Virus record (IMG/VR): IMGVR_UViG_3300025131_000032
Span: 1-63,828 of that record
DNA from: a virus
Lineage: Duplodnaviria > Caudoviricetes
Length of the DNA stretch: 63,828 nt
Strand: one strand, 5' to 3'
Within the stretch, counting starts at the first letter, position 1. Each line of letters opens with the position of its first letter. Below, one piece after another: positions 1 through 63,828 of the stretch. The notes under the pieces are model-generated. The model was not told the DNA's origin, did no database searches, and worked only from the letters and a program-made list of their open reading frames with translations. The position numbers and the translations under genes are program-made.

Positions 1-22
1 ATCGGCCGCAATCTGACCACCG
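1..22. repeat. terminal overlap (copy 1), marks circular assembly
   Basis: ATCGGCCGCAATCTGACCACCG is identical to 63807-63828, and the reading frame is continuous across the join. Confidence 0.9.
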
Positions 23-1844
23 CTTCAATAAAATGGATCCAGATCCAATGGGAATTGCACCGCAGCAACCACCGTCGCGTCTGGATGGCGAGGTGTCAAT
101 GACGGCCAACCCTCCACCGTATCGGCCGCAATCTGTCTCCCGCTTCAATAAAATGGATCCAGATCCAATGGGAATTGCACCAGCCAGACCACCGTCGCGT
201 CTGGATGGCGAGGTGTCAATGACCGCCAACCCTCCACCGTATCGGCAGGGACAGGCTGAGCAGTGGGGGCAAGGCGGCGGCTTCTTTGGTGGCATCCCAC
301 GGGAAGCTCCCGCTGAGCAGATTGCACCGCAGCAACCACCGTCGCGTCTGGATGGCGAGGTGTCAATGACGGCCAACCCTCCACCGCATCGGCAGGGACA
401 GGCTGAGCAGTGGGGGCAAGGCGGCGGCTTCTTTGGTGGCATCCCACGGGAAGCTCCCAACGCTGAAATATTCTCTCAGACAGCTGGTGATTTGCAGGCA
501 GCTCACCCTATGGAGCAGCGTATCACCGGGCCTGATGGTCAACCTGGGCGAACAGTCGGAGAGGCGGTGGAAGCCTTTAATAGCCCCAGCCTGGAGAAGA
601 AGCCAATCGACTTCTCCGGCCAAGCGCCGACGCCAGAGATCCAGGCTAAGCGAGATCTTATTGCGGGTCGTCGCGCCCATATTGCGGCTCAGATGGATGA
701 GTCAGCCAAACTTGAACCCCAAGGCCCCTGGGAGTCGTCAGCGGGTCGAAACCGTGGCATGAATCGCTACCGATCTGGGTGGGAGCTACCGATCCCGAAA
801 GATGGCAAGGGCTATGACGGCAAGAGTCATCCTGGTGGTGTCTTGAAAATCCCCGGTAACGAAGCTCCCGTGTCACGAGAAGACCGCGGCGCAGCGTGGG
901 ACGTTAGCCCCGAACTGGAAGCAAAGGCCCAACAGATCAGGGATAGCATTGCCGCTAAACGTGCCCCAGCGGCACCGCAGCCTCCAGTCGAATTCGGTGG
1001 TGGCTCACAGGGGTTCCCGCAACCATCGTCGCCAAGTGATGCCCCCCCTCCGACTGATGCCCTAGCAGACAGCCCCTTCGGAGACGGGAAGAAGGACTGG
1101 AATGCAATCGGGCGAGGGAGATACCAAGAGCGACACGCCCGCCTTAAGGCCGCTCGTGAGGCTGCGTTTATGGGTAACTTCTCCCCAAAGGCTCAGCAGC
1201 GTAAGGATCGCCTGCGGATGCAGAAGATGGTCCAGGCCCTGCGCCGGAACGGGATTAACCCAATGATGGCGTTCCCGTCTCCAGACGCCATGCGGATGCA
1301 AGCTCAGAAGTACCGCACAGACGCGATCACTGAGCAGGGCAGGCTAGAGGCAGAGCGCAGGACAGGAGAGGCTGAAGCGAAACACCAATCCGCCATGGAC
1401 TTGCAAGCCGACAGGCACAAACATGACGCGGACATGCTCGAGAAAGCCGAAGGCTTGAAGCAAGGGAGGGATAGCCTTCCAGTCCCAAAAGCCGCCCCTT
1501 CAGAGCCAGAACCCACGGGTCTCGTCCCAGCAAGGGTGAATGAGACGCTGGGTGACTACTTCGAGGCTCAGTCAGCTGCGGGTGTTGAGCCTGATGTCAT
1601 CATGGATGGGTTGCGTTGGCGATTCCCCAACGCCTCGCCAGAAGAGATCGAAAAGGCGTATAGGGGGCTTGGGTCTCCCGGTGGAGGTAAGTGGCCATCT
1701 AAGGCTGCCGCTGCAGCCTCGTCGCACTTAGCGCCGAAGTTCACCCCGCTCCCAGCCGACGCCGATGATTGGATCAAGTCCAGAGGTCGAGCTGGAGCAA
1801 TCCACAGAGCTGCCACAGACGCCGATGATTGGGGGGGAATGTAA
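1..1844 (+). CDS. 3' part of the origin-spanning repeat-rich protein (putative internal virion/ejection protein)
   Basis: Pro/Gly/Gln-rich ORF at the end of the virion operon, abutting the 1269-aa gene. Confidence 0.7.
   Translation, partial: RPQSDHRFNKMDPDPMGIAPQQPPSRLDGEVSMTANPPPYRPQSVSRFNKMDPDPMGIAPARPPSRLDGEVSMTANPPPYRQGQAEQWGQGGGFFGGIPREAPAEQIAPQQPPSRLDGEVSMTANPPPHRQGQAEQWGQGGGFFGGIPREAPNAEIFSQTAGDLQAAHPMEQRITGPDGQPGRTVGEAVEAFNSPSLEKKPIDFSGQAPTPEIQAKRDLIAGRRAHIAAQMDESAKLEPQGPWESSAGRNRGMNRYRSGWELPIPKDGKGYDGKSHPGGVLKIPGNEAPVSREDRGAAWDVSPELEAKAQQIRDSIAAKRAPAAPQPPVEFGGGSQGFPQPSSPSDAPPPTDALADSPFGDGKKDWNAIGRGRYQERHARLKAAREAAFMGNFSPKAQQRKDRLRMQKMVQALRRNGINPMMAFPSPDAMRMQAQKYRTDAITEQGRLEAERRTGEAEAKHQSAMDLQADRHKHDADMLEKAEGLKQGRDSLPVPKAAPSEPEPTGLVPARVNETLGDYFEAQSAAGVEPDVIMDGLRWRFPNASPEEIEKAYRGLGSPGGGKWPSKAAAAASSHLAPKFTPLPADADDWIKSRGRAGAIHRAATDADDWGGM
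20..459 (+). repeat. coding tandem repeats with 120-bp and 147-bp periods (PPSRLDGEVSMTANPPP core)
   Basis: the core occurs four times here and once more near 63755-63805; QGQAEQWGQGGGFFGGIPREAP occurs twice. Confidence 0.9.
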
Positions 1845-4800
1845 ATGGCCCTTAACCCGTATGTTGCCGCGGCTATTCGCAGCCAGCGGTCTCAGCAGCC
1901 CACGATGGACCCAGCACAGCGGCAGTCGATCATGTCGCGCGGGCTCAACATGGCTCTCACGCCGATCGCTGCGGTGGGCAACACCCTCGACCTTGCTAGG
2001 ACTTCAGGTAATGACCTGATTATGTCTGGGTTAACTGGAAAGTGGCATAATCCGTTCGATCAGTGGCTAACTCCATTTTCGCCCGAGAACCGAGTTGAGG
2101 GGCGTGATATCAACCGGCAGTTGGGCTGGGCTGGCCCAGAGGATAATTGGTCCAACTTCATAGGCGGGATCGCAACCGAGATTGTGACCGATCCACTGTC
2201 GTATTTATCGCTCGGCGGGACAAAGGCCCTGTCGCTGATGGGTAAAGCGGCGGAGAAGGCTGGTCTAGGCGCCCGCCACGCCCTCAAGGCGCAAGCAGCT
2301 AAGTCCGCTGGGAAGATCGGTGGCGAGAGCTTAACTGGCCTGCAGAAGCTAATGCCATCGTGGGGTCGAGGCAAGCGGGCGGCCATGGCTAAAACCTCAG
2401 TCCGAGACCTATGGGAGCACGGGGATGATTTCACTCGCAATCAGCTGCGGGAGAGCGTAGACCCTAATGTCTGGGACGCGATGGTGTCACTAGATAAGGG
2501 GGAAGCCAATAAGTTCCTTGACATGCCTCTTGGCCATGGTCCCTCCCTGACAACACCAATCGGCGGCGGATCGGCGCCATTTCTCTCTCAGGCTCAAAAC
2601 CAGGGATTCGCCAGCTTGATGGATGTTCCGGGCCAGCTCACTGGGAAACTGCCGGTGATCGGGCGAATGTCCCGTGGAATGGGCATGCTCTTTGATGACA
2701 GGGCGGGTAATCGCAGGGGAGAGGCAGCGCAGGGTCTTGCTCGAGGGGTGTCTGGGGAAGCGTTAGATCTGACTCCTGGCGCTCGGCATGCGGCTATTAA
2801 GATCCGCGGGCTATCACGGGAGTTTGAGGGTGAACTTCACGACGATGTGCTGAGGGAACTCGGCGCTGGCAATGGCTTAATGAGCCCTGACGGCCACTCA
2901 ATTGGCGACATCGTGGAAACCGTGGATGGTACACAGGCAACAGTGATGGGGTTTGACGTTGACGAAATACGCCTGCATGTAGCCAACCCAGCCAAGGGTA
3001 AGCAGCGGCATATCAACCAGCCCCATTTTACCGCCGGAGACGCCAAGCACGAGCTTAAGCAAGTTCACGAGTACGGGTCTAATGAGGCGGCGATGGGGCT
3101 GCGTAGCGTAACGAGGACAGTTGCCGGCAAGATCGCAAGATTCCGCTTAGAGAACCCAGAACTCGACATCAACAGGGCGTTCAAGGAGTTCCTGCCTAAG
3201 ACGAGTGCCGCCTCTAAGATCAGCCAAAGGGTGCAAGACATAGCTGAGGAAGCGGTCTCTAGCTTCGATAACCTCCAGTCTGATCTTGCCGAAATGGGCG
3301 GCAATATGGGGATGATCGACATAGAACGCCGTGGGTATGCCCCCCGTCGCGCCAACGTGGACGATGCAGGGTTTGAGAAATATGGCCCGCAGTCGAAGCT
3401 CACTAAGGATGTCAGGTTGCCTCGGAACACACCCACCAGTGCGGCCAGTGCGAAGAGCAGAACGGACGAGCTCCGCCACATGCCTGAGTTTGCTATCAAC
3501 CGCATCCTGTTATCTGAGAAGGACGCGCGATCTGCTGATTCGATCATGTCGGTGTATGGCGAGTTCCTTGATGACACATACGGCAAAGGCGAAATCCTTG
3601 AGGAGGCCACGAAAGAGGCTCGGCTCAAGCTCGACAAGTGGGAGCGGGCGGGGCGAGCGGTGGCAGGTGGAGATCCCGCGAAGTTGGCTCAGATCGACGA
3701 AATGATCGCCAAGCGTGGTGAAATCAACATCATCAGCCAAGGGTCTAAAGAGGAGCATGCTGAGGCACTAGCCAAGTGGGTGAAGGGCCGGAAGCGGAAA
3801 GAGCTTTACACGAATCACATGTACGACGACGCGATGGATTACCTCGTAAGTGGTACAGCGATGAAGGGGAACATCAACGCCATCCACCATCAGCTGATGA
3901 ATCGGATGTCTCACGTTGGCGACGACGTGGCCGATGCGCTCACGGTGAACCAGACGCTGATAAATGCCGGGATCAACCCAGACGCCGGGATTCGGTATCA
4001 AGCTAAACTGGCGGTTGGTGAGACGGAATGGAACAAGCTGAATGCCGCTGGGAATGAGGTAGCACTTGAGGAGCTTATTGACACCATGGGATCCCGCAGA
4101 GTGGACCCCAAGGTATCCCACGCGGTTTTGGAGTCGTTCAAGAAGGCCCAGACTCCAGAATGGTTTGACGCTGTTCAGGAGCTGATCGGCGGCATTACCC
4201 AGGTATTTAAGACTGGCGTGACGGCAATCGGTGGCTACCCTGGCTTCCAGTTCCGTAACCTTATTTCAGGGCAACACCTGAATATCTCAGCCAGCGGGCA
4301 GATCCACAACACACGCGATCTCGTGATGTACGGGTGGGAGGTGTGGCAAACTAAGAAGCTGATGGATCGCATGCGGGCGAATAAGCTCACTAACGCAGAC
4401 AAGGAGCTTCTCACCGAGCTTGAGGCCCAGGACTTCCTGCAGGCGAAGAAGACGATGCACGGCGAGCTAGGTGGCCACGACATGCCCTCAGAGGGGCTAC
4501 ATGTTGGGCCGAAGGGGCGTGAGATCTGGAAGTCATCGGCCAGGAAAGAGATTGGGCAGTCGGCTCGCCAAGCCGTGCAGCAGAACCCAATGGCAGCGGG
4601 GATTGTTGACGTTGATACCCTCTACCCCGGTGTGAAGCGAGGCATAAACAAGGCTAGGCAAGGTTGGGCTGCTGCTGCGGAGTTTGGTGGCGGGCTCAAT
4701 AATCGAGTGGAATGGGCTAACCGTGTACCCCTGTACACCTACCTAACAAGGAAAAAGGGTTGGTCGGCGCGAGCGGCTGCTGAGAAGGTAGTCGAGATGC

Positions 4801-5654
4801 AGTACGATTACGGTCGCATGACAGATTTCGAGCAGAAGGTCATGTCCAACCTTGTGCCGTTCTACAAGTTTAGTCGGCTCAATGCACCAAACATCTACCG
4901 GAATCTCCTGCATAAGCCTGGTGGTGGTGTAGCTCAGACGGTTCGCTTTTACAACAAGGGTCTCAAGGAGAATGACGAGCATGTGCGACCCCAGCGATTT
5001 GAAGGCAAGTTCGCGTTCCGGCAGGGTGGCGGCAAAACTAAGGTTGGCGGCGCGTTTGACCGCTACTTCGTTGGCTCTGGCTTAGCCCATGAAGACGCTC
5101 TGTCCCTCACTCCTTTCAGTGGCAGCCGGAACATGCTGTATTCGATGGCCAGTAGGGCGAGCCCGTTAATTCAAGCCCCAATCGAGCACATGACGGATCA
5201 GTCTCTCTTCCAGCGAGGTCGTCCTTACTCATCGCTCGATCCGACGATGGGTCGCACAATATCGAACATCTCTGGCATCGCAGGTCACCCCATGGAGGGT
5301 CCGTACAAAACCCCGCCGCTGCTAGAGAAGGCGATCGGTTACTCTCCGCTTAGCCGTTTAGCTGGTCGCGTCCGTACTCTAACGGATGCCAGGAAGGGAG
5401 TTACCGGCGACGATGGTTTCAAGTGGACCACCTGGGCTAAGCGCCAAGGCGTCAACCAACTGACCGGATTCAAGTTCACTGACGTGGACCAGAAAGAGCA
5501 GTTGCGGGAGCTCAATCGCCGCCTCGGAGAGCGTGAGAAGGAACTCGGCGCCCGCACATTCTCCCGAAGCTATGGCATGCCTCACTTTATGACCCCAGAG
5601 CAAATCGAGAAGTTCAATGAGCTTCAAGTTCTGCGGCGAGAGCTAGAACGCTAG
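1845..5654 (+). CDS. large internal virion / DNA-ejection-type protein
   Basis: 1269 aa, last gene of the structural operon; the C-terminal AAEKV..QYDY..MT.FE..VM..LVPFY segment resembles phage ejection/large polyvalent proteins (recalled). Confidence 0.55.
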   Translation: MALNPYVAAAIRSQRSQQPTMDPAQRQSIMSRGLNMALTPIAAVGNTLDLARTSGNDLIMSGLTGKWHNPFDQWLTPFSPENRVEGRDINRQLGWAGPEDNWSNFIGGIATEIVTDPLSYLSLGGTKALSLMGKAAEKAGLGARHALKAQAAKSAGKIGGESLTGLQKLMPSWGRGKRAAMAKTSVRDLWEHGDDFTRNQLRESVDPNVWDAMVSLDKGEANKFLDMPLGHGPSLTTPIGGGSAPFLSQAQNQGFASLMDVPGQLTGKLPVIGRMSRGMGMLFDDRAGNRRGEAAQGLARGVSGEALDLTPGARHAAIKIRGLSREFEGELHDDVLRELGAGNGLMSPDGHSIGDIVETVDGTQATVMGFDVDEIRLHVANPAKGKQRHINQPHFTAGDAKHELKQVHEYGSNEAAMGLRSVTRTVAGKIARFRLENPELDINRAFKEFLPKTSAASKISQRVQDIAEEAVSSFDNLQSDLAEMGGNMGMIDIERRGYAPRRANVDDAGFEKYGPQSKLTKDVRLPRNTPTSAASAKSRTDELRHMPEFAINRILLSEKDARSADSIMSVYGEFLDDTYGKGEILEEATKEARLKLDKWERAGRAVAGGDPAKLAQIDEMIAKRGEINIISQGSKEEHAEALAKWVKGRKRKELYTNHMYDDAMDYLVSGTAMKGNINAIHHQLMNRMSHVGDDVADALTVNQTLINAGINPDAGIRYQAKLAVGETEWNKLNAAGNEVALEELIDTMGSRRVDPKVSHAVLESFKKAQTPEWFDAVQELIGGITQVFKTGVTAIGGYPGFQFRNLISGQHLNISASGQIHNTRDLVMYGWEVWQTKKLMDRMRANKLTNADKELLTELEAQDFLQAKKTMHGELGGHDMPSEGLHVGPKGREIWKSSARKEIGQSARQAVQQNPMAAGIVDVDTLYPGVKRGINKARQGWAAAAEFGGGLNNRVEWANRVPLYTYLTRKKGWSARAAAEKVVEMQYDYGRMTDFEQKVMSNLVPFYKFSRLNAPNIYRNLLHKPGGGVAQTVRFYNKGLKENDEHVRPQRFEGKFAFRQGGGKTKVGGAFDRYFVGSGLAHEDALSLTPFSGSRNMLYSMASRASPLIQAPIEHMTDQSLFQRGRPYSSLDPTMGRTISNISGIAGHPMEGPYKTPPLLEKAIGYSPLSRLAGRVRTLTDARKGVTGDDGFKWTTWAKRQGVNQLTGFKFTDVDQKEQLRELNRRLGEREKELGARTFSRSYGMPHFMTPEQIEKFNELQVLRRELER

Positions 5655-5669
5655 ACTTTGCACCACCTA

Positions 5670-5698
5670 TTGCTATTATTTTGCAAGTCCGTTAGTAT
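5670..5698 (+). promoter_or_regulatory. sigma70-like promoter
   Basis: TTGCTA-N17-TAGTAT in an AT-rich gap ahead of a GGAGGT RBS and the first gene of the rightward accessory block. Confidence 0.5.
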
Positions 5699-5721
5699 TC
5701 ACTAATGGAAGGAGGTGAAGG

Positions 5722-6003
5722 ATGGCGGCAAAGGTTATCAAAACCCGCCCAAAAGCCAAGCTAGGCCGACCGGCCAAGTACCCCTGGAGCGACTGGCTTG
5801 ACGGTAAATGGCGAGAGGTAGACCCCTTGGAATACGATGTCTCAGCCGAAGGTCTGCGCACGTCAATTCATGCAGCTGGCCGGCGTTCCAACGTCAAGTC
5901 ATGCGTTACAATCTACACCACAAATAGCGGCACTCGCATGGTTGCATTTCGGTTCAATGGGGTGCGTGATGAAGATGCAAATCAGGCTGATGCGGCAGGA
6001 TGA
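5722..6003 (+). CDS. small putative DNA-binding protein (KYPW motif)
   Basis: strong RBS; GRPAKYPWSDWLDG; paralogous to 6668-6964. Confidence 0.6.
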   Translation: MAAKVIKTRPKAKLGRPAKYPWSDWLDGKWREVDPLEYDVSAEGLRTSIHAAGRRSNVKSCVTIYTTNSGTRMVAFRFNGVRDEDANQADAAG

Positions 6004-6442
6004 TGTGGACGCGGTGCTCGAACTAGAGAAGGCGTGTTTTCACGACATGCTTGATCGCGACGAGATCCAGACCGCCCTGAAGTCAGACCAGATTAAGACG
6101 ATCGTGGCGGTGGCTGGGCCTCATTTGGTGGGGTATACGGAAGTGGAGATGTTCCCGAAGGAGACTTTGCTCAACACGATTGCAGTGAGTTATCTGTTGC
6201 GCAGGAACGGCATCGGGTCGAAGTTGGTGAGGTTAATCACGGCTGATGCGGATCGGAAGGGTATTCCGGTTGTCACGTTGAGTGGTGAGGCGGATTTGCC
6301 GTATCAGCTATTCCTTAGATCGAGGGGGTTCCGTTGTGAAGAGATTCTCCATGGGGGGCCAGGAGGTTCCACCGAGTACCTGTTTGAATGGAGAAGCCGC
6401 CATGACAGTAGCAGCATGGAACGGGCCGAAGAGATGGATTAG
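5969..6442 (+). CDS. RimI-like GNAT acetyltransferase
   Basis: IRLMRQDDVDAVLELEKACF, acetyl-CoA motif RRNGIGSKL, QLFLRSRGF. Confidence 0.8.
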   Translation: MKMQIRLMRQDDVDAVLELEKACFHDMLDRDEIQTALKSDQIKTIVAVAGPHLVGYTEVEMFPKETLLNTIAVSYLLRRNGIGSKLVRLITADADRKGIPVVTLSGEADLPYQLFLRSRGFRCEEILHGGPGGSTEYLFEWRSRHDSSSMERAEEMD

Positions 6443-6626
6443 GATCCGGTCGAAGGGGCATGATTTCCTGCTTCGTTGGGGTGAGAACACTGACGAGGAG
6501 GCGGTGTACAAGGCGGCCTTGAATATGCCTGAGCCATTCGACTTTGCCGAGCAGATGTTCGTGTTCGGACGGTGGCAGGCATTGCGGGACGGGGACTGTT
6601 TCTCTGTTGGGGCGACCACGTTTTAG
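6402..6626 (+). CDS. hypothetical protein
   Basis: GGAG RBS; fills the gap in a co-oriented operon. Confidence 0.5.
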   Translation: MTVAAWNGPKRWIRIRSKGHDFLLRWGENTDEEAVYKAALNMPEPFDFAEQMFVFGRWQALRDGDCFSVGATTF

Positions 6627-6667
6627 TGCAAGGCTGAGTAAGCAACCAATCTGAAAGGAAGTGAAGT

Positions 6668-6964
6668 ATGCAGGCGAAAGTGCTGAAGAAGATGCCATCG
6701 CGGAAGATGAAGTACCCGTGGGCTGAGTGGACAGACGGACAGGCGCGGCAGGTTACGCTCGGGAAGAACGAGGTGTCTCCCGTGGCCTTCCGTAACTCGT
6801 TGTATAGCCGTGCCAGGAGGATCAACAGGGGTGTCACTGTGTCCATGGTTGGGCAGGTGGTGTCGTTCCAGTTTGAGGTGGATGAGGTTCTCGACCTTGC
6901 CGCTGAGATCATGGATGGGATAGATGCGGCTCGCTATCCAACGAGCACGGAGGCGCCAGAATGA
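6668..6964 (+). CDS. small putative DNA-binding protein (KYPW motif)
   Basis: RKMKYPWAEWTDG; paralogous to 5722-6003. Confidence 0.6.
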   Translation: MQAKVLKKMPSRKMKYPWAEWTDGQARQVTLGKNEVSPVAFRNSLYSRARRINRGVTVSMVGQVVSFQFEVDEVLDLAAEIMDGIDAARYPTSTEAPE

Positions 6965-7845
6965 CCATTCTCACCCAGATCCCCTTTGCGGACTACGTTG
7001 GTATGCCGCAGATCAACCCGTCGCTGCTTACCCATGCCTTCAAGAGCTGGAAACAGTTCCGGCATGTGCAGCTCAATGGGTTCCAGCCTAAGACGCCGAC
7101 CCGCGTTGGAACCCAACTACACTCCATGGTAGAGCTCCTGCCGCTAGAGAAGTTCCAAGACGAGTATGTGGTCATGCCTGACTACAAGACCTCGCCTGAC
7201 AATGTCACCGGCACAGGCAAGCCATCCACATCCCGCACCGGCTGGGTGAAGGACCAGGAAGCCGCGTTCAAGGATGCCAACGGTGGGGCAGAGGTTCTGG
7301 AGCTGTCTGAGCACAAGCGAGTGCGGCGGATGCTCAAATCGGTTCAGGAATGTCCCGATGCCCTAGACCTGATCGAGGGCTCTCAGAAAGAGATGAGCAT
7401 GACCGCAGAGATGTGCGGGATCCAGTGTAAGGGCCGCATGGATGGGATCAAGCCGGTTTCGAGTATCCTGTGGGATCTCAAGAGTACGGCCTCGATCCAG
7501 CCTCAAGCGTTTGGTCGCACGGCCACCAACCTTAACTACGTCTTCAAGATGGCGTTTTACACTCGGCTGATCGTTGCCAACGGTGGCGCGGTGGATCGCG
7601 TGTTCTTCATCGCGGTTCAGGATGCTCGGCCCCACAAGGACGGGGTGACCTGGAACGAGGCGCCGGATTGCACGGTTATCGAAGTTCCGATGATCGCCAT
7701 CGAGAACACGTTTTCAACCATCGATCGGCTGTTGTACGAACTCAAGGCGTGCCAGGACGAGAATGCTTGGCCTGGGGTAGCGTCTCACGAGCTGTACATT
7801 CCGAACTGGGCGATGCCAGAAGAGGATCTAGAACTCTGTGACTAA
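6961..7845 (+). CDS. RecE/exonuclease VIII-like PD-(D/E)XK nuclease (DUF3799-like)
   Basis: INPSLL, GTQLHSMVE, CKGRMDG, WDLKST, Y..KMAFY. Confidence 0.8.
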   Translation: MTILTQIPFADYVGMPQINPSLLTHAFKSWKQFRHVQLNGFQPKTPTRVGTQLHSMVELLPLEKFQDEYVVMPDYKTSPDNVTGTGKPSTSRTGWVKDQEAAFKDANGGAEVLELSEHKRVRRMLKSVQECPDALDLIEGSQKEMSMTAEMCGIQCKGRMDGIKPVSSILWDLKSTASIQPQAFGRTATNLNYVFKMAFYTRLIVANGGAVDRVFFIAVQDARPHKDGVTWNEAPDCTVIEVPMIAIENTFSTIDRLLYELKACQDENAWPGVASHELYIPNWAMPEEDLELCD

Positions 7846-8287
7846 CCACGAACCTGACCCAGACATCATCGATGACGGCAGCAAGTATTTGCATTCCTGG
7901 GACTTAGTTGCTGACGGCAAATACTGCGAGGGCACCTACACCATCAAGGCGGTAGGGCAGAAGGGGGCGATGAAGGATCATGCCGGGAAGCCTATTCCAG
8001 GCACTCCGCTCGCGTTCGAGGAGACTTACAAGGTGTTTGTCTTGAATGTCACTAACACTCGGTCGATCGTCAACATGTTTAAGACGAAATCACGGTCTCA
8101 GTGGGTCGGTCGAAAGGTGACGTTCTACGTTACGATTCTCGCGAAATGCATGGGTAAAGAGAACCATCCTGCCGTTCGTGTTCGTGTTCCAGCTGAGATA
8201 CTCAAGGCGAATGACATGAGTCCCAGGGCGAAGGCGAACCTGGGGCGTGATGCCACTGGATGTGCCGAGATAAAGGATCTGACATGA
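7838..8287 (+). CDS. conserved phage protein, putative ssDNA-binding/annealing partner of the exonuclease
   Basis: YL...DL, VLNVTN, W.GRKVTFY, AVRVR pattern; directly downstream of the RecE-like gene. Confidence 0.45.
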   Translation: MTNHEPDPDIIDDGSKYLHSWDLVADGKYCEGTYTIKAVGQKGAMKDHAGKPIPGTPLAFEETYKVFVLNVTNTRSIVNMFKTKSRSQWVGRKVTFYVTILAKCMGKENHPAVRVRVPAEILKANDMSPRAKANLGRDATGCAEIKDLT

Positions 8288-8442
8288 AATGCCCTGACAA
8301 CCTCTGCTGGCAGATTGGCGATCCGCGGCATAAGACCGCTCCGAGCAGCAAGTACAGGGGCAAGTTTGTGACATGGTGTACCGTCTGCGGGCGGTTGGTT
8401 GGGTATAGCCACTACGAGGAGAAGAAGGATGGCGGAAAGTGA
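8284..8442 (+). CDS. small Cys-rich protein
   Basis: ATGA overlap; CPDNLC and CTVCG. Confidence 0.5.
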   Translation: MKCPDNLCWQIGDPRHKTAPSSKYRGKFVTWCTVCGRLVGYSHYEEKKDGGK

Positions 8443-8698
8443 TTTCAAGAGGGACAACGATAACCTCCGGCCTAGAGACCTGAAGTTCCTCCAGATCCCC
8501 TACAACGCTGGGATCGACCATGTTAAGAAGGCTCTGAGGTGCATCACGGTCCCGCACCCCAATCCACAACTTGAGATCGCGCGGCCCAGGATTGAGCGGG
8601 ATCTCAAGCAGGCGCTGAAAGCGATGGAGGCAGCTAAGCCAGTTGCGATCGAGGACGGCAAGATCATCACGAAACTGGTCATGGACGGGAGGGAGTGA
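8429..8698 (+). CDS. hypothetical protein
   Basis: RBS; stop coupled to the helicase start. Confidence 0.55.
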   Translation: MAESDFKRDNDNLRPRDLKFLQIPYNAGIDHVKKALRCITVPHPNPQLEIARPRIERDLKQALKAMEAAKPVAIEDGKIITKLVMDGRE

Positions 8699-10389
8699 TG
8701 GGGTTTAAGCTACGGCCGTACCAGCGCGAGTGCTGCAAGGCTATTCAGGACGCTTGGCATGACCACCAGTCGGTGATGGTGGAGCTTGCGACCGGCACGG
8801 GCAAGACCGAGATATTCACTGAGATGCTCCGGCGGTTGCAGTTGTCTGAGCAGGAGAAGAGTCGCGGCTTGGTGGTTTGCCCTCAGTTACCGCTAATCGC
8901 GCAGGCTGCCGACAAGATCTACAAGCGGACGGGCGACCGGCCAGCAATCGAGCAGGCGTCTAATTGGTCCAGGGAGCATGGTAAATGGCGTTCTGACTTC
9001 ATTGTCGGATCCAAGCAGTCGCTGACTCTTACCCGCAGGGACGGGACGAAGCGGTATGAGCGGTTTGAGGACGTGGGTGTCCTGATAGTCGATGAGTGCC
9101 ACCTGTCGATCACGCCCCCGTTTATCGAGATGGTCGAGCACTTCCTGCGGGGCGGCGCCAAGGTCTTAGGGGTGACGGCGACGGCAAAGCGGCACGACGG
9201 GAAGGCTGAGGGAGTCCTGTACGAGACATGCGCGTTTCAGTATGGGATTCAGGAGGCGATCAAGGACGGGTGGCTAGTGGCGCCTAAGACTGAGGTGGTG
9301 ATGCTGAAGTCCCTCGACCTGAGCAACATCGGCACCAGCTACAACCAGTATGGCGCTGACTTCGCGGTAACTGAGCTTAACGAGGCGATTGAGAACCTGG
9401 AGACGATCTGCGAGATAGCGGATGCAGCGGCTCGGGAGACGAAGGGGCGGAAGACGGTGGTCTACTGTGCCTCGGTGGCGGAGGCGAAGTTGGTTTCCGA
9501 GCGGCTATCCGACCACCATGGCATCAAGTCAGGCTGGATCTGTGCTGACGAGAAGCGATGCACCAAGAAGACCAGAGAGGCCACGCTGGCGTCGTTTGTG
9601 TCAGATGACGAGGATTCCATCTCACATGTGGCGAACGTGGGGATTCTCACGACGGGGTGGGATTTCCCAGCTTTGCAGGCGATTGTGATGGCCCGTCCGA
9701 CCAAGTCTAAGCCTCTGTTCACTCAGATCCTTGGTCGCGGTACTCGCGCACTCGAAGGCGTCGTCGATTTCCCAGACTCCACCCCGGAACTACGCCGGCA
9801 GCGGATCGCGGAGTCGGCCAAGCCTGACTTCCTGATGATCGACTTGGTGGATAACAGCCTGGAGCACAAGATCGTCACCAGCGCCGATGTCCTGGGCGGC
9901 AATTACAACGTCGCGGTGGTAGATCGGGCCAAGGGAGACCTATTGGCCGCAGAAGGCCCTCAGAGCGTCTCTGACGCCCTGGAGCGGGCTGAGCGTGAGC
10001 TGGCAGCCGAAGAGGTTGAAATGCAGCGAGAGAAGCGTGAGCGAGCTGAGAGACGTGCCAGGGCTAAGGTGAAGGCTCAGCTGGAGTATGAGAAGCGCCA
10101 GGTGGACGTATTTGGGCAGGTTGAGGGGATTTCTCGCAGCCGGGGGAAGAGTAAGGCGACTATGCCGTTCGGGAAGTACAAGGGGCGGAGCCTGTCTGAG
10201 GTTCCCACGGGCTACTTGCAGTATGCGCTGGCTAACTTCACGTTGCATTTCACGACTGAGTTGAATGTGCAGGATGAGCTGGTTAGGCGGATGAATCCTG
10301 CGCCACGAGCGGAACCTTCGGCTAGTTTCGCGGTTAAATCGATGGAAACGGACTTGGACGACGTGTTACAGACCTTAAGGAGGAAGTGA
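8695..10389 (+). CDS. SF2 DEAD/DEAH-box helicase with C-terminal DUF3820-like module
   Basis: LRPYQ, ATGTGKT, DECH, TAT, TTGWDFP, QILGRGTR, MPFGKYKG. Confidence 0.92.
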   Translation: MMGFKLRPYQRECCKAIQDAWHDHQSVMVELATGTGKTEIFTEMLRRLQLSEQEKSRGLVVCPQLPLIAQAADKIYKRTGDRPAIEQASNWSREHGKWRSDFIVGSKQSLTLTRRDGTKRYERFEDVGVLIVDECHLSITPPFIEMVEHFLRGGAKVLGVTATAKRHDGKAEGVLYETCAFQYGIQEAIKDGWLVAPKTEVVMLKSLDLSNIGTSYNQYGADFAVTELNEAIENLETICEIADAAARETKGRKTVVYCASVAEAKLVSERLSDHHGIKSGWICADEKRCTKKTREATLASFVSDDEDSISHVANVGILTTGWDFPALQAIVMARPTKSKPLFTQILGRGTRALEGVVDFPDSTPELRRQRIAESAKPDFLMIDLVDNSLEHKIVTSADVLGGNYNVAVVDRAKGDLLAAEGPQSVSDALERAERELAAEEVEMQREKRERAERRARAKVKAQLEYEKRQVDVFGQVEGISRSRGKSKATMPFGKYKGRSLSEVPTGYLQYALANFTLHFTTELNVQDELVRRMNPAPRAEPSASFAVKSMETDLDDVLQTLRRK

Positions 10390-10664
10390 TGAACACAAGT
10401 GAAGTGCGAGAGTACGCGGAGAGCCTGCTCAGGGTGACCTCTGCGGCGGATCGGGGAAAGAAGATGCAGAAGCGGAGATTCGCGAGTTCCGACATGTGGA
10501 GTGACTGCTTGGAATCGATCACCCGTTGGAACCCCCAAGCCTACGAATACCGCATCAAGCCCAAGGAACCAGAGACGATCTGGGTCGCAGGCGATCGAGT
10601 GTTATTTCGCGGCAAAGACCCTCAACACCCCACTGCCCGCAAGTTCGTCGAGGAGATGCCATGA
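10386..10664 (+). CDS. hypothetical protein (YRIKP-type motif)
   Basis: W..WN...YEYRIKPKEP; shares motifs with 14565-14867 and 36991-37410. Confidence 0.6.
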   Translation: MMNTSEVREYAESLLRVTSAADRGKKMQKRRFASSDMWSDCLESITRWNPQAYEYRIKPKEPETIWVAGDRVLFRGKDPQHPTARKFVEEMP

Positions 10665-10873
10665 GTGATCGCCTCTCAGCAGCCATGGCCCTTCTCTTCG
10701 TTGCAGTGGCTGGGTTGATGGCGTTAATTCGGATGTTCTTCCCAGAGCTGAGTTGGTTCTGGGTATTGGTGCCGCTGGGTGCTCCGATTTTGATATTTGT
10801 GGGGACATTGACTGTGCTGGCGGTGTTGACGCTGGTGGTGTTCCTGACTGGCATATTCGACCGGAGGCTGTGA
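10661..10873 (+). CDS. small membrane protein
   Basis: two hydrophobic stretches, SWFWVLVPL; ATGA coupling. Confidence 0.65.
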   Translation: MSDRLSAAMALLFVAVAGLMALIRMFFPELSWFWVLVPLGAPILIFVGTLTVLAVLTLVVFLTGIFDRRL

Positions 10874-10995
10874 TGAATTACCTGGAGAAGTACCTCAGCT
10901 TCCTAAATAAACCGCCTTGGAAGTGGGATATTTTCCGTCCTATCGGCCTAGACGCGATCCAGGTTGACACATCCGAGATTAGCAAGGAGACAATA

Positions 10996-11286
10996 ATGGC
11001 ATTGGTTAAAGTTGATTACGAGAAGTACGAAGACCGGATTCCACCGCATACGCTTGAGACACTGCGGAATTACATCGAGCATGGTGTACCCACTGGCGGA
11101 TTTCTCCATAGCGTCCTGACCGACAGCCTTTTTGGGGCTTATGGAAAAGCGGACCCTGGGAATAGGGAAACCCTTGGTGACATTGTGATGTTCATTTACA
11201 ATGAAGCACCCGGCGGTTGTTGGGGATCTAGCGATCATGTCAAAGCGTGGCGGCGGAAAAAAGGCCGCCAAGGACGTGATGCATAG
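10996..11286 (+). CDS. conserved phage hypothetical protein
   Basis: AAGGAG RBS; YIEHGVPTGGFL..VL, AD..N, AP..CWGS (alternative start at 10873). Confidence 0.65.
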   Translation: MALVKVDYEKYEDRIPPHTLETLRNYIEHGVPTGGFLHSVLTDSLFGAYGKADPGNRETLGDIVMFIYNEAPGGCWGSSDHVKAWRRKKGRQGRDA

Positions 11287-11335
11287 GGGAGCACGCCGGG
11301 ACGATCTTGAGTGGCATATTCGACAGGAGGCTACG

Positions 11336-11530
11336 ATGAATTACCCCAATCGCATTCCCGGCTCGAAGTATTTCCGCGAGTATTGTGCGTGTTGTGGTGA
11401 GCCCATGCGAGTGGTTGGTGAGGATGTTGGGACTGAGCCATGGTGTGTTTCATGCCGCCATGGACCGCTGGCTCAGCATACTGGCCTGACGCCTCGGCAG
11501 AAGCATGGACTAAAGAATACTGGAGGTTGA
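11336..11530 (+). CDS. small zinc-finger protein
   Basis: AGGAGG RBS; CACCG...CVSC. Confidence 0.55.
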   Translation: MNYPNRIPGSKYFREYCACCGEPMRVVGEDVGTEPWCVSCRHGPLAQHTGLTPRQKHGLKNTGG

Positions 11531-11531
11531 G

Positions 11532-11780
11532 ATGCCGCGACAACTGACTAAGGCGGAGAGGAAGAGGTTCGATGCGATTAACGAGCTGATAATCAAGGCT
11601 CGGTTAGCCCAGCGTGGCCTTTGCCGGTTCAAGGGGTGGCAGGAGCACTCTAACAAGCTGCGGGCTGTTTGCTTGGCCCTTGAGCGGCAGTACATCGAGG
11701 ATATCTTCGAGGCGATTGACCTGTATGGGGTTGACACGGATGTCGTCTGTGGTGATAACTGTGCGCAAGCCGTTGACTAG
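11532..11780 (+). CDS. hypothetical protein
   Basis: GGAGG RBS; 82 aa. Confidence 0.55.
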   Translation: MPRQLTKAERKRFDAINELIIKARLAQRGLCRFKGWQEHSNKLRAVCLALERQYIEDIFEAIDLYGVDTDVVCGDNCAQAVD

Positions 11781-11789
11781 TCACCAACA

Positions 11790-12205
11790 GCACAACCAAA
11801 CCAAACGTCATAAAACATTGTTTGCTTTGGTTGTGGACAGTGGCTTTTCTCGGCTTGACCGCCGAGCATAGCGTTCGGCACGATGCCGGACGCTTTTTTT
11901 ATGCCCGGCCACAACTTGCCAACGCCGCCAGAACGATTACGACGGCGCCAACCCTCGAGCGGGGATCGTAATATCGCAGTCCAGGGCGTGTACGGGGCGC
12001 TCTCTCAGACACTCTCCACGGTTTGGTGACGACGCACGCCCGTGGATGCACTCTGGGCCAGCAGGGTGAAAGCTCGCTACGGCTGGACAACGAACAAGCG
12101 AGACGATGAGGTGCTGACGCTGACGCGATGCACATTTTCGTTTTTCATGGCCCCATTCGGTTGGGGTCGATGTCGGAACCTCGGCCTCTGCAATGCACAT
12201 TGGCC
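11790..12205 (+). ncRNA. candidate structured non-coding region/RNA
   Basis: ~410 nt with no convincing ORF and a series of stems (see findings). Confidence 0.3.
11870..11900 (+). terminator. intrinsic terminator-like hairpin
   Basis: GCGTTCGGCA-cga-TGCCGGACGC followed by T7. Confidence 0.6.
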
Positions 12206-12223
12206 TTCAAGGAGCTTGACCTG

Positions 12224-12427
12224 ATGACTATGCCACACTTAATGAACTGCGCACACTCAGAGGACGGGTGGTGTCTGGACTGCGTGTGGGCGGTTTGGGC
12301 CGAGCACGAGGGCCAACTATCGTCTCTTCGGCAGCAGATTACGGCCATCCGCCAGCAGCGAAATGAGCTTCGGTTAATAATTGAGTCGCTGAGGCCAACC
12401 GAAACCCAGCCCGATCCGCGGGGTTAA
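12224..12427 (+). CDS. hypothetical protein (Cys/His motif plus coiled coil)
   Basis: AAGGAG RBS; HLMNCAH...WCLDCV. Confidence 0.55.
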   Translation: MTMPHLMNCAHSEDGWCLDCVWAVWAEHEGQLSSLRQQITAIRQQRNELRLIIESLRPTETQPDPRG

Positions 12428-12460
12428 ATGAGTGGTAATTCCCTTCCTAGGAGACGAGTA

Positions 12461-12853
12461 ATGGCCAACCACTTCACTAACATCCTGATCTGCATCCAAG
12501 ACCCCGAGCAGGAGATTCCAGTCGATCTCCCCAGTGACCTATGCGAGTGGGTTGACCCGATGCCGCCAGTGCTTCGCAATTCGCCGCGCTGGTACGACTG
12601 GGCGGTGGAACACTGGGGCACTAAGTGGGGGACATACAGCCACGAGGTGACTCAGCTAGGCGGTGACTGTTGCCCCTTTGTCATCTCTTTCATCACAGCC
12701 TGGGGGCCGCCACATCCCGAGATGATGCGGCAGATTGTTGCCAAGCTGAAGGCTGAGTTTGCTTTCGATGAGATCTGCCATGTGGGCGTGGATCCGTATG
12801 ACGGCGACATTGAGGTTGTTGGTGAAGTTGCCGCTAAAACAGGAGACGAGTAA
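12461..12853 (+). CDS. YubB/DUF1281-like ferredoxin-fold protein
   Basis: WYDWAVEHWGTKW and FITAWGPP; AGGAG RBS. Confidence 0.7.
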   Translation: MANHFTNILICIQDPEQEIPVDLPSDLCEWVDPMPPVLRNSPRWYDWAVEHWGTKWGTYSHEVTQLGGDCCPFVISFITAWGPPHPEMMRQIVAKLKAEFAFDEICHVGVDPYDGDIEVVGEVAAKTGDE

Positions 12854-12856
12854 TGG
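12815..12856 (+). repeat. 42-bp direct repeat, left of the methyltransferase
   Basis: GTTGTTGGTGAAGTTGCCGCTAAAACAGGAGACGAGTAATGG is identical to 13944-13985. Confidence 0.95.
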
Positions 12857-13899
12857 CAAGGATGAACTATCTGGACCTTCTACAGAGAGAGCTTCCTCGA
12901 CCGTTAAAGCGTAGGACACGCAAATACAAGGCACTCGACCTTTTTGCCGGCTGCGGAGGACTTGCTTTAGGTTTTGAGGCCGCTGGGTTTCACACGGTTG
13001 GCTACGAAATGTTGGCCGACGCATGTGACACTTATTCTGCAAATCTGGCGGGCGAATGCCACCAGTTGACCCTGGAGCCAGGGCAAGATCTTACTGACGA
13101 AGCACATGTTGTAATTGGTGGACCGCCTTGCCAGCCGTTTAGTGTTGGTGGATTGCAAAATGGTAAGCGGGACAAGCGGGATGGTTTCCCGGCGTTTCTC
13201 TCGGCAGTTCAGCGATACAATCCCGATTTGGCGATGTTTGAAAACGTCCGTGGGATGCTGTATCGGAACAAGGGGTATCTTGAGTATATTGCCGATGAAC
13301 TGCGTTCTCTTAGCTACATCGTTGAGTGGAAGCTCTTAAAAGCGGTCGAGTTCGGTGTGCCGCAACGGAGAGAGCGTCTTTTCGTGATCGCTCATCGGGG
13401 GCCGTGGAGCTTTCCACAGCCGTCAGCACGCAATAGCGATTACACAGCCGGTGATGCTCTTGATGATTTGGCATTCAAGGTCCACGAAAACACCAAGTTC
13501 TTAACGAAAAGTATGGACGAGTATGTGGCACGATACGAGAAAAAGTCGCTTTGCGTTCGCCCTCGTGACCTTCACTTAGATCAGCCAAGCAGAACCGTTA
13601 CATGTCGCAATCTAAATGGCGCCACTAGTGACATGTTGCGAGTGCGCCTCCCCGATGGACGCCGGAAACGTCTTGTTGTTCGTGAGGGTGCAAGATTACA
13701 GAGCTTCCCTGATTGGTTTCAGTTCAGTGGTGCCGAAGGCAGCCAGTTCAATCAAGTAGGCAATGCAGTGCCACCCCTCTTGGCAAAGGCCGTAGCAAAG
13801 TCTGTGCTGCAATATCTCGAATGTGACAGGCGACTTTCCAAGAATGAAATCGCCAAGCATAACGCAGCGGGTCAGCTATGCCTGGATTCTGGGGAATGA
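12853..13899 (+). CDS. DNA (cytosine-5) methyltransferase, type II R-M-like orphan
   Basis: motifs I DLFAGCGG, IV GPPCQPFS, VI ENVRG, VIII QRRERL, IX REGARLQSFPD, X GNAVPP. Confidence 0.95.
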   Translation: MARMNYLDLLQRELPRPLKRRTRKYKALDLFAGCGGLALGFEAAGFHTVGYEMLADACDTYSANLAGECHQLTLEPGQDLTDEAHVVIGGPPCQPFSVGGLQNGKRDKRDGFPAFLSAVQRYNPDLAMFENVRGMLYRNKGYLEYIADELRSLSYIVEWKLLKAVEFGVPQRRERLFVIAHRGPWSFPQPSARNSDYTAGDALDDLAFKVHENTKFLTKSMDEYVARYEKKSLCVRPRDLHLDQPSRTVTCRNLNGATSDMLRVRLPDGRRKRLVVREGARLQSFPDWFQFSGAEGSQFNQVGNAVPPLLAKAVAKSVLQYLECDRRLSKNEIAKHNAAGQLCLDSGE

Positions 13900-13905
13900 T
13901 TTTTG

Positions 13906-13959
13906 ATGCCAGATATAGCCACTAGAATTGAAGAAGCCCAGCAGTTGTTGGTGAAGTTG
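13906..13959 (+). pseudogene. possible 5' stub of the cognate restriction endonuclease gene
   Basis: MPDIATRIEEAQQLLVKL starts 6 nt after the MTase stop and runs into the direct repeat; resembles BsuBI/PstI-family N-termini (recalled). Confidence 0.35.
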
Positions 13960-13985
13960 CCGCTAAAACAGGAGACGAGTAATGG
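13944..13985 (+). repeat. 42-bp direct repeat, right of the methyltransferase
   Basis: identical to 12815-12856. Confidence 0.95.
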
Positions 13986-14230
13986 TCACGTTCAGCAGCC
14001 AGTCCGATTTACGGGGCGACATCCTCGAGGAGTTGCGGGTTTGGTATCTTGAGGCGTTAGCGAAGGGGTTCGAGGTGATAGAGGGGCCAGAGCGTGAGCT
14101 GATGGCACTCTGTTGCTTGAACGACGTGGAGGCGGCTGAAGACGCCACTACGCAGATGAAGGCGCGATTGGCGGTGTTGGGTATTTTGACGGTAATGGAG
14201 CACATGGAGGAGTCGAGCGATGAGTCTTGA
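13982..14230 (+). CDS. hypothetical protein
   Basis: uses the RBS/ATG inside the right-hand repeat. Confidence 0.6.
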   Translation: MVTFSSQSDLRGDILEELRVWYLEALAKGFEVIEGPERELMALCCLNDVEAAEDATTQMKARLAVLGILTVMEHMEESSDES

Positions 14231-14867
14231 CGTTTACCTGAAAGTGACCCAGCCCAGCACGGTGTTCACGGCCAACTACACGCATAATTGCAATGTGATG
14301 GCTAGTGAGGCTGGCATTTATAAGCATTTGTGGCGACCGGATGAGCTTGGGATCACCAAGGCGCACGAGTTGATCGAGCCTCTAACTCAGGGGTTACTGT
14401 TGATGCGGAGAGACCCTGAGCGATTCGAGGCGTTGAATCCAGAGAATGGTTGGGGCTCGTATATGTCGTTTGTTCCGTGGGTTCAGGGGTATCTCAATGC
14501 CTGTATCGAGTACCCTGACGCGGATGTTGAAACCTTTTGGTCAGTTGGCCAGAAAGAGGAGACGATGAGTAAGCAAGAGACGATAGTGAAACTGAAGCAG
14601 TTGTGCGAGGACACGCTGGCGGCGATCGAGGCTGCAGGTCATGCTCCAGTTGCAATTGATTTTGAATTTACCGACGACGGCGGCGCATGTTGGCGCTTTG
14701 ATGATACCGCTGGTTTTGATTTAACCTGCCATTACCGCCTCAAGCCACCGACCCGCGTGGTCTACATCGACTTCAATGCGGATGAGGAGTGGTGGCATAG
14801 CGAGGCGGAATTTGCAGCTGCCTCGAACCCAGGCCGCTTCACCAAGTTCATCGAGGTCATCGAGTGA
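14220..14867 (+). CDS. two-domain hypothetical protein (probable gene fusion)
   Basis: N-terminal MSLDV..NYTHN..MA..AG..NPENGWGSY family; internal RBS and ATG at 14565 starts a YRLKP-type domain. Confidence 0.65.
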   Translation: MSLDVYLKVTQPSTVFTANYTHNCNVMASEAGIYKHLWRPDELGITKAHELIEPLTQGLLLMRRDPERFEALNPENGWGSYMSFVPWVQGYLNACIEYPDADVETFWSVGQKEETMSKQETIVKLKQLCEDTLAAIEAAGHAPVAIDFEFTDDGGACWRFDDTAGFDLTCHYRLKPPTRVVYIDFNADEEWWHSEAEFAAASNPGRFTKFIEVIE

Positions 14868-15121
14868 TTTTCCTCCTGAGCTTTGTCCAGGGGCTGTGTT
14901 TCAGCCTGACAAGTCGTTCCCGCAACCGGGACCACATTGGTTACCATTTCGTGGCGAGTTTGCTATCGAACGGGGTGTGGTTCTGGGTGTTGCGGTATAT
15001 GATTGTGTCGGAGCTAGGGGCATGGGAGTTTGTTTCATATTCATTTGGCTGTTCGACTGGGTCGATAGTGGGGTATTGGGCATCGGCTTGGGTTGAGCGG
15101 AGGTTAGGAGCGAAGGCATGA
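14864..15121 (+). CDS. small membrane protein
   Basis: three hydrophobic segments; SRSRNR...ASLLSNGVWF. Confidence 0.6.
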   Translation: MIFLLSFVQGLCFSLTSRSRNRDHIGYHFVASLLSNGVWFWVLRYMIVSELGAWEFVSYSFGCSTGSIVGYWASAWVERRLGAKA

Positions 15122-15342
15122 ACCAGATCGAAGCGTATTATGCGTTGCGGCGGGAGCTGAAGAAGCGGCGGAATAGGTCTCAGTTTTTCGCGGGGTTTTG
15201 GCAGCGGAAATTTGCCAATGAACCAGACGAGGATCTTCGGGGATTTGCGACCGATATGATGGACCGACATGAGTCCGAAGTGAGTGAATACACGCTACTC
15301 CTGGCCCGCTGCAAGCATGAGGAATTGCGAGGCAGATCATGA
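15118..15342 (+). CDS. hypothetical protein
   Basis: ATGA-coupled at both ends. Confidence 0.55.
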   Translation: MNQIEAYYALRRELKKRRNRSQFFAGFWQRKFANEPDEDLRGFATDMMDRHESEVSEYTLLLARCKHEELRGRS

Positions 15343-15635
15343 CCAAGCTCCCCACACGGGCCGACATGCAGGCCCAGATCGACAAGCTGACTGTGGAGAA
15401 CGCTCGGCTGACAACTCGGCTCCAGGGGCTGATTGAGGGCGATAACAGCCGGATGAGCGTGGAGTTGCTGTCCCGCCGGCTCGAGGACTATCGGAAGGAA
15501 GCGGCCATGGCTACGGGGCAGATCAGGGACAGTGTTAAGGAGTTGGGTTCAGAGCATGCGGAGACACGGAAGCGGGTGGAGAATGCGGCGCCTGTGGTGC
15601 GTCAGTTACAACAACAATTAGGAGAGTTGAAATGA
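15339..15635 (+). CDS. coiled-coil protein
   Basis: heptad pattern; coupled start and stop. Confidence 0.6.
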   Translation: MTKLPTRADMQAQIDKLTVENARLTTRLQGLIEGDNSRMSVELLSRRLEDYRKEAAMATGQIRDSVKELGSEHAETRKRVENAAPVVRQLQQQLGELK

Positions 15636-15811
15636 GCTGCCCCATCTGCGGGAACAAGGCGTCAGACTGCGACTGCACCCCCTGGGAGCGCCAGAGCTAT
15701 GACCTGGAGGATCGGGTTGAGGAGCTAGAGGCCAACCTCAAGGGACTGGCAGAGGCATGTGAGGAGATCCTTAAATCCATCGAGATCCTGGGCCGAAACG
15801 TCTTCAAATGA
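15632..15811 (+). CDS. 59-aa Cys-rich/coiled-coil protein (below the ORF-track cutoff)
   Basis: GGAG RBS; MSCPICGNKASDCDC...; ATGA overlaps on both sides. Confidence 0.55.
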   Translation: MSCPICGNKASDCDCTPWERQSYDLEDRVEELEANLKGLAEACEEILKSIEILGRNVFK

Positions 15812-16095
15812 GTAGCCTCATGCTCCCACCCGATACGAAGATCACCCCCTCAAACCACTCGGTCCAGCGATACCATGAGCGTAAGCAGTTTGGGGCGACT
15901 GCTCGGGATGTGGTATCATCGGTCACGGGTTCGAGGTATCTTGGTCGCCGGGAGCGGAAGAAGAGGACCAAGCTACCGGAGGTGGAGACGGGTCTCTTTT
16001 ACCTGATTTCAGATGACACGGGGTTTGTGTTCCTGATGCGCAGGTTGGCACCTGGGGACTTACTGGTGATTACATGCTATTCATTGGACGGGTGA
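15808..16095 (+). CDS. hypothetical protein, possibly a RelE/DUF4258-like fold
   Basis: SNHSVQRY.ER and a C-terminal LLVITCY. Confidence 0.45.
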   Translation: MSSLMLPPDTKITPSNHSVQRYHERKQFGATARDVVSSVTGSRYLGRRERKKRTKLPEVETGLFYLISDDTGFVFLMRRLAPGDLLVITCYSLDG

Positions 16096-16309
16096 ATTGT
16101 GGGATTCCCAACAGTGAAGTCGAGTCCCTGGGGGTTGCCTCAGCGCTCGCGATCCACGGTGCTATGGTCGGAGCGGCGTTGGCGGGTGGCGGTATTGGAG
16201 TCGCTACTCGCGGTAGAGTCACTGGCCAGGCGTAAGAAGATCGCCTCGGCCACGTCATTTTGCTTCACCAAGCAGGCGCTAGAGGTCAATTGACACAAGG
16301 ACGGCCAGT

Positions 16310-16531
16310 ATGGAATGCGAGGCATGCGGCCGTATCGACGAGGGGTTCACGCCAGATGGATATTGCCTGCATTGCGACATGCCCCACCCCCTAACTGTGG
16401 CTGGGCTATTGCGGGCGATCCGCAAGGAGTGGAGCGAGGATCAGGCGGAGAAGAGGTGGGTAGGTCCAGGTCGGCGCCCTGTCAACGTCGAGGACCACGG
16501 CAACTTATTTCCCCAGGGTCGGAGAGTATGA
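16310..16531 (+). CDS. small zinc-finger protein
   Basis: CEACG...CLHC. Confidence 0.55.
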   Translation: MECEACGRIDEGFTPDGYCLHCDMPHPLTVAGLLRAIRKEWSEDQAEKRWVGPGRRPVNVEDHGNLFPQGRRV

Positions 16532-16761
16532 CACGACAACGGAGATGGACGCCGCAGGAGACATCGATGCTGCGGCAGCTGTACGTTCAGGAGGGCCGCA
16601 AGATGAAAGACATCGCGGTGGTGCTTGGCCGGAGCTATCGGTCGTGTACCTGCCGGGCGTTCCTGATGAAGTTTCTGCGCAAGGGCGGGCATGATGTGCA
16701 TCGGCCTGACCGGAGCCATCCATTCAAGTCGAACTATCCGCCGCGGGAGGGAGAGGCATGA
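16528..16761 (+). CDS. Myb/HTH-like DNA-binding protein
   Basis: RRWTPQE...LRQLY...DIA..LGRS. Confidence 0.6.
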   Translation: MTRQRRWTPQETSMLRQLYVQEGRKMKDIAVVLGRSYRSCTCRAFLMKFLRKGGHDVHRPDRSHPFKSNYPPREGEA

Positions 16762-16943
16762 ACCCAACCGACGAGCAGCTCGACAAGATCATCGACATCT
16801 CGATGTTCTCAAACAACTACCAAGGCGACGACCAGATGTGCGGCCATGACACCAACCTCGGCACTCGCCAGGAACTGCGAGACGAGATTAGGGAGATACT
16901 CAATGGCACGGAAGCGAGTTCCCAGGACCAGGGCGGGCGCTGA
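16758..16943 (+). CDS. hypothetical protein
   Basis: GGAGGG RBS; ATGA coupling. Confidence 0.45.
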   Translation: MNPTDEQLDKIIDISMFSNNYQGDDQMCGHDTNLGTRQELRDEIREILNGTEASSQDQGGR

Positions 16944-17277
16944 GTGGACTGAGGCTCGGTTCTGGTCATTCCTGCGCAGTAACATCCGCCTTGCCAGTCG
17001 CAAGTGGCCCCCGATGTACGCCTGCAAGGCTCTTGCTCGGCGGCACTCCCAGCTCTCGGACAAGCGGGTAAAGTGGGAGTATCAGTGTGCGTTGTGCGGC
17101 GGCTGGTTCAAGGGCAAGGAGACCCAGGTGGACCATATTGTGCCGTGCGGCACGTTGAAGTCATTTGAGGACTTGGCGCCGTTCGTGCGGCGATTATTCT
17201 GCGAGGCTGACGGGCTGCAGGTGGTTTGCAAGCCGTGCCACGCGGAGAAGACTAACGCTCGCCACAAGGGGGATTAG
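16903..17277 (+). CDS. HNH endonuclease
   Basis: CALC...QVDHIVP...LQVVCKPCH..KT. Confidence 0.85.
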   Translation: MARKRVPRTRAGAEWTEARFWSFLRSNIRLASRKWPPMYACKALARRHSQLSDKRVKWEYQCALCGGWFKGKETQVDHIVPCGTLKSFEDLAPFVRRLFCEADGLQVVCKPCHAEKTNARHKGD

Positions 17278-17382
17278 GTGGGGATTGGTGGGGATTACTT
17301 AATTCGGACATCACTCGGACAGAATTAAGCGTAAAAGCCTTGTTTTTAAGCGATTCGGACACTTCTCGGACAGATTCGGACA
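17268..17382. repeat. helically phased short repeats (3x GGGATT, 5x TCGGACA); candidate iterons or operator
   Basis: TCGGACA at 17304, 17315, 17355, 17366, 17376; GGGATT at 17270, 17281, 17291. Confidence 0.7.
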
Positions 17383-17560
17383 TAATGGGGGGGACTATCT
17401 CGGCGGTTCTAAGACGACTGCGGACGCGCAGATCGCCACTGCCTTTTGTGTCGTGCAAACGGGAAACCGTGCAACCCCCCACCAAAATAATTACTCTGGC
17501 AATCACTTCGATCATCGTGTTAAATGACACTGAGGCCACCCCCATACCAGGAGGCCAGCA

Positions 17561-18103
17561 GTGTTATCGTGGATTGCAGACTACCTGGAACTGCTCCTCT
17601 CGGTCATCCCCAGGATTACGGCGATCGAGGAGAACCGGACGGCATTACGGTGCCGCTGGGGGAAGTTCACAGTAGTTGAGTCAGGCCGCTGGTTCTGGTA
17701 CTGGCCCGTCTCAACAACAATTCAGAGCTGGCCAAGCAACCTAGTGCCAGCAGAACTCCCCCAGCAGGCTCTCACAACCAATGATGGCCACACCATCATG
17801 GTAACTGGGATCTTTTCTTACCGCATCAAAGACTTCCTCCAGCTCACTCTCGAGCTATACGACGCCGCCGGCTCAGTCGATGAGATCGTGGCGGGCATCC
17901 TGGCTGAATACGTCAGAGATCGCAACCTAGAAGACCTCGTGGCCGACTCTGACAGCCTGCGAGCCCTTGCCACCGAGGCCCTGGAACCCTACGCCGTCAC
18001 TGTCGAGCGGTTCTGGCTGGTTGATCTCGTCACCGACCCATACGTTGTTAGACACTACGGCATCCGCGCACCCGAACCCACTCAAGAGGCTACCGATGGC
18101 TAA
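17561..18103 (+). CDS. SPFH/band-7 domain protein
   Basis: AGGAGG RBS; RWGKF..V.SG..FWYWP, QALTTNDG.TI.V.GI..YRIKD. Confidence 0.75.
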   Translation: MLSWIADYLELLLSVIPRITAIEENRTALRCRWGKFTVVESGRWFWYWPVSTTIQSWPSNLVPAELPQQALTTNDGHTIMVTGIFSYRIKDFLQLTLELYDAAGSVDEIVAGILAEYVRDRNLEDLVADSDSLRALATEALEPYAVTVERFWLVDLVTDPYVVRHYGIRAPEPTQEATDG

Positions 18104-18353
18104 GAAGAAGTTACGGCTCACCAAAGTCACTAAGCGCCAATCTTGGAGCTGGAACTCCCAGATGAATAAGGCGAAGTTTGACGTGGTCTGTGAGGAGAGC
18201 AGGAATTATCTCACGGGCCAATACCCTGAAATTAAATCAATTACGCATCTCCACCGCGAACTGGTGAAGCACAATATTCTCCCCAAGGAGATCACCTCCC
18301 AGCAGTTTCGCCGGTGGTTTAGCGAAATGAGGCTCGAATGGGAAAGCGACTGA
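18096..18353 (+). CDS. hypothetical basic protein
   Basis: GAGG RBS; overlaps both neighbours. Confidence 0.5.
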   Translation: MAKKKLRLTKVTKRQSWSWNSQMNKAKFDVVCEESRNYLTGQYPEIKSITHLHRELVKHNILPKEITSQQFRRWFSEMRLEWESD

Positions 18354-19282
18354 GTCCGACCAAGGAAGACGGGAACGAGGTCAAGGCGCTACGGAAGAAG
18401 AATGCCGAGCTCCAGAAGATCATCGAAAGGATGACGCAGGAGCACGAGGACCAGCGGAAGGCGAAGTTCACGATCCCCAAGGGGCGCATGACCTCACCCC
18501 GTGGCTCATTTATCAGGCTGGTGATCCCAGACACTCACGGTTGCTTCATTGAGAAGGCCGCCGCTCGAGCCATGCTTAAGGACGCCAGTAACTTTGACGT
18601 GAAGGAAGTGGTGTTCCTGGGTGACCATGTGGATTGCGGCGGTTTTCTTTCCGCGCACTCTCTCGCGTATGTTGCTGAGGCTGATTACACCTACCAGGAT
18701 GACATCAACTCGGCCAACGTCTTTCTAGACGAGGTCACCAAGGCTTGCCCTGGCGCGAAGAACTACTTCATCTGCGGCAATCACGAGAGGCGGGTCGAAC
18801 GATGGTGCTTGACCCAGGCCGTCAAGAACGCCGTGGACGCCCAGATGCTCCTCAAGGCCCTAGATCCGGTATACCTTCTCCACTTGAAGGAGCGGGGGAT
18901 CGAGTACATTCACACGCTCGACAATACCCACAGCAAAGGGAACACGCGAAACACCCTCGAACTCGGGAAGTGCCTGTTCCTCCACGGCTACTCTCACGCC
19001 CAGCATGCCACCCAAACCACTCTGAATGACCTTGCCAAGAACGCGGTTGTTGGGCATATCCACCGCCGGCAGAGCTTCGCCAGGACCACGCACGCAAGCG
19101 ATATTGAGGCTTGGTGCCCAGGCTGCCTCACAGAGCGGCGGAAGTTCTATTGCCATGGCAGGCCCACACACCACAGCCATGGCTACGGCCTCCAGATCGT
19201 GAAGAAAGACGGTGCTTTTCTCCACATCAACGTCCCAATCATTAACGGGAAGTCGTATCTTTCGGCGTTGAAGTCGGTTTAA
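18338..19282 (+). CDS. calcineurin-like metallophosphoesterase
   Basis: DTH, GDHVD, GNHE, LHG, GHIH motifs. Confidence 0.9.
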   Translation: MGKRLSPTKEDGNEVKALRKKNAELQKIIERMTQEHEDQRKAKFTIPKGRMTSPRGSFIRLVIPDTHGCFIEKAAARAMLKDASNFDVKEVVFLGDHVDCGGFLSAHSLAYVAEADYTYQDDINSANVFLDEVTKACPGAKNYFICGNHERRVERWCLTQAVKNAVDAQMLLKALDPVYLLHLKERGIEYIHTLDNTHSKGNTRNTLELGKCLFLHGYSHAQHATQTTLNDLAKNAVVGHIHRRQSFARTTHASDIEAWCPGCLTERRKFYCHGRPTHHSHGYGLQIVKKDGAFLHINVPIINGKSYLSALKSV

Positions 19283-19330
19283 GCTGCCTGTAAAATCCGG
19301 TGTCAACCCCAACTTTTAGGAGAGTGCAAG

Positions 19331-20008
19331 ATGCAACCTATTGCCAAGATCCTGCTATTTACAGCCAGTGTCATTACTGGGCCGGTCGCCTATGCGCAGA
19401 CCGAGGCTGCAATCGTGGACACATTCCGCGAGGGTGAGACCATCATTATCGTCACCATCAAGGATGGGATCGTGTCTCACCGGATCGTCCGGCGCAGCAT
19501 TAAGACGACCAGCGGGGGGCCGCCTCCGCCAGTGTCTCCAATCCCGCCAGGGAACTCTGGCCTCACCGCTTTCGTGGAGAACGCGGCCAAGGCAGTTGAC
19601 CATGCCGATAAAGACGAGATCAACAGCGAGTTGGCCCACGTCTACACCTCGGTCGCCAACCAGATCAGCGATGGCAAGATCATTTCCCCGCAAGTCGCCG
19701 CGGATGTGATGAAGGAAGCGGTGAGGATCTACCTGCAGTCGGCTCGCAAGACTGATGCGTGGGACAAGTTACAGTCGGACATCCAAGACCAGCTAACCCA
19801 GCGCAACCTCCGCACTGTAGATGATGTGGAGACCGCGATACGGGAAATAGCGGCGGGGTTCTCGCAGTCCTCGACAGCGGCGCTGAACCCCAAGCGGATT
19901 CGGGTGATCTTGAAATTGGTCATGGCAATCCTCTCGAAGGATCCGGTTTCAGTAGTGGCGGTGATTATCGAGTTGGTGGAAATGATCCGCATCGGCAGGG
20001 GAGGGTAG
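19331..20008 (+). CDS. exported/membrane protein with signal peptide and Pro linker
   Basis: N-terminal signal ending AYA-Q, PPPPVSPIPP linker, hydrophobic C-terminus. Confidence 0.65.
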   Translation: MQPIAKILLFTASVITGPVAYAQTEAAIVDTFREGETIIIVTIKDGIVSHRIVRRSIKTTSGGPPPPVSPIPPGNSGLTAFVENAAKAVDHADKDEINSELAHVYTSVANQISDGKIISPQVAADVMKEAVRIYLQSARKTDAWDKLQSDIQDQLTQRNLRTVDDVETAIREIAAGFSQSSTAALNPKRIRVILKLVMAILSKDPVSVVAVIIELVEMIRIGRGG

Positions 20009-20012
20009 GGCT

Positions 20013-21014
20013 GTGGGACGCAAGGAACTCGACTGGGCCTATAAGACGGGTGCGTTCTGGGCTACGGGAACGACTGATATCGATCCGTCGCACCTGGAGA
20101 CGCTCAAGATAACCTCACCAGAGGCCCGTGCGGCGTTCAAGCACGTTCAGGAGATGCACAGGCCCGTCTGGGACGTGTTCTCCTCGATGTACTGGGCGGA
20201 TGTTCCCGAACCTGACGGGGGCTTAGATGACCCCACAGTGAATATGATCGCAGCCTTCGACAACCCCAAGAGTCCCGTTAACCGCTGTCCCTTGCCTGAT
20301 GTCGCGCCCCCAGAGAACGCCAGCTTCCACTATGACGACCCGCTCGTTCAGGCGGCCGTCCTGGCTCAGCAGCACAGCGCTGCCGTTGGGAAGGGGAGTT
20401 GGCCGGCAGGGTGCCACGAGGACATCTACGCTGGCCATGCGATCACATTCAGCGTGGATCGCTCTAAGGCTCCCATGTCAGAGGAAGTCATCGACAAGAT
20501 CCTCCGCAACTGCAGCCAGGCGTATGGCGAGATCGGCGCCTTAATGCAGGAAGTGGAAGACCCAGACTACGCTGACATCAACGTGAGTTGGCGCCTACTC
20601 CGCGGCGGGACTATCGGCCTGGCCCAGTTCAACAGCCAGTCGTGCCGGGATACGGTGTTCTGCTATCTGGATCCAGGCTACAACCCGTCGATCACCCAAG
20701 TCAGTCGGCTACTACTCCATGAGTGGGGGCACAATGTCAACTTGCAACATACTCGGGGCGGCGTTATGCATCCCAGTATCCTCCAGGGGTTCGAGGGCTG
20801 GGAACGCGACGACCCGAGCTACAATACGTTAGTCTCCTACTTTGGAGGCGAACCAGTGAGCGTTGTTCCGCCGGTCACTCCGAAAGACCCGGAGCCAATA
20901 CCGCACGAGGTGGTAGGCCGTTTCGAGGATCGCGGTTCTTCGTATGTGATCACGAGAGTTGGGCAGGAACCGGACGAGGGCGATGATAATGCGCCACCAA
21001 TTAACTGGGGATGA
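20013..21014 (+). CDS. matrixin-like (M10) zinc metalloprotease with prodomain
   Basis: cysteine-switch-like RCPLPDV, ADINVSW, GGTIGLAQF, HEWGHNVNLQH, Met-turn VMHP. Confidence 0.85.
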   Translation: MGRKELDWAYKTGAFWATGTTDIDPSHLETLKITSPEARAAFKHVQEMHRPVWDVFSSMYWADVPEPDGGLDDPTVNMIAAFDNPKSPVNRCPLPDVAPPENASFHYDDPLVQAAVLAQQHSAAVGKGSWPAGCHEDIYAGHAITFSVDRSKAPMSEEVIDKILRNCSQAYGEIGALMQEVEDPDYADINVSWRLLRGGTIGLAQFNSQSCRDTVFCYLDPGYNPSITQVSRLLLHEWGHNVNLQHTRGGVMHPSILQGFEGWERDDPSYNTLVSYFGGEPVSVVPPVTPKDPEPIPHEVVGRFEDRGSSYVITRVGQEPDEGDDNAPPINWG

Positions 21015-21018
21015 GTCG

Positions 21019-21348
21019 ATGGCAGTAAAGACTTCGGAATGGATAGCTTGGATCAGCCGCATTGTGACGCTACTGCTTGCGCCATTTATCGGGATCCTGA
21101 CATGGTACGGGTCAAACCTCTTCACGATGGCCGAATCTAACCGGGCTGCCGTCCACAAGAACGCAACCGAGATCTACGGCATCCGGCAGAATAGGTACAC
21201 AGGCAAGGAAGCCGCGGCAGACAGGCTTTTAGAGCGGGAAGACATGAAGGAATTCATCCGGCTCAACATCGACCCGATCCACAGCTCGCTGGCTGAAATC
21301 AAAGCAGCGGTCAAAGAAAACCGAGATGCAATCAGGGATCTGAAATAG
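21019..21348 (+). CDS. holin/anti-holin-like membrane protein
   Basis: one N-terminal TM followed by a coiled coil. Confidence 0.5.
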   Translation: MAVKTSEWIAWISRIVTLLLAPFIGILTWYGSNLFTMAESNRAAVHKNATEIYGIRQNRYTGKEAAADRLLEREDMKEFIRLNIDPIHSSLAEIKAAVKENRDAIRDLK

Positions 21349-21359
21349 GAAGGGTAACC

Positions 21360-21596
21360 ATGGCGAGGCAACGCGGGCTGCGGGCGAGCATGGACAGAGT
21401 CGAAGGGAATGCCCACTACACGATGAATTCCCTCCGATCCACCGCACTTGAGCTGATCGAGGAGCTTGAGGACGGCATTACGATCCGCATTACAAAGGTC
21501 GGTGAGGGCAGTGTTATGGACTTCCTGATGGGCAGGCTCGAGGAATGTCCCATCGGGTTGCGTATCGATCTCAGAGAGGACGATGAAGGCAACTAG
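21360..21596 (+). CDS. hypothetical protein
   Basis: RBS; in operon. Confidence 0.55.
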   Translation: MARQRGLRASMDRVEGNAHYTMNSLRSTALELIEELEDGITIRITKVGEGSVMDFLMGRLEECPIGLRIDLREDDEGN

Positions 21597-21625
21597 GCCG
21601 CATGGCCGCATTAAGGGTGAGAACA

Positions 21626-21811
21626 ATGGTTGATGTAGTGAAGAAATCGCTTTCTGGGAAGAAGACCTATTTCGTCGCTGTCGGCATGGCAATGTACGCC
21701 ATCGGTGGCGCAATTACGGGTGCTCACGACTACGGCCACATGGTCGAGGTGTTGATCCAGGCCGCTGGCTTGATCGCACTCCGCCTTGGTGTCGAGAAGG
21801 CGGGAGCTTAA
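21626..21811 (+). CDS. small holin-like protein
   Basis: LSGKKTY followed by two TM segments and LRLGV. Confidence 0.55.
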   Translation: MVDVVKKSLSGKKTYFVAVGMAMYAIGGAITGAHDYGHMVEVLIQAAGLIALRLGVEKAGA

Positions 21812-21885
21812 TTTAGCGCGGCAGGTAGGGCGTGCAGCTGGGACAATAACTCCCGCGCCGCCCGCCCTGTTGCTAAAGGTAAGAC

Positions 21886-22995
21886 ATGGCAGACGCTCAA
21901 ATCGAAGATGTTGGCGTAACGATTACGTCAGGGAACCTAGCTTCTGGCGACATCTTCGTCTGTGTTGACATCTCCGACACGACCGACGATGGCAACGGCA
22001 CGACTGCCAACATTACATGGGCCTCCATGCTTGGGACGGGTCTGACGTTTGCCGCTGCGGGTGGGTTGACGACCACTTCAGCCGACTTGACGCTGACGGC
22101 TGGCGGGTCTAATGATGTCGTCCTTGTTGGGAATACAGCCAGCGGCTTGGCGTCTCATAGCCCCAAGACGATTGCCAGCTGGACGAGCGGCACAGCTAAT
22201 AGTTACCTCAACCTGAAAGAGGCGACGAACGCTGCATATCTTGCCGTCCAGGGCACATCAGGCGGCGCAAACATCTCCCTTGTTGACCTTAGTGGCGCAA
22301 GTAATGACAAGTGGATGAACTTCAACATGGACGGGGGGAAGCTGACCCTTGAGTCCCATACTGATGCTGGCGGCGCAGGGGTCAGTAATATCCAGACATG
22401 GGACAATGGCACGGGAAATGTTGTATTCGGCGCTGCTGGTGCATCGACAGCCAGGCTTTACATCGCTGGCGGCAGATTGCAGATCGACAACGATGAAACA
22501 TTCACGATGCTCAATGCGGCATCTGGGACGGGCGGCACGATCTATTGCGACACATCTGATGATGTCCACTTCACTGTCGGCGGCACCACCGCAATCACGC
22601 TAGACGAGACAAACGACGAGATTGAACTGAAGGTTGGTTTGCAGCATGGCAGCAATGCCGCCAGCATTAGCAGCAACGCCGTTACGCTCGACATGGGGGT
22701 CAGTAACACCTATGCCCTCGACCTCGCGGCAGCAACTGGCGACGTAACGATAACGCTCACTGAACCCAATGGCGATATGATCGGGTTTATCGATGTCAAA
22801 CAAGATTCGGGGATGATGGCGCGCGGTATAACCTGGGCTTCGTCAGGCTCAGCGACGTTTCACTGGGTAGACGAAAACGTGACCGGCGAGCCGTCTTGGA
22901 GTTTCGATACCCCTTCAAGCCACCGGATGATTTCCGTCCGATACATTAAGAGTCTTGATCGCTTTGTAATGCACGCACTTGGCGAATACACATAG
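21886..22995 (+). CDS. tail fibre/spike-like protein
   Basis: G/T/S/N-rich beta-type sequence; C-terminal TLD...VKQD..AR.ITW..W..G.P receptor-binding-like domain. Confidence 0.55.
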   Translation: MADAQIEDVGVTITSGNLASGDIFVCVDISDTTDDGNGTTANITWASMLGTGLTFAAAGGLTTTSADLTLTAGGSNDVVLVGNTASGLASHSPKTIASWTSGTANSYLNLKEATNAAYLAVQGTSGGANISLVDLSGASNDKWMNFNMDGGKLTLESHTDAGGAGVSNIQTWDNGTGNVVFGAAGASTARLYIAGGRLQIDNDETFTMLNAASGTGGTIYCDTSDDVHFTVGGTTAITLDETNDEIELKVGLQHGSNAASISSNAVTLDMGVSNTYALDLAAATGDVTITLTEPNGDMIGFIDVKQDSGMMARGITWASSGSATFHWVDENVTGEPSWSFDTPSSHRMISVRYIKSLDRFVMHALGEYT

Positions 22996-23006
22996 GGACA
23001 CCAAAT

Positions 23007-24944
23007 GTGGCTGACGACAGACTTCTCATCCGCAGCGGCGATGCCCTACTTATCCGGGCAGGGGACGCTCTGCTTATTCGGGCTGCCGTTGCCGGTGTGT
23101 CGATCCCGGTATTCCAGAACCACTATCGTCAACAGGCCGATCAAATGAACTATCTCAAGCAATCAACTGCCTCCCAGGCGATTACGCTTGGCCCGTTCGT
23201 TGATTCGACTGACGGCGACACAACAGAGACTGGCCTGACAATTGCGAACACTGACATTCTGCTGTCGAAATCTGGTGGGGCGTCGGCGGCGAAGAACTCA
23301 GGCGGCGCAACTCACGATTCGGGCGGAACCTACACAGCAACCCTTGACGCCACCGACACCAACACGGTTGGCACTCTCGATGTGACGGTTCATGTCTCCG
23401 GCGCCCTGTACGTCAAGCGGTCGTTCCAAGTGCTCGAAGAAGCGATCTACGACGCCCTGATAGGAGCCTCCGCAACCGGATTCAATTCCTCCGGCCAGAT
23501 TGCCTTGCTCACGGCTACACAAGCGAGCATCGACGCAATCGAGACTGATACCTCGACAACGCTTCAGGGCGAACTCGATGCGATACAGGCTGCTGTCATC
23601 ACCAACGCAGCAGGCACAGACATTGCAGCAGACATTATTGCAGTCAAGGCTGAGACCGCATCAATCCTGACAGACACCGCAGAGATTGGCGCTGCTGGGG
23701 CTGGCCTTTCTGACCTTGGCGGGATGAGCACGGGGATGAAGGCGGAAGTCAACGCTGAGTGCGACACTGCAATCACCGATGCTGCTCTTGCTACGGCAGC
23801 CAGCCTGGCGACAGTGGACACAGTGGTCGATGCGGTAAAAGCAGTAACCGATGTGCTTCCTGACAGTGGTGCTCTTACCTCGTTGGCTACCGCATCTGCT
23901 CTATCAATCGTAGACGGGATTGTAGATACGATCCTCCTCGACACAGCGGAATTGCAGACTAACCAAGGAAACTGGGCGACCGCAACAGGATTCTCAACTC
24001 ACACCGCTGCAAATGTTCGTACTGAGATGGACTCGAACAGCACGCAGTTGGCAGCCATCGTTGCGGACACTCAGGACATCCAGACCCAAGTTGGCACTGC
24101 AGGCGCCGGACTCACAGACCTTGGTGGTTTCAGTACGGCCGCCAAGGCTGAGATCGAATCGGAAGCAAATGACGCCCTAGTCGTGCTCCAATTGGATCAC
24201 CTGCTCCATGTGGCCGACGCTTCGACCACTACAAACAACTCCATCATCGCCAAGATAGCTAGTAAGTCAGCAACGGCGGCCTTCTCGTCATTCGTGAATA
24301 CGACAGACAGCCTTGAGGCGTTGCGAGATAACCAAGGTGGCGGAGGTGGTGGTGATGCAACTGAGGCCAAGCAAGACCTCATTATCGCTGCTGTCATCAC
24401 CAACGCTGCAGGCACAGACATTGCAGCAGACATTATTGCAGTCAAGGCTGAGACTGCCAGTATCCTCGTTGACACTGGCACCACCTTGCCAGCCTCGATC
24501 GCTACTATCGATTCAAATGTCGATGCTATTTTGGTTGATACGGGCACTACCATCCCGGCCACCTTAGCGACAATCGACGGGATCGTGGACTCCATTCTCG
24601 TTGACACGGGGGCCACCCTGCCCGCTACCCTAGCCACCATCGACTCCAACGTGGACGCAATCCTGGTTGATACAGCCACGACGATCCCCGCCAGCATCTC
24701 AGCCCTAAACGACATCTCAGCCGCGGATGTGAACGCCCAGGTGGTTGATGTGGTTTCGACAGACCTCCGCGTTGACGGCTATTCCTTGACGGATGCCACC
24801 CAGATCATTGCCGCGGCATGTTGCGGGCGAGTCTCTGGAGCCGGCACAGCCACCGAGGTCTTCAAAGGGCTTGATGAGTCAACTACTCGTATCACAGCCT
24901 CCGTGGACTCGAGCGGAAACCGAACCGACCTCGTCTATGTGTAG
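23007..24944 (+). CDS. repeat-rich fibre-like virion protein
   Basis: N-terminal GPFVDSTDG.T.ETGLTI...SK domain; 22-aa TIDSNVDAILVDTGTT.PA repeats. Confidence 0.6.
   Translation: MADDRLLIRSGDALLIRAGDALLIRAAVAGVSIPVFQNHYRQQADQMNYLKQSTASQAITLGPFVDSTDGDTTETGLTIANTDILLSKSGGASAAKNSGGATHDSGGTYTATLDATDTNTVGTLDVTVHVSGALYVKRSFQVLEEAIYDALIGASATGFNSSGQIALLTATQASIDAIETDTSTTLQGELDAIQAAVITNAAGTDIAADIIAVKAETASILTDTAEIGAAGAGLSDLGGMSTGMKAEVNAECDTAITDAALATAASLATVDTVVDAVKAVTDVLPDSGALTSLATASALSIVDGIVDTILLDTAELQTNQGNWATATGFSTHTAANVRTEMDSNSTQLAAIVADTQDIQTQVGTAGAGLTDLGGFSTAAKAEIESEANDALVVLQLDHLLHVADASTTTNNSIIAKIASKSATAAFSSFVNTTDSLEALRDNQGGGGGGDATEAKQDLIIAAVITNAAGTDIAADIIAVKAETASILVDTGTTLPASIATIDSNVDAILVDTGTTIPATLATIDGIVDSILVDTGATLPATLATIDSNVDAILVDTATTIPASISALNDISAADVNAQVVDVVSTDLRVDGYSLTDATQIIAAACCGRVSGAGTATEVFKGLDESTTRITASVDSSGNRTDLVYV
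23589..24454 (+). repeat. 68-bp internal duplication (23589-23656 and 24387-24454)
   Basis: one mismatch; encodes AAVITNAAGTDIAADIIAVKAET. Confidence 0.9.
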
Positions 24945-24951
24945 GTGAATC

Positions 24952-25245
24952 ATGGCTAAACGTACCTTCGCCTCTCGCATGTTCATGGCGAACCACTACG
25001 CCTCCGGTATGTGGGCAGGCGCAGCATCGACAGCAACCACCCTCTGCTACAGCCCTACCCACTCGGTGGGCTCAGTCGAGCAGTACACCCCCGAGAGCCT
25101 CACAGACGGCTCCTACACGCCGGCAGCCACTGTGCTGTCCTCTTACGTCCCCACCAGCTTGGAGCTCTCCTCGTACACTCCAGGGGCTGTAGCGGCGAAT
25201 ACCTGCTATCGCCCAGGTAAGCTCGGGGACTCCTGCGGGCCGTAG
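24952..25245 (+). CDS. small protein with Y-x-P repeats
   Basis: YSP, YTP, YTP, YVP, YTP, YRP at about 10-aa spacing. Confidence 0.55.
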   Translation: MAKRTFASRMFMANHYASGMWAGAASTATTLCYSPTHSVGSVEQYTPESLTDGSYTPAATVLSSYVPTSLELSSYTPGAVAANTCYRPGKLGDSCGP

Positions 25246-25357
25246 GCGCATAAAAACGCGGCGGCAAGTAACAGGAGCCGGGGAGGAGGTAGACCCCGTG
25301 GAGACGTTGCCCCTGTCACAAACGATCCGCATCACCAGACCGTGCCGCCGCTGATGT

Positions 25358-25450
25358 TCACTGCTCCAACCACCTAGATACCCAGGCCGCCGCTAAGAAT
25401 GCGGCTACATACAGGGCTAATTCCCAAAACCTTGACCAGAAACGGCTCAT
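25358..25450 (-). CDS. 30-aa hydrophobic peptide
   Basis: GAAGGGG RBS; MSRFWSRFWELALYVAAFLAAAWVSRWLEQ. Confidence 0.45.
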   Translation of the reverse strand: MSRFWSRFWELALYVAAFLAAAWVSRWLEQ

Positions 25451-25482
25451 CGCTGACCCCTTCCCAGTTGCCCCTGTCTAGC

Positions 25483-26613
25483 TTACTTCCGGTCCTGGGG
25501 CAAGTCCAGCTCGCAAATAGACTGCATGAACGCTATGACGAACTGGGCCGCCACCTGCGGGACGATAGCATTTCCCAGTCCACGCAACTTAGCCACTCTG
25601 GCGGGTATCCCTGAAGCCAGCGGGAATGTTCCGGGTTCAACTGGCCGATACTTTCCGTCTGAGCAGTAGAGGTAGTCTGCTTCTGCCCAGAACCCGCTTT
25701 CGCAGCGTCGCACGGCAGGGATCCGCCTGACTGATTCGGCCCCCCCTTGCTCCCATCGGTCGCCCTGGGAGTATTCCGACCGTTGGTCTTCGCAGCGTCT
25801 GACTCCGCCAGTTGCGCCATCGATTGCAGGTCGATCCCGCCGGACCGAGGACGCTTGGCCTTGCTCTCCCGTGTCTCCTCGCCCCCCGTCTTGGCATTGG
25901 GAGTCGCCCACCCCGCTAGTGCCACTGTCTTCCGGCTGGAGTCCGTGTTGCCTGCTTCGTTGTAGATCTTCTCCCCCGCCGCGTTGAACTTCGCTGGTGT
26001 CCCGGCCTGGGGAGTAGGCCACCCCGCCATCGTCGCCACATAGCTCAGAGGCTTCCCCCTGCTGTGCGCATCCCGCTTCGCGTTGAACTCCGGCGTTGCT
26101 GATTCGCTCCGATAGTCCCTCGCCGCTGCGGTAGGCCACCCAGAACAACCGTTGGCGGATGTGCGGCGCCCCGATGCCCGCAGCGCACAAATCGGCTGCC
26201 CCGAAGGCATATCCCAGTGCTTCCAGGTCAGCTTGTACTCCGGCGAGCCACGCCCGTCCAAGTTTGCTCGCAACCTGCTCTCCAAAGACAACTGGAGGGC
26301 GGCACTCGTCAATGAGGCGCCTGAACTCGGGCCAGAGGTGTCGCTCATCTGACTCCCCTTTCCGCTTACCGGCGGCACTGAAGGGCTGGCATGGACAACT
26401 TCCAGTCCAAACGGGAACATCGTCTGGCCAGCCTGCGAGTTGCAAGGCGTAAGGCCATCCCCCGATTCCTGCGAAGAAATGGCATTGGGTGTATTCTTTG
26501 AGTTCATCTGCTGTTACCTCACTAATACTGCGGTTGTCGATCCGGTCTAATTGTAACGGTAGCTGCTCCAACCACGCGCAAGCCTTAGCGTCGTTGTCGT
26601 TGGCGTAGATCAT
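25483..26613 (-). CDS. DNA (cytosine-5) methyltransferase, large (alpha-type) polypeptide lacking motif IX
   Basis: FFAGIGG, SCPCQPFS, EQV, HIRQRLFWVA, LRGLGNAIVP; start ATGA-coupled to the upstream gene. Confidence 0.88.
   Translation of the reverse strand: MIYANDNDAKACAWLEQLPLQLDRIDNRSISEVTADELKEYTQCHFFAGIGGWPYALQLAGWPDDVPVWTGSCPCQPFSAAGKRKGESDERHLWPEFRRLIDECRPPVVFGEQVASKLGRAWLAGVQADLEALGYAFGAADLCAAGIGAPHIRQRLFWVAYRSGEGLSERISNAGVQREAGCAQQGEASELCGDDGGVAYSPGRDTSEVQRGGGEDLQRSRQHGLQPEDSGTSGVGDSQCQDGGRGDTGEQGQASSVRRDRPAIDGATGGVRRCEDQRSEYSQGDRWEQGGAESVRRIPAVRRCESGFWAEADYLYCSDGKYRPVEPGTFPLASGIPARVAKLRGLGNAIVPQVAAQFVIAFMQSICELDLPQDRK
25533..26348 (-). CDS. overlapping alternative-frame (beta-type) MTase polypeptide carrying TRD-like repeats and motif IX
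   Basis: AAGGGGAG RBS; WPTAAARD/WPTPQA/WATPNA repeats; LNPEHSRWLQGYPPEW. Confidence 0.75.
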   Translation of the reverse strand: MSDTSGPSSGASLTSAALQLSLESRLRANLDGRGSPEYKLTWKHWDMPSGQPICALRASGRRTSANGCSGWPTAAARDYRSESATPEFNAKRDAHSRGKPLSYVATMAGWPTPQAGTPAKFNAAGEKIYNEAGNTDSSRKTVALAGWATPNAKTGGEETRESKAKRPRSGGIDLQSMAQLAESDAAKTNGRNTPRATDGSKGGPNQSGGSLPCDAAKAGSGQKQTTSTAQTESIGQLNPEHSRWLQGYPPEWLSCVDWEMLSSRRWRPSSS

Positions 26614-26840
26614 CCTCCTTGTACCCTCCTCACCTTCTGGTATGCACCCCCACCCATCGCGATCCACCCTGCCCGAGGCGTCACTGACCGAGGCGTGAGG
26701 TGCGTGTCGTCCTCATAAAAAACACGGGCGCCTGCCCGGAAAGCACGTTGCTCTTCGGTCCAGGTCGCCCGTATTGCGTCACGACGTTTGATAATCTCGT
26801 CGTGGTCTAGGTCGTCTTCGATGTCATCATGCCAAGCCAT
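26610..26840 (-). CDS. hypothetical protein
   Basis: coupled start and stop; EII.R...IRATW.EE...R. Confidence 0.6.
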   Translation of the reverse strand: MAWHDDIEDDLDHDEIIKRRDAIRATWTEEQRAFRAGARVFYEDDTHLTPRSVTPRAGWIAMGGGAYQKVRRVQGG

Positions 26841-27100
26841 TACCGCTCCCAGTTCTTCTCCATCGCATGCTTGATGGTCAGCTTAGCCTCATCATACGCC
26901 CCAGCATCGATGTGCTGAGTGGCGATTTCGAGAAGGCCGCCGATCAGCTCCTGCTGGCGCCGATCCTCTGGTGGGTCTGGCGAGTATTGCGCCGATGGCA
27001 ACCGGACATTGCAGCATGGTTTCACGAACCTGCCCCCTCCGTAAGAGACTGCACACACTTTCCCGCACTGCGGGCATGTGCCAAGGCTGACATCACCCAT
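26840..27100 (-). CDS. small zinc-finger protein
   Basis: CPQCG...PCC; start lies in the GGAGGTGGAGTGATG junction. Confidence 0.6.
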   Translation of the reverse strand: MGDVSLGTCPQCGKVCAVSYGGGRFVKPCCNVRLPSAQYSPDPPEDRRQQELIGGLLEIATQHIDAGAYDEAKLTIKHAMEKNWER

Positions 27101-27453
27101 CACTCCACCTCCAATTCAGGATAGAAGTACCCCTGGAACTCGCACGACTCTGACGCAGGCAAGTCCTCGTACACCGCTTTCGGGTCGAAGCTGAACTTGA
27201 GCGGCACCGCAACCGGATCGTCCCCGCAACCCATCTCGACCCCGTCGCCGCGATCACCCCCGCCATTCCGCTCGGCCAACCATTCGTAGGCGTCAACCTC
27301 GCCAAACATCCCATACCCAGCGTACCACGATTCCTCAACCGGAGGCTCGCCATCGGGCTGAAGCAGGAAGACCGCCCGCTGCTCAAACCTGCTCGAATGC
27401 GAATTCGCGATTGACTCACCAGTGTCGGCCGTTTTCCATGAGAAGAAACCCAT
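27100..27453 (-). CDS. conserved phage hypothetical protein
   Basis: MGFFSWKTADT.ESI.N...E..Y.GYG.FG..D.Y. Confidence 0.7.
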   Translation of the reverse strand: MGFFSWKTADTGESIANSHSSRFEQRAVFLLQPDGEPPVEESWYAGYGMFGEVDAYEWLAERNGGGDRGDGVEMGCGDDPVAVPLKFSFDPKAVYEDLPASESCEFQGYFYPELEVE

Positions 27454-27641
27454 CACTCCACCTCCAATTCATCATCGTAATCATCTGTGTAGTCGTTGAT
27501 GCCCTCGATTAACTCGTCCTGGGCACTGTCAAGCCGCTCCACCGCGACATAGTAGGGGATCTCACCCTCCTCGACCGCTTCGATCAGCATTGTGACGATG
27601 CGATCCGCCACCGCTTGCAGTTCTTCACGTTCATCCGCCAT
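27453..27641 (-). CDS. 62-aa highly acidic protein
   Basis: 22 D/E versus 3 R and no K; junction-motif RBS. Confidence 0.65.
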   Translation of the reverse strand: MADEREELQAVADRIVTMLIEAVEEGEIPYYVAVERLDSAQDELIEGINDYTDDYDDELEVE

Positions 27642-28476
27642 CACTCCACCTCCAGAAAAAAGGGATATCACTTGCGTAGATTTGTTTGAGAGCCAGCCAC
27701 TCTCGTTTACTCGCGGCAAGGAAGTTGTCTTCTTCGGCATCCACTCGCCTGAGCATGTTAGCGAACTTCCTGGCTCGCAGATCGAAGTCCCAATCAATGC
27801 CGACTGCCCCGGCATACATCGACCCTGGCAGGGACTCGATCAATGCCGCTAGGCAGTCATCGTTGATCTTCTGCTGGGACATGCCAGCGGGTGGTTCCCA
27901 ATCGCCTGTATCCCAATTGCCGTGCTCGTCGTATTGCCCAAGCGTCTCAGCGATCTCGTGCGGCTCGTCCCACTCTTGAGCAAACCAGCCACTCGCCCGC
28001 CCCTTGCTGATGACTACGTTTCCAAATGTTCCCTCCTTCGCGGCAGAAGTTTGAACTTCACACACTGGGCCAGTGCCCTCAAATGCTACTCGCATCTTGT
28101 CGATGTCTTCCTGCTCCACTCGGTCGAGCCAGTGCGTTTCGTATGCTGCCCAGCATGACCATTTTAGATCAACGCTGATTTTGACTTGCCGTGGTGGGGT
28201 GGGGTTGTCCATCCACAATTGCAGTGTGGGGTTTGCCTTGCTCCCACACTTGCTACACCTGATGCCCATGCCTCCCGCGATGCGGATAACGTGAGCGGTG
28301 AACGTCTCGACAGGCTCGCCTTTCATGTATGCGCGGTCGCTGGGTCTGTCTTGCATGTGTTCCTCGTAGGAATCATGCCCGTATAGCCTTGCGATAATGG
28401 GATTTGCCTCATCGTTGAGGGCGACGACGTGCCACCCAGTTAAGCTATTGTTAATTCTCGCCTTCGCAATACCCAT
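27631..28476 (-). CDS. hypothetical protein
   Basis: long ORF with the junction-motif RBS. Confidence 0.65.
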   Translation of the reverse strand: MGIAKARINNSLTGWHVVALNDEANPIIARLYGHDSYEEHMQDRPSDRAYMKGEPVETFTAHVIRIAGGMGIRCSKCGSKANPTLQLWMDNPTPPRQVKISVDLKWSCWAAYETHWLDRVEQEDIDKMRVAFEGTGPVCEVQTSAAKEGTFGNVVISKGRASGWFAQEWDEPHEIAETLGQYDEHGNWDTGDWEPPAGMSQQKINDDCLAALIESLPGSMYAGAVGIDWDFDLRARKFANMLRRVDAEEDNFLAASKREWLALKQIYASDIPFFWRWSDGG

Positions 28477-28652
28477 CACTCCACCTCCAGCTTAATGCCA
28501 AATTGCCGTTTAAACGTCCTCACAAGCCCCCTAGCGTCCTCCACCGCCTCAGCCTTGGTCTGATAAGGCCCCATCCACCCAGTGCCCTTGAATGGCCGTA
28601 GGATGACCCAGCGACCGCCGCGATGCCCACGCCGCGTTTGTACTATCCGCAT
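28476..28652 (-). CDS. 58-aa basic protein (below the ORF-track cutoff)
   Basis: MRIVQTRRG...MGPYQTKAEA...LEVE. Confidence 0.6.
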   Translation of the reverse strand: MRIVQTRRGHRGGRWVILRPFKGTGWMGPYQTKAEAVEDARGLVRTFKRQFGIKLEVE

Positions 28653-28900
28653 GATTCATCCCCCAACTGCACATCCCAACCCAGCGTGGCGCACTCTGCA
28701 GGGATCTTCGCCAACTGAATCAGTTCGGCTTCCACCGCATCGAGGTAGTCAGGCAGGAGCAGGCAATTGCACAACACCGCATAGCTACCCCGCTGCAACT
28801 CCCATTCAGCAATTGCCCGTGGCTCATCTTTCGCCGCGAACACATCGACGAATATCTGCCGCTCGTCTGGATCGCACGACTCGATTACGAAGTTTTGCAT
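28643..28900 (-). CDS. hypothetical protein
   Basis: junction-motif RBS. Confidence 0.6.
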   Translation of the reverse strand: MQNFVIESCDPDERQIFVDVFAAKDEPRAIAEWELQRGSYAVLCNCLLLPDYLDAVEAELIQLAKIPAECATLGWDVQLGDESCG

Positions 28901-29139
28901 CACTCCACCTCCTCTAAAAGGTTGAATTGCCGGTTCAGCTTGCTCGTGGCCAAGGCCAGCGCCTGCACATCACTCAGCCACACGTCGTGACATTCAGCGA
29001 TGCAATCTGCCACCTTGCTCATTGCCTCGATAGCACCCGCAACCGCTTCCCGTTGCTCAGGCGTCAATTCTGCCACGCCTGCCCGCCGCTTCTCTCGCTT
29101 GGCATTCTCCGGCGCTTTCCAGTCTTCGTTAATCGTCAT
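28900..29139 (-). CDS. hypothetical protein
   Basis: GGAGGTG RBS; ends in EEVE. Confidence 0.6.
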   Translation of the reverse strand: MTINEDWKAPENAKREKRRAGVAELTPEQREAVAGAIEAMSKVADCIAECHDVWLSDVQALALATSKLNRQFNLLEEVE

Positions 29140-29207
29140 CTCACATCACCTCCAGGTTGAAACAGGAACACAAGCCCAGCGCCCACCTCCTGGGCGCCGG
29201 TAGAGTG

Positions 29208-29642
29208 TCACTGTGCCATCTTCGCGAACAAGTCGAGCGCGGCCTCGAACTCCATCTCATTGAGCGGAACCACGCCTTCACGCCGAGTCTTGAACCGCTC
29301 CAGCGCCTCCGCAGTCGGCTTGGTCCCAATCTCGAAGATCCCACCCTCCTTGGCGAAGAGAATCTTCCGCCGCAGCATCCGCTTCAGATCCCGCGCCATC
29401 AGCCAGCGATTAACCAAGTCGCAGCACTCCCCCTCCAGGTTGTGCCACTCGCCCTTGGTGCGACAGTAGTCGTCAGCCAGCTTCCAGGCCGCCTGATCAC
29501 CCGCGAACAGGTCAGGGCCGCCCCTGCCATCGTTCTCGACTGTGCCGATCCGCTTGCCATCGACCCAGACTGAGGCAGAGTAGCAGTGCGTTTCCTGACT
29601 GGCGAAATCGGCATGCTTGACGTTTTTGAGTTGAATTTTCAT
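29208..29642 (-). CDS. conserved phage hypothetical protein
   Basis: MKIQLKNVK...SQETHCY.ASV.VDGK....ENDG.GG. Confidence 0.7.
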   Translation of the reverse strand: MKIQLKNVKHADFASQETHCYSASVWVDGKRIGTVENDGRGGPDLFAGDQAAWKLADDYCRTKGEWHNLEGECCDLVNRWLMARDLKRMLRRKILFAKEGGIFEIGTKPTAEALERFKTRREGVVPLNEMEFEAALDLFAKMAQ

Positions 29643-29644
29643 AA

Positions 29645-30080
29645 CAGACGCTCCTTGATTAGTTGATTAGTTCCGCTTCCAGCGCCTCGATCACAGTTCG
29701 ATTCTATCCAAGGACATTAAGCTGGACCTCGTTTGGAATATGGAATTTATCATGTGACCAATGCACAACGCCGCCAGTGCTGGACTCAATTCGCACGATG
29801 CAATGATCCAACACGCCACTGCCGCCCATTGAGTTGGATCGGTAGATGACTAGCGGAATCTTGATCCTGCCAGTGGATCGTCCAATGTAACACCGCTCTA
29901 CATCGCCCCATGCTGCACCAGTTTCCTGTTCGCCGTAGAACAACTTGAGCCGCATACCTCGCTTGCTCGTGCGTGATTTCTCCAACACCCTGATAACATT
30001 CAAAGGCGTGTCGTTGTGGTATGTGGTGCCGTCTTGAATTTTACTCACAGCAGACGCTCCTTGATTAGTTCCGCTTCCAG
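29645..30080. repeat. 30-bp direct repeat (29645-29682, with an 8-bp internal duplication, and 30051-30080) flanking one gene
   Basis: CAGACGCTCCTTGATTAGTT[GATTAGTT]CCGCTTCCAG. Confidence 0.9.
29704..30048 (-). CDS. conserved phage hypothetical protein
   Basis: GTTYH..TP..V..VLE...LFYG..TG..W...IGRSTG..KIPL...GG..VLDHCIVRI. Confidence 0.7.
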   Translation of the reverse strand: MSKIQDGTTYHNDTPLNVIRVLEKSRTSKRGMRLKLFYGEQETGAAWGDVERCYIGRSTGRIKIPLVIYRSNSMGGSGVLDHCIVRIESSTGGVVHWSHDKFHIPNEVQLNVLG

Positions 30081-30365
30081 TTTGCGAGCCAGCGCCGCCG
30101 ACTCGTACACGCCGCACTCCTCACACACCGCTTCCATCACCTCCACCACCGTCTTCCGCCGAGGTGGCGCTTCGATGCCGCTCTCATCCACCAACCGCGC
30201 ACAGGTCTTGTGGACCTTCCAGACCGCGCCCGCCGACGACCTGGACCCCCGCGCCGTCTCAATCGCTACCTTGACGGTCTTTGGGTTGACTTTTGTCACC
30301 CGCCCGATGGTTTGCTCACCACTCGGGCGCCCGAAAATCACACGATCACCAATAGAAAAATCCAT
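30045..30365 (-). CDS. SH3/KOW-like small protein
   Basis: FSIGDRVIFG...GRVTKVNPKTVKV...WKV. Confidence 0.6.
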   Translation of the reverse strand: MDFSIGDRVIFGRPSGEQTIGRVTKVNPKTVKVAIETARGSRSSAGAVWKVHKTCARLVDESGIEAPPRRKTVVEVMEAVCEECGVYESAALARKLEAELIKERLL

Positions 30366-30481
30366 AACTCACCTCCAATTAGGATAGTAACCAAGCGAAA
30401 ATGCTGTCGCAAACGATCCAGCCCAGCCCAAAGCAGACCCAGAGAGCCAACTGACAGCCGGTATAGTCCACATTCGCCTTG

Positions 30482-30616
30482 TCATCTTGCACGCTCCACC
30501 TCCACCTTGCTGGAATCCCACTTGAAACGCAACACGCAATAATTGCCTGCTGCAACCGCCGACGCTGCTTCGACCGTGCGCCTGAACCGGCCACGGTAAT
30601 AGACCTTGTATCTCAC
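30482..30616 (-). CDS. 44-aa protein (MRYKVYYRG...)
   Basis: AAGGAGGT RBS, GTG start; its first 7 codons recur at 32087-32107. Confidence 0.5.
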   Translation of the reverse strand: MRYKVYYRGRFRRTVEAASAVAAGNYCVLRFKWDSSKVEVERAR

Positions 30617-30774
30617 GAGTCACCTCCTTGGGCAATGCGGAGCAAGGCGCCGCCCCAGCTCTTGGGCGCCCCCTCAGCTTTCTGCTCCTGGTTTTTATGG
30701 CAGTCGCCACACATGCCGTTAAGCAGTAGGGTCTTCGCCCCACAGCACTCGCATTCTCCTAGCGTGGTCGTCAT
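30613..30774 (-). CDS. 53-aa zinc-finger protein
   Basis: GGAG RBS; CECCG...MCGDC. Confidence 0.5.
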   Translation of the reverse strand: MTTTLGECECCGAKTLLLNGMCGDCHKNQEQKAEGAPKSWGGALLRIAQGGDS

Positions 30775-30851
30775 CTAATCAGTCTCCAAAAAAGGTAGGG
30801 AATAAGCCGCACAAGTCCGCGCCCACCTCGGGCGCGGTAGTCTGTGGCCTA

Positions 30852-31274
30852 TCAATACTCACTCGGCAGAAAGATCAGCCGCACTTTCTCGTCACCAACC
30901 ATCGTGGGCGCCACATAGAACTTCGGCCAACCCTGCTCAAAGTCCCAATCAGTGAACCCCACAAACTGCCGATCCTGCACGTCGATCATCTCGCCGTCGT
31001 TGTCGATGTCCGCGCCTGCTTCGACCACCGCAGTGGCATCCGGCGCCGGTTGCCCGTCGAAGTCCACCGGCTTATCGCTGGGCTGGATCGGGCGAAGGCG
31101 CCAGATCTGCAAGGACTGGAACCGCATATCCCCAGCGCGAACGCCCCTTGAACCCTGCCGAGTTGCCACGATATCGATCAGCCAGTGGCAATTGTGCTCC
31201 TCCCGATACGCAGCCACGCCGCTAGTAAAGCAAACGCCCCGGCATAAACTGTGCCTAGTGATAGTGTCAGACAT
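30852..31274 (-). CDS. DUF6876-like protein
   Basis: FTSGV...E...CHWLIDI, Q.WRL, Q...FTDW, terminal LPSEY. Confidence 0.7.
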   Translation of the reverse strand: MSDTITRHSLCRGVCFTSGVAAYREEHNCHWLIDIVATRQGSRGVRAGDMRFQSLQIWRLRPIQPSDKPVDFDGQPAPDATAVVEAGADIDNDGEMIDVQDRQFVGFTDWDFEQGWPKFYVAPTMVGDEKVRLIFLPSEY

Positions 31275-31351
31275 GCTCAAACCCTCCAAAGATAGAGTAG
31301 AAAACCAAGCTAACGCCGTGACCGGAGCCACGGCGCACGCCTGAGCCGCTA

Positions 31352-32068
31352 CTATGCGTAGCAGGGCATGAAGCAGAACGTCACGCCTTGCGCTTGCCCA
31401 TAGCAAGGTTTGTCTCCATTCGTCCAGATCTTCACATGCGCATCGTCGTGCAACGTAGCAAGCCAGTCTCGCAACAAGTCAGGGTTCATGGCTACCTTAG
31501 CGCCTTCCACTTGTAGGTCGTAGGATACGCGACCACGCGGCTCGTATCGTGGCCGAATTGTCCCGTCTGGCTCGATATGGTAGACGGTTCCTTCGGTTGC
31601 GGCGTCGATCCAGCGGACAAGATCTTCCGCGCGTCCCGATATCGTCCCAGTACCCTCAGGCGCATCAGGCAGGTAGTCATCACAAGCTGGAAAACGGCCC
31701 TGGACACGCTCGATTGTGATCTCGATTGCGGTTGGCTCTTTCTTAATCAGTTTCGAGAATCGGAAAACGGCGGAAGTTGCTGTGATCTCGTATTCAACGG
31801 CGCCAGACTTGGCAGTCAACGCGCCCGCCAACTTCTTCAGCCCAGCCCGATCTAAAATAACGTCCGCCAGAAACGGATCGTCATCTGGCACCAGCGAGCA
31901 CTTGGTACGCGATGCTCGCCGCCCATCGGTACAAGTGACCTGCCCATTGGCAAAATAGGCGCCCCCAAGGGCAAACCGGCTTGATTTAGTGTCTGACGCA
32001 AACAGCACTGCGCGGAGGCAGCGCTTGAGTTCGATTGCGTCGATTGTGGCAGCAGTAGCGATTGACAT
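31352..32068 (-). CDS. DNA polymerase III beta (sliding clamp)-like protein, two-domain
   Basis: AVLFASD..SRFAL.G, TDGRR, GRFP, MNP.LL.D. Confidence 0.7.
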   Translation of the reverse strand: MSIATAATIDAIELKRCLRAVLFASDTKSSRFALGGAYFANGQVTCTDGRRASRTKCSLVPDDDPFLADVILDRAGLKKLAGALTAKSGAVEYEITATSAVFRFSKLIKKEPTAIEITIERVQGRFPACDDYLPDAPEGTGTISGRAEDLVRWIDAATEGTVYHIEPDGTIRPRYEPRGRVSYDLQVEGAKVAMNPDLLRDWLATLHDDAHVKIWTNGDKPCYGQAQGVTFCFMPCYA

Positions 32069-32122
32069 AACTAGCTCCAAAAAAGGGTAGTAGACCTTGT
32101 AACGCATGACTCACCTCTCCAA

Positions 32123-32347
32123 TCAGCGATAGGAGCCTCCGCTTTGGTCGAAGATATGCTCGATAGTGTAAATCTCAATTTCCGTTAACTCGCAGCCGTC
32201 AAGCCGCGTAATCCAGCGGTCAGAATAGCCGCCTACCTTCTGGCAGGCGCGACGGTCGCGACTCAAACATGCCACGGCAGTCTCAAGGGATCGGTGCCGA
32301 TGGCCGCAGTCAGAGCGGACAGAACCCTTCGTTGTATACTCGCCCAT
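32123..32347 (-). CDS. conserved phage hypothetical protein
   Basis: YTT.GSVR..CGHRHRS..TA..C...D...C...GGYSDR. Confidence 0.65.
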   Translation of the reverse strand: MGEYTTKGSVRSDCGHRHRSLETAVACLSRDRRACQKVGGYSDRWITRLDGCELTEIEIYTIEHIFDQSGGSYR

Positions 32348-32387
32348 GCTCAAACCCTCCGAAAATAGTGAAGAAATGCCCCAACCG

Positions 32388-32594
32388 CTATACGTCTCGC
32401 TGCTGGTACTCGATCACCGCGCCGTCTTCATCGACAACCCGCACCGCTTGCTGGAGGCCGTCGTTACGCTGCTGGTACTCGCCGCGCAGCCTGTCTCGCG
32501 CCTCCAGCGCCTCCAGCGCCGAGCCAAACTCGGTCGAATCGTCATCTCGCGAGAATAGGTAAGTGGACAGGCACCGCGTCTGCAAATAAAACAT
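32388..32594 (-). CDS. hypothetical protein
   Basis: GGAG RBS. Confidence 0.55.
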   Translation of the reverse strand: MFYLQTRCLSTYLFSRDDDSTEFGSALEALEARDRLRGEYQQRNDGLQQAVRVVDEDGAVIEYQQRDV

Positions 32595-32655
32595 AACTAC
32601 TCCAATGTGATTAGTGATTTGCCCCACAATTCAACCCCATCCCGCTGCTATAGTT

Positions 32656-32885
32656 CCTACTCCGCCCTACTCCGACCTGCTCCGACCTGCCGACCTGCTC
32701 CGACCTGCTCCGATCCTGCCGAGCCGCCGATCCTGCCGACCCTGCTCCGATCCTGCTCCGATCCTGCTCCGATCCTGCCGACCCTGCTCCGATCCTGCTC
32801 CGATCCGCCGACCCTGCCGATCCGCCGACCCTGCCGAGCCGCCGACCCGCCGACCCGCCGACCCTGCCGACCCTGCCGACCTACT
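32656..32885. repeat. degenerate tandem array of 23 CCGA-core units (8-11 bp)
   Basis: units CCGATCCTGCT, CCGACCCTG, CCGACCTGCT, CCGACCCG and variants; intergenic. Confidence 0.92.
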
Positions 32886-33645
32886 TATGAAACGGATAGA
32901 CTACGTCAACCAAAACAGCCGCGCAAGCCGTGCAATTGCCACATTTGGCTCGCGGGTTCGCTCGGCTCGGCTTATGCTTGGACGCAAACGTATTCGCAAT
33001 AGCAGGGCAGATAACCGTTTTGCGGCCGGTTGCTTTACGACGACGACGCGCCAACTCCCGCGCGGCCGCTATCCGCTCGCGCAGTTTAGTCCCTGGACTC
33101 CCAGCAACGACACTAACGGCGCCACTAGCCCGGACAAACCGCCGAGCACTAGCGCAGGACTCCCGCACCGTTACCAGATCGCCAACCAAGGCGCGGTAGA
33201 ATCTAGCCTTCGCGAACCCCTCGACTGGAAAATGGGTAGGGATTCCCAAATCGGTTGTCCACCGAAACAGCCCCCGCAAAGCAGTCAGGAACAGCCTATT
33301 CTGCCGCGCCACGCTCGGCATTGGAACCGATCCAAAACTACTGATGCGCAGCCACGGAATCGAGTCCTTGCTTTGCATCTCAACCAGCGCCCGATTAACT
33401 AGCGTCGCCGGATTAGTGTGGCTGTGCCGAGAAAGCTTGGCTTGCAATTGGCGCCTATCGATTTGCGCCTGCGTCGATGTTGCGTAACATTGCCGCGAGG
33501 CGCCCGGAATTGTCGAGCGTTTGTGATGCCCGCAAGCCGACCGATCACAATTGACGCCGCTACTACTGCCGAAATTGAGAGAAACGGCGCCTTCAACCGC
33601 TTTGCCAAATCCTCCGAGCACCGGCCTACGCTTTCGAGTTTTCAT
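32881..33645 (-). CDS. GP88-like Cys-rich protein
   Basis: C...C...CYA, WLRISSFGS, ICPA...CGNCTAC...YPFH. Confidence 0.6.
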   Translation of the reverse strand: MKTRKRRPVLGGFGKAVEGAVSLNFGSSSGVNCDRSACGHHKRSTIPGASRQCYATSTQAQIDRRQLQAKLSRHSHTNPATLVNRALVEMQSKDSIPWLRISSFGSVPMPSVARQNRLFLTALRGLFRWTTDLGIPTHFPVEGFAKARFYRALVGDLVTVRESCASARRFVRASGAVSVVAGSPGTKLRERIAAARELARRRRKATGRKTVICPAIANTFASKHKPSRANPRAKCGNCTACAAVLVDVVYPFHK

Positions 33646-33679
33646 ACTGCTCTCCATTCTGAGGGTAAGAACGAAACCC

Positions 33680-33709
33680 CAATCGCCCCGCAATGTGCGG
33701 GGCGATTGC
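33680..33709. other. perfect intergenic hairpin
   Basis: CAATCGCCCCGCA-short loop-TGCGGGGCGATTG; no U-tract. Confidence 0.6.
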
Positions 33710-33724
33710 AGCCAAGCACCTACC

Positions 33725-33925
33725 CTACTTAGGTGTGGTGATCTTAGTCTTGGCGCAAAATCGTAGCATCACGTCGTCCCCCATTTCTTGCCGATTGCAG
33801 GGTTTCCCGTCGTAGGGGTGAAATAGGTCCGCAATGATCCAATCTTGACCGCTTGCCCAACTAGCGCGGGCTGCTTTAACCGTCTTGAAATCACGTCCAT
33901 AGGCCGGAAGTAGTGTCGTTGACAT
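33725..33925 (-). CDS. conserved phage hypothetical protein
   Basis: L.PAYGRDFK..K.A...W..G.DW. Confidence 0.65.
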   Translation of the reverse strand: MSTTLLPAYGRDFKTVKAARASWASGQDWIIADLFHPYDGKPCNRQEMGDDVMLRFCAKTKITTPK

Positions 33926-33967
33926 AACGTAGCTCCAACAAAAGGGGAAGGAAAACTCAGAGTTTGG

Positions 33968-34160
33968 TTATTCGGTATCACAGTAGTGCTCTAAATCAAT
34001 GGCGCCGTCGCGTATTAGTGTCACCGACTCACCCGCAGCGCGACCGATGCACAGTAGGCTTAGCTCACGATACTCCGCAAACATCTTGTGGGCGTAGACT
34101 GGCGAACAGCCGGAGAAGACCGTGCCGATGTTGCCGACGATTACCTCATAGTTACTCATT
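33968..34160 (-). CDS. conserved phage hypothetical protein
   Basis: AAGGA RBS; YEVIVGNIGTV...GRAAGESVTL..DG. Confidence 0.65.
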
Positions 34161-34898
34161 GTTCGTTTCCTTAGTTGATGGTTAGTTGGAAGCTTCGATC
34201 CATTCTTGGGCGTCGTAATCGTAGTATGGCTCACCCGATAGTATTTGGTGGACTCGTTGCAATTCGCACAGGAGTATATCGGTTGTCACGCCGGGACTGC
34301 GGTGCAGACTGTCTAACTTGGTTGGTTCGCAACATGCGATTGCAGCCTGTAGTCGCTTGTGGTTCATCGTGCCGGTCTCCGGAGGTTTGTTGCTGTACAG
34401 TCCAACAAACCACGGCGCCGCCCAAAAGTTCCGGCCGATTCCGAGTAAAATCGAGAACACGCCGAATCCACCCCTACCAAACGCCTGGACCTGGTGTACG
34501 GCCGTTCACTACTGAACACTTGAACACTGAGCTCGAGGCCTCCCGCCTGTAGACAGTAGAGGCCGGCGTTGAGCAACGATGACGAGCGTAGCGAATATGG
34601 TAGGAAAGACAGGATTTTAGAGGCCAAATCGAAACGCTCAAGAAATAGGCAGCGCCTAACTTGTTTGATGCCAACAGCTTGCGCCGATTGGCAAAATGGG
34701 GGGAGGGGCGACCATCGGCCCGCCTGGCCAATTGTATCTACAACCCCGTAAATTTTTCGCAGTTTTGCTCTAGGGTAGTGTCATGGCCGTAGACTTGGCC
34801 CTGTGCATGCCCCTGGTCGCCCGTGTGCCCCGTTTTGCTGATATTCGATATCTGAGCCCTGATTATTTTTTTCGCGTTAAAACGGCTCTGGGGGCCTC

Positions 34899-35375
34899 TC
34901 AGGGGGTGGTGAGCATTCGCCAGTCGATCAGATGGATCGGAGAGAAGAGGAACTGCTGGGAGACGTTATTGTACCGTGCGTCGGTGCGTGTCTCGGTGTT
35001 CCATTGGGTGTGGTGATGGCCGTATGCGATGGCGAGGTGTGTGGCGTGCTTATTGAGGTAGAAAAAGGCTCTAGGCTTGGGAATTGCGGCATTCCAGGCG
35101 TGTTTTGCGCAGACGATGAACTTATTTTTGAAGGGCCAGTCGTGTTGGTTAGTGAACTCGGCGGAGAGTTGTTTGACTTCGATCCGGTCTCCGTTTGCGT
35201 AGATATCGCCATTATCTGCGTGTTTCGCCCATTGTTTGTGTGTTGGGGCGGTGGTGGAGGGTGGTATTTGTACGCAATATCCGCGGGAGAGGAGCCAGTT
35301 TGCGATGGTGTAGACGGCTTTATGGGAGCTGGAGAGGTGCTTAAGGAAGCGTGAATGGTTGTCTTTTCCGTCCAT
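34899..35375 (-). CDS. putative PD-(D/E)XK endonuclease
   Basis: DNGDI...RIEVKQ. Confidence 0.55.
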   Translation of the reverse strand: MDGKDNHSRFLKHLSSSHKAVYTIANWLLSRGYCVQIPPSTTAPTHKQWAKHADNGDIYANGDRIEVKQLSAEFTNQHDWPFKNKFIVCAKHAWNAAIPKPRAFFYLNKHATHLAIAYGHHHTQWNTETRTDARYNNVSQQFLFSPIHLIDWRMLTTP

Positions 35376-35453
35376 ATCGTGTCCAGAAGTGCTGATTTGG
35401 GGGTATTTTGGCCGGAGGGGGGTTTTCAGATTTCCAGTAATCGAGGGGGCCGA

Positions 35454-35651
35454 TTATCGATCCTGCGCCCTAGGAGTACGACTGGCTGCGAAACCTGCTT
35501 CGACGGCCATTCCGAGTGCTTTTGCGAGGCAGAGTCCGCAGATTTCGAGTTCCAGTTCAAAGTCATCCCCGAGCGTGACGAGCACCTGGACGTGTTCTCC
35601 GCATTCATCACAGATGCGGGTGTCGTCATTGAGCGAGATTTCAACTTCCAT
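35454..35651 (-). CDS. small zinc-finger protein
   Basis: AAGGAG RBS; CDECG...ICGLCL. Confidence 0.6.
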   Translation of the reverse strand: MEVEISLNDDTRICDECGEHVQVLVTLGDDFELELEICGLCLAKALGMAVEAGFAASRTPRAQDR

Positions 35652-35663
35652 GGGGTGTCTCCT

Positions 35664-36767
35664 TCAGGCGTTAGTAGGTTTCAGCACCGCATCCTCGATC
35701 GAGAGCTTGTGCAGGTAGCAGTCTCTCATCCAGAACCCGGCACGGTCGCCGGGCAGCCCCAGGGGGACGGTAGCGGACATGTGCAGTTTTTCGCCGTTGA
35801 CGAACAGGTGGACCACGCCTTGGTAGTGGGTGAGCGTTAGAGGGAACCGAACGAGCCCGTGATAGATGGCGGCTACGTCAAATGCGTAGTCTGTTTCAGG
35901 TGTTGCCAGGTCGTTAGTGTGTACGCCTGACTTCCAGTGTGCAATTCGGAATGACTTCCCATTCATGAAGTTAAACCCAGACTGGATCCATTCTTCGTGT
36001 GTGGCCTCGGTGACGAACGAGAAGAAGGATTGGGGATTGTCCCTGGGTAGGCTGATTTCGGCCTGGAGCGTGAAGTCAGATTGTGTCGGTACGCAAGCCA
36101 GGGCGCCGGTGTAGCCTGACTGGTGTGCGCCGTCGCTTGTGATGGCAATTGGTTTCGGCCACACCTCCCATCGCTTCTCGAGCCAATCGCCGGGGTTGCC
36201 AATGTGGAGTCTTCCGGGTCTGCTGTGCGTCCAGTCGGCGTAGTGGTGGAGGTGGCCAAGTGCCGCCATTGCCTCGATTGCCACACTCCGTTGCCCTGCC
36301 GGCGTGAGATGCAGGCCGTCAGGCTGGCCGTAGAAGGTGCTCAGGCTGTGGTCTGGATTCCTCAGATCGTCGTAAGTCACATTGAGGAATTCGTGATGTG
36401 CAGCCAGGAGTGCGTTTGTCGCTAGGATATCGCTGGCGTAGGTAATGCACGGGAACACGGGCAGGATGACGAAGTCGATACCAACCGGGAGCGAGGCGAT
36501 TGCCCTGGACATCCTCGCGTCTACTTCCGCGGGGGTCTTCCCGAGTGCGAGATCATTAACCCCGCCTCCGATAACAGCTTGATCTCCAGCTGCGAATGTG
36601 GCGGCCTGGATCTGTGCCTGGATCGCCGGCAGTTTAGCGCCGTTCTCGGCGTGATTCTGTGTGGCGTGTGTTTCGACCGAGTCTGGGTGGCTGGACTGGA
36701 GATACCAGCTGGCTGGGGTTGAGTTTTTGCCGAAGACGTTGGAGTCTCCGAAGAAGTGGATTGTCAT
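35664..36767 (-). CDS. SGNH/GDSL hydrolase with C-terminal concanavalin-like beta domain
   Basis: FFGDSN, NG, GGVND, DGLHL...G; beta-rich C-terminal half (DFTLQAEI, LFVNG, G..GF). Confidence 0.8.
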   Translation of the reverse strand: MTIHFFGDSNVFGKNSTPASWYLQSSHPDSVETHATQNHAENGAKLPAIQAQIQAATFAAGDQAVIGGGVNDLALGKTPAEVDARMSRAIASLPVGIDFVILPVFPCITYASDILATNALLAAHHEFLNVTYDDLRNPDHSLSTFYGQPDGLHLTPAGQRSVAIEAMAALGHLHHYADWTHSRPGRLHIGNPGDWLEKRWEVWPKPIAITSDGAHQSGYTGALACVPTQSDFTLQAEISLPRDNPQSFFSFVTEATHEEWIQSGFNFMNGKSFRIAHWKSGVHTNDLATPETDYAFDVAAIYHGLVRFPLTLTHYQGVVHLFVNGEKLHMSATVPLGLPGDRAGFWMRDCYLHKLSIEDAVLKPTNA

Positions 36768-36994
36768 TCTGGGAACTCCTCTAGTTCAGTGACTACGACT
36801 ACGTTGTAGGGGTGCGAGAAGATGACGACAACAACCTGGCCGCCGCTGAGTTTGGCGACACGGGCCTTCTCGCCAGCCCCAACCGGGAGCGCCTTTCTGA
36901 TCGCTTCCTTTTCGTCGTACACCTCCTCCGCGAGTTTCCCTCCCTCGACATCCAGAGCTCGCATTCGCTCTATTGCGGTGGTTTGCGGTTTCAT
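36764..36994 (-). CDS. hypothetical protein
   Basis: coupled start and stop. Confidence 0.5.
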   Translation of the reverse strand: MKPQTTAIERMRALDVEGGKLAEEVYDEKEAIRKALPVGAGEKARVAKLSGGQVVVVIFSHPYNVVVVTELEEFPE

Positions 36995-37410
36995 CCGATC
37001 AGCTCCTGGTCGATGCACCAGAGCGGGAAGTCGGCATCGAGGGGTCTGAGGATTGCGACTTGCTTTCCCTCCCGCCTAATTTCAACTGGTGCGGTTATTT
37101 CGAGGTCGTCACAGTCGATGCCACTGAGTGCATCTAGTAGTGGGATGATTTGCTTGAGTTCGCAGGCTGTTAGTGCCTTTGTGTTGTCCATGGTAGTTGC
37201 CTTTGGTTGGGGGTTGTGTAGGGGGCAGGAGCATTCGTGCGGTTTGGGCTTAGGTCGGTAGCGGCCAACCCAGTTTGGCGTCGAGGTGTTTTGCCATCCG
37301 TCAGCGGCAAGCCTTTGAACTTCCTCAAATCTCCAGTGGGCCTCAATCGCCGCGATAGTCTGTTCACATTCCTGCTTCAGTTTCTGCGCAGGTGTTTCCG
37401 CCATACCCAT
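36991..37410 (-). CDS. hypothetical protein (YRPKP-type N-domain; possible fusion)
   Basis: KLKQECEQTIAAIEA...W...PNW...YRPKP; internal ATG near 37192. Confidence 0.55.
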   Translation of the reverse strand: MGMAETPAQKLKQECEQTIAAIEAHWRFEEVQRLAADGWQNTSTPNWVGRYRPKPKPHECSCPLHNPQPKATTMDNTKALTACELKQIIPLLDALSGIDCDDLEITAPVEIRREGKQVAILRPLDADFPLWCIDQELIG

Positions 37411-37528
37411 GTCAGTCTCCCTAGAATCCAGTGGTTGCGTGATGTTCCCGAAGCAGATTTCGGGAAGCCTAAAAAGCGGCCCCTAGTCTCCCAGGGGCCG
37501 CCGCGAAGTCCTCGTCGCACGAGGTTTC

Positions 37529-37867
37529 CTATGTGTCACTTGCTCCATGTCTCAACTGAAAATCGGATATCCACCAGCCATGTGACGCTACCTCAACTCG
37601 CGATGCCGGCTCATCCTGTGTCCAATAATCGGCAATCTGATGCTCGACACAGACTATACCGTGTCGCTGCTTATTGAGGCTGATGTCGAAGGCTGTGTTG
37701 TACACCCATGCCCAGCCATTGCCGTCCGTGAAGCTCTCGCCGTTCTTCATCGGCCACTGCCCGGCTGCAAGGTTGCGAGACTGGAAGCTACCCTGAACGG
37801 CATCCTCCTCCAGTAGCCCCACTAGCGGACTCGCCAGCACTGCCGCGATCATCTGTCTCCTATCCAT
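37529..37867 (-). CDS. hypothetical protein with twin-arginine-like N-terminus
   Basis: MDRRQMIAAVLASPLVGLL. Confidence 0.55.
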   Translation of the reverse strand: MDRRQMIAAVLASPLVGLLEEDAVQGSFQSRNLAAGQWPMKNGESFTDGNGWAWVYNTAFDISLNKQRHGIVCVEHQIADYWTQDEPASRVEVASHGWWISDFQLRHGASDT

Positions 37868-38321
37868 CACTCACCTCATATCTGAATTCGTAAGCGGCGC
37901 TGCCGTCCTCGTACTCCCGAGGATGGACCTTGACTGCCTCGAACCCCTTCTCCTTCAGGAACAGCTGGCCATCGAGGTTCCGCTCGTTGAGTAGACTGAC
38001 CAGTGTCTTCCGCCGCTTCTCGTCCAGCTTCGATTTTAGCTTGTCGATGATGGCTGTGGCTACCCCTGTTCTCCGGTGGATTGGGTGGACGCCGAGCGAG
38101 ATGATGGTCATGTTCTTGCTGTGGAGTTCGTAGATGACGAACCCTGCGACCTTATCCCCTCGCTCAGCAACCAGGGCGATGCAAGCTCGCTTCCGCAGTT
38201 GCTCGTGGAATTCACTTAGCGTCCAGGCGACGGGGTAGGACATCTTGTCGATGGGCATGACTTCGTCGAGGTCGCGGCGGATGAGCCAGCGGATATGCGT
38301 GTCGGTGATAGTGTCAGTCAT
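37860..38321 (-). CDS. RimI-like GNAT acetyltransferase
   Basis: HIRWLIRRD, CIALVAE, GFVIYEL, RRTGVA, NLDGQLFL..GF.A; close to planctomycete RimI (recalled). Confidence 0.85.
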   Translation of the reverse strand: MTDTITDTHIRWLIRRDLDEVMPIDKMSYPVAWTLSEFHEQLRKRACIALVAERGDKVAGFVIYELHSKNMTIISLGVHPIHRRTGVATAIIDKLKSKLDEKRRKTLVSLLNERNLDGQLFLKEKGFEAVKVHPREYEDGSAAYEFRYEVSDG

Positions 38322-38640
38322 CGTATTCTCCTATGCAGTCGTTATGCAGCACCCAGTCGTCTCCAGGCATTTGCTCCAGCCCCAGTAGTCGTCTCATCAG
38401 TTTCTGCGGATCGCGAGTTGTGTAGTTCGCCACCATCTGGCCGTCCCCGAACACGACAATCTCATCGGCATCGCCAGCCTCCAGTTCATCCCCCAGGAAC
38501 GCGGTGAGGCAATAGAGCGAGTCCTCGTGGCCGGCGTTGAGCATGGCAAACTCGACGGCCTGAACATTGTGCCCGCGGATGTTTGTGCCCACGGTGTTCT
38601 TAGCGAAGGCGGAAACGGCGGAATGGAAGTGTAGTTTCAT
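38314..38640 (-). CDS. hypothetical protein
   Basis: coupled within the operon. Confidence 0.55.
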   Translation of the reverse strand: MKLHFHSAVSAFAKNTVGTNIRGHNVQAVEFAMLNAGHEDSLYCLTAFLGDELEAGDADEIVVFGDGQMVANYTTRDPQKLMRRLLGLEQMPGDDWVLHNDCIGEYDD

Positions 38641-38804
38641 TTGATGGTTCCTGGGTAGACGATGCGACCGGCCTTCTCAAGCGTTGCGAGTTGTTTCAAG
38701 TTCTCTGCGCGGGTCTGCTCATCGAACGCCGCCTGGACGAGCCGCATTTCCAGCAGGAACTCGTCGAAGTCGAACGGCTCGGGGATGGGGGTGTCTGGGT
38801 TCAT
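38637..38804 (-). CDS. hypothetical protein
   Basis: GGGGA RBS; ATGA coupling. Confidence 0.45.
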   Translation of the reverse strand: MNPDTPIPEPFDFDEFLLEMRLVQAAFDEQTRAENLKQLATLEKAGRIVYPGTIK

Positions 38805-38805
38805 G

Positions 38806-39162
38806 TCATCCCCTGCAACTAGCGCAAATGGTCTTGTGTCCAGCCTCATGGGCGAGGTCGCCGCATAATTCGCAGACCTTGAATGAGGTGTTCTCGGCGG
38901 CCGTGATTATAGTGTCGATCTCATCGGTTGAGCCAGAGACATAGAACCGGAGCCCGCCAAGCTTCTCCTTAACCGCCGCAGCCCTGAATTTCTCTGGTGG
39001 GTCAGTGGCCATAATCTTCTCGCACGTCTGGCCGAGTAGTTCGTACCAGCCATCGTCGCACTCGAACCCGAACGCCATGCATGACTCTGCTGGCGGGGCA
39101 TTGTAGTCGCGGAAGATCTGCGGGAAGCGTTCGACTAGGGCTACTTCCAGGTCGATGTTCAT
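38806..39162 (-). CDS. conserved phage protein
   Basis: FGFECDDGW..L, VKEKLGGLRFY, CELCG...CASC. Confidence 0.7.
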   Translation of the reverse strand: MNIDLEVALVERFPQIFRDYNAPPAESCMAFGFECDDGWYELLGQTCEKIMATDPPEKFRAAAVKEKLGGLRFYVSGSTDEIDTIITAAENTSFKVCELCGDLAHEAGHKTICASCRG

Positions 39163-39602
39163 TTCGGCACCTCTTGAAGGTCTGGGGCAGGTAGCTTGAA
39201 ATACGGATTCCACTCGCTCATGTCGCGAGCACCAACCGCATTCCAGGGGTCGTCGATCTCTCTGGCGAGTTCGGCCAGGAGCTCTCGGCGGTTGATGTCC
39301 ATGACGGCAACCTCGCGATCGCTTAAGGTCTCTCCGCAGCCAGCTTCTTCAATCTGACCACGGGCAGTAGCGATCTGCCCGTCGCCCATCGTGATAACGC
39401 ATTCGACTTGCCAGATGGCGTCGTCCACTTGCCAAGCGTTGCACTCGACATCGGTATACGACCTAAGTTCCCACACCTTGAGCTTACTTCCGATCTCCCG
39501 CACCTCGGCGGGGTGGATGTCCTCCAAATACCAAGACCGCCCCCAGGTGTCCCGCACGCGGGTGTCTTGTTTGCCATCGCCTCGCACGATGTTCAATATC
39601 AT
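39159..39602 (-). CDS. hypothetical protein
   Basis: GGAGG RBS; coupled. Confidence 0.6.
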   Translation of the reverse strand: MILNIVRGDGKQDTRVRDTWGRSWYLEDIHPAEVREIGSKLKVWELRSYTDVECNAWQVDDAIWQVECVITMGDGQIATARGQIEEAGCGETLSDREVAVMDINRRELLAELAREIDDPWNAVGARDMSEWNPYFKLPAPDLQEVPK

Positions 39603-39880
39603 TTCAATTCCTCCACTATTTCGACTGGCACGCCGCGTTGCTCGAACGAGTTAACGACATTGTGATAGAACCGCTTCCTGAATGGGAGTTCAGCCTTGAC
39701 TGGGAGCGTGGTTGTGAGGGCGCCGATAAGCACGTCTGGGGCCATGTCATCCACTCTGAATGCCTGGAGCCAAGTGTTGAGATCATCGAATGAACCTGCA
39801 ATCACGAACGACTCGATCAGCTTCACGATGACATCCAGTTTCTCGTTCACGTCCGCGTCATACTCATTCAATCCGCTCAT
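39599..39880 (-). CDS. hypothetical protein
   Basis: AAGGAG RBS; coupled. Confidence 0.6.
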   Translation of the reverse strand: MSGLNEYDADVNEKLDVIVKLIESFVIAGSFDDLNTWLQAFRVDDMAPDVLIGALTTTLPVKAELPFRKRFYHNVVNSFEQRGVPVEIVEELK

Positions 39881-40527
39881 AGTTGCTCCTTTGCCACTGG
39901 TTTCAGTAGTGCTAATTGCGGTGCCCATCCACCCGCCAGTCGTGACCGGAGCGTGTTTTTCCCTGTCCCGCAAATCCCCGTGTCAATCCACTCGGAGACG
40001 GTGAGTGAAGTGCCGAACATCGAAAGCGTCCGGTTTGTACGGCGATTATTCGCCTGCTCCTTTCTCGTAGCCCATCTGCAGTTTCCCGGTTCATAGCTGC
40101 CGTCATTGTTAATGCGGTCGATCGAATGAGCTGGCGTTGGCCTTGGCCCCATGTCGTCGAGAAACGCCTCAAATTTAGCCCAGCGGTCGCAGACAGTGAT
40201 TCCGCGACCGCCGTAGTGGTGGTATGCGTGATTATTGGCGTTAGAGCAACGACTCTTCATCATGAGCCACACTGAAAATTCCGGCGTCCCTGTCTTGCCG
40301 TGGCTTAAATTCACTGTCTGGTATCTCAGAGAAGAAACCTCTGAATTCAGGCAGCCACACGACTTTACCCTGCCTGACCGCAGGTTTCCGCCCGTTATCT
40401 TCTTCTGAGTGCCGCAATCACATTTACATAGCCAATACCCGCGAGAGGCGGCTGTTCCGCTGGTAAACTTGACGGCAACGAGCTTGCCAAATCTCTTGCC
40501 GGTAACATCCTTCAGTCTGTTATGCAT
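39877..40527 (-). CDS. HNH homing-endonuclease-like protein
   Basis: GKRFGKL, WLCKCDCG, SCGC, YGGRGITVC, SIDRINNDG.YEP.NCRWAT. Confidence 0.88.
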   Translation of the reverse strand: MHNRLKDVTGKRFGKLVAVKFTSGTAASRGYWLCKCDCGTQKKITGGNLRSGRVKSCGCLNSEVSSLRYQTVNLSHGKTGTPEFSVWLMMKSRCSNANNHAYHHYGGRGITVCDRWAKFEAFLDDMGPRPTPAHSIDRINNDGSYEPGNCRWATRKEQANNRRTNRTLSMFGTSLTVSEWIDTGICGTGKNTLRSRLAGGWAPQLALLKPVAKEQL

Positions 40528-40762
40528 ACTTATTGACCTCGATTACACCCTGGTAAAGGTATCTGTCCGTGACTTCAGTTCTGCCCTTCCATTCATCGCC
40601 CTCCACATCCAGCCCCTCCTCTCCAGCCCACGCATACTCGTAGGTCACATACGCAGCCTCGCCAGCCATCCCGAAAGTCACAACCGCCGGCATGCAATCG
40701 GCGTCTGGGAACTCGATCTTCAGTCCATCCCAGGGGCCTTGCTCGAGTACGGCGACAATCAT
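40520..40762 (-). CDS. hypothetical protein
   Basis: GPWDG motif; RBS. Confidence 0.55.
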   Translation of the reverse strand: MIVAVLEQGPWDGLKIEFPDADCMPAVVTFGMAGEAAYVTYEYAWAGEEGLDVEGDEWKGRTEVTDRYLYQGVIEVNKYA

Positions 40763-40771
40763 GGCTGAGTC

Positions 40772-41317
40772 CTATCTAGGTTCACCAGTCAGCCCCCGCC
40801 GCTCACTGATCTTGAACTTCTCTCTGTCCATCACCTCTGGGTCCACCCCGATCGTCCATGTCTCCATGAAGGCGTCCGCTGTGATCCTCCGTAGGATACC
40901 GTCCTTATGGAACACGAGCTGCCATTTACCCCTCGCGCGATCAGGTAGCTTGCCGCGGAAGGGCGGGTTGTAGGCAGGTGGTTTTGGCGGGTGCCAGTTG
41001 AATAAGATTTGCTTGAGTGGCCGGATGCCCTTCCACTTCCGCACAAACTCCTGCTTCCTCTTCTCGATCCACGCCTCCTTGAACTTAGCCTCCGCCGCTC
41101 GCCACTCGACCTGCTCCTCCTCGTCCAGGTCAGGGAGCTGCTTCCGTTTGGGCAGCACGATGAACCATGCCTGCACATGGCCATCGTGCCAGAAGATGTA
41201 TTGGTCAAGGACGATGATTGCTCGCTCTGTCTCGTGCAGGTGATTCAACTCTATCCGGTCAAAGTGATCCTCAGCGATCAGGTCGTGAGGGATTATCGCG
41301 AATAGGAGGAGGAGCAT
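40772..41317 (-). CDS. planctomycete-type hypothetical protein with hydrophobic N-terminus
   Basis: D.IELNH....DQ.IFW...ETWT..DPE..DR...RRGL resembles a planctomycete family (recalled). Confidence 0.55.
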   Translation of the reverse strand: MLLLLFAIIPHDLIAEDHFDRIELNHLHETERAIIVLDQYIFWHDGHVQAWFIVLPKRKQLPDLDEEEQVEWRAAEAKFKEAWIEKRKQEFVRKWKGIRPLKQILFNWHPPKPPAYNPPFRGKLPDRARGKWQLVFHKDGILRRITADAFMETWTIGVDPEVMDREKFKISERRGLTGEPR

Positions 41318-41329
41318 CGTGCTGTCCCG

Positions 41330-41512
41330 TTATGTTGGATCGTCCCCGAGGAGGATAAGGCAGATAGCGGTGCAGATGGGGCATTCTTCCGAATCTTCAA
41401 CCAGCTTCTTCACAATCCGCAGTCGCTCGCGCAGCATGGTCGCCTCAGCGATAGCATCGAGCGCCTCCTGTTCCATTCGTGTTGCCTCAGATTCAACGGG
41501 TGTGCCGGTCAT
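41330..41512 (-). CDS. hypothetical protein
   Basis: AGAGGA RBS; coupled. Confidence 0.5.
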   Translation of the reverse strand: MTGTPVESEATRMEQEALDAIAEATMLRERLRIVKKLVEDSEECPICTAICLILLGDDPT

Positions 41513-41859
41513 TGCTTTTTTCCTCTCTTCTTTCGGGTGGCTTTCTTCTTAGGTGGCCGGCGGTTGGGGCCCGGCACATCAGCCTTCTCAGTAGGTTGCG
41601 ACTGGCACCCACCTTCAAGCACTGCCGTATTCCTCGTGCTGTTGGTGACGGTGTAGGCGATCGGATCTGGCGGCCCCAGATCAACCTTGATCCGTTCATT
41701 CATATTGAGCAGGCACGCGCACTCCTTCGCGTGGATCTCCTCCTCCGCGTTGTGGGCCGCGACAATCTTGTCAGCAAACCCCTTATCGGGGCAGTCGAGA
41801 ATGTGAGTGCCCTTGTCATTGAAGATTCGCCGTTCTTTCTTTGTTAGCCACATGGCCAT
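41509..41859 (-). CDS. hypothetical protein with basic tail
   Basis: AAGGA RBS; C-terminal KKKATRKKRGKK. Confidence 0.55.
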   Translation of the reverse strand: MAMWLTKKERRIFNDKGTHILDCPDKGFADKIVAAHNAEEEIHAKECACLLNMNERIKVDLGPPDPIAYTVTNSTRNTAVLEGGCQSQPTEKADVPGPNRRPPKKKATRKKRGKKQ

Positions 41860-41869
41860 GGTCTAGTCC

Positions 41870-42301
41870 TTAAAATGGGTTCGAGTCGAATTGGGGTTGC
41901 TGGTTGCCTTGGTTGTTTCCCTGGGCGACGGGCTGGGAATACTGGGAGTTCCCCCTACCACCGTTGCCTCCGCCCTTCTTGTCGAGCATCTGCATCCGCT
42001 CTCCGATGACACAGAGCTTCTGGTGCTTCTGCCCATCCTTCTCCCACTTGTCGAGCTTGAGCCGACCTTCGACGAGGCAGCTGGATCCCTTCTGCAAATA
42101 CTCTCCAGCCACTTCTGCTGTGCGGCCCCAGAGCGTCACGTCAACGAACGTGGTCTCCTCAACCCACTGCCCATTGCTGTCCTTCTTCCGGTCGTTGACG
42201 GCCAAGCCCAGGTTGGTGACCGCAGTCCCGCCTTGGGTGTACTTCAGCTCTATGTCTCGGGTGACGTTGCCGACAAGAATAACTCGATTGAAACTAGCCA
42301 T
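41870..42301 (-). CDS. ssb: single-stranded DNA-binding protein
   Basis: [43 protein letters not shown]-terminal PF. Confidence 0.95.
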
Positions 42302-42310
42302 CGGAACTCC

Positions 42311-43402
42311 TTACTTGATTGGACGCTTATTGGCGATCGTGTTGTTTGTAATAAAGGCGGAAGTGTAACGAATTGTTAGCTCACGCCCCTGACATGTCAT
42401 TTTCCCCTTTACAGGCTCCTCAGTCTTGTAGTGGTGCTTCATTAGGTTCCTGTACAGTGCCTCACATCGCTTGGGGGTAAAGTACCTGCCGCGACCCGTG
42501 TGGTGTTCGCGGCGGATCGGCGCCCTGTTCTCGCGCCGAGCGTGAAGTACCTCGAAAGCGTCAGAGATCCCAGGCCAGCCCATTCCGTGCCGGCGGTAGA
42601 AACCAGCCAGTCGCATCCACGGAGCGAGGTAGTGATCGAGCCTTAGTCGTCTCTTCCGGCTGGCTTGGTCGCGAACAGCCTTGAAACCCAGCGGCGGTTT
42701 GCCTACCCACCATCCACCCGCCCTGGCGGTTTCCCTGGCAGCGGTAGTTCGCTCGGCAATGCACTTACTCTCCCACTGGGCGACGACCATCATGATACTC
42801 AGCACCATCTCACCAACCGGCGAGGCGCCATCGATATTCAGGTTAGCGAAGTGCATCTTGATGCCGCGGCTATCCCAGAGGGCCTTGGTGGTCGTGAAGT
42901 CGTTGAGGTCGCGGAATGCTCTGTCGTGGACAGCGAAGACAACATGGTCGCCCTCTTTGAGCATCGAGTTGAGCACTCGGCCTCGGGGGCGGTTAATGAA
43001 CGGCACCTTCGCAGCGGAGACGCCTTCCTCAACGAATCGCTCACCATCTTTGACGTTGTGGTCCACGCTGATCTTCTGCGCGAACGGGGTGATGGCGGCC
43101 TGCTGAGCGTCGAGCCCTAGTCCAGATTCAACCTGCTTGTTGGTTGAAACCCGCATGTACTGGAAGATCCTGGGGCCGCGTTCCAGGTCTGGGGGCGGCA
43201 GGGCCTCTAGCGTTTTGCGGCGATTACAGCGGGGCGGGTCTGATGTCCGGTGTAGCTGGCCGAACGGGGTTTCCGTTGTAGATTTCCAGCCAACTGTGCA
43301 AGTGCGGCATAGAGGAGAATCTTCTGAGGCGAAGTATTCTTCAGTTGGTGGATAGAAGCGGTTGCACTTTCCTTGGCACTTCCGTAGATTTGCAGTAGCC
43401 AT
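42311..43402 (-). CDS. serine recombinase with N-terminal Cys4 motif
   Basis: YMRVST (catalytic Ser), GLDAQ, GVSA, RP, GD.VV...DRAFR, E...IAERT, PPLGF. Confidence 0.9.
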   Translation of the reverse strand: MATANLRKCQGKCNRFYPPTEEYFASEDSPLCRTCTVGWKSTTETPFGQLHRTSDPPRCNRRKTLEALPPPDLERGPRIFQYMRVSTNKQVESGLGLDAQQAAITPFAQKISVDHNVKDGERFVEEGVSAAKVPFINRPRGRVLNSMLKEGDHVVFAVHDRAFRDLNDFTTTKALWDSRGIKMHFANLNIDGASPVGEMVLSIMMVVAQWESKCIAERTTAARETARAGGWWVGKPPLGFKAVRDQASRKRRLRLDHYLAPWMRLAGFYRRHGMGWPGISDAFEVLHARRENRAPIRREHHTGRGRYFTPKRCEALYRNLMKHHYKTEEPVKGKMTCQGRELTIRYTSAFITNNTIANKRPIK

Positions 43403-43424
43403 TAGTACCCTTCCTAGCTCAAGG

Positions 43425-43473
43425 GGAACGCGGTCAGCCCGCGGGGGAATGGCGATTCCCCCTGTGGGCGTTC
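43425..43473 (-). promoter_or_regulatory. GC-rich hairpin in the recombinase leader
   Basis: GCCCGCGGGGGAAT-ggcg-ATTCCCCCTGTGGGC, with outer GAACGC/GCGTTC complementarity. Confidence 0.45.
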
Positions 43474-43575
43474 TTACTTCTTGGTCGATTTCTGACCGAT
43501 CTTGTCTCCGCCCTTGACGTTCTGGACGGCTTTGCCAGATGTGGGGCCTGACTTGCCCTTTTTCACTCCGCTCAT
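43474..43575 (-). CDS. 33-aa Lys/Gly-rich peptide
   Basis: MSGVKKGKSGPTSGKAVQNVKGGDKIGQKSTKK fills the gap. Confidence 0.4.
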   Translation of the reverse strand: MSGVKKGKSGPTSGKAVQNVKGGDKIGQKSTKK

Positions 43576-43663
43576 GACTCTGCTCTCTCTAGGGGTCAAA
43601 CTGATACCGAAAACTCGTAGCAAGTATTCATATCAGTGCCGAAAGTAATTTGCAAGCCCTTTT

Positions 43664-43882
43664 TTAGCAGCCCTCTAGATTGAGCGCCTCCTCGAACCGC
43701 CGGATCGCGGCGAGGCTTGTGGCTTTCCCAGTAGGTAGCCGGCACGTCTCCAGCTTCACCACTGGCCCCTTCTTATTGATCCCTGAGCGAAGTCCTGTGG
43801 CCGACCACTTGGACAGCGTGTCGTATTTGAGCGTTCCATGCTCACTAAGGAGGAACGGCGACTCGTTCAACAGCTTAGACAT
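43664..43882 (-). CDS. DUF1580-like winged-HTH protein (excisionase/regulator-like)
   Basis: TL.KW...GLR...VKLET.R......TS.AAI.RF; GGGGAG RBS. Confidence 0.75.
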   Translation of the reverse strand: MSKLLNESPFLLSEHGTLKYDTLSKWSATGLRSGINKKGPVVKLETCRLPTGKATSLAAIRRFEEALNLEGC

Positions 43883-44027
43883 ATTCTCCCCTTCATCTGA
43901 CAGATCCGTCTTATCCGCGAGCATTCTATTATGTTCTGGAACATCAACGCAAGAGCTTGACGTTTACTTGAAGCACTTTCTTTTTCAGGTCAACCTCCGC
44001 GTATCCAATGTGCAACCCGAGGTAAAA

Positions 44028-45188
44028 ATGGACGATCAACTCCCATCAGACCTGTTTAAGCAAGCTGCTCAAGAGGCGGAGGGTGCTCCTGCGCCCGTCG
44101 ATCCGCCTACCAATGACGGGGCGGCTGCAACAAGCGAACCCGTAACTCCGCCGGCGCCCCCTGAACCTGGCACCCCGATTCTCGACGAAGCTCGCGAGCG
44201 TGGTTTCAACACTGAAGGCATCGAGACGGATCAGGATTGGGTGCGGCAACTGGAAACTCACGCCTCGTACCAGCAGCAACTTGCTCAAGGGTACGAAGTC
44301 GAGCGCGAGGAATACGGGGCACTAAAGGCGAATCCAGACTTCATCGAGTGGCAGAAGCAGCGTGAAGACGCGGCCAAGGCTGAGGCGGCCAAGGAACCAG
44401 AACCAATCCTCCCCGAGTGGGGCAATCGGCCTGAGTTCGACGAGCAATGGGGCCAGTACGTTGAGTACAACCCATCCTCAAACACCTTCGAGCTGTCAGA
44501 GTCGGCGCCTAAGTTCATTAACCAGGACATCGCCCGCAAATACACCGCGGCGAAGCAGTGGGAAGCCCAGCAGAGCCAGCGAATCGTCAACGATTTCCCA
44601 GACCTCGTATCTCAGATCGTAGAGAAAGCGATCGAGGGGCGATTGGGCGACTTGGACGAGCGAATCAATAAGAACGTCGGCGGGTACATGCAGCAGCGAG
44701 ATGCTTATGCCCATGCCGAGAACACTGTGCAGGCGTTTCTCGTTGACAACGTCAAACACCTATACGCCCACGAAGACGGGGAAATGGTGCAAGACGCCCA
44801 GGGGAATCCGCAATTGACCGAATCAGGGCAACGATTCGCTCAGCTGCGAGAACAGGGCGCTCAATTTGCCCGTCGCCTGGGGGTCGAAAACCCAACGGAA
44901 GAGGTGATGAATCAATATGCGATGGACAACTGGCAGGCTCCAGCAGCTTCGCCAGATCCACCGCAACCGGCAGCAGCGGACGCAACGCCGCCTCCTGCCG
45001 CGGTCCCTGAGCCAAATAAGAAGAGTCGGCTCAAGGAAGAGTTTGCTAAGGAAGCGAAGCGGCGATCCGCGGAACCTCCTCAGCCAGTCTCAAACCGGAA
45101 GGTTGCTGAAGCAGCGAATGCAGCAACTGAAGAGATCAGCTTTGAGCGGATGCTTCAAGAAGAAGCAAAAGCGAACGGCTTAAGTTAA
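44028..45188 (+). CDS. putative capsid scaffolding protein
   Basis: GAGG RBS; acidic, Pro-rich and helical; immediately upstream of the MCP. Confidence 0.6.
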   Translation: MDDQLPSDLFKQAAQEAEGAPAPVDPPTNDGAAATSEPVTPPAPPEPGTPILDEARERGFNTEGIETDQDWVRQLETHASYQQQLAQGYEVEREEYGALKANPDFIEWQKQREDAAKAEAAKEPEPILPEWGNRPEFDEQWGQYVEYNPSSNTFELSESAPKFINQDIARKYTAAKQWEAQQSQRIVNDFPDLVSQIVEKAIEGRLGDLDERINKNVGGYMQQRDAYAHAENTVQAFLVDNVKHLYAHEDGEMVQDAQGNPQLTESGQRFAQLREQGAQFARRLGVENPTEEVMNQYAMDNWQAPAASPDPPQPAAADATPPPAAVPEPNKKSRLKEEFAKEAKRRSAEPPQPVSNRKVAEAANAATEEISFERMLQEEAKANGLS

Positions 45189-45236
45189 ACCAAGAGGCGC
45201 CTTTCAAGTTTGTAACTTGTAACACGGAGCTTAGTT

Positions 45237-46334
45237 ATGTCAGAGGCACTTTCAGTCGTCAACACAACCGCACGCAAGTATTTCAGCGGTGCGGCTGATT
45301 TGACCATCCGGCGCCGACTGTTCTTGCGCCTTCTCGCTCAACACGGGCGAATCGCGTACAACGAAAACGGCGATGCAGTGTATTGGAATGTTCAGCATTC
45401 CCAACCGCCAGTTCAGGCTCACGGGGCGAGTGGTGAATACTCGTTCGACGAGCACGATCTGTACCGTCAACTCACCGTCGATGTCCGTGGCTACGTTGCC
45501 ACCGACAAGATGGACGAGAAGAACCGCCTGATGAATAAGGGCAATGTTGCCATCATCAAGCGCTACGGTCGGATCATCCCGAACCTGAAGCAGTCGCTCG
45601 ACGACAACTTCCACGGCGAACTGTACATCGACGGTTACGGCACCGGGAACGGCAATCGCCTCCACGGTCTCCAGTCCTTCCTTGGTGAAGGCACTGTGGT
45701 TGCTGCCGACTTGGTTGCTCAGCCGAGCGACACTTATGGCGGCCACTCAACGGCGCTTGCCAATGAGGGTGGCTCCTGGTCGAGCGATCTCAGCACGAGC
45801 CCCAACGCCGCAGTCGCCACTGACTGGCCTGACGGCAAAGGTGACGCCGAGTACGACTTCATGTCGCCGGTTTTGGTCAACACGACCTCGACGAACTGGG
45901 GATCGACGACCAACTGGGAAGACAACTGCGGGAAGATCCTCCGCAGAACGACCACTTGGCTCACCAAGAACGGTGGCCAAACAGGGCGACCGACGCTCTA
46001 CATGATGGGCGGAAACAAGTTCAACGGTTTCCAAGACTATCACGAGACCAAGTTCCGCAACATCATTCCGCACCCCGAAGCACGGGATCTTGGCTTCCCT
46101 GACACGCTCAATCAAGACGGCGTCATGGTGAAGTACGAGTTCGACGTTCCGGCGACGGAAGTCTACGGCATCAACATCCACCAGATGGAGCTGTGCTCCT
46201 GGGATAGCGTGCTGTTTGGTGTTCGTGGTCCGACTTACGACATCAAATCGGATGCGACTTTGTTCAAGGCAGGCTTCTTCGGTAACGCCCGTTACCAGCC
46301 GAAGTATTTCGCGTTGCTCAAAGAGTACGCATAA
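45237..46334 (+). CDS. major capsid protein
   Basis: 365 aa; LYIDG.G...RLHGL, GFPDTLN.DGV.V..E; position in the operon. Confidence 0.8.
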   Translation: MSEALSVVNTTARKYFSGAADLTIRRRLFLRLLAQHGRIAYNENGDAVYWNVQHSQPPVQAHGASGEYSFDEHDLYRQLTVDVRGYVATDKMDEKNRLMNKGNVAIIKRYGRIIPNLKQSLDDNFHGELYIDGYGTGNGNRLHGLQSFLGEGTVVAADLVAQPSDTYGGHSTALANEGGSWSSDLSTSPNAAVATDWPDGKGDAEYDFMSPVLVNTTSTNWGSTTNWEDNCGKILRRTTTWLTKNGGQTGRPTLYMMGGNKFNGFQDYHETKFRNIIPHPEARDLGFPDTLNQDGVMVKYEFDVPATEVYGINIHQMELCSWDSVLFGVRGPTYDIKSDATLFKAGFFGNARYQPKYFALLKEYA

Positions 46335-46367
46335 GCCGTTCCGTCAACCTGAAAGAGAGAACGAGTT

Positions 46368-46808
46368 ATGGGTACGTTCAGTGCGGGAACAAATCCCCGC
46401 CTAGAAGCGGCATTGGCCTCACGGTCAGCAGCCGCCGACATCAAAGACTTGATCGAAGCTCCGACCGACATCGTCGAAACCAAAACCGCCGACTACACCC
46501 TTGTGGCGGCGGATAGCGGCAAGACGTTCATCGCGGGCGCCGTGGACTTGACGTTCACGTTGCCAGCCACGATCTCCGGGTTCAAGGCCACGTTTATCGT
46601 GGCGACGGTGAGTGCAACAACGGGTTGCTCGATCTCACCAAACGCCTCGGACAAGATCATTGGGAACGCCTTTGCGGGCACAGATGATAAAGATGCGATC
46701 AACACCGCTGCGACTGACGTTGCTGGCGATGCGATCGAGATTGTCGGTGATGGTTCTGATGGCTGGTACATCAAGAATATCATCGGCACATGGGCGCTAG
46801 AAGCGTAA
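46368..46808 (+). CDS. head decoration/fibre-like protein
   Basis: KTADYTL.AADSGK..TFTLPA...GD..EIV.DG..GWY. Confidence 0.55.
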   Translation: MGTFSAGTNPRLEAALASRSAAADIKDLIEAPTDIVETKTADYTLVAADSGKTFIAGAVDLTFTLPATISGFKATFIVATVSATTGCSISPNASDKIIGNAFAGTDDKDAINTAATDVAGDAIEIVGDGSDGWYIKNIIGTWALEA

Positions 46809-46878
46809 GAGCATGGGTCGGTAGAGGGTGAACCCCAACGACTTCATGTGTTCCAATTTTCAAGAAAGAGAGTGAGTC

Positions 46879-47397
46879 ATGGCTGGAGCAGGCATGGGTC
46901 TCATGAGGCGCGGTGTCTCTTGGACCTCGATCCCCACAGGGGCCGAAGGTTTGGTTAAAGAGTTTCCTGACGTGGACTGGTCGCAGCAAGGCGTCAAGCC
47001 TCGCACGAGCAACATGAAGGTGACTTGTCGTTTGGTCAAGAACACGGACGCGACCGCGCTATTGCCGTCGCTTCTGGTGACCTACGAGGCCGGTTCGTTC
47101 GGTCTTGAGGTTGACGATTACGCCGCGGCCACCGATCAACCCGCCGGGATGGTCGATGAGTATTTGCCCGCAGCTGGCGTCCCCGCCGGTTCGTGGTTCT
47201 GGATCGTCCAAAAAGGCCCCACCAAGGGCACGGACAGCGGCAGTGGTCTCACGGCAGACACAATTATCGCCGCAGCGGCTTCTGGTGAAGTTGCTGACGC
47301 CTCCTCGCCTCCGACTGACAACGACGTTGGTCGAGCGATGGGAACGGTAGCGGCAGACGCGGTAGGTCGCGTCTTCCTGAATCTCCTGTACAGCTAA
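46879..47397 (+). CDS. capsid cement/decoration protein
   Basis: follows the MCP; GMVDEYLPAAGV...WFW.V.KGP. Confidence 0.55.
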   Translation: MAGAGMGLMRRGVSWTSIPTGAEGLVKEFPDVDWSQQGVKPRTSNMKVTCRLVKNTDATALLPSLLVTYEAGSFGLEVDDYAAATDQPAGMVDEYLPAAGVPAGSWFWIVQKGPTKGTDSGSGLTADTIIAAAASGEVADASSPPTDNDVGRAMGTVAADAVGRVFLNLLYS

Positions 47398-47409
47398 GTC
47401 AGGTGAACA

Positions 47410-47457
47410 CTCCCAGTCGGCCTACCTCACGACGGGTCGGCTGGGAGCCCTTTCTTC
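47410..47457 (+). terminator. terminator-like hairpin after the capsid genes
   Basis: CTCCCAGTCGGCCT...GGGTCGGCTGGGAG then CCCTTTCTT. Confidence 0.5.
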
Positions 47458-47467
47458 TGGGTGATCT

Positions 47468-47992
47468 ATGTCCGAAACGATCGCAAAGCGAAAGTGTAAC
47501 GGTTGCAAGCGGGTGATTCATCGCCGCGCTGGTGACACATTTCGGCAGTATTGTCGAACTTGCGGCAAGATCCGAGCCGACAACAAGGCAGCGAACGAGG
47601 AAGCGAAGAAGAAAGTCTTGTCCAATAAAAGCGATGAGGACAAGCGGAAGTTAATGGTGCAGGCGAGCCAAATCATGCTGAAGGCCGGCGACAAGTACGC
47701 CGAGGTCGTCAGTATCTGCGACAGGTTAATGGATCTTCACGGCGGTCTCGATGGGTTCTGCCGAGAGTGGAAGCATCACATTGACGTTGCCGCGCGGGAC
47801 AATCCTGGTTCTAAGCTGATCTTGGATCAGTACCATGGGATTGTCAGGTTGCATATGAAAGCAGCCGAACATCGCCCAGCCAACACCGACATCGATCAGA
47901 TGGAACTTGAGGACACCGCCGCCGAACTTGATCGGATGGCGACACAACTCGGTTTGAATGTGTACGGCGGGCTTGATGAACAATCCGCATAA
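47468..47992 (+). CDS. putative terminase small subunit
   Basis: directly upstream of and overlapping TerL; N-terminal CxxC...CxxC. Confidence 0.45.
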   Translation: MSETIAKRKCNGCKRVIHRRAGDTFRQYCRTCGKIRADNKAANEEAKKKVLSNKSDEDKRKLMVQASQIMLKAGDKYAEVVSICDRLMDLHGGLDGFCREWKHHIDVAARDNPGSKLILDQYHGIVRLHMKAAEHRPANTDIDQMELEDTAAELDRMATQLGLNVYGGLDEQSA

Positions 47993-49703
47993 AATCACAC
48001 CTGTGGAACAGCAGCGGCTGATCCGTCTTGCGGGCCAGCGTGCGCGTCTGCAGAAGGAAGCCCTGAACATCTTCAGGCCGACCCCAAATCAAGTTGACAT
48101 CTTCAAATCTGAGGCGTCTGAACTTTTGCTTCGAGGTGGCAACCGAAGTGGCAAAAGCGTTTGTGCGGCCATGTTGTTCGCTTCTGCCGCCACCGGGATT
48201 CCTGTAAAAGACCCTGACGGCAATCCGATACCGATATTTGAGCCGCACCGCCTAGCTCACCACCATAAGCGTGGGATGACGACGTGGTGTGTCGGGCTTG
48301 GCGAGAAGCATATTGGCCAGACCCTCCATCGACTCCTGTTCCAGCGCGATCTCTTCAAGATGATCCGTGACGACGACAGTGGCGAGTGGCGATCATTTGA
48401 TCCAGTGGCTGACAAGGGCCGAGAATGGGAGACACGCCCATCTCCGCCCGCAATCCCGAAACGATTCATTGAGGCGTGGGGCTGGAAGGATAAGTCGAAG
48501 CGATTATTCGAGTCCTGCCGGCTAACCAACGGGACCACAATTTACGCCTACACGTCGATAGCAGACGCGAAGATGGGCGATCCCGTAGACTTCATTTGGA
48601 TTGACGAGAACATCCGGTTTGGCGCTCACTACGCGGAGTGGCAAGCTCGCATCTCTGACCGCAAGGGGCGGATAGCATGGTCGGTGTGGCCAGGGCATGG
48701 ATCCTGGGTGGTGCAAGATATTAGCGAGCGGGCTAAGGTCCAGCGTGACGAGAAGCGTGAGAAGCTCGACGTGGAAGAAGTTGTGCTCACGTTTAGCTCG
48801 AACAAGTTCATTGACGCGGACGAGAAGCGGAAGCGGCTTGAGGGCTGGAGTGAGGATGACCGCCGGTCACGCGACGAGGGCGAGTTCACTTACGGCAAGA
48901 GCCGCATCTACCCAACATTCGCGGAGTCCACCCACGGCACACCGTCTCGATACGAGGCTGAGTGGGACTTGGTTGACAAGGTGATGGACAAGAACAACGG
49001 GATGCCACCGTCTGATTGGTGCCGCGGCCTTGTTGTAGACCCTGGCCATTCACACCCCGGCATCCTATTCGTGGCAATCGCACCTCCAGATCTATGCCCA
49101 AATGGCCCTGTCTGGGTGGTGTACGACGAGCTCTATCAGCCCCAGACGGACGCTGACGAGCAAGCAAAGGGCGTGAGTCTCAAACCGGCAGCTCCTTACA
49201 TGTACTTTGTGATGGATGCACACGCCGGTCGAACCACGCCGATGGGTTTCAATATCACGGTTCGTGACCGCTATGAAGAGGCGTTCGCTCAGTACAAGCT
49301 GCGGTGCGAGACGACTCAAGGTAGCTTCCGCATGGGCAATGACAATGTCGAGGCTGGTATCGGCGCTGTCCGAGGTGCTTTGCATATCGGAGAGGGTGGC
49401 CGCCCGAAGCTGCGAGTGGTGATTGCCAAGTGCCCGTGGTTCATTAAACAGATGACCATGTACCGCAAGCTGATCGACCTGAAGACAAACATGCCGGTTG
49501 ATGAGCCGGCCAAGCGCCAGATTGACCCACTTGTTGACTGCATCAGATACTGGTGTGCGGGCAATTACCAATACATGTCACCTCCGCGTAACACCGCCAA
49601 AGCGAGCGGAGCGTTGGAGTATTTTCGGAATGAGTTTGTAGATGAGGAATCGCAACCTAAGAACGACTCCATTTATTGTGGAGCAGGAGTGATTGAGAAA
49701 TGA
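47976..49703 (+). CDS. terL: terminase large subunit
   Basis: Walker A GGNRSGKS, Walker B FIWIDE, nuclease VVDPG and D.LVDCIRY. Confidence 0.92.
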   Translation: MNNPHKITPVEQQRLIRLAGQRARLQKEALNIFRPTPNQVDIFKSEASELLLRGGNRSGKSVCAAMLFASAATGIPVKDPDGNPIPIFEPHRLAHHHKRGMTTWCVGLGEKHIGQTLHRLLFQRDLFKMIRDDDSGEWRSFDPVADKGREWETRPSPPAIPKRFIEAWGWKDKSKRLFESCRLTNGTTIYAYTSIADAKMGDPVDFIWIDENIRFGAHYAEWQARISDRKGRIAWSVWPGHGSWVVQDISERAKVQRDEKREKLDVEEVVLTFSSNKFIDADEKRKRLEGWSEDDRRSRDEGEFTYGKSRIYPTFAESTHGTPSRYEAEWDLVDKVMDKNNGMPPSDWCRGLVVDPGHSHPGILFVAIAPPDLCPNGPVWVVYDELYQPQTDADEQAKGVSLKPAAPYMYFVMDAHAGRTTPMGFNITVRDRYEEAFAQYKLRCETTQGSFRMGNDNVEAGIGAVRGALHIGEGGRPKLRVVIAKCPWFIKQMTMYRKLIDLKTNMPVDEPAKRQIDPLVDCIRYWCAGNYQYMSPPRNTAKASGALEYFRNEFVDEESQPKNDSIYCGAGVIEK

Positions 49704-50182
49704 GCGACCAAGTGCAAATCGGAACCACGGTAGTTTACTACGAGTGCGGCGACGTTAGCGGCAAGCCGACCGCGGCAATCATTGTCGATTACAACGAGCA
49801 TGACCGGCGACTGGAGCTGGCCTTGATCGCCAAGAACACTGAGACGCTGATTCGGCGCCACAATGTTTACCACACGGCGTCTGAGATCCCGAACGAGAAG
49901 ACGAGAGTCAAGTACGGCACATGGGAGTCGCTTGAAGAGTCTCGCGTCCGCATCGAGGAGAGTGATGCTGTGCGGAAGGCTCGGGTCAGAAAGGCTCAGC
50001 AGGATCGTGAGAAGTTTGAGCGGATGGACCATGAGCGATTCCAGGTGATGAAGCTCCACGACACGGGCAAGAAGCCTGGCGAGATTGCTGCCGAGGTTGG
50101 TGGCGACTGGACGGCGATGTCGGTCGGGCGGTTCATCAAGTCGAGGACCAAAGAGCGGGTAACCGCCGGAAGTGACCAATAA
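49700..50182 (+). CDS. hypothetical protein (SH3-like N-terminus, HTH-like C-terminus)
   Basis: IGTTVVYY...AAIIV; GKKPGEIAAEVG. Confidence 0.6.
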   Translation: MSDQVQIGTTVVYYECGDVSGKPTAAIIVDYNEHDRRLELALIAKNTETLIRRHNVYHTASEIPNEKTRVKYGTWESLEESRVRIEESDAVRKARVRKAQQDREKFERMDHERFQVMKLHDTGKKPGEIAAEVGGDWTAMSVGRFIKSRTKERVTAGSDQ

Positions 50183-52596
50183 TGACTAGCGTTAGCACTG
50201 TACCGTCGCTGGCACCCGAGCCACCGAAGCTGTCAGTCATGATGCCGATCGCCAAGGGGTGGCTCGGTAAGATGGATGAGGCTATCGATGCGCGGCGTGG
50301 TTTCGACGATGTGGCGGAACAGTGCCATAGCTTCTTTGCTGGCGACATGGGGTTCATGTGGGACTCTAATTTCCAGAAGAAGTACATGAAGGGTGGTATG
50401 GATCCGAAGTTCAAGATCACACTCCAGAAGGGGTATGAGCTGGTCTCGATCTTTGGTCCTAAGATGTACCACCAGAACCCAACTCGGGAGGTTCGGGATG
50501 TCGAGCCATTGGAGTTCTCACCGATGGCGTTTGGTGATCCGAACGACCCGCAGGTGCAGCAGATCTTTCAGATGGCTCAGCAGCAGCAGCAGCAGCGCGC
50601 CGAGGACGACTCGATCCGTAACAAGCTGTTCGACATCATTTTGAACTACACTCCTGGCGAGATGCCTGGGGGTGGTTTGGCGGCACACTCGAAACAGGGC
50701 ATTACAGAGGCCCTGGTGACCGGCAGAGGCGTTCTGTGGCCTCGTGACTATCACATGCCGGGAAGCGACCGAACGCTCACAGGCTGCTTCTGGGACTCTC
50801 AGGACAACCTGTTCTACGACCCTGATGCCACGAGCGTGGATGATGCTTGGTGGGTAGCCCGCCGCGAGATCAAGCCCTACTGGGAGTTCGAGCGGGAATT
50901 CAACCTCCCCAAGGACTCCTTGCGTGGTAAGGCGACCCACGAGAGCCGCAACAGTCGCGGTGACTCAGCTGGCGACGATCTAGCGGCCCATCATCGCCGC
51001 GAGGGTAAGACCAACGACTTGATGGTGGTCTACAAGATCTGGAGCAAGATGGGTCTTGGCGGGCGGATGAAAGGGAACATGGAGCATGTCAGCGACGGTT
51101 TGCGTAAAGAGCTGGACGAAGTGTGCGGCGATTACTGCTACATCTGTGTCGCTGAAGGTGTCGATTTCCCGCTAAATGCCCCGAGTGAAGCGGTCGTGAA
51201 GGAGGATGATGACCAGATCGAGAAGCGCTTCCGTTGGCCGATCCCGTTCTGGCGGGACGACAAGTGGCCATTCGCGCTGCTTGAGTTCAACAAGAACCCG
51301 AAGTCACCGTACCCGATCGCCCCGATGGCTCCCGGCCTGGGCGAGTTGACGTACCTAAACATCTTCATTTCCCACCTAGCAGCCCGCACCTGGAGCAGTT
51401 CCAGAGACCTGATTGTCGTCTTGGAGCGAGCGGCCGTTGACCTTGAGGGTCCACTGCAGAACGGCAAGGACCAAGCGATTATCAAGGTTGGTGAGGGTAA
51501 CAAAGACCTGAGAGAGTGTATTCAATGGATTCAGCAGCCCGGCGTGAACAAAGATGCCTTCGAGATGATCGACCGAATCACCCGTTTGTTCGAGCAAAGG
51601 ACAGGGCTCAACGAGCTCCTTTACGGGATGAACGTCGGCGGGATCCAATCACGCTCGGCCACCGATTCAAAAATAAAAAACGAAAATGCACAAACCCGCG
51701 TGGGCGCGATGGCTAAGGCGGTTGAGTCTTGGATGGCAGAGGCCGCGGACATGGAGAAGTTTGTTCTCCGGTTCAAGGTCGAGGGCAAGGATATTCGGGA
51801 GCGGGTGGGGCCGGTTGGCGCCCACCTCTGGGATACCAAGGTGCTTGAGGAGCCGCTAGAGGTCGTGTGCCGCGAGATGCGTGCGACGGTCACGGCAGGC
51901 TCGATGCGGAAGCCTGATAAGGCCCAGGACGCTCAGAACATCGCCTCGGTGGTATCGACCATCTTCCCCGAGCTGTCGAAGCACGCGGACGTAACCGGCG
52001 ACACGAACCCAGTGAACAGCTTTATCCAAACCTGGGGTGAAGCGATCGAGCAGGATGTTGACGGGTTGATGATGGGTCAGCGTCAGCAGGCGCCCCCGAG
52101 CGAAGAGGCGCAACAGCAGCAGCAGATGATGCTCCAGTTCGAGCAGCAGAAGATGCAGGCGGAAGTACAGAAGGCGGGGCTGGAAGTACAGAAGATACAG
52201 GCAGACGTGCAGATTGGCGGCCAGAAGGCTCAGATTGAGGGTCAATTGTCCTCGATCAAGCTACAGACGGCGGCGCAGGAAGCTCAGATTGACATGCAGG
52301 TTAAGCAGGCCGACATCGCGCTGCAGACTCAAGAGGCTGAACTTCGCCAGGCCGAGATGCAAGGCAAAATGCTCGAGAGCCAGCTCAAGATCGAGCAGCA
52401 GAAAGCCTCCACAGAGCAGGCGACCATCAACGCCGCAAAGGACATAACCAACGCAGAGGGTGAAGTCGAAGGCAAGGAGATCGAGGTCGTGCTGAAGCGG
52501 CTCGACGTGGAAGAGAAGAAGATCGACCTCCAGATTAAACGCAAGCAACTCACCCTACTCGACAAGGAACCGAACGATGCTGAACGATCCGACTAA
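50182..52596 (+). CDS. portal protein with long C-terminal coiled coil (barrel)
   Basis: 804 aa after TerL; ALVTGRG.LW, DPDA, FEQRTGL.EL.YG...RSAT; Gln-rich tail. Confidence 0.8.
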   Translation: MTSVSTVPSLAPEPPKLSVMMPIAKGWLGKMDEAIDARRGFDDVAEQCHSFFAGDMGFMWDSNFQKKYMKGGMDPKFKITLQKGYELVSIFGPKMYHQNPTREVRDVEPLEFSPMAFGDPNDPQVQQIFQMAQQQQQQRAEDDSIRNKLFDIILNYTPGEMPGGGLAAHSKQGITEALVTGRGVLWPRDYHMPGSDRTLTGCFWDSQDNLFYDPDATSVDDAWWVARREIKPYWEFEREFNLPKDSLRGKATHESRNSRGDSAGDDLAAHHRREGKTNDLMVVYKIWSKMGLGGRMKGNMEHVSDGLRKELDEVCGDYCYICVAEGVDFPLNAPSEAVVKEDDDQIEKRFRWPIPFWRDDKWPFALLEFNKNPKSPYPIAPMAPGLGELTYLNIFISHLAARTWSSSRDLIVVLERAAVDLEGPLQNGKDQAIIKVGEGNKDLRECIQWIQQPGVNKDAFEMIDRITRLFEQRTGLNELLYGMNVGGIQSRSATDSKIKNENAQTRVGAMAKAVESWMAEAADMEKFVLRFKVEGKDIRERVGPVGAHLWDTKVLEEPLEVVCREMRATVTAGSMRKPDKAQDAQNIASVVSTIFPELSKHADVTGDTNPVNSFIQTWGEAIEQDVDGLMMGQRQQAPPSEEAQQQQQMMLQFEQQKMQAEVQKAGLEVQKIQADVQIGGQKAQIEGQLSSIKLQTAAQEAQIDMQVKQADIALQTQEAELRQAEMQGKMLESQLKIEQQKASTEQATINAAKDITNAEGEVEGKEIEVVLKRLDVEEKKIDLQIKRKQLTLLDKEPNDAERSD

Positions 52597-52897
52597 ACTG
52601 ACTCTCGTCAACTTCGACGAGGCAACGGCGGCCACACATTCGGTCGTCGCATTGGCTGCAGGTGAAACCATCATCGTGCATGAGGTTTTCCTTGTCGCAG
52701 CGGGTGCTACCGATGTGACATTCAAGTCAGCAACCACCACAAAGATTGGCCCGATCGCTATGAAGTCCGGTGACATCATACAAGTCGGGTTCAACGACAA
52801 GTACCCATTCTTGGTCTGCACCAAAGCTGAGGCGTTTCAGATTACCCTGAGCGCTGCCGAGCGAGTGTCAGGCTGGATCCGGTATGTACAGGAGTAG
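52577..52897 (+). CDS. small virion beta-protein
   Basis: AAGGA RBS; beta-rich. Confidence 0.55.
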   Translation: MLNDPTKLTLVNFDEATAATHSVVALAAGETIIVHEVFLVAAGATDVTFKSATTTKIGPIAMKSGDIIQVGFNDKYPFLVCTKAEAFQITLSAAERVSGWIRYVQE

Positions 52898-52899
52898 AC

Positions 52900-53466
52900 A
52901 TGGCGACTAGCTGGAAGACCAAGATCAACGGCAAGACGTACACAGCCAAGATGGTGAACGGTGCGGTGGAATACGATCCGCCGATGCCCGCTGACCAGTT
53001 GGCTCGTGAGAAGCAGAACATGGCTGGGATGGCAGAGGCTCGCCGCGCCCCTGGGTGTGTTACTGATTCGACGTTCTTTGCTGGGGTCGGGACGCTGTCG
53101 GAGCAGTTCCGCGGTGAGGAGCGGCAGCTTTCACAGATGGTAGCCAATGCTAAAGCTAACGGGTACACGCCGGCTAATGGGGACTTCTACCAAGAGGGTT
53201 TGGCGGATTACCCAGGCGACCCGAAGGCGTTTGTGAAGTCTCGTGGCGAAGTGCGTGAACGATGTCTCGAACGAGGAGTTCCCTGTCATGGCAGCGTGAA
53301 TGTCAGTGAGCATGAAGTTGCAGCCCGGCCAGAGCGAGTGAAAAAGACGAAACTGGCCGACGACATTGTCAATCGCAAGGTGATGGACATCAAGAAGGCC
53401 GGCGGCCACGTCAAGAGCGAGTCGGCCATCCGCCAGGAAATCGTTGAGAAACACGGTTCAAAATGA
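52900..53466 (+). CDS. hypothetical protein
   Basis: AGGAG RBS; LA.YPGDP.AFV motif. Confidence 0.6.
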   Translation: MATSWKTKINGKTYTAKMVNGAVEYDPPMPADQLAREKQNMAGMAEARRAPGCVTDSTFFAGVGTLSEQFRGEERQLSQMVANAKANGYTPANGDFYQEGLADYPGDPKAFVKSRGEVRERCLERGVPCHGSVNVSEHEVAARPERVKKTKLADDIVNRKVMDIKKAGGHVKSESAIRQEIVEKHGSK

Positions 53467-54626
53467 GCATACAGCTTTATACATACAAGGACATTCACGA
53501 TCACCTCGCGGATGTCTTCGATGTGAATACAACTGCGGCGACCCGTGAGAACAACCTCATTAAGCGGGCCATCGTCTCTGCGTACAGGGAGCTTCCCGCT
53601 AAACACAAGTGGAAGTACTTCGAGCGGACATTCACGATGGAGAGTGAAGCCAGCCAGTCAACTGGAACGATCACCTACACGCACTCGACTAGGACAGTGA
53701 CGCTGTCAGGTGACACTTGGCCGACTAACGCGAGCTTGTACAAGATCTACTTTGCATCGAATGGGGCGACCTATCCGATTGAGAGCTACACAGACAGCAC
53801 TAACATTGTCCTGACTGAGACTCAAAATCCAGGTGACGATGTGGCGGCTGGGGCTTCCTTCATCCTCTACCGATCCCATTACCCCTTCCCATGCAACTTC
53901 CGCAAGATGGATCGAGCGTGGGATGTCACGGGCAACTTCGCGCTCCGCTACTCCCCGCCCGCCGAGGGACTGGGGAACACGGTTTTGTACAGCACGCCGA
54001 GTCAGCCAACCATGTTCTCGATCGGGGCAGACGGCAGGTACTACGGTGCGTTGTCGATGGTGTTGTCTCCACCCCCGAGCACGGCTAGGACGTATGAGTT
54101 CAGCTACCAGGCATCGCCGCGCCCGCTGACGCTGCTCGAGGAGAACACTGGCACGGTAACGCACACAGCAGCCTCGACGACGGTAGAGGGCACGGGCACT
54201 GCATTTGACTCAGTAGACCATGAAGGCGCTGTGATTCGCTTTGGCGACACTACCAACGTCCCAACAGACAGAGAGGGAGATTACCCGTACAAGGTCTGGC
54301 GGATTGTCTCAAGCGTGACCGATGCAGACACGTTGGTGATCGACGCCACGCCTGGGATCGCCGGCACGACGGTCAAGTATTCGATGTCAGACCCGATTGA
54401 CATCACCTCAGACACAATGATGACCTACTTTCTAAGGCTTGCGGAACTTCAGTTCTCGATCATGACAAACCGGAAGGATGTGCGATTGAGAGCGGCTGAG
54501 GAGCGAGAGGCTTTGAAGTGGGCGGCAGGTGCGGACGCAAGATACAGAGATACAGTTGAGGCAGGCGGAATAGTTCCGTTCCATCTTCGCGGGTGGTCCA
54601 CTATTCCTGACGAGATTGTGAACTAG
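53463..54626 (+). CDS. head-tail adaptor-like protein with inserted beta domains
   Basis: AI..AY.EL...W.Y, YPFP.NF, G.GT.F repeats. Confidence 0.55.
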   Translation: MSIQLYTYKDIHDHLADVFDVNTTAATRENNLIKRAIVSAYRELPAKHKWKYFERTFTMESEASQSTGTITYTHSTRTVTLSGDTWPTNASLYKIYFASNGATYPIESYTDSTNIVLTETQNPGDDVAAGASFILYRSHYPFPCNFRKMDRAWDVTGNFALRYSPPAEGLGNTVLYSTPSQPTMFSIGADGRYYGALSMVLSPPPSTARTYEFSYQASPRPLTLLEENTGTVTHTAASTTVEGTGTAFDSVDHEGAVIRFGDTTNVPTDREGDYPYKVWRIVSSVTDADTLVIDATPGIAGTTVKYSMSDPIDITSDTMMTYFLRLAELQFSIMTNRKDVRLRAAEEREALKWAAGADARYRDTVEAGGIVPFHLRGWSTIPDEIVN

Positions 54627-54699
54627 TTCATCGGGTGGCGCGTGCGGGTTAGCGTCCTGGTTGCCCCGCTGGCCCGCACCGCCGTTTTTCGGAAATACA

Positions 54700-55152
54700 A
54701 TGGCCAACTCAGTCCTAGAAAGCTGCATGGACCAGATCGTCACGCAAATCAATGCGATGTCGTTGGCTGGGCTTGGTGGCAATGGGCTGTGCCAGAAGCG
54801 GATTGCGCCGTGGGACAGGAACAAGATCCACTCGGGGATTACGGTTCATTTACCCGTGCAAGAACATGAGATGCCTGGGACGCACAGTTGCGATGACATT
54901 GCGTACCCGATCCAGGTGACGATTGTCCGCGGCACGTCAGGGTCTGAGGAAAGCACCCATATCGATCGGTTGGCGGTGTGGCGGCAGAAGATCAGGCGAG
55001 AGTTCATTCACCAGCGACTATCGGGCGTTGACACGGTTTACACCTGCCGCGTGCAGTTTGGCCGCGTTTTACTTCCGTCCCATTACAGAGACAATTACCA
55101 CGCAACCACGATGTCAATTGTTTGTATGTCCCGTGAGAGCAGAGGGAATTAG
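54700..55152 (+). CDS. tail terminator/completion protein
   Basis: ~150 aa immediately before the tail tube gene. Confidence 0.5.
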   Translation: MANSVLESCMDQIVTQINAMSLAGLGGNGLCQKRIAPWDRNKIHSGITVHLPVQEHEMPGTHSCDDIAYPIQVTIVRGTSGSEESTHIDRLAVWRQKIRREFIHQRLSGVDTVYTCRVQFGRVLLPSHYRDNYHATTMSIVCMSRESRGN

Positions 55153-55154
55153 AG

Positions 55155-56054
55155 ATGACATGTGGATCAGCGCAAGGCGCCCAGGCAAAGTTCGCAGTCC
55201 AGAATGGCTCGACGCTCAACAGCAGCGGGACCGAGATAGATCTTCTCCATGAGAATGTTCGCCAGATCATACGGACGAAGCATACGGACGGGATCCGCGG
55301 CACACGATCGCTCCACACGAACCGGCAGCGGACAGTTGCCCAGTTTGTGACCGGGAGCTTTGCGTTCAATCCGGCGCCGACAGACCTCGATGTGATCCTC
55401 GAGCTAATCCTTGGGGCCTCAGCGTCTGGTGACACGTTCGCCCTGGCTGAAGACCTGCAGGACTTTGTGATCGGCAAGGATCTGGACGGGGTGCTGTGGC
55501 AGTATAAGCCTTGCTATGTGAACCGGGCAATCTTCCAGGCACGAGCTGGTGGGTTACTGGAGTGCATTATCGAGGTGGTGGGTGAGGCAGAGTCAACGCT
55601 GGCGTCGTGGCTGCCAACAGCCATGGGTGAGACTATCGCTGAACAACCGTTCACCATGGCGGATTCGATGGGTGCTTTGGTGCTGGATTCCAACGCCATC
55701 GAAATGATGTCGTTCCGCGTGACGATCGACAATAACCTGGACATGCGGTTTGTTAATAAGCTGACCCCAACGTCGATCTGCCCGAAGACTCGCAGGACCA
55801 CGTTGGATGTGGTGACGCCTTACAAGTCAACGAACGAGCGGGCGCTGTACACGGACGGAGTGACGGCAGAGACCGGAACCTTGACGTTCACGAACAGCAC
55901 AGTGAGTACGTTGTTCACGTTCGCCTCGCTGGTAAAAGACCCAGAGACGCCGACGATCCCCGGTAAGAAAGAGATTACGCAGCACACTCGATATGTTGCA
56001 TACGAGACTGATGCTGCGAAAGAGCTTGTGGTAACTAGTGACGCTACTGTGTAG
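55155..56054 (+). CDS. major tail tube protein
   Basis: GIRGTRS, V.GSF...P, F.VTIDNNL, P.IPG; followed by the chaperone pair. Confidence 0.75.
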   Translation: MTCGSAQGAQAKFAVQNGSTLNSSGTEIDLLHENVRQIIRTKHTDGIRGTRSLHTNRQRTVAQFVTGSFAFNPAPTDLDVILELILGASASGDTFALAEDLQDFVIGKDLDGVLWQYKPCYVNRAIFQARAGGLLECIIEVVGEAESTLASWLPTAMGETIAEQPFTMADSMGALVLDSNAIEMMSFRVTIDNNLDMRFVNKLTPTSICPKTRRTTLDVVTPYKSTNERALYTDGVTAETGTLTFTNSTVSTLFTFASLVKDPETPTIPGKKEITQHTRYVAYETDAAKELVVTSDATV

Positions 56055-56062
56055 GAGATGCA

Positions 56063-56386
56063 ATGGCAACTGCATTCATTTATGACGGATACACGCAAGA
56101 TGGTTTGGTTGCAGGGTGCGACCTTCACGAAGAGGTTGGGTTTTCATTCCGCCCGATCTACGGCAGTGAGAGAGCGGCTGTTTACGATTTGTGCAGCAAG
56201 ACGACAGGGTTGGTTGGCAAGAATGAGGCCGTGAACCAAGCCCTTTGCGATTCCCTTATCAACTGGAGCCTTGACGGCGAACCTACGCTTGAGTCGATCG
56301 AGCGGCTACACCCAACGGTGAAGCGGAATATGTTCCAACAGGTAATGCTCAACAAGGCAGCGGATGAGGAATCGGCAAAAAACTAA
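56063..56386 (+). CDS. tail assembly chaperone (gpG-like)
   Basis: ends GCA AAA AAC TAA; follows the tail tube gene. Confidence 0.75.
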   Translation: MATAFIYDGYTQDGLVAGCDLHEEVGFSFRPIYGSERAAVYDLCSKTTGLVGKNEAVNQALCDSLINWSLDGEPTLESIERLHPTVKRNMFQQVMLNKAADEESAKN

Positions 56387-56724
56387 GCGGCGGGGTGCAG
56401 TTGGTGATCCTCTACCCCGCATTCGCTAAACGCGATTGCCAAGAGTGTTTGAAGTGGCAAGTCAATGAGAATACAGGTGAGTTTACCACTAACCGGAGTG
56501 GTGAAAGGTTCAGGCGGCATACGTCGGCGTTATGTCAGATGTCGATCGGGTGTCCGAAGGGGACGCCCGAAGCGCCCATGTCGCTGACGAAGCAGAATAG
56601 GCTGGCGTACCAGCACTACAGGGAATGCAAGGCGGTTGGCAGCTTCCCTGATGATGCAGTGGTGCGGCGGAATGCGTTGATTGTCTCAGAGGCAGTTAAG
56701 CGAACAGAGGCACAGAATGTCTGA
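56377..56724 (+). CDS. -1 frameshift extension (gpGT-like)
   Basis: slippery A AAA AAC at 56377-56383; the -1 frame is open to 56724. Confidence 0.75.
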   Translation, partial: KKLSGGVQLVILYPAFAKRDCQECLKWQVNENTGEFTTNRSGERFRRHTSALCQMSIGCPKGTPEAPMSLTKQNRLAYQHYRECKAVGSFPDDAVVRRNALIVSEAVKRTEAQNV

Positions 56725-57298
56725 CTTTTACGACGAAGAAGACGACGAAGGCCAGGACGACTGGGTGGACGACAGCCAGTTCTTCATGGACGAGTCCCCG
56801 CCTGAGATCGATGACGTTGAGTTCAACGATCCGGTGGAGGTTCCGTTTGTGGATGCGGGTATGCCTGAGTTGGAAGCGGCAGAGGTGAATGAAGTCGAAT
56901 TTGAGTTACCGCCCGAAGAATCAAGTGAGTCGTTGCAGCCGTCCCCGGAGCCGGATTTCGCCTCTTCGGTTTCCGGGGGCGCACCTTTTACGCCTGCGCC
57001 TGAGTTATTTGACGAGCGGGCCATGGACCCGGCGGGCGACATGCCACCAAGTGTGGAGTTGGCCTCAAACCCAGAAAAGTTCCCGCTGGAGCATAATGCT
57101 ACACCAGTGGGAGGTAACTCGTCCGAGGAGATTCCACAATCATCAACAACCGCCCTTGATACCGCCGCCGCCGAGGTGTCCTCAACTATGTCTGAGGTCG
57201 AGAATGCGGTTGTCAGTGTGTTGGAATCCATGAGCGGTCAATTCGGGGAGATGGCTGTTAACATACGCCGCCTCGAAGAGGGGAAGTTTGTGCGATGA
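56717..57298 (+). CDS. 193-aa acidic protein at the tape-measure position
   Basis: GAGG RBS; D/E/P-rich N-terminus, helical C-terminus. Confidence 0.6.
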   Translation: MSDFYDEEDDEGQDDWVDDSQFFMDESPPEIDDVEFNDPVEVPFVDAGMPELEAAEVNEVEFELPPEESSESLQPSPEPDFASSVSGGAPFTPAPELFDERAMDPAGDMPPSVELASNPEKFPLEHNATPVGGNSSEEIPQSSTTALDTAAAEVSSTMSEVENAVVSVLESMSGQFGEMAVNIRRLEEGKFVR

Positions 57299-58047
57299 CC
57301 ATCTTCAAATATCGCGGCGTTCCACATCCTGTCAACGAAGTGAACCTCGTCCGCATGCATAAGCGGAAGACGCACACTAAGCGCGGGCACCAGAAGCGTG
57401 ATATCCACACGCTGACGATCGTCGGTGAGCTGAAGACCACGACAGACGGCAGTTTCGACACCCTCCTGGCGGCTCTAGAGGATCAGTATGAGGAGGATGG
57501 CAGGTTTGGGGAGTCTGCAGGTTTGTACTGGGACGATGGTGAGCCAACTCCGCATGTCATCACAGCGAACAACCAGTGCGTGAACGGGATTGAGGTGCTG
57601 GATTTCAGCTACACAGGCAGGGACGGGGCAGAGCTTGCGACTCAGAGGACATTCCAGATCACGCTCAAGGCTGAGTTCTTCGCTTTATCCGGCACAAGTT
57701 ACGGTTCTGGATTAATGGAGTGGTACGAGGAGATTAAAGTGAAGGGCAATGGCGGCCCTATCATTCGGTGGACGACCACGGAAACTGGCGCCCAGGCGAT
57801 GCAGATAACCCAAGAGACTTCTGGGTCGATGGCAACCCAAACCGGCTATGCCGTGATGGCTAGGGGGCCATATATCCTTCCCCCGCCGCCCCGCTGGCCA
57901 TTATTTAACCTGAATAACGAAGAAGAGATTGGCCACGGAAGCGCCCAAAGGCAGGAAATCGCAGTCGTGGACTACCGAACAACGTGGCGATACAAGTTCA
58001 AGGCACCCGTTGCTCTTTCACGTCTAGAATATCCACAAACAAGGTGA
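57295..58047 (+). CDS. tail tip/distal tail protein
   Basis: position; AE.ATQRTF.I...AE, W.Y.F. Confidence 0.5.
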   Translation: MTIFKYRGVPHPVNEVNLVRMHKRKTHTKRGHQKRDIHTLTIVGELKTTTDGSFDTLLAALEDQYEEDGRFGESAGLYWDDGEPTPHVITANNQCVNGIEVLDFSYTGRDGAELATQRTFQITLKAEFFALSGTSYGSGLMEWYEEIKVKGNGGPIIRWTTTETGAQAMQITQETSGSMATQTGYAVMARGPYILPPPPRWPLFNLNNEEEIGHGSAQRQEIAVVDYRTTWRYKFKAPVALSRLEYPQTR

Positions 58048-58050
58048 GTT

Positions 58051-59382
58051 ATGGCTACTAGAACTTGGATTGGCCGAGCGACTAAGGTTGCCCAAGAGGA
58101 CACGATTACCCTTGCCGGGACGTGGGCTGCGGGAAATCAAATTGACATCGACATCGACACGGGCGGGGTGCTGACCCTGATTATTGGCTCGGCAGCGCTG
58201 AATGACATCGGCTCAGACATTGTCTACATGCTGACAGGTGTTGGGTCGTTGGCCTCTGGATCGACCGTGAATGGCACCGGAAACACGCTGGGCGACTTCC
58301 GCCAGTTGCAGTCGGTAACGTACAGCACTACCACCAACAAGGTGACACTTACTGGCAAGGCTGACGGTCGCCCGTTTGCCCTGGCGTTGGTGGAGAACTC
58401 GGCTTCCGGTACGGCAGCGACAGCGACAGCGACTACGGCGAGTGGCCCGCACGATTGGACTGTGGCCCGCAACTGGTCAGGCGACACTGTTCCGACAACC
58501 GGCGACAGCATTATCTTCGACCACCAGAGCCTTGAGGACTTGAAGTACAACCTAGTGGACGGCACCTCGGCCATCGTCAAGATCGACTATTCGTCCGACT
58601 GCAGCGTCAATATCGGGCTTGCGCCAATCAACAACGACGACCCTTCAATGCCGTACTACGAAGGACAGGGCCGGTTTCTGGATGTTGCAGAAGGCGCCAC
58701 CACATGCACGGTTAACATCGGCGTGGAGGGATCTGAGAGCGCCTCTATGGGATGGATGAAGATCGACACTGGCAATGCCCAGGCTGTTGGGACTGTGCGA
58801 AAGACAGCGACTCGTGCCAGCGAGGCGCCGGTTGAGGTTATCGACGGGGCTGGGTCTGGGACAACTTGGACTATCCTGCGGGGTGACGTTGACTTTGCTG
58901 TGGGAGATGCCGAGGTGGCCACAATCACTACCCTTGAAGTGGGGTTTGTTAGTTCTCAGTTGACAGACGCTAAGGTGAATATCGGCAACGGCAGTACGAT
59001 CACGAACCTTAATCAGTCAGGCGGGGCGGTATCGACTCGATCCACGCCCACTACGATCAAGCTGTATGGCGGGACCATGCACTACCAGGACGACGGTGGT
59101 GGCGGCACGTTCTCAGTAGTCCAAGATGCAACTTTGCACTACGAGAGCAGCGGTACACTAACGGCGGGCCACATCTTCTCAGGCGGGATCATCGACTTTA
59201 CTCGAGACCGCCGATCCCGAACGGTAACCGCCATCGATTTATACACCGGCGCCGGATACAAAGACCCATATGACACTGTGACGTTGACAGCCGGAATTGA
59301 CCTGAACGGGCTAGTTATCGATGACCTATCCGTCCTTGAGCATCCGCGAAACAAGAAGATATCGTTCGCAGCAGTCTCGTAA
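58051..59382 (+). CDS. tail-associated beta-helical protein
   Basis: T/G/S-rich; W.VA.NWSG..VP..GD. Confidence 0.5.
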   Translation: MATRTWIGRATKVAQEDTITLAGTWAAGNQIDIDIDTGGVLTLIIGSAALNDIGSDIVYMLTGVGSLASGSTVNGTGNTLGDFRQLQSVTYSTTTNKVTLTGKADGRPFALALVENSASGTAATATATTASGPHDWTVARNWSGDTVPTTGDSIIFDHQSLEDLKYNLVDGTSAIVKIDYSSDCSVNIGLAPINNDDPSMPYYEGQGRFLDVAEGATTCTVNIGVEGSESASMGWMKIDTGNAQAVGTVRKTATRASEAPVEVIDGAGSGTTWTILRGDVDFAVGDAEVATITTLEVGFVSSQLTDAKVNIGNGSTITNLNQSGGAVSTRSTPTTIKLYGGTMHYQDDGGGGTFSVVQDATLHYESSGTLTAGHIFSGGIIDFTRDRRSRTVTAIDLYTGAGYKDPYDTVTLTAGIDLNGLVIDDLSVLEHPRNKKISFAAVS

Positions 59383-59391
59383 GAGGTTTCA

Positions 59392-60999
59392 ATGGCGACT
59401 AAAGGCTATGCGACGTTCGGGAACTACCGGACTATCGGTGGTTACTTCTCAGTGTCTCAGGGTGCGTACCCAGGCCAGGGGGTTTTAGTCACCCCTGCAA
59501 ATTCCACAGTCGCCCAAGAGGCTACACTCACCCTGATCTTCGGGGCGGTGCGGATCAACTTCCCAGGCTCGCGAGTGACTGAGAGTAATTACTTCTACCG
59601 CGACGGGCTGCGGTTGATGCGGCATCACATTCAGGATGGCCGCTGGAAGCTCGCTCAGGCTACTGTGAGCGGCAAATACAACCAGAAGGGTCCGAGCGGT
59701 AAGATTCCGGCAGCACGCAAGAGGCCGATTGAGGAGCTGTTTGGTGAGATCAGCTTCCAGACAGGCGTCCCTATTGATGTTTCTGGGGTGTCCGACTTCG
59801 AGGATTTCATCCCGGTGGACTGGGATCAGACGAATGCTGCGGCGGCGATTGAGTCGCTTTGCGCGTCCACGGGTGTCAGTTTCAATGTGACTGCTTCAGG
59901 TGGTTACCGGATTGACAAGGCGGGGGTGGGTGCGAACTTGCCAGTGGCGCCGAGCATGACGAACGCTGGTCGAACGATGGCGAATGATGCGCCGAAGAAC
60001 ATTCGTATCGTTGGGGCGCCGACTCAGATCCAGACGATGTTCACAATGCGTGCAGTGGGGCTCGACAAGGTGGGGTCTGACGATGATGAAGATGCGTGGA
60101 TGGGGATTGATGCCCTCTCCTACGCCCCATCTAGTCCAGATTACTGGTCAAAGGAGTCGCCAGAGTCGTTCGCTGGGATCGAGCAACCGGGCCGGAACCT
60201 TGCCTTAAAAACAGTCTTTCGGTGCTATCAAATCAAAGACTGGCATCCTCGCCCATTTTCTGGGTTTGACCCGGATGATATCACTAACATCAAGCAGGTG
60301 TTGCCAATCCAAGATCGCCTCCTGGTAGACGGAACTGACTTCCTGCTCCAGCTCGACAGGCAGTCCCCTAAAGCAACGATTCACGGAGTCTTCTCCAGCG
60401 GTAATTTGTTAATGGAAAACACGTCCATGGACAAGGAGATATTCTCCGGGTTCAGTATCAATGAAGACCTTGGCATCATCACGTTTGACCGCCCCGTGTA
60501 CAAGCTCGAGGACGACAGGGTTGTAGAGGCGGAGTTGTTCCTGCAATGCACCTACACCCCGATCCATTACAACCGTGAAGCTGACCGGATTAAGGTTGAG
60601 AGGCAGGTGAATCCAGCAGGCTTGGGGACTGAGGTTGTGCAAAGGAAGGACATCCAGAGCATTATAGTTCAACCATTTCAGTATAACGCGGGCGGGACTG
60701 GTCGGCCTGAGAGCTGGACGCCAATGGGGCTGCAAGATAATTTTACCGAGATGGAGGCAAAGGCAGAGCGATCGATCGACATTCTCGCTGAGCAACACCG
60801 TATCGCTAAGGACGTAGAGTACCCTGGGTTTCTCGCCATTACCCCAGCCGGCAAGATTCAGCGTGTTCGCTGGGACTGGGGGCATGGCGAGGTAGCAACC
60901 ACTCGCGCGAGCTCGGGCTACGACTTTGACTTCTACTCCCCCAGGGCTAAGGATCGCGAGCAGACAATGTTGAATGCCAGCCTGAAGGAGATGTTGTAA
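59392..60999 (+). CDS. tail tip/baseplate hub-like protein
   Basis: position and size; D.RWK, VDW. Confidence 0.5.
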   Translation: MATKGYATFGNYRTIGGYFSVSQGAYPGQGVLVTPANSTVAQEATLTLIFGAVRINFPGSRVTESNYFYRDGLRLMRHHIQDGRWKLAQATVSGKYNQKGPSGKIPAARKRPIEELFGEISFQTGVPIDVSGVSDFEDFIPVDWDQTNAAAAIESLCASTGVSFNVTASGGYRIDKAGVGANLPVAPSMTNAGRTMANDAPKNIRIVGAPTQIQTMFTMRAVGLDKVGSDDDEDAWMGIDALSYAPSSPDYWSKESPESFAGIEQPGRNLALKTVFRCYQIKDWHPRPFSGFDPDDITNIKQVLPIQDRLLVDGTDFLLQLDRQSPKATIHGVFSSGNLLMENTSMDKEIFSGFSINEDLGIITFDRPVYKLEDDRVVEAELFLQCTYTPIHYNREADRIKVERQVNPAGLGTEVVQRKDIQSIIVQPFQYNAGGTGRPESWTPMGLQDNFTEMEAKAERSIDILAEQHRIAKDVEYPGFLAITPAGKIQRVRWDWGHGEVATTRASSGYDFDFYSPRAKDREQTMLNASLKEML

Positions 61000-61688
61000 T
61001 GCCAGACCCCCGTGAACCATTTTTTCAGGAGAGGTGGGTTGCCTGTAAGTTTGTGGACGCTTCAAGTTCACAAGCGGGGAATGTCCAGATCCAGCCTTTT
61101 GGCGCGATGCAGTACACCGGCGTGGAGGTGACCGATGATGGCACTGCGGTGATTGAGGTTAGCAAGGTGATCGATGCCCAAACTGAGAAGATATGCTTCA
61201 ACTCTGGTAGGATTCTCAAGCCTGGCGAGTACGGGATCTGCACGATGACTGGGCCGATGGTCGCAAAGTACAAGAGCGGCTCATCCTCCAGCCAGGCGGT
61301 TGCAGCGGGTGACTATCTTGGCACCGAAGTTGGAAGCGAGGAGCTTGTAAAACGGGGTGGTGGGGCATTCTTGGTGATTGGGGTCTTAGATGCAGATCGC
61401 GAGCTAGCGTTAATAACAGTCCCAGCTGGAATCGTCCTGTACCAGTTCCGGCTCACAACAGCCATGATTTCTGGCCAGTTCAGTTCAGTCTGGAATGCAG
61501 ACGCTGAAGTCTGGGTGGCTGGCGGTACTGGCACCACTGTAGATGCGACCGTCCATGACTACACTGGGATTTTCTCTACCCTCCAGGCTGCGGCAGTCGG
61601 GTACTGCATATTGCAGCTCGGCTCGTACATTGTAATTCAGGCGAATTGCCTGTTTAGTGAGTTCACCGATCCACCGCCAGCCATATAG
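60999..61688 (+). CDS. tail tip protein
   Basis: position; coupled start. Confidence 0.45.
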   Translation: MPDPREPFFQERWVACKFVDASSSQAGNVQIQPFGAMQYTGVEVTDDGTAVIEVSKVIDAQTEKICFNSGRILKPGEYGICTMTGPMVAKYKSGSSSSQAVAAGDYLGTEVGSEELVKRGGGAFLVIGVLDADRELALITVPAGIVLYQFRLTTAMISGQFSSVWNADAEVWVAGGTGTTVDATVHDYTGIFSTLQAAAVGYCILQLGSYIVIQANCLFSEFTDPPPAI

Positions 61689-61699
61689 CGGAGGCCCTA

Positions 61700-62353
61700 A
61701 TGGCTTGGTATCCATGCTGCTGTGTCGAACCGCCGTGTATCCTCTGTGACGAGGCACCGCTGCATAGTACGTCTCAGGACAGCTACACGGTGACCTTCTT
61801 CCCTGGCGCATCTGAGAGCGACATCATTGTTGCTGGCCCAATATCAAATCGATCAAGGGTGTACTCCTGGTCAGGTAACCCCGGCACTCTGTATGCGTGC
61901 TGCTGGGCCTACAACGGCATCTTATCGGACATTACCGGGATCGCAGACGATGAAAACGGGACATGTGATGAGAGTAGCTCTCTTAATGTGAGCCTCTGCC
62001 TTTACTGGTCACCGTTTGATGCAGCAGTTGGTGTTTACGGGCATTACTATTTAGAGGGCTGGCATTGGATGTTAGGAGTTGAATTGCCATGCCCTGGTGG
62101 CGGGCCAGCGAATCGCGGGGCAATAAGGTCACATATTGAGGCAGAAGCCGGCGTGGATGATAGCACGGCAAATTGTTCCCACGAAGCTCCTAATGAACTG
62201 ACGTTTCCTGTGCCGGGACGTGTTGATAACTATGACTGGTGTGGGCATATGGGCGGAATGCTTCCCTCAAAAATAGGCTGCCTCGACGCTGACCGTTACG
62301 GTCGTGATCCTGACTTTCCTTCCTCCACGTTGGCGACAGTTGTTAATGGCTAG
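61700..62353 (+). CDS. Cys-rich hypothetical (tail-associated?) protein
   Basis: GGAGG RBS; PCCC N-terminus. Confidence 0.55.
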   Translation: MAWYPCCCVEPPCILCDEAPLHSTSQDSYTVTFFPGASESDIIVAGPISNRSRVYSWSGNPGTLYACCWAYNGILSDITGIADDENGTCDESSSLNVSLCLYWSPFDAAVGVYGHYYLEGWHWMLGVELPCPGGGPANRGAIRSHIEAEAGVDDSTANCSHEAPNELTFPVPGRVDNYDWCGHMGGMLPSKIGCLDADRYGRDPDFPSSTLATVVNG

Positions 62354-62759
62354 GATGATTCCAAATTGCGTGTTGAAGCGGACTCTTACTGGCAAATGGC
62401 AATGCGCTCATTGCGGATGGCAAACCACCAAGCCTAAGTCGAAGCGGAACTGTGAAGTCCAGTTGCCTAACGTCACCACGGGAGTGGGCCTGGAGTTGGA
62501 GATTGGCTTTAGACGGTGGCGGATTAAGCCAGTACCTGGGTGCTCGTGCAACTCCGTGAGACGAATTATGGATCGACTGGGACCAAACGGCTGCCGAACC
62601 CACCTCCTGAAGCTGGCTCAGATGATCCAGGCCGAAGCAATTTCAAGGAAATACCACCTTGCCCACACGTTTTTAATGGTCCTTGCCGCCAAAGGTGCGA
62701 TTTTGTGGGCGGTGAGGAAAGTTGAGAAAAACAGTAGGCGGAAGAGTTTGTTACGGTAA
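62346..62759 (+). CDS. Cys-rich hypothetical protein
   Basis: CAHCG; G.GLEL....CSCN....MD.LGP.GCR. Confidence 0.55.
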   Translation: MARMIPNCVLKRTLTGKWQCAHCGWQTTKPKSKRNCEVQLPNVTTGVGLELEIGFRRWRIKPVPGCSCNSVRRIMDRLGPNGCRTHLLKLAQMIQAEAISRKYHLAHTFLMVLAAKGAILWAVRKVEKNSRRKSLLR

Positions 62760-62797
62760 AATCAACGCTGTCAATATGGACATAAGGAAATTCAGCT

Positions 62798-63172
62798 ATG
62801 GCCGACGAAATCACTGTTGACCTGGAATTCATCGTCAGCAAAGACCCGTTCTACTTCAAGTACGACCTCGGCGCTCAGACGTATGACCTGTCTGGAGCTG
62901 GTGGCGGGAACCCAGGCTTGGTCTCTGTCGGCACCTCGGAAGAGGACATTGACTTTGGCGATGTCACGGGCGAGGGGATCTTATTCATGAAGAACCTCGA
63001 TGCCGCGTCAGACGTGGATTGGGGCGTCCAAGATACCACGATGAAGGCTATTGGCACGCTCAAGGCTGGTGGCATTCCCGCGATACTCAACATCAAGTCG
63101 GGCACAACCCTTCGTATGCAATCCACTGGCGGCGGCGCTGCCAAGTGTTACATCGGTCGATTCGAGGTATAA
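62798..63172 (+). CDS. small virion protein
   Basis: AAGGA RBS; VGTSEE.I.FGD...G.L..KNLD. Confidence 0.6.
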   Translation: MADEITVDLEFIVSKDPFYFKYDLGAQTYDLSGAGGGNPGLVSVGTSEEDIDFGDVTGEGILFMKNLDAASDVDWGVQDTTMKAIGTLKAGGIPAILNIKSGTTLRMQSTGGGAAKCYIGRFEV

Positions 63173-63175
63173 ACC

Positions 63176-63828
63176 ATGTCGAGAATTCAATCAGGCACCT
63201 TCCCTCAGCGGAAGCGCACTGCGCCTCAGTCACCGTATGGCAAGTTGCCGACGCCTCAGTCACCGTATGGCAAGTTGCCGACGCCTCAGTCCCCGGCTGC
63301 GGGTAATTCGTTCCAGCCTGGGCAGCAGTTCCGGTCTGGTGGGCAGCGTGGTCGGCCACCGGAGATGATGAATCGCCCGCATTATCCCGGCCAAGGGGAT
63401 GGTGCGCTACAGTTTCTGCAGCGCGGCCAGCAACTACCCGGCTATGCGAGTGGTGAGCTGTTTCAGCCTGGCGAGCTCGATGTGATCGACAAGTTCGGGT
63501 GGCCTTATAGCGCACGACCACCCGAGACAATTCAGGAAATGCGGGAGTGGAGCAGGCAGGAAGAGCTGAGAGAGCAAAGGCGGCCAACTATTGACAACCC
63601 CGAAATCGGGTCGTTGGGGTGGAAGCTGTTTCAGCAATTGAAGGCGGATGGAATCGACCCGCGCGAGTTCTTCTCGCCGCGTCGATCGCAGCCTTCCTCC
63701 ATTCACCGCTTCAATAAAATGGAATTTGATCCAACGGGAATTGCACCAGCCAGACCACCGTCGCGTCTGGATGGCGAGGTGTCAATGACGGCCAACCCTC
63801 CACCGTATCGGCCGCAATCTGACCACCG
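63176..63828 (+). CDS. 5' part of an ~824-aa repeat-rich, likely disordered virion/ejection protein spanning the origin
   Basis: ATG at 63176 just after the 62798-63172 stop; MSRIQSGTFPQRK... stays open to the window end and joins ORF 33..1844 in frame. Confidence 0.75.
   Translation, partial: MSRIQSGTFPQRKRTAPQSPYGKLPTPQSPYGKLPTPQSPAAGNSFQPGQQFRSGGQRGRPPEMMNRPHYPGQGDGALQFLQRGQQLPGYASGELFQPGELDVIDKFGWPYSARPPETIQEMREWSRQEELREQRRPTIDNPEIGSLGWKLFQQLKADGIDPREFFSPRRSQPSSIHRFNKMEFDPTGIAPARPPSRLDGEVSMTANPPPYRPQSDH
63807..63828. repeat. terminal overlap (copy 2)
   Basis: exact 22-nt match to positions 1-22. Confidence 0.9.

Follow-up and report, generated by a model that had tools for sequence, protein, structure and literature searches.

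Short repeats made up of a gene end, a ribosome site and a start codon bracket accessory genes in the genome of an uncultured marine phage. Some of the bracketed genes are absent from wild relatives exactly at the repeats, a clear example of a gene-shuffling pattern that is known in outline from other phages and is already in print, as single cases and in other forms (PMC3029335, PMC2839356). What the repeats show is not a new integron-like machine. The window analyzed here is the whole stretch of viral DNA, 63,828 nucleotides in length.

Repeats at gene junctions

All genes between 25.5 and 34.2 kb lie on the minus strand, and the repeats of this arm are therefore read on the minus (coding) strand. 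Five repeat families in the arm, A to E, and a sixth around a DNA methyltransferase gene had been described in the original prediction as being centered on a Shine-Dalgarno sequence and start codon. All six were recovered at the predicted positions with this organization (Table 1). Family A (GGAGGTGGAGTGATG) occurs in five exact copies within 1.8 kb, each with the layout GGAGGTG, five nucleotides and ATG. In four of the five, the stop of the upstream gene falls within the copy (TGATG, tail ..EVE*), while the fifth is read by the upstream gene in another frame. Similarity reaches beyond the core in two pairs of copies, one identical across 24 nt and the other 71% alike across 48 nt. Six matches to family A were observed at up to two mismatches, a number reached in none of 100 shuffles (shuffle mean 0.18).

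In family B, positions 29639–29682 and 30045–80 are 92–100% alike. The family C sequence CATGCTCAAACCCTCC is exact in both copies and has similar flanks, the two family D copies match with 1-nt indels, and the codons MRYKVYY open both copies of family E. One family E copy passes into the family D junction; it represents what is left of a start region and shares the reading frame of the clamp-like gene. From 33925 down to 30616 the order is D-C-E-D-C-E and thus interleaved. On the plus strand, an exact repeat of 42 nt lies on either side of the methyltransferase, with a third copy of 17 nt at 12461. Two cases go beyond the original prediction, namely a 41-nt pair (88% identity) and GAGGAG..CGATGAGT at 14220 and 14565. 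Most junction families are private to one pair, and some junctions have three to five copies.

Table 1. Coordinates of junction repeats, bracketed genes and the RecE-like nuclease gene in the window.
Feature	Position	Strand	Description
RecE/exonuclease VIII-like PD-(D/E)XK nuclease	6961..7845	+	
41-nt junction copy 1	10842..10882	+	before low-GC3 gene 10873-11286
41-nt junction copy 2 (88%)	11305..11345	+	intergenic remnant before ORF 11336-11530
Third copy of methyltransferase junction core, 17 nt (AGGAGACGAGTAATGG)	12445..12464	+	
42-nt junction copy 1	12815..12856	+	last 13 codons of gene 12461-12853, ribosome site and ATGG; serves as methyltransferase start
DNA methyltransferase gene	12853..13899	+	phrog_116; GC3 0.51, the genome's lowest; absent, one repeat copy left, in X4, X6 and X16 contigs
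42-nt junction copy 2	13944..13985	+	non-coding remnant, ribosome site and ATGG of gene 13982-14230
345-nt in-frame segment	14226..14570	+	phrog_4019-like part of ORF 14220-14867, between two GAGGAG..CGATGAGT copies; absent from X4 and X6
Family A copy 1	27098..27112	-	ribosome site and stop/start overlap, before gene 26840-27100
Family A copy 2	27451..27465	-	before gene 27100-27453; 24 nt same as copy 1
Family A copy 3	27639..27653	-	before gene 27453-27641; upstream 281-aa gene reads copy in other frame
Family A copy 4	28474..28488	-	before gene 27631-28476
Family A copy 5	28898..28912	-	before gene 28643-28900; 71% similarity to copy 4 across 48 nt
Family B copy 2	29631..29682	-	non-coding remnant of upstream gene's end (8-nt tandem duplication), ribosome site and ATG of gene 29208-29642
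Inserted gene	29704..30048	-	114 aa, phrog_17487, GC3 0.58; absent from L004 and contigs of runs X4 and X6
Family B copy 1	30034..30080	-	3' end of gene 30045-30365, ribosome site, GTG start and first codons of inserted gene
Family E copy	30593..30630	-	ribosome site, GTG and MRYKVYY codons of 44-aa ORF 30482-30616
Family C copy	31272..31303	-	before DUF6876 gene 30852-31274
Family D copy	32062..32090	-	before clamp-like gene 31352-32068
Family E copy	32084..32121	-	ribosome site, ATG and MRYKVYY, passing directly into family D junction
Family C copy	32345..32376	-	before gene 32123-32347
Family D copy	33919..33947	-	before gene 33725-33925

The repeats were compared with a null obtained by shuffling the columns of the start windows (300 shuffles), which keeps the ribosome-site and start-codon composition. 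Among 103 start windows, 15 pairs had an in-register exact run of at least 14 nt, compared to 0.06 on average and at most 2 under the null. Local alignment gave a score of at least 15 for 22 of the 5355 pairs and for none in five shuffled sets (best shuffled score 14.5). All 22 lie on the same strand and at most 3.3 kb apart, and the repeat families are the highest-scoring pairs among the 103 start regions. The identity is thus far above what selection for ribosome sites would produce. The genes between the copies are unrelated to one another, as predicted: BLASTP among 28 proteins gave no pair with an E value below 0.05, and the product families in these arrays differ (methyltransferase, phrog_17487, DUF6876 and clamp-like).

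Missing segments and joints in relatives

Relatives were marine-metagenome contigs, namely L002, L003 and L004 and Logan contigs of four runs, including X4, X6 and X16; X4 and X6 share the same variants and do not represent independent populations. Relatives lack three segments of gene size, and in each case the gap lies at a junction repeat that persists there as one copy. The methyltransferase is skipped in X4, X6 and X16 contigs by a joint from 12814 to 13944 that shares 42 letters, and depth over the gene is zero in X4 and X6 while the flanks are covered. A skip from 29644 to 30051 with 20 shared letters removes the gene at 29704–30048 in X4 and X6; the gene is also missing from L004, an independent JGI contig. 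The third skip, from 14225 to 14592 in X4 and X6, was re-read as the loss of 345 nt between two copies of SD+ATGAGT. The proposal that the repeats are sites of whole-gene gain and loss was thus borne out at these three segments. It does not extend to all breakpoints: 7 of 12 joints in relatives (14633, 21302, 22333, 25572, 25853, 25920 and 26349) have no link to junction repeats and are mostly replacements within genes, and in L003, L004 and the four runs neither gain nor loss was seen at families A, C and E.

Other variants touch the junctions themselves. In X4 and X6 contigs, 32069/32086 is joined to 31297, a rearrangement joint at the family D junction. In relatives, family A copy 1 has the sequence GGAGGTGATGTAATG, and a mosaic replacement that begins at this copy takes in the following ~120 nt. 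Junction variants flip from relative to relative.

In all three long-repeat cases (10873–11286, the methyltransferase and 29704–30048), the downstream copy consists of a piece of the upstream gene's 3' end that remains there untranslated. The GC3 values of these genes (0.54, 0.51 and 0.58, respectively) are among the six lowest, compared to a genome mean of 0.67 (sd 0.057). The low GC3 of the bracketed genes together with the non-coding remnant suggests an insertion footprint, the direction of change (gain or loss) being judged solely from composition and remnants. The first repeat copy supplies the ribosome site and start codon of the inserted gene, consistent with the suggestion that an incoming gene gains a ribosome site.

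Origin of the repeats

In our view, ordinary phage recombination at gene junctions probably left the repeats as footprints and also uses them as substrates; they are probably not parts of a dedicated element. Most likely, foreign genes are captured at start sites by short-homology or illegitimate recombination, and general recombination between the duplicates leads to loss and exchange. A foreign gene would enter by two crossovers, one of them in the ribosome-site/start-codon stretch, the one short sequence common to all genes, so that the newcomer would inherit the resident start. The other would rejoin the phage a few dozen bases upstream, within the end of the preceding gene, and duplicate gene end, ribosome site and start. 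Selection may retain such products because only they keep both genes translated in the operon; the systematic siting of the homologies at translation starts is probably the result of this selection filter. Duplicates of 8–42 nt then recombine by homology, and the gene is lost precisely with one copy left, as seen in the relatives, or may move between co-infecting relatives; as a result, the wild population is polymorphic for these genes. The junctions with several copies, family A (five) and AGGAGACGAGTAATGG (three), may stem from repeated events at one junction, and their cores may persist because they are good stop/ribosome-site/start signals. Besides the joints with no link to junction repeats, the lack of gain or loss at families A, C and E, the shared variants of X4 and X6 and the absence of an annealing protein in the family searches (see below), two observations count against this explanation: simple nested insertions cannot yield the interleaved D-C-E-D-C-E order, and the family A 14-mer also occurs in two to three adjacent copies in unrelated low-GC phages, which argues for selection on the signal itself.

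Loss at the duplicates could be carried out by the RecE-like exonuclease with a putative annealing protein, or by host enzymes. The nuclease is a candidate for short-homology recombination, and an SSB is also encoded in the genome. Family searches of the record for an annealing protein found no member of the RecT, ERF or Rad52 families, and a neighboring 149-aa protein gave weak OB-fold matches (best E value 0.013). Hence, of the nuclease and partner named in the original prediction as a possible driver, the nuclease is present and an annealing partner was not found.

Recurrence of the 14-mer at adjacent junctions of unrelated phages also fits the idea that the multi-copy junctions (family A and AGGAGACGAGTAATGG) are selected translation signals with no role in gene movement, serving either as an optimal stop/ribosome-site/start coupling unit or as a translational regulator's operator. 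In favor of this, the distance to the ATG does not vary, stop and start overlap, the nucleotide sequence is maintained even when the upstream gene uses another frame, four of five family A copies are unchanged in L003 (96% identical overall), and the SAS motif described below sets a precedent (PMC3203893). However, this reading leaves the repeats of 30–42 nt with non-coding remnants and the empty sites unexplained. In addition, the copies are clustered instead of being spread across the arm, homology in two pairs runs 24–48 nt beyond the signal, and a mosaic boundary lies at one copy. We therefore consider it unlikely as an account of these junctions.

The original prediction proposed an undescribed integron-like system, possibly driven by the RecE-like nuclease and its partner or by the serine recombinase. 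In the form considered here, one of these would recognize translation-initiation junctions and insert and excise circular cassettes. The array of unrelated, promoterless genes in the same orientation with repeated junctions, the single copy at empty sites and the serine recombinase gene (42311–43402) fit such a system, as does a joint that goes back 790 and brackets the clamp-like gene in X4 and X6, which a circle or a tandem duplication would give. Yet the families differ in sequence and have only the ribosome site and ATG in common, leaving no common site for a site-specific recombinase. Nothing links the serine recombinase to the repeats, and the tyrosine recombinase family PF00589 had no match in the 63.8-kb record, whereas a control search matched 14 of 14 genomes. 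The 3' ends of three cassettes, folded on both strands, gave no attC-like hairpin (z = +2.26, +2.39, -0.73, -1.19, +1.01 and +0.77, that is, from +2.4 to -1.2). Moreover, the target-specific coding remnants in downstream copies fit homology or duplication and not a portable site, and the contig with the backward joint in X6 has a depth of 10.5, compared to 11.9–14.9 per bin there, which fits a genomic arrangement and not a rare circle. Based on these results, we regard a dedicated capture system as very improbable.

Tandem gene duplication followed by divergence, in which neighbors are old paralogues that are still alike in their start regions only, could account for adjacent copies on the same strand and for the first 1–7 codons common to some pairs; it is hardly credible given the BLASTP result, the differing product families, bracketed genes that are compositional outliers and a 42/42 identity beside unrelated coding sequence, which does not fit divergence. 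Least probable of all are repeats or skips from mis-joined contigs: at 42 nt, the exact repeat is longer than the 31-letter Logan index words (which need not be the assembler's) and could confuse a graph, but in X4 and X6 depth drops to zero over the methyltransferase between covered flanks, the 29704–30048 skip recurs in the independent contig L004, the methyltransferase frame begins exactly at the junction ATG with a family match over 18–333 of 348 aa, and L002 reproduces 17634–38458 at 99.9%.

Comparison with known systems

Integrons comprise IntI, attI and attC: the tyrosine recombinase IntI is encoded beside the array, which has a common attI insertion site and a Pc promoter, and every cassette carries at its 3' end an attC site, an imperfect inverted repeat able to fold as single-stranded DNA. 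The phage genes resemble integron cassette arrays in being promoterless, unrelated, of the same orientation and present or absent as units. In contrast to integrons, an IntI-type recombinase was not found here by the PF00589 search, folding of three cassette ends gave no attC-like sites, and the junction families showed no common site beyond the ribosome site and ATG.

The promoter-early stem-loop (PeSL) cassettes of T4-type phages are reportedly also treated by Comeau et al. 2014. PeSLs are described as repeated regulatory elements on both sides of non-essential genes without known function; at these elements, genes are inserted, deleted or replaced between close relatives, and an empty site retains one element (Arbiol et al. 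2010, PMC2839356). The authors propose homologous recombination without a dedicated recombinase and themselves draw the comparison with integrons (PMC2839356). Each PeSL is a promoter and terminator of ~100 bp with one genome-wide consensus, each cassette is its own transcription unit, and mini-circles were shown (PMC2839356). Similarly, at three segments here, indels between close relatives are bounded by a repeated element, of which the empty site keeps one copy. Unlike PeSLs, the joints are translation signals of 15–48 nt inside polycistronic operons. The composite of a sigma-70-like promoter and stem-loop terminator with a single ~100-bp consensus was not found here: no promoter-like site lies at the joints (2 in 25.0–35.5 kb, 4.6 expected), and just two hairpins, homologous to each other, were found (29179–29197 and 30819–30835).

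The start-associated sequence (SAS) of Cluster K mycobacteriophages is described as a conserved asymmetric motif that includes the core of a ribosome site and lies 3–7 bp ahead of the ATG of unrelated non-structural genes; its 13 bp occur in many copies over half the genome, also in an extended form with an inverted repeat, are conserved across subclusters beyond what rRNA pairing explains, and have a proposed role in translation that is not tied to indels (PMC3203893). Family A likewise combines a ribosome-site core with the ATG of unrelated genes, at a distance of five nucleotides, but its sequence differs from the SAS consensus, and its five copies are clustered within 1.8 kb instead of being widely spread.

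Gene 68 of mycobacteriophage Island3 is a single inserted gene whose function is not known, bracketed by a direct repeat of ~50–60 bp of the 3' end of the upstream gene, while the close relative Brujita has one recombinant copy and no gene, which the authors credit to general recombination enzymes (PMC3029335). The phage studied here shows the same boundary, or linker, recombination: an inserted gene lies between direct repeats made of the 3' end of the gene upstream, and a relative has a single copy. It differs from Island3 in having several independent junction families in one genome, repeats that extend through the ribosome site, start codon and first codons, an untranslated remnant in three cases and some junctions with three to five copies; the evidence here was drawn from variants of an uncultured marine phage in wild metagenomes.

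As in Campbell-type insertion-duplication and microhomology recombination, the inserted DNA sits between direct duplicates, one of which persists when that DNA is lost. Amplifications and deletions in T4 are described as arising by recombination at 6–10-bp microhomologies (PMC9391042), and phage recombinases as performing relaxed homologous recombination that drives mosaicism (PMC3945230); short homologies of 6–50 bp are enough in phage-infected cells. The events described in these reports are laboratory events at arbitrary short homologies, whereas the homologies of this marine phage lie systematically at translation starts.

Repeats at translation starts

All genes between 25.5 and 34.2 kb lie on the minus strand, and the predicted repeats are therefore read on that strand. 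Family A (GGAGGTGGAGTGATG) occurred in five exact copies at the expected positions, a count reached by none of 100 shuffles. Families B to E were likewise recovered in the window, and the methyltransferase gene is flanked by a repeat family as had been proposed. Two additional pairs were detected (10842/11305 and 14220/14565). For statistical evaluation, 103 start windows were used and each alignment column was shuffled among genes, which preserves the composition of ribosome site and start codon. In-register exact runs of at least 14 nt were shared by 15 pairs, while 300 shuffles gave 0.06 pairs on average and never more than 2, so that the identity exceeds that expected from selection on ribosome sites. 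By local alignment, 22 of 5355 start-window pairs scored at least 15 (0 in 5 shuffled sets), and in all 22 both members of the pair are on the same strand and separated by at most 3.3 kb. The seven best-scoring pairs comprise the methyltransferase pair, 10873/11336, and families A, B, C, D, and E. Runs of at least 14 nt formed 29 pairs in the 63.8-kb window and 21 in 268 kb of 30 control loci, a biased baseline since these loci were chosen via the family A 18-mer or gene homology. The observation underlying the original prediction is real and clean.

In each family A copy, a ribosome site of 7 nt is separated from the ATG by 5 nt. Four of the five include the end of the upstream gene (TGATG; protein tail ..EVE), while the fifth is read by the 281-aa gene in another frame, indicating conservation at the nucleotide level. 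The region is colinear between the window and its close relatives, where no gene movement at the copies was seen. Start motifs can be kept for translation, as in the start-associated sequences of Cluster K mycobacteriophages (PMC3203893), and family A might accordingly be a translation signal and nothing else; we regard this as unlikely. The 18-mer was present in 27 IMG/VR stretches, a single time in each and all of them unrelated to the window phage, and 4 of these 27 have further adjacent copies of its 14-mer core. We read family A as an old junction that was used repeatedly and whose core is retained by selection for coupled translation. Three contigs of one phage group (L012, L024, L009) and a fourth contig, L016, have two to three adjacent gene junctions with the GAGGTGGAGTGATG core of family A; all four are low-GC viral contigs unrelated to the window phage.

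Three genes are bracketed by long repeats: 10873-11286, the methyltransferase gene, and 29704-30048. In all three cases the preceding gene genuinely ends in the upstream copy, which continues with a ribosome site and a start, and the bracketed gene begins at the ATG or GTG of this copy. The downstream copy lies past the bracketed gene's own stop; it preserves a remnant of this 3' end that is not translated, and then comes the start of the next, resident gene. All three bracketed genes are among the six genes of the genome lowest in GC3, a per-gene composition measure (mean 0.67, sd 0.057). The untranslated remnants and the low GC3 make it more likely that the genes were inserted, with duplication of the target, than that they were present ancestrally. 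An origin as tandem paralogues was rejected: BLASTP among the 28 intervening proteins gave no pair with E <0.05, as expected from the prediction that the genes between copies are unrelated.

Gene presence and absence in wild relatives

A single metagenome scan yielded three related loci, L002 (99.9%), L003 (96%), and L004 (92-95%). L004 lacks 29704-30048 and has one junction copy, at which the stop of the upstream gene overlaps the ATG of gene 29208-29642. Ahead of gene 30045-30365, L004 carries a variant junction resembling family A, and the window a different form. Logan contigs from four marine runs (X3, X4, X6, X16) were compared with 12401-32400, a span that leaves 32401-34000 and the 10.8-11.3-kb pair outside, and revealed 12 joints. 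X4 and X6 carry common variants and are not independent. Depth was zero across the methyltransferase gene in both, and X3, near-identical to the window, covers this gene. At the joint 14225 to 14592, the nine letters between the parts equal window positions 14571-14579 and ATGAGT is present at both 14220 and 14565, indicating that the X4/X6 relatives lack the 345 nt between the copies of ribosome site and ATGAGT, plus 12 nt more. Thus, presence/absence breakpoints fell within repeats and left one copy, as predicted, for the methyltransferase gene, 29704-30048, and the segment 14226-14570, whereas 7 of the 12 joints bear no relation to junction repeats. An assembly artefact was rejected on the zero depth in X4/X6 and the independent lack of 29704-30048 in L004.

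Neither L003 and L004 nor the four runs showed a joint at copies of families A, C, or E, with 31744-32400 thinly covered. L003 reads GGAGGTGATGTAATG at the junction of family A copy 27098. The joint 32086 to 31297 connects the spacer directly behind the clamp-like gene to the family D junction together with the first ~9 codons of that gene. Contig depth is close to that of neighbouring bins, which suggests that the relatives have a changed gene order or a tandem copy; a circle would be a further possibility. In the second methyltransferase gene, the variable centre looks like a swapped region, possibly for target recognition.

Genome content and recombination functions

The record of 63,828 bp carries direct terminal repeats and encodes a helicase, SSB, two HNH nucleases, a serine recombinase, and two DNA methyltransferases; terminase and portal matches are weak. 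Megablast against the phage collection gave no match to the window, IMG/VR scans with the 281-aa gene, clamp-like gene, terminase, and methyltransferase found no close relative, and Rfam and tRNA scans detected nothing. Homologues of the 281-aa gene (~31-36% identical) occur on long contigs (171-634 kb) without synteny to the window phage. Its profile matched a 171-kb viral contig (L032, 10001-10540; 31% identity, no synteny) and nothing in species genomes. The gene behaves as a travelling accessory gene. The repeats in ORF 23007-24944 are a modular, fibre-like repetition, and those at 32640-32880 may form an array of iteron-like or regulatory function. On the minus strand, two intergenic hairpins that are GC-rich and homologous contain a ribosome-site-like GGAGGTGGG in loop and stem; both fit one gapped pattern exactly (expected 0).

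The original prediction had interpreted the repeats as an integron-like cassette system. This was partly right: gene presence differs at repeats among relatives, but dedicated machinery was not supported, as the window has no tyrosine recombinase, cassette 3' ends have no hairpin potential, and no sequence besides ribosome site and ATG is common to all families. The joints also lack promoter-like sites. A RecE-like nuclease is encoded; an annealing partner for it (RecT, ERF, Rad52) was not found, and two Atlas look-ups named no family. The 149-aa protein, whose gene overlaps the end of that for the nuclease, is one of a family of ~130-160-aa proteins (157 representatives at E<=0.001). Its model (pLDDT 88; best PDB match E 0.013) combines a beta-barrel with helices, a predicted fold that weakly resembles OB-fold DNA binders.

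Coordinates of features in the window
Feature	Position (nt)	Details
Terminal tandem repeats	1-460; copies 63704-63828	units of 120 and 147 nt; inside/beside ORF 219-1844; 1-22 = 63807-63828
1269-aa ORF	1845-5654	coding signal strong, yet no Pfam or PHROG match
RecE-like nuclease	6961-7845	
149-aa protein	7838-8287	
Long-repeat bracketed gene	10873-11286	pair 10842/11305, 41 nt, 88% identity; GC3 0.54
Methyltransferase	12853-13899	42-nt exact repeat; third core copy at 12461; GC3 0.51
Joint (X4, X6, X16)	12814 to 13944	1129 nt skipped, 42 shared letters
Joint (X4, X6)	14225 to 14592	
645-aa ORF	23007-24944	three 66-nt tandem units within 23589-24693; 89-nt repeat, copies 798 nt apart, 89% identical
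Second methyltransferase (phrog_363)	25483-26613	centre 25572-26019 replaced or indel-rich in L003, X4, X6, X16
Joint	26971 to 27093	replacement, ending at family A copy 27098
Family A copies	27098, 27451, 27639, 28474, 28898	
281-aa gene	27631-28476	
Hairpin	29176-29200 (within 29140-29215)	after gene 29208-29642
Long-repeat bracketed gene (phrog_17487)	29704-30048	GC3 0.58
Joint (X4, X6)	29644 to 30051	406 nt skipped, 20 shared letters
Hairpin	30819-30835 (within 30775-30860)	after DUF6876 gene
Clamp-like gene	31352-32068	
Joint (X4, X6)	32086 to 31297	goes back 790
Degenerate direct repeats	32640-32880	~240 nt, 8-11 nt each, types CCGACCCTG / CCGATCCTGCT; upstream of gene 32388-32594; within ~1.1-kb stretch 32595-33724 without a confident gene call
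ORF	32881-33693	no Pfam or PHROG match
Third strong hairpin	33680-33708	
ORFs	43680-45188; 58051-59382; 59392-60999	no PHROG match

Proposed mechanism and known systems

The best account of these data is that a foreign gene would be captured at a start site by microhomology or illegitimate recombination, with selection acting on the product, and that the duplicated junctions would then recombine homologously, leading to gene loss and exchange. A broader version, in which start regions serve many uncultured phages as general sites of gene capture, appears quite improbable: microhomology of ribosome site and ATG would guide a phage exonuclease/annealing pathway in fusing foreign genes to resident starts, and a target duplication of 20-50 nt would create reversible cassettes, an integron-like logic without a site-specific recombinase or dedicated site.

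Little is understood of how a phage acquires an individual accessory gene (a methyltransferase or an anti-defence gene, for instance) and keeps its operons intact, and variable-gene acquisition has been termed 'mysterious' (PMC4378225). The window genome provides a clean natural case, with filled and empty forms coexisting in the sea, in which the join lies at a translation start and both genes remain translated thanks to the duplicate. Should the pattern prove general, junction repeats could flag recently acquired phage genes and predict those that a phage population sheds or trades quickly.

Recombination in T4 occurs at microhomologies of 6-10 bp (PMC9391042), and mosaics are driven by phage recombinases (PMC3945230). 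The shuffling of promoter-early stem-loop (PeSL) cassettes in T4-type phages (PMC2839356) follows the same logic as found here, but its units are promoter-terminator elements. Gene 68 of mycobacteriophage Island3 (PMC3029335) has the same architecture as the genes bracketed here.
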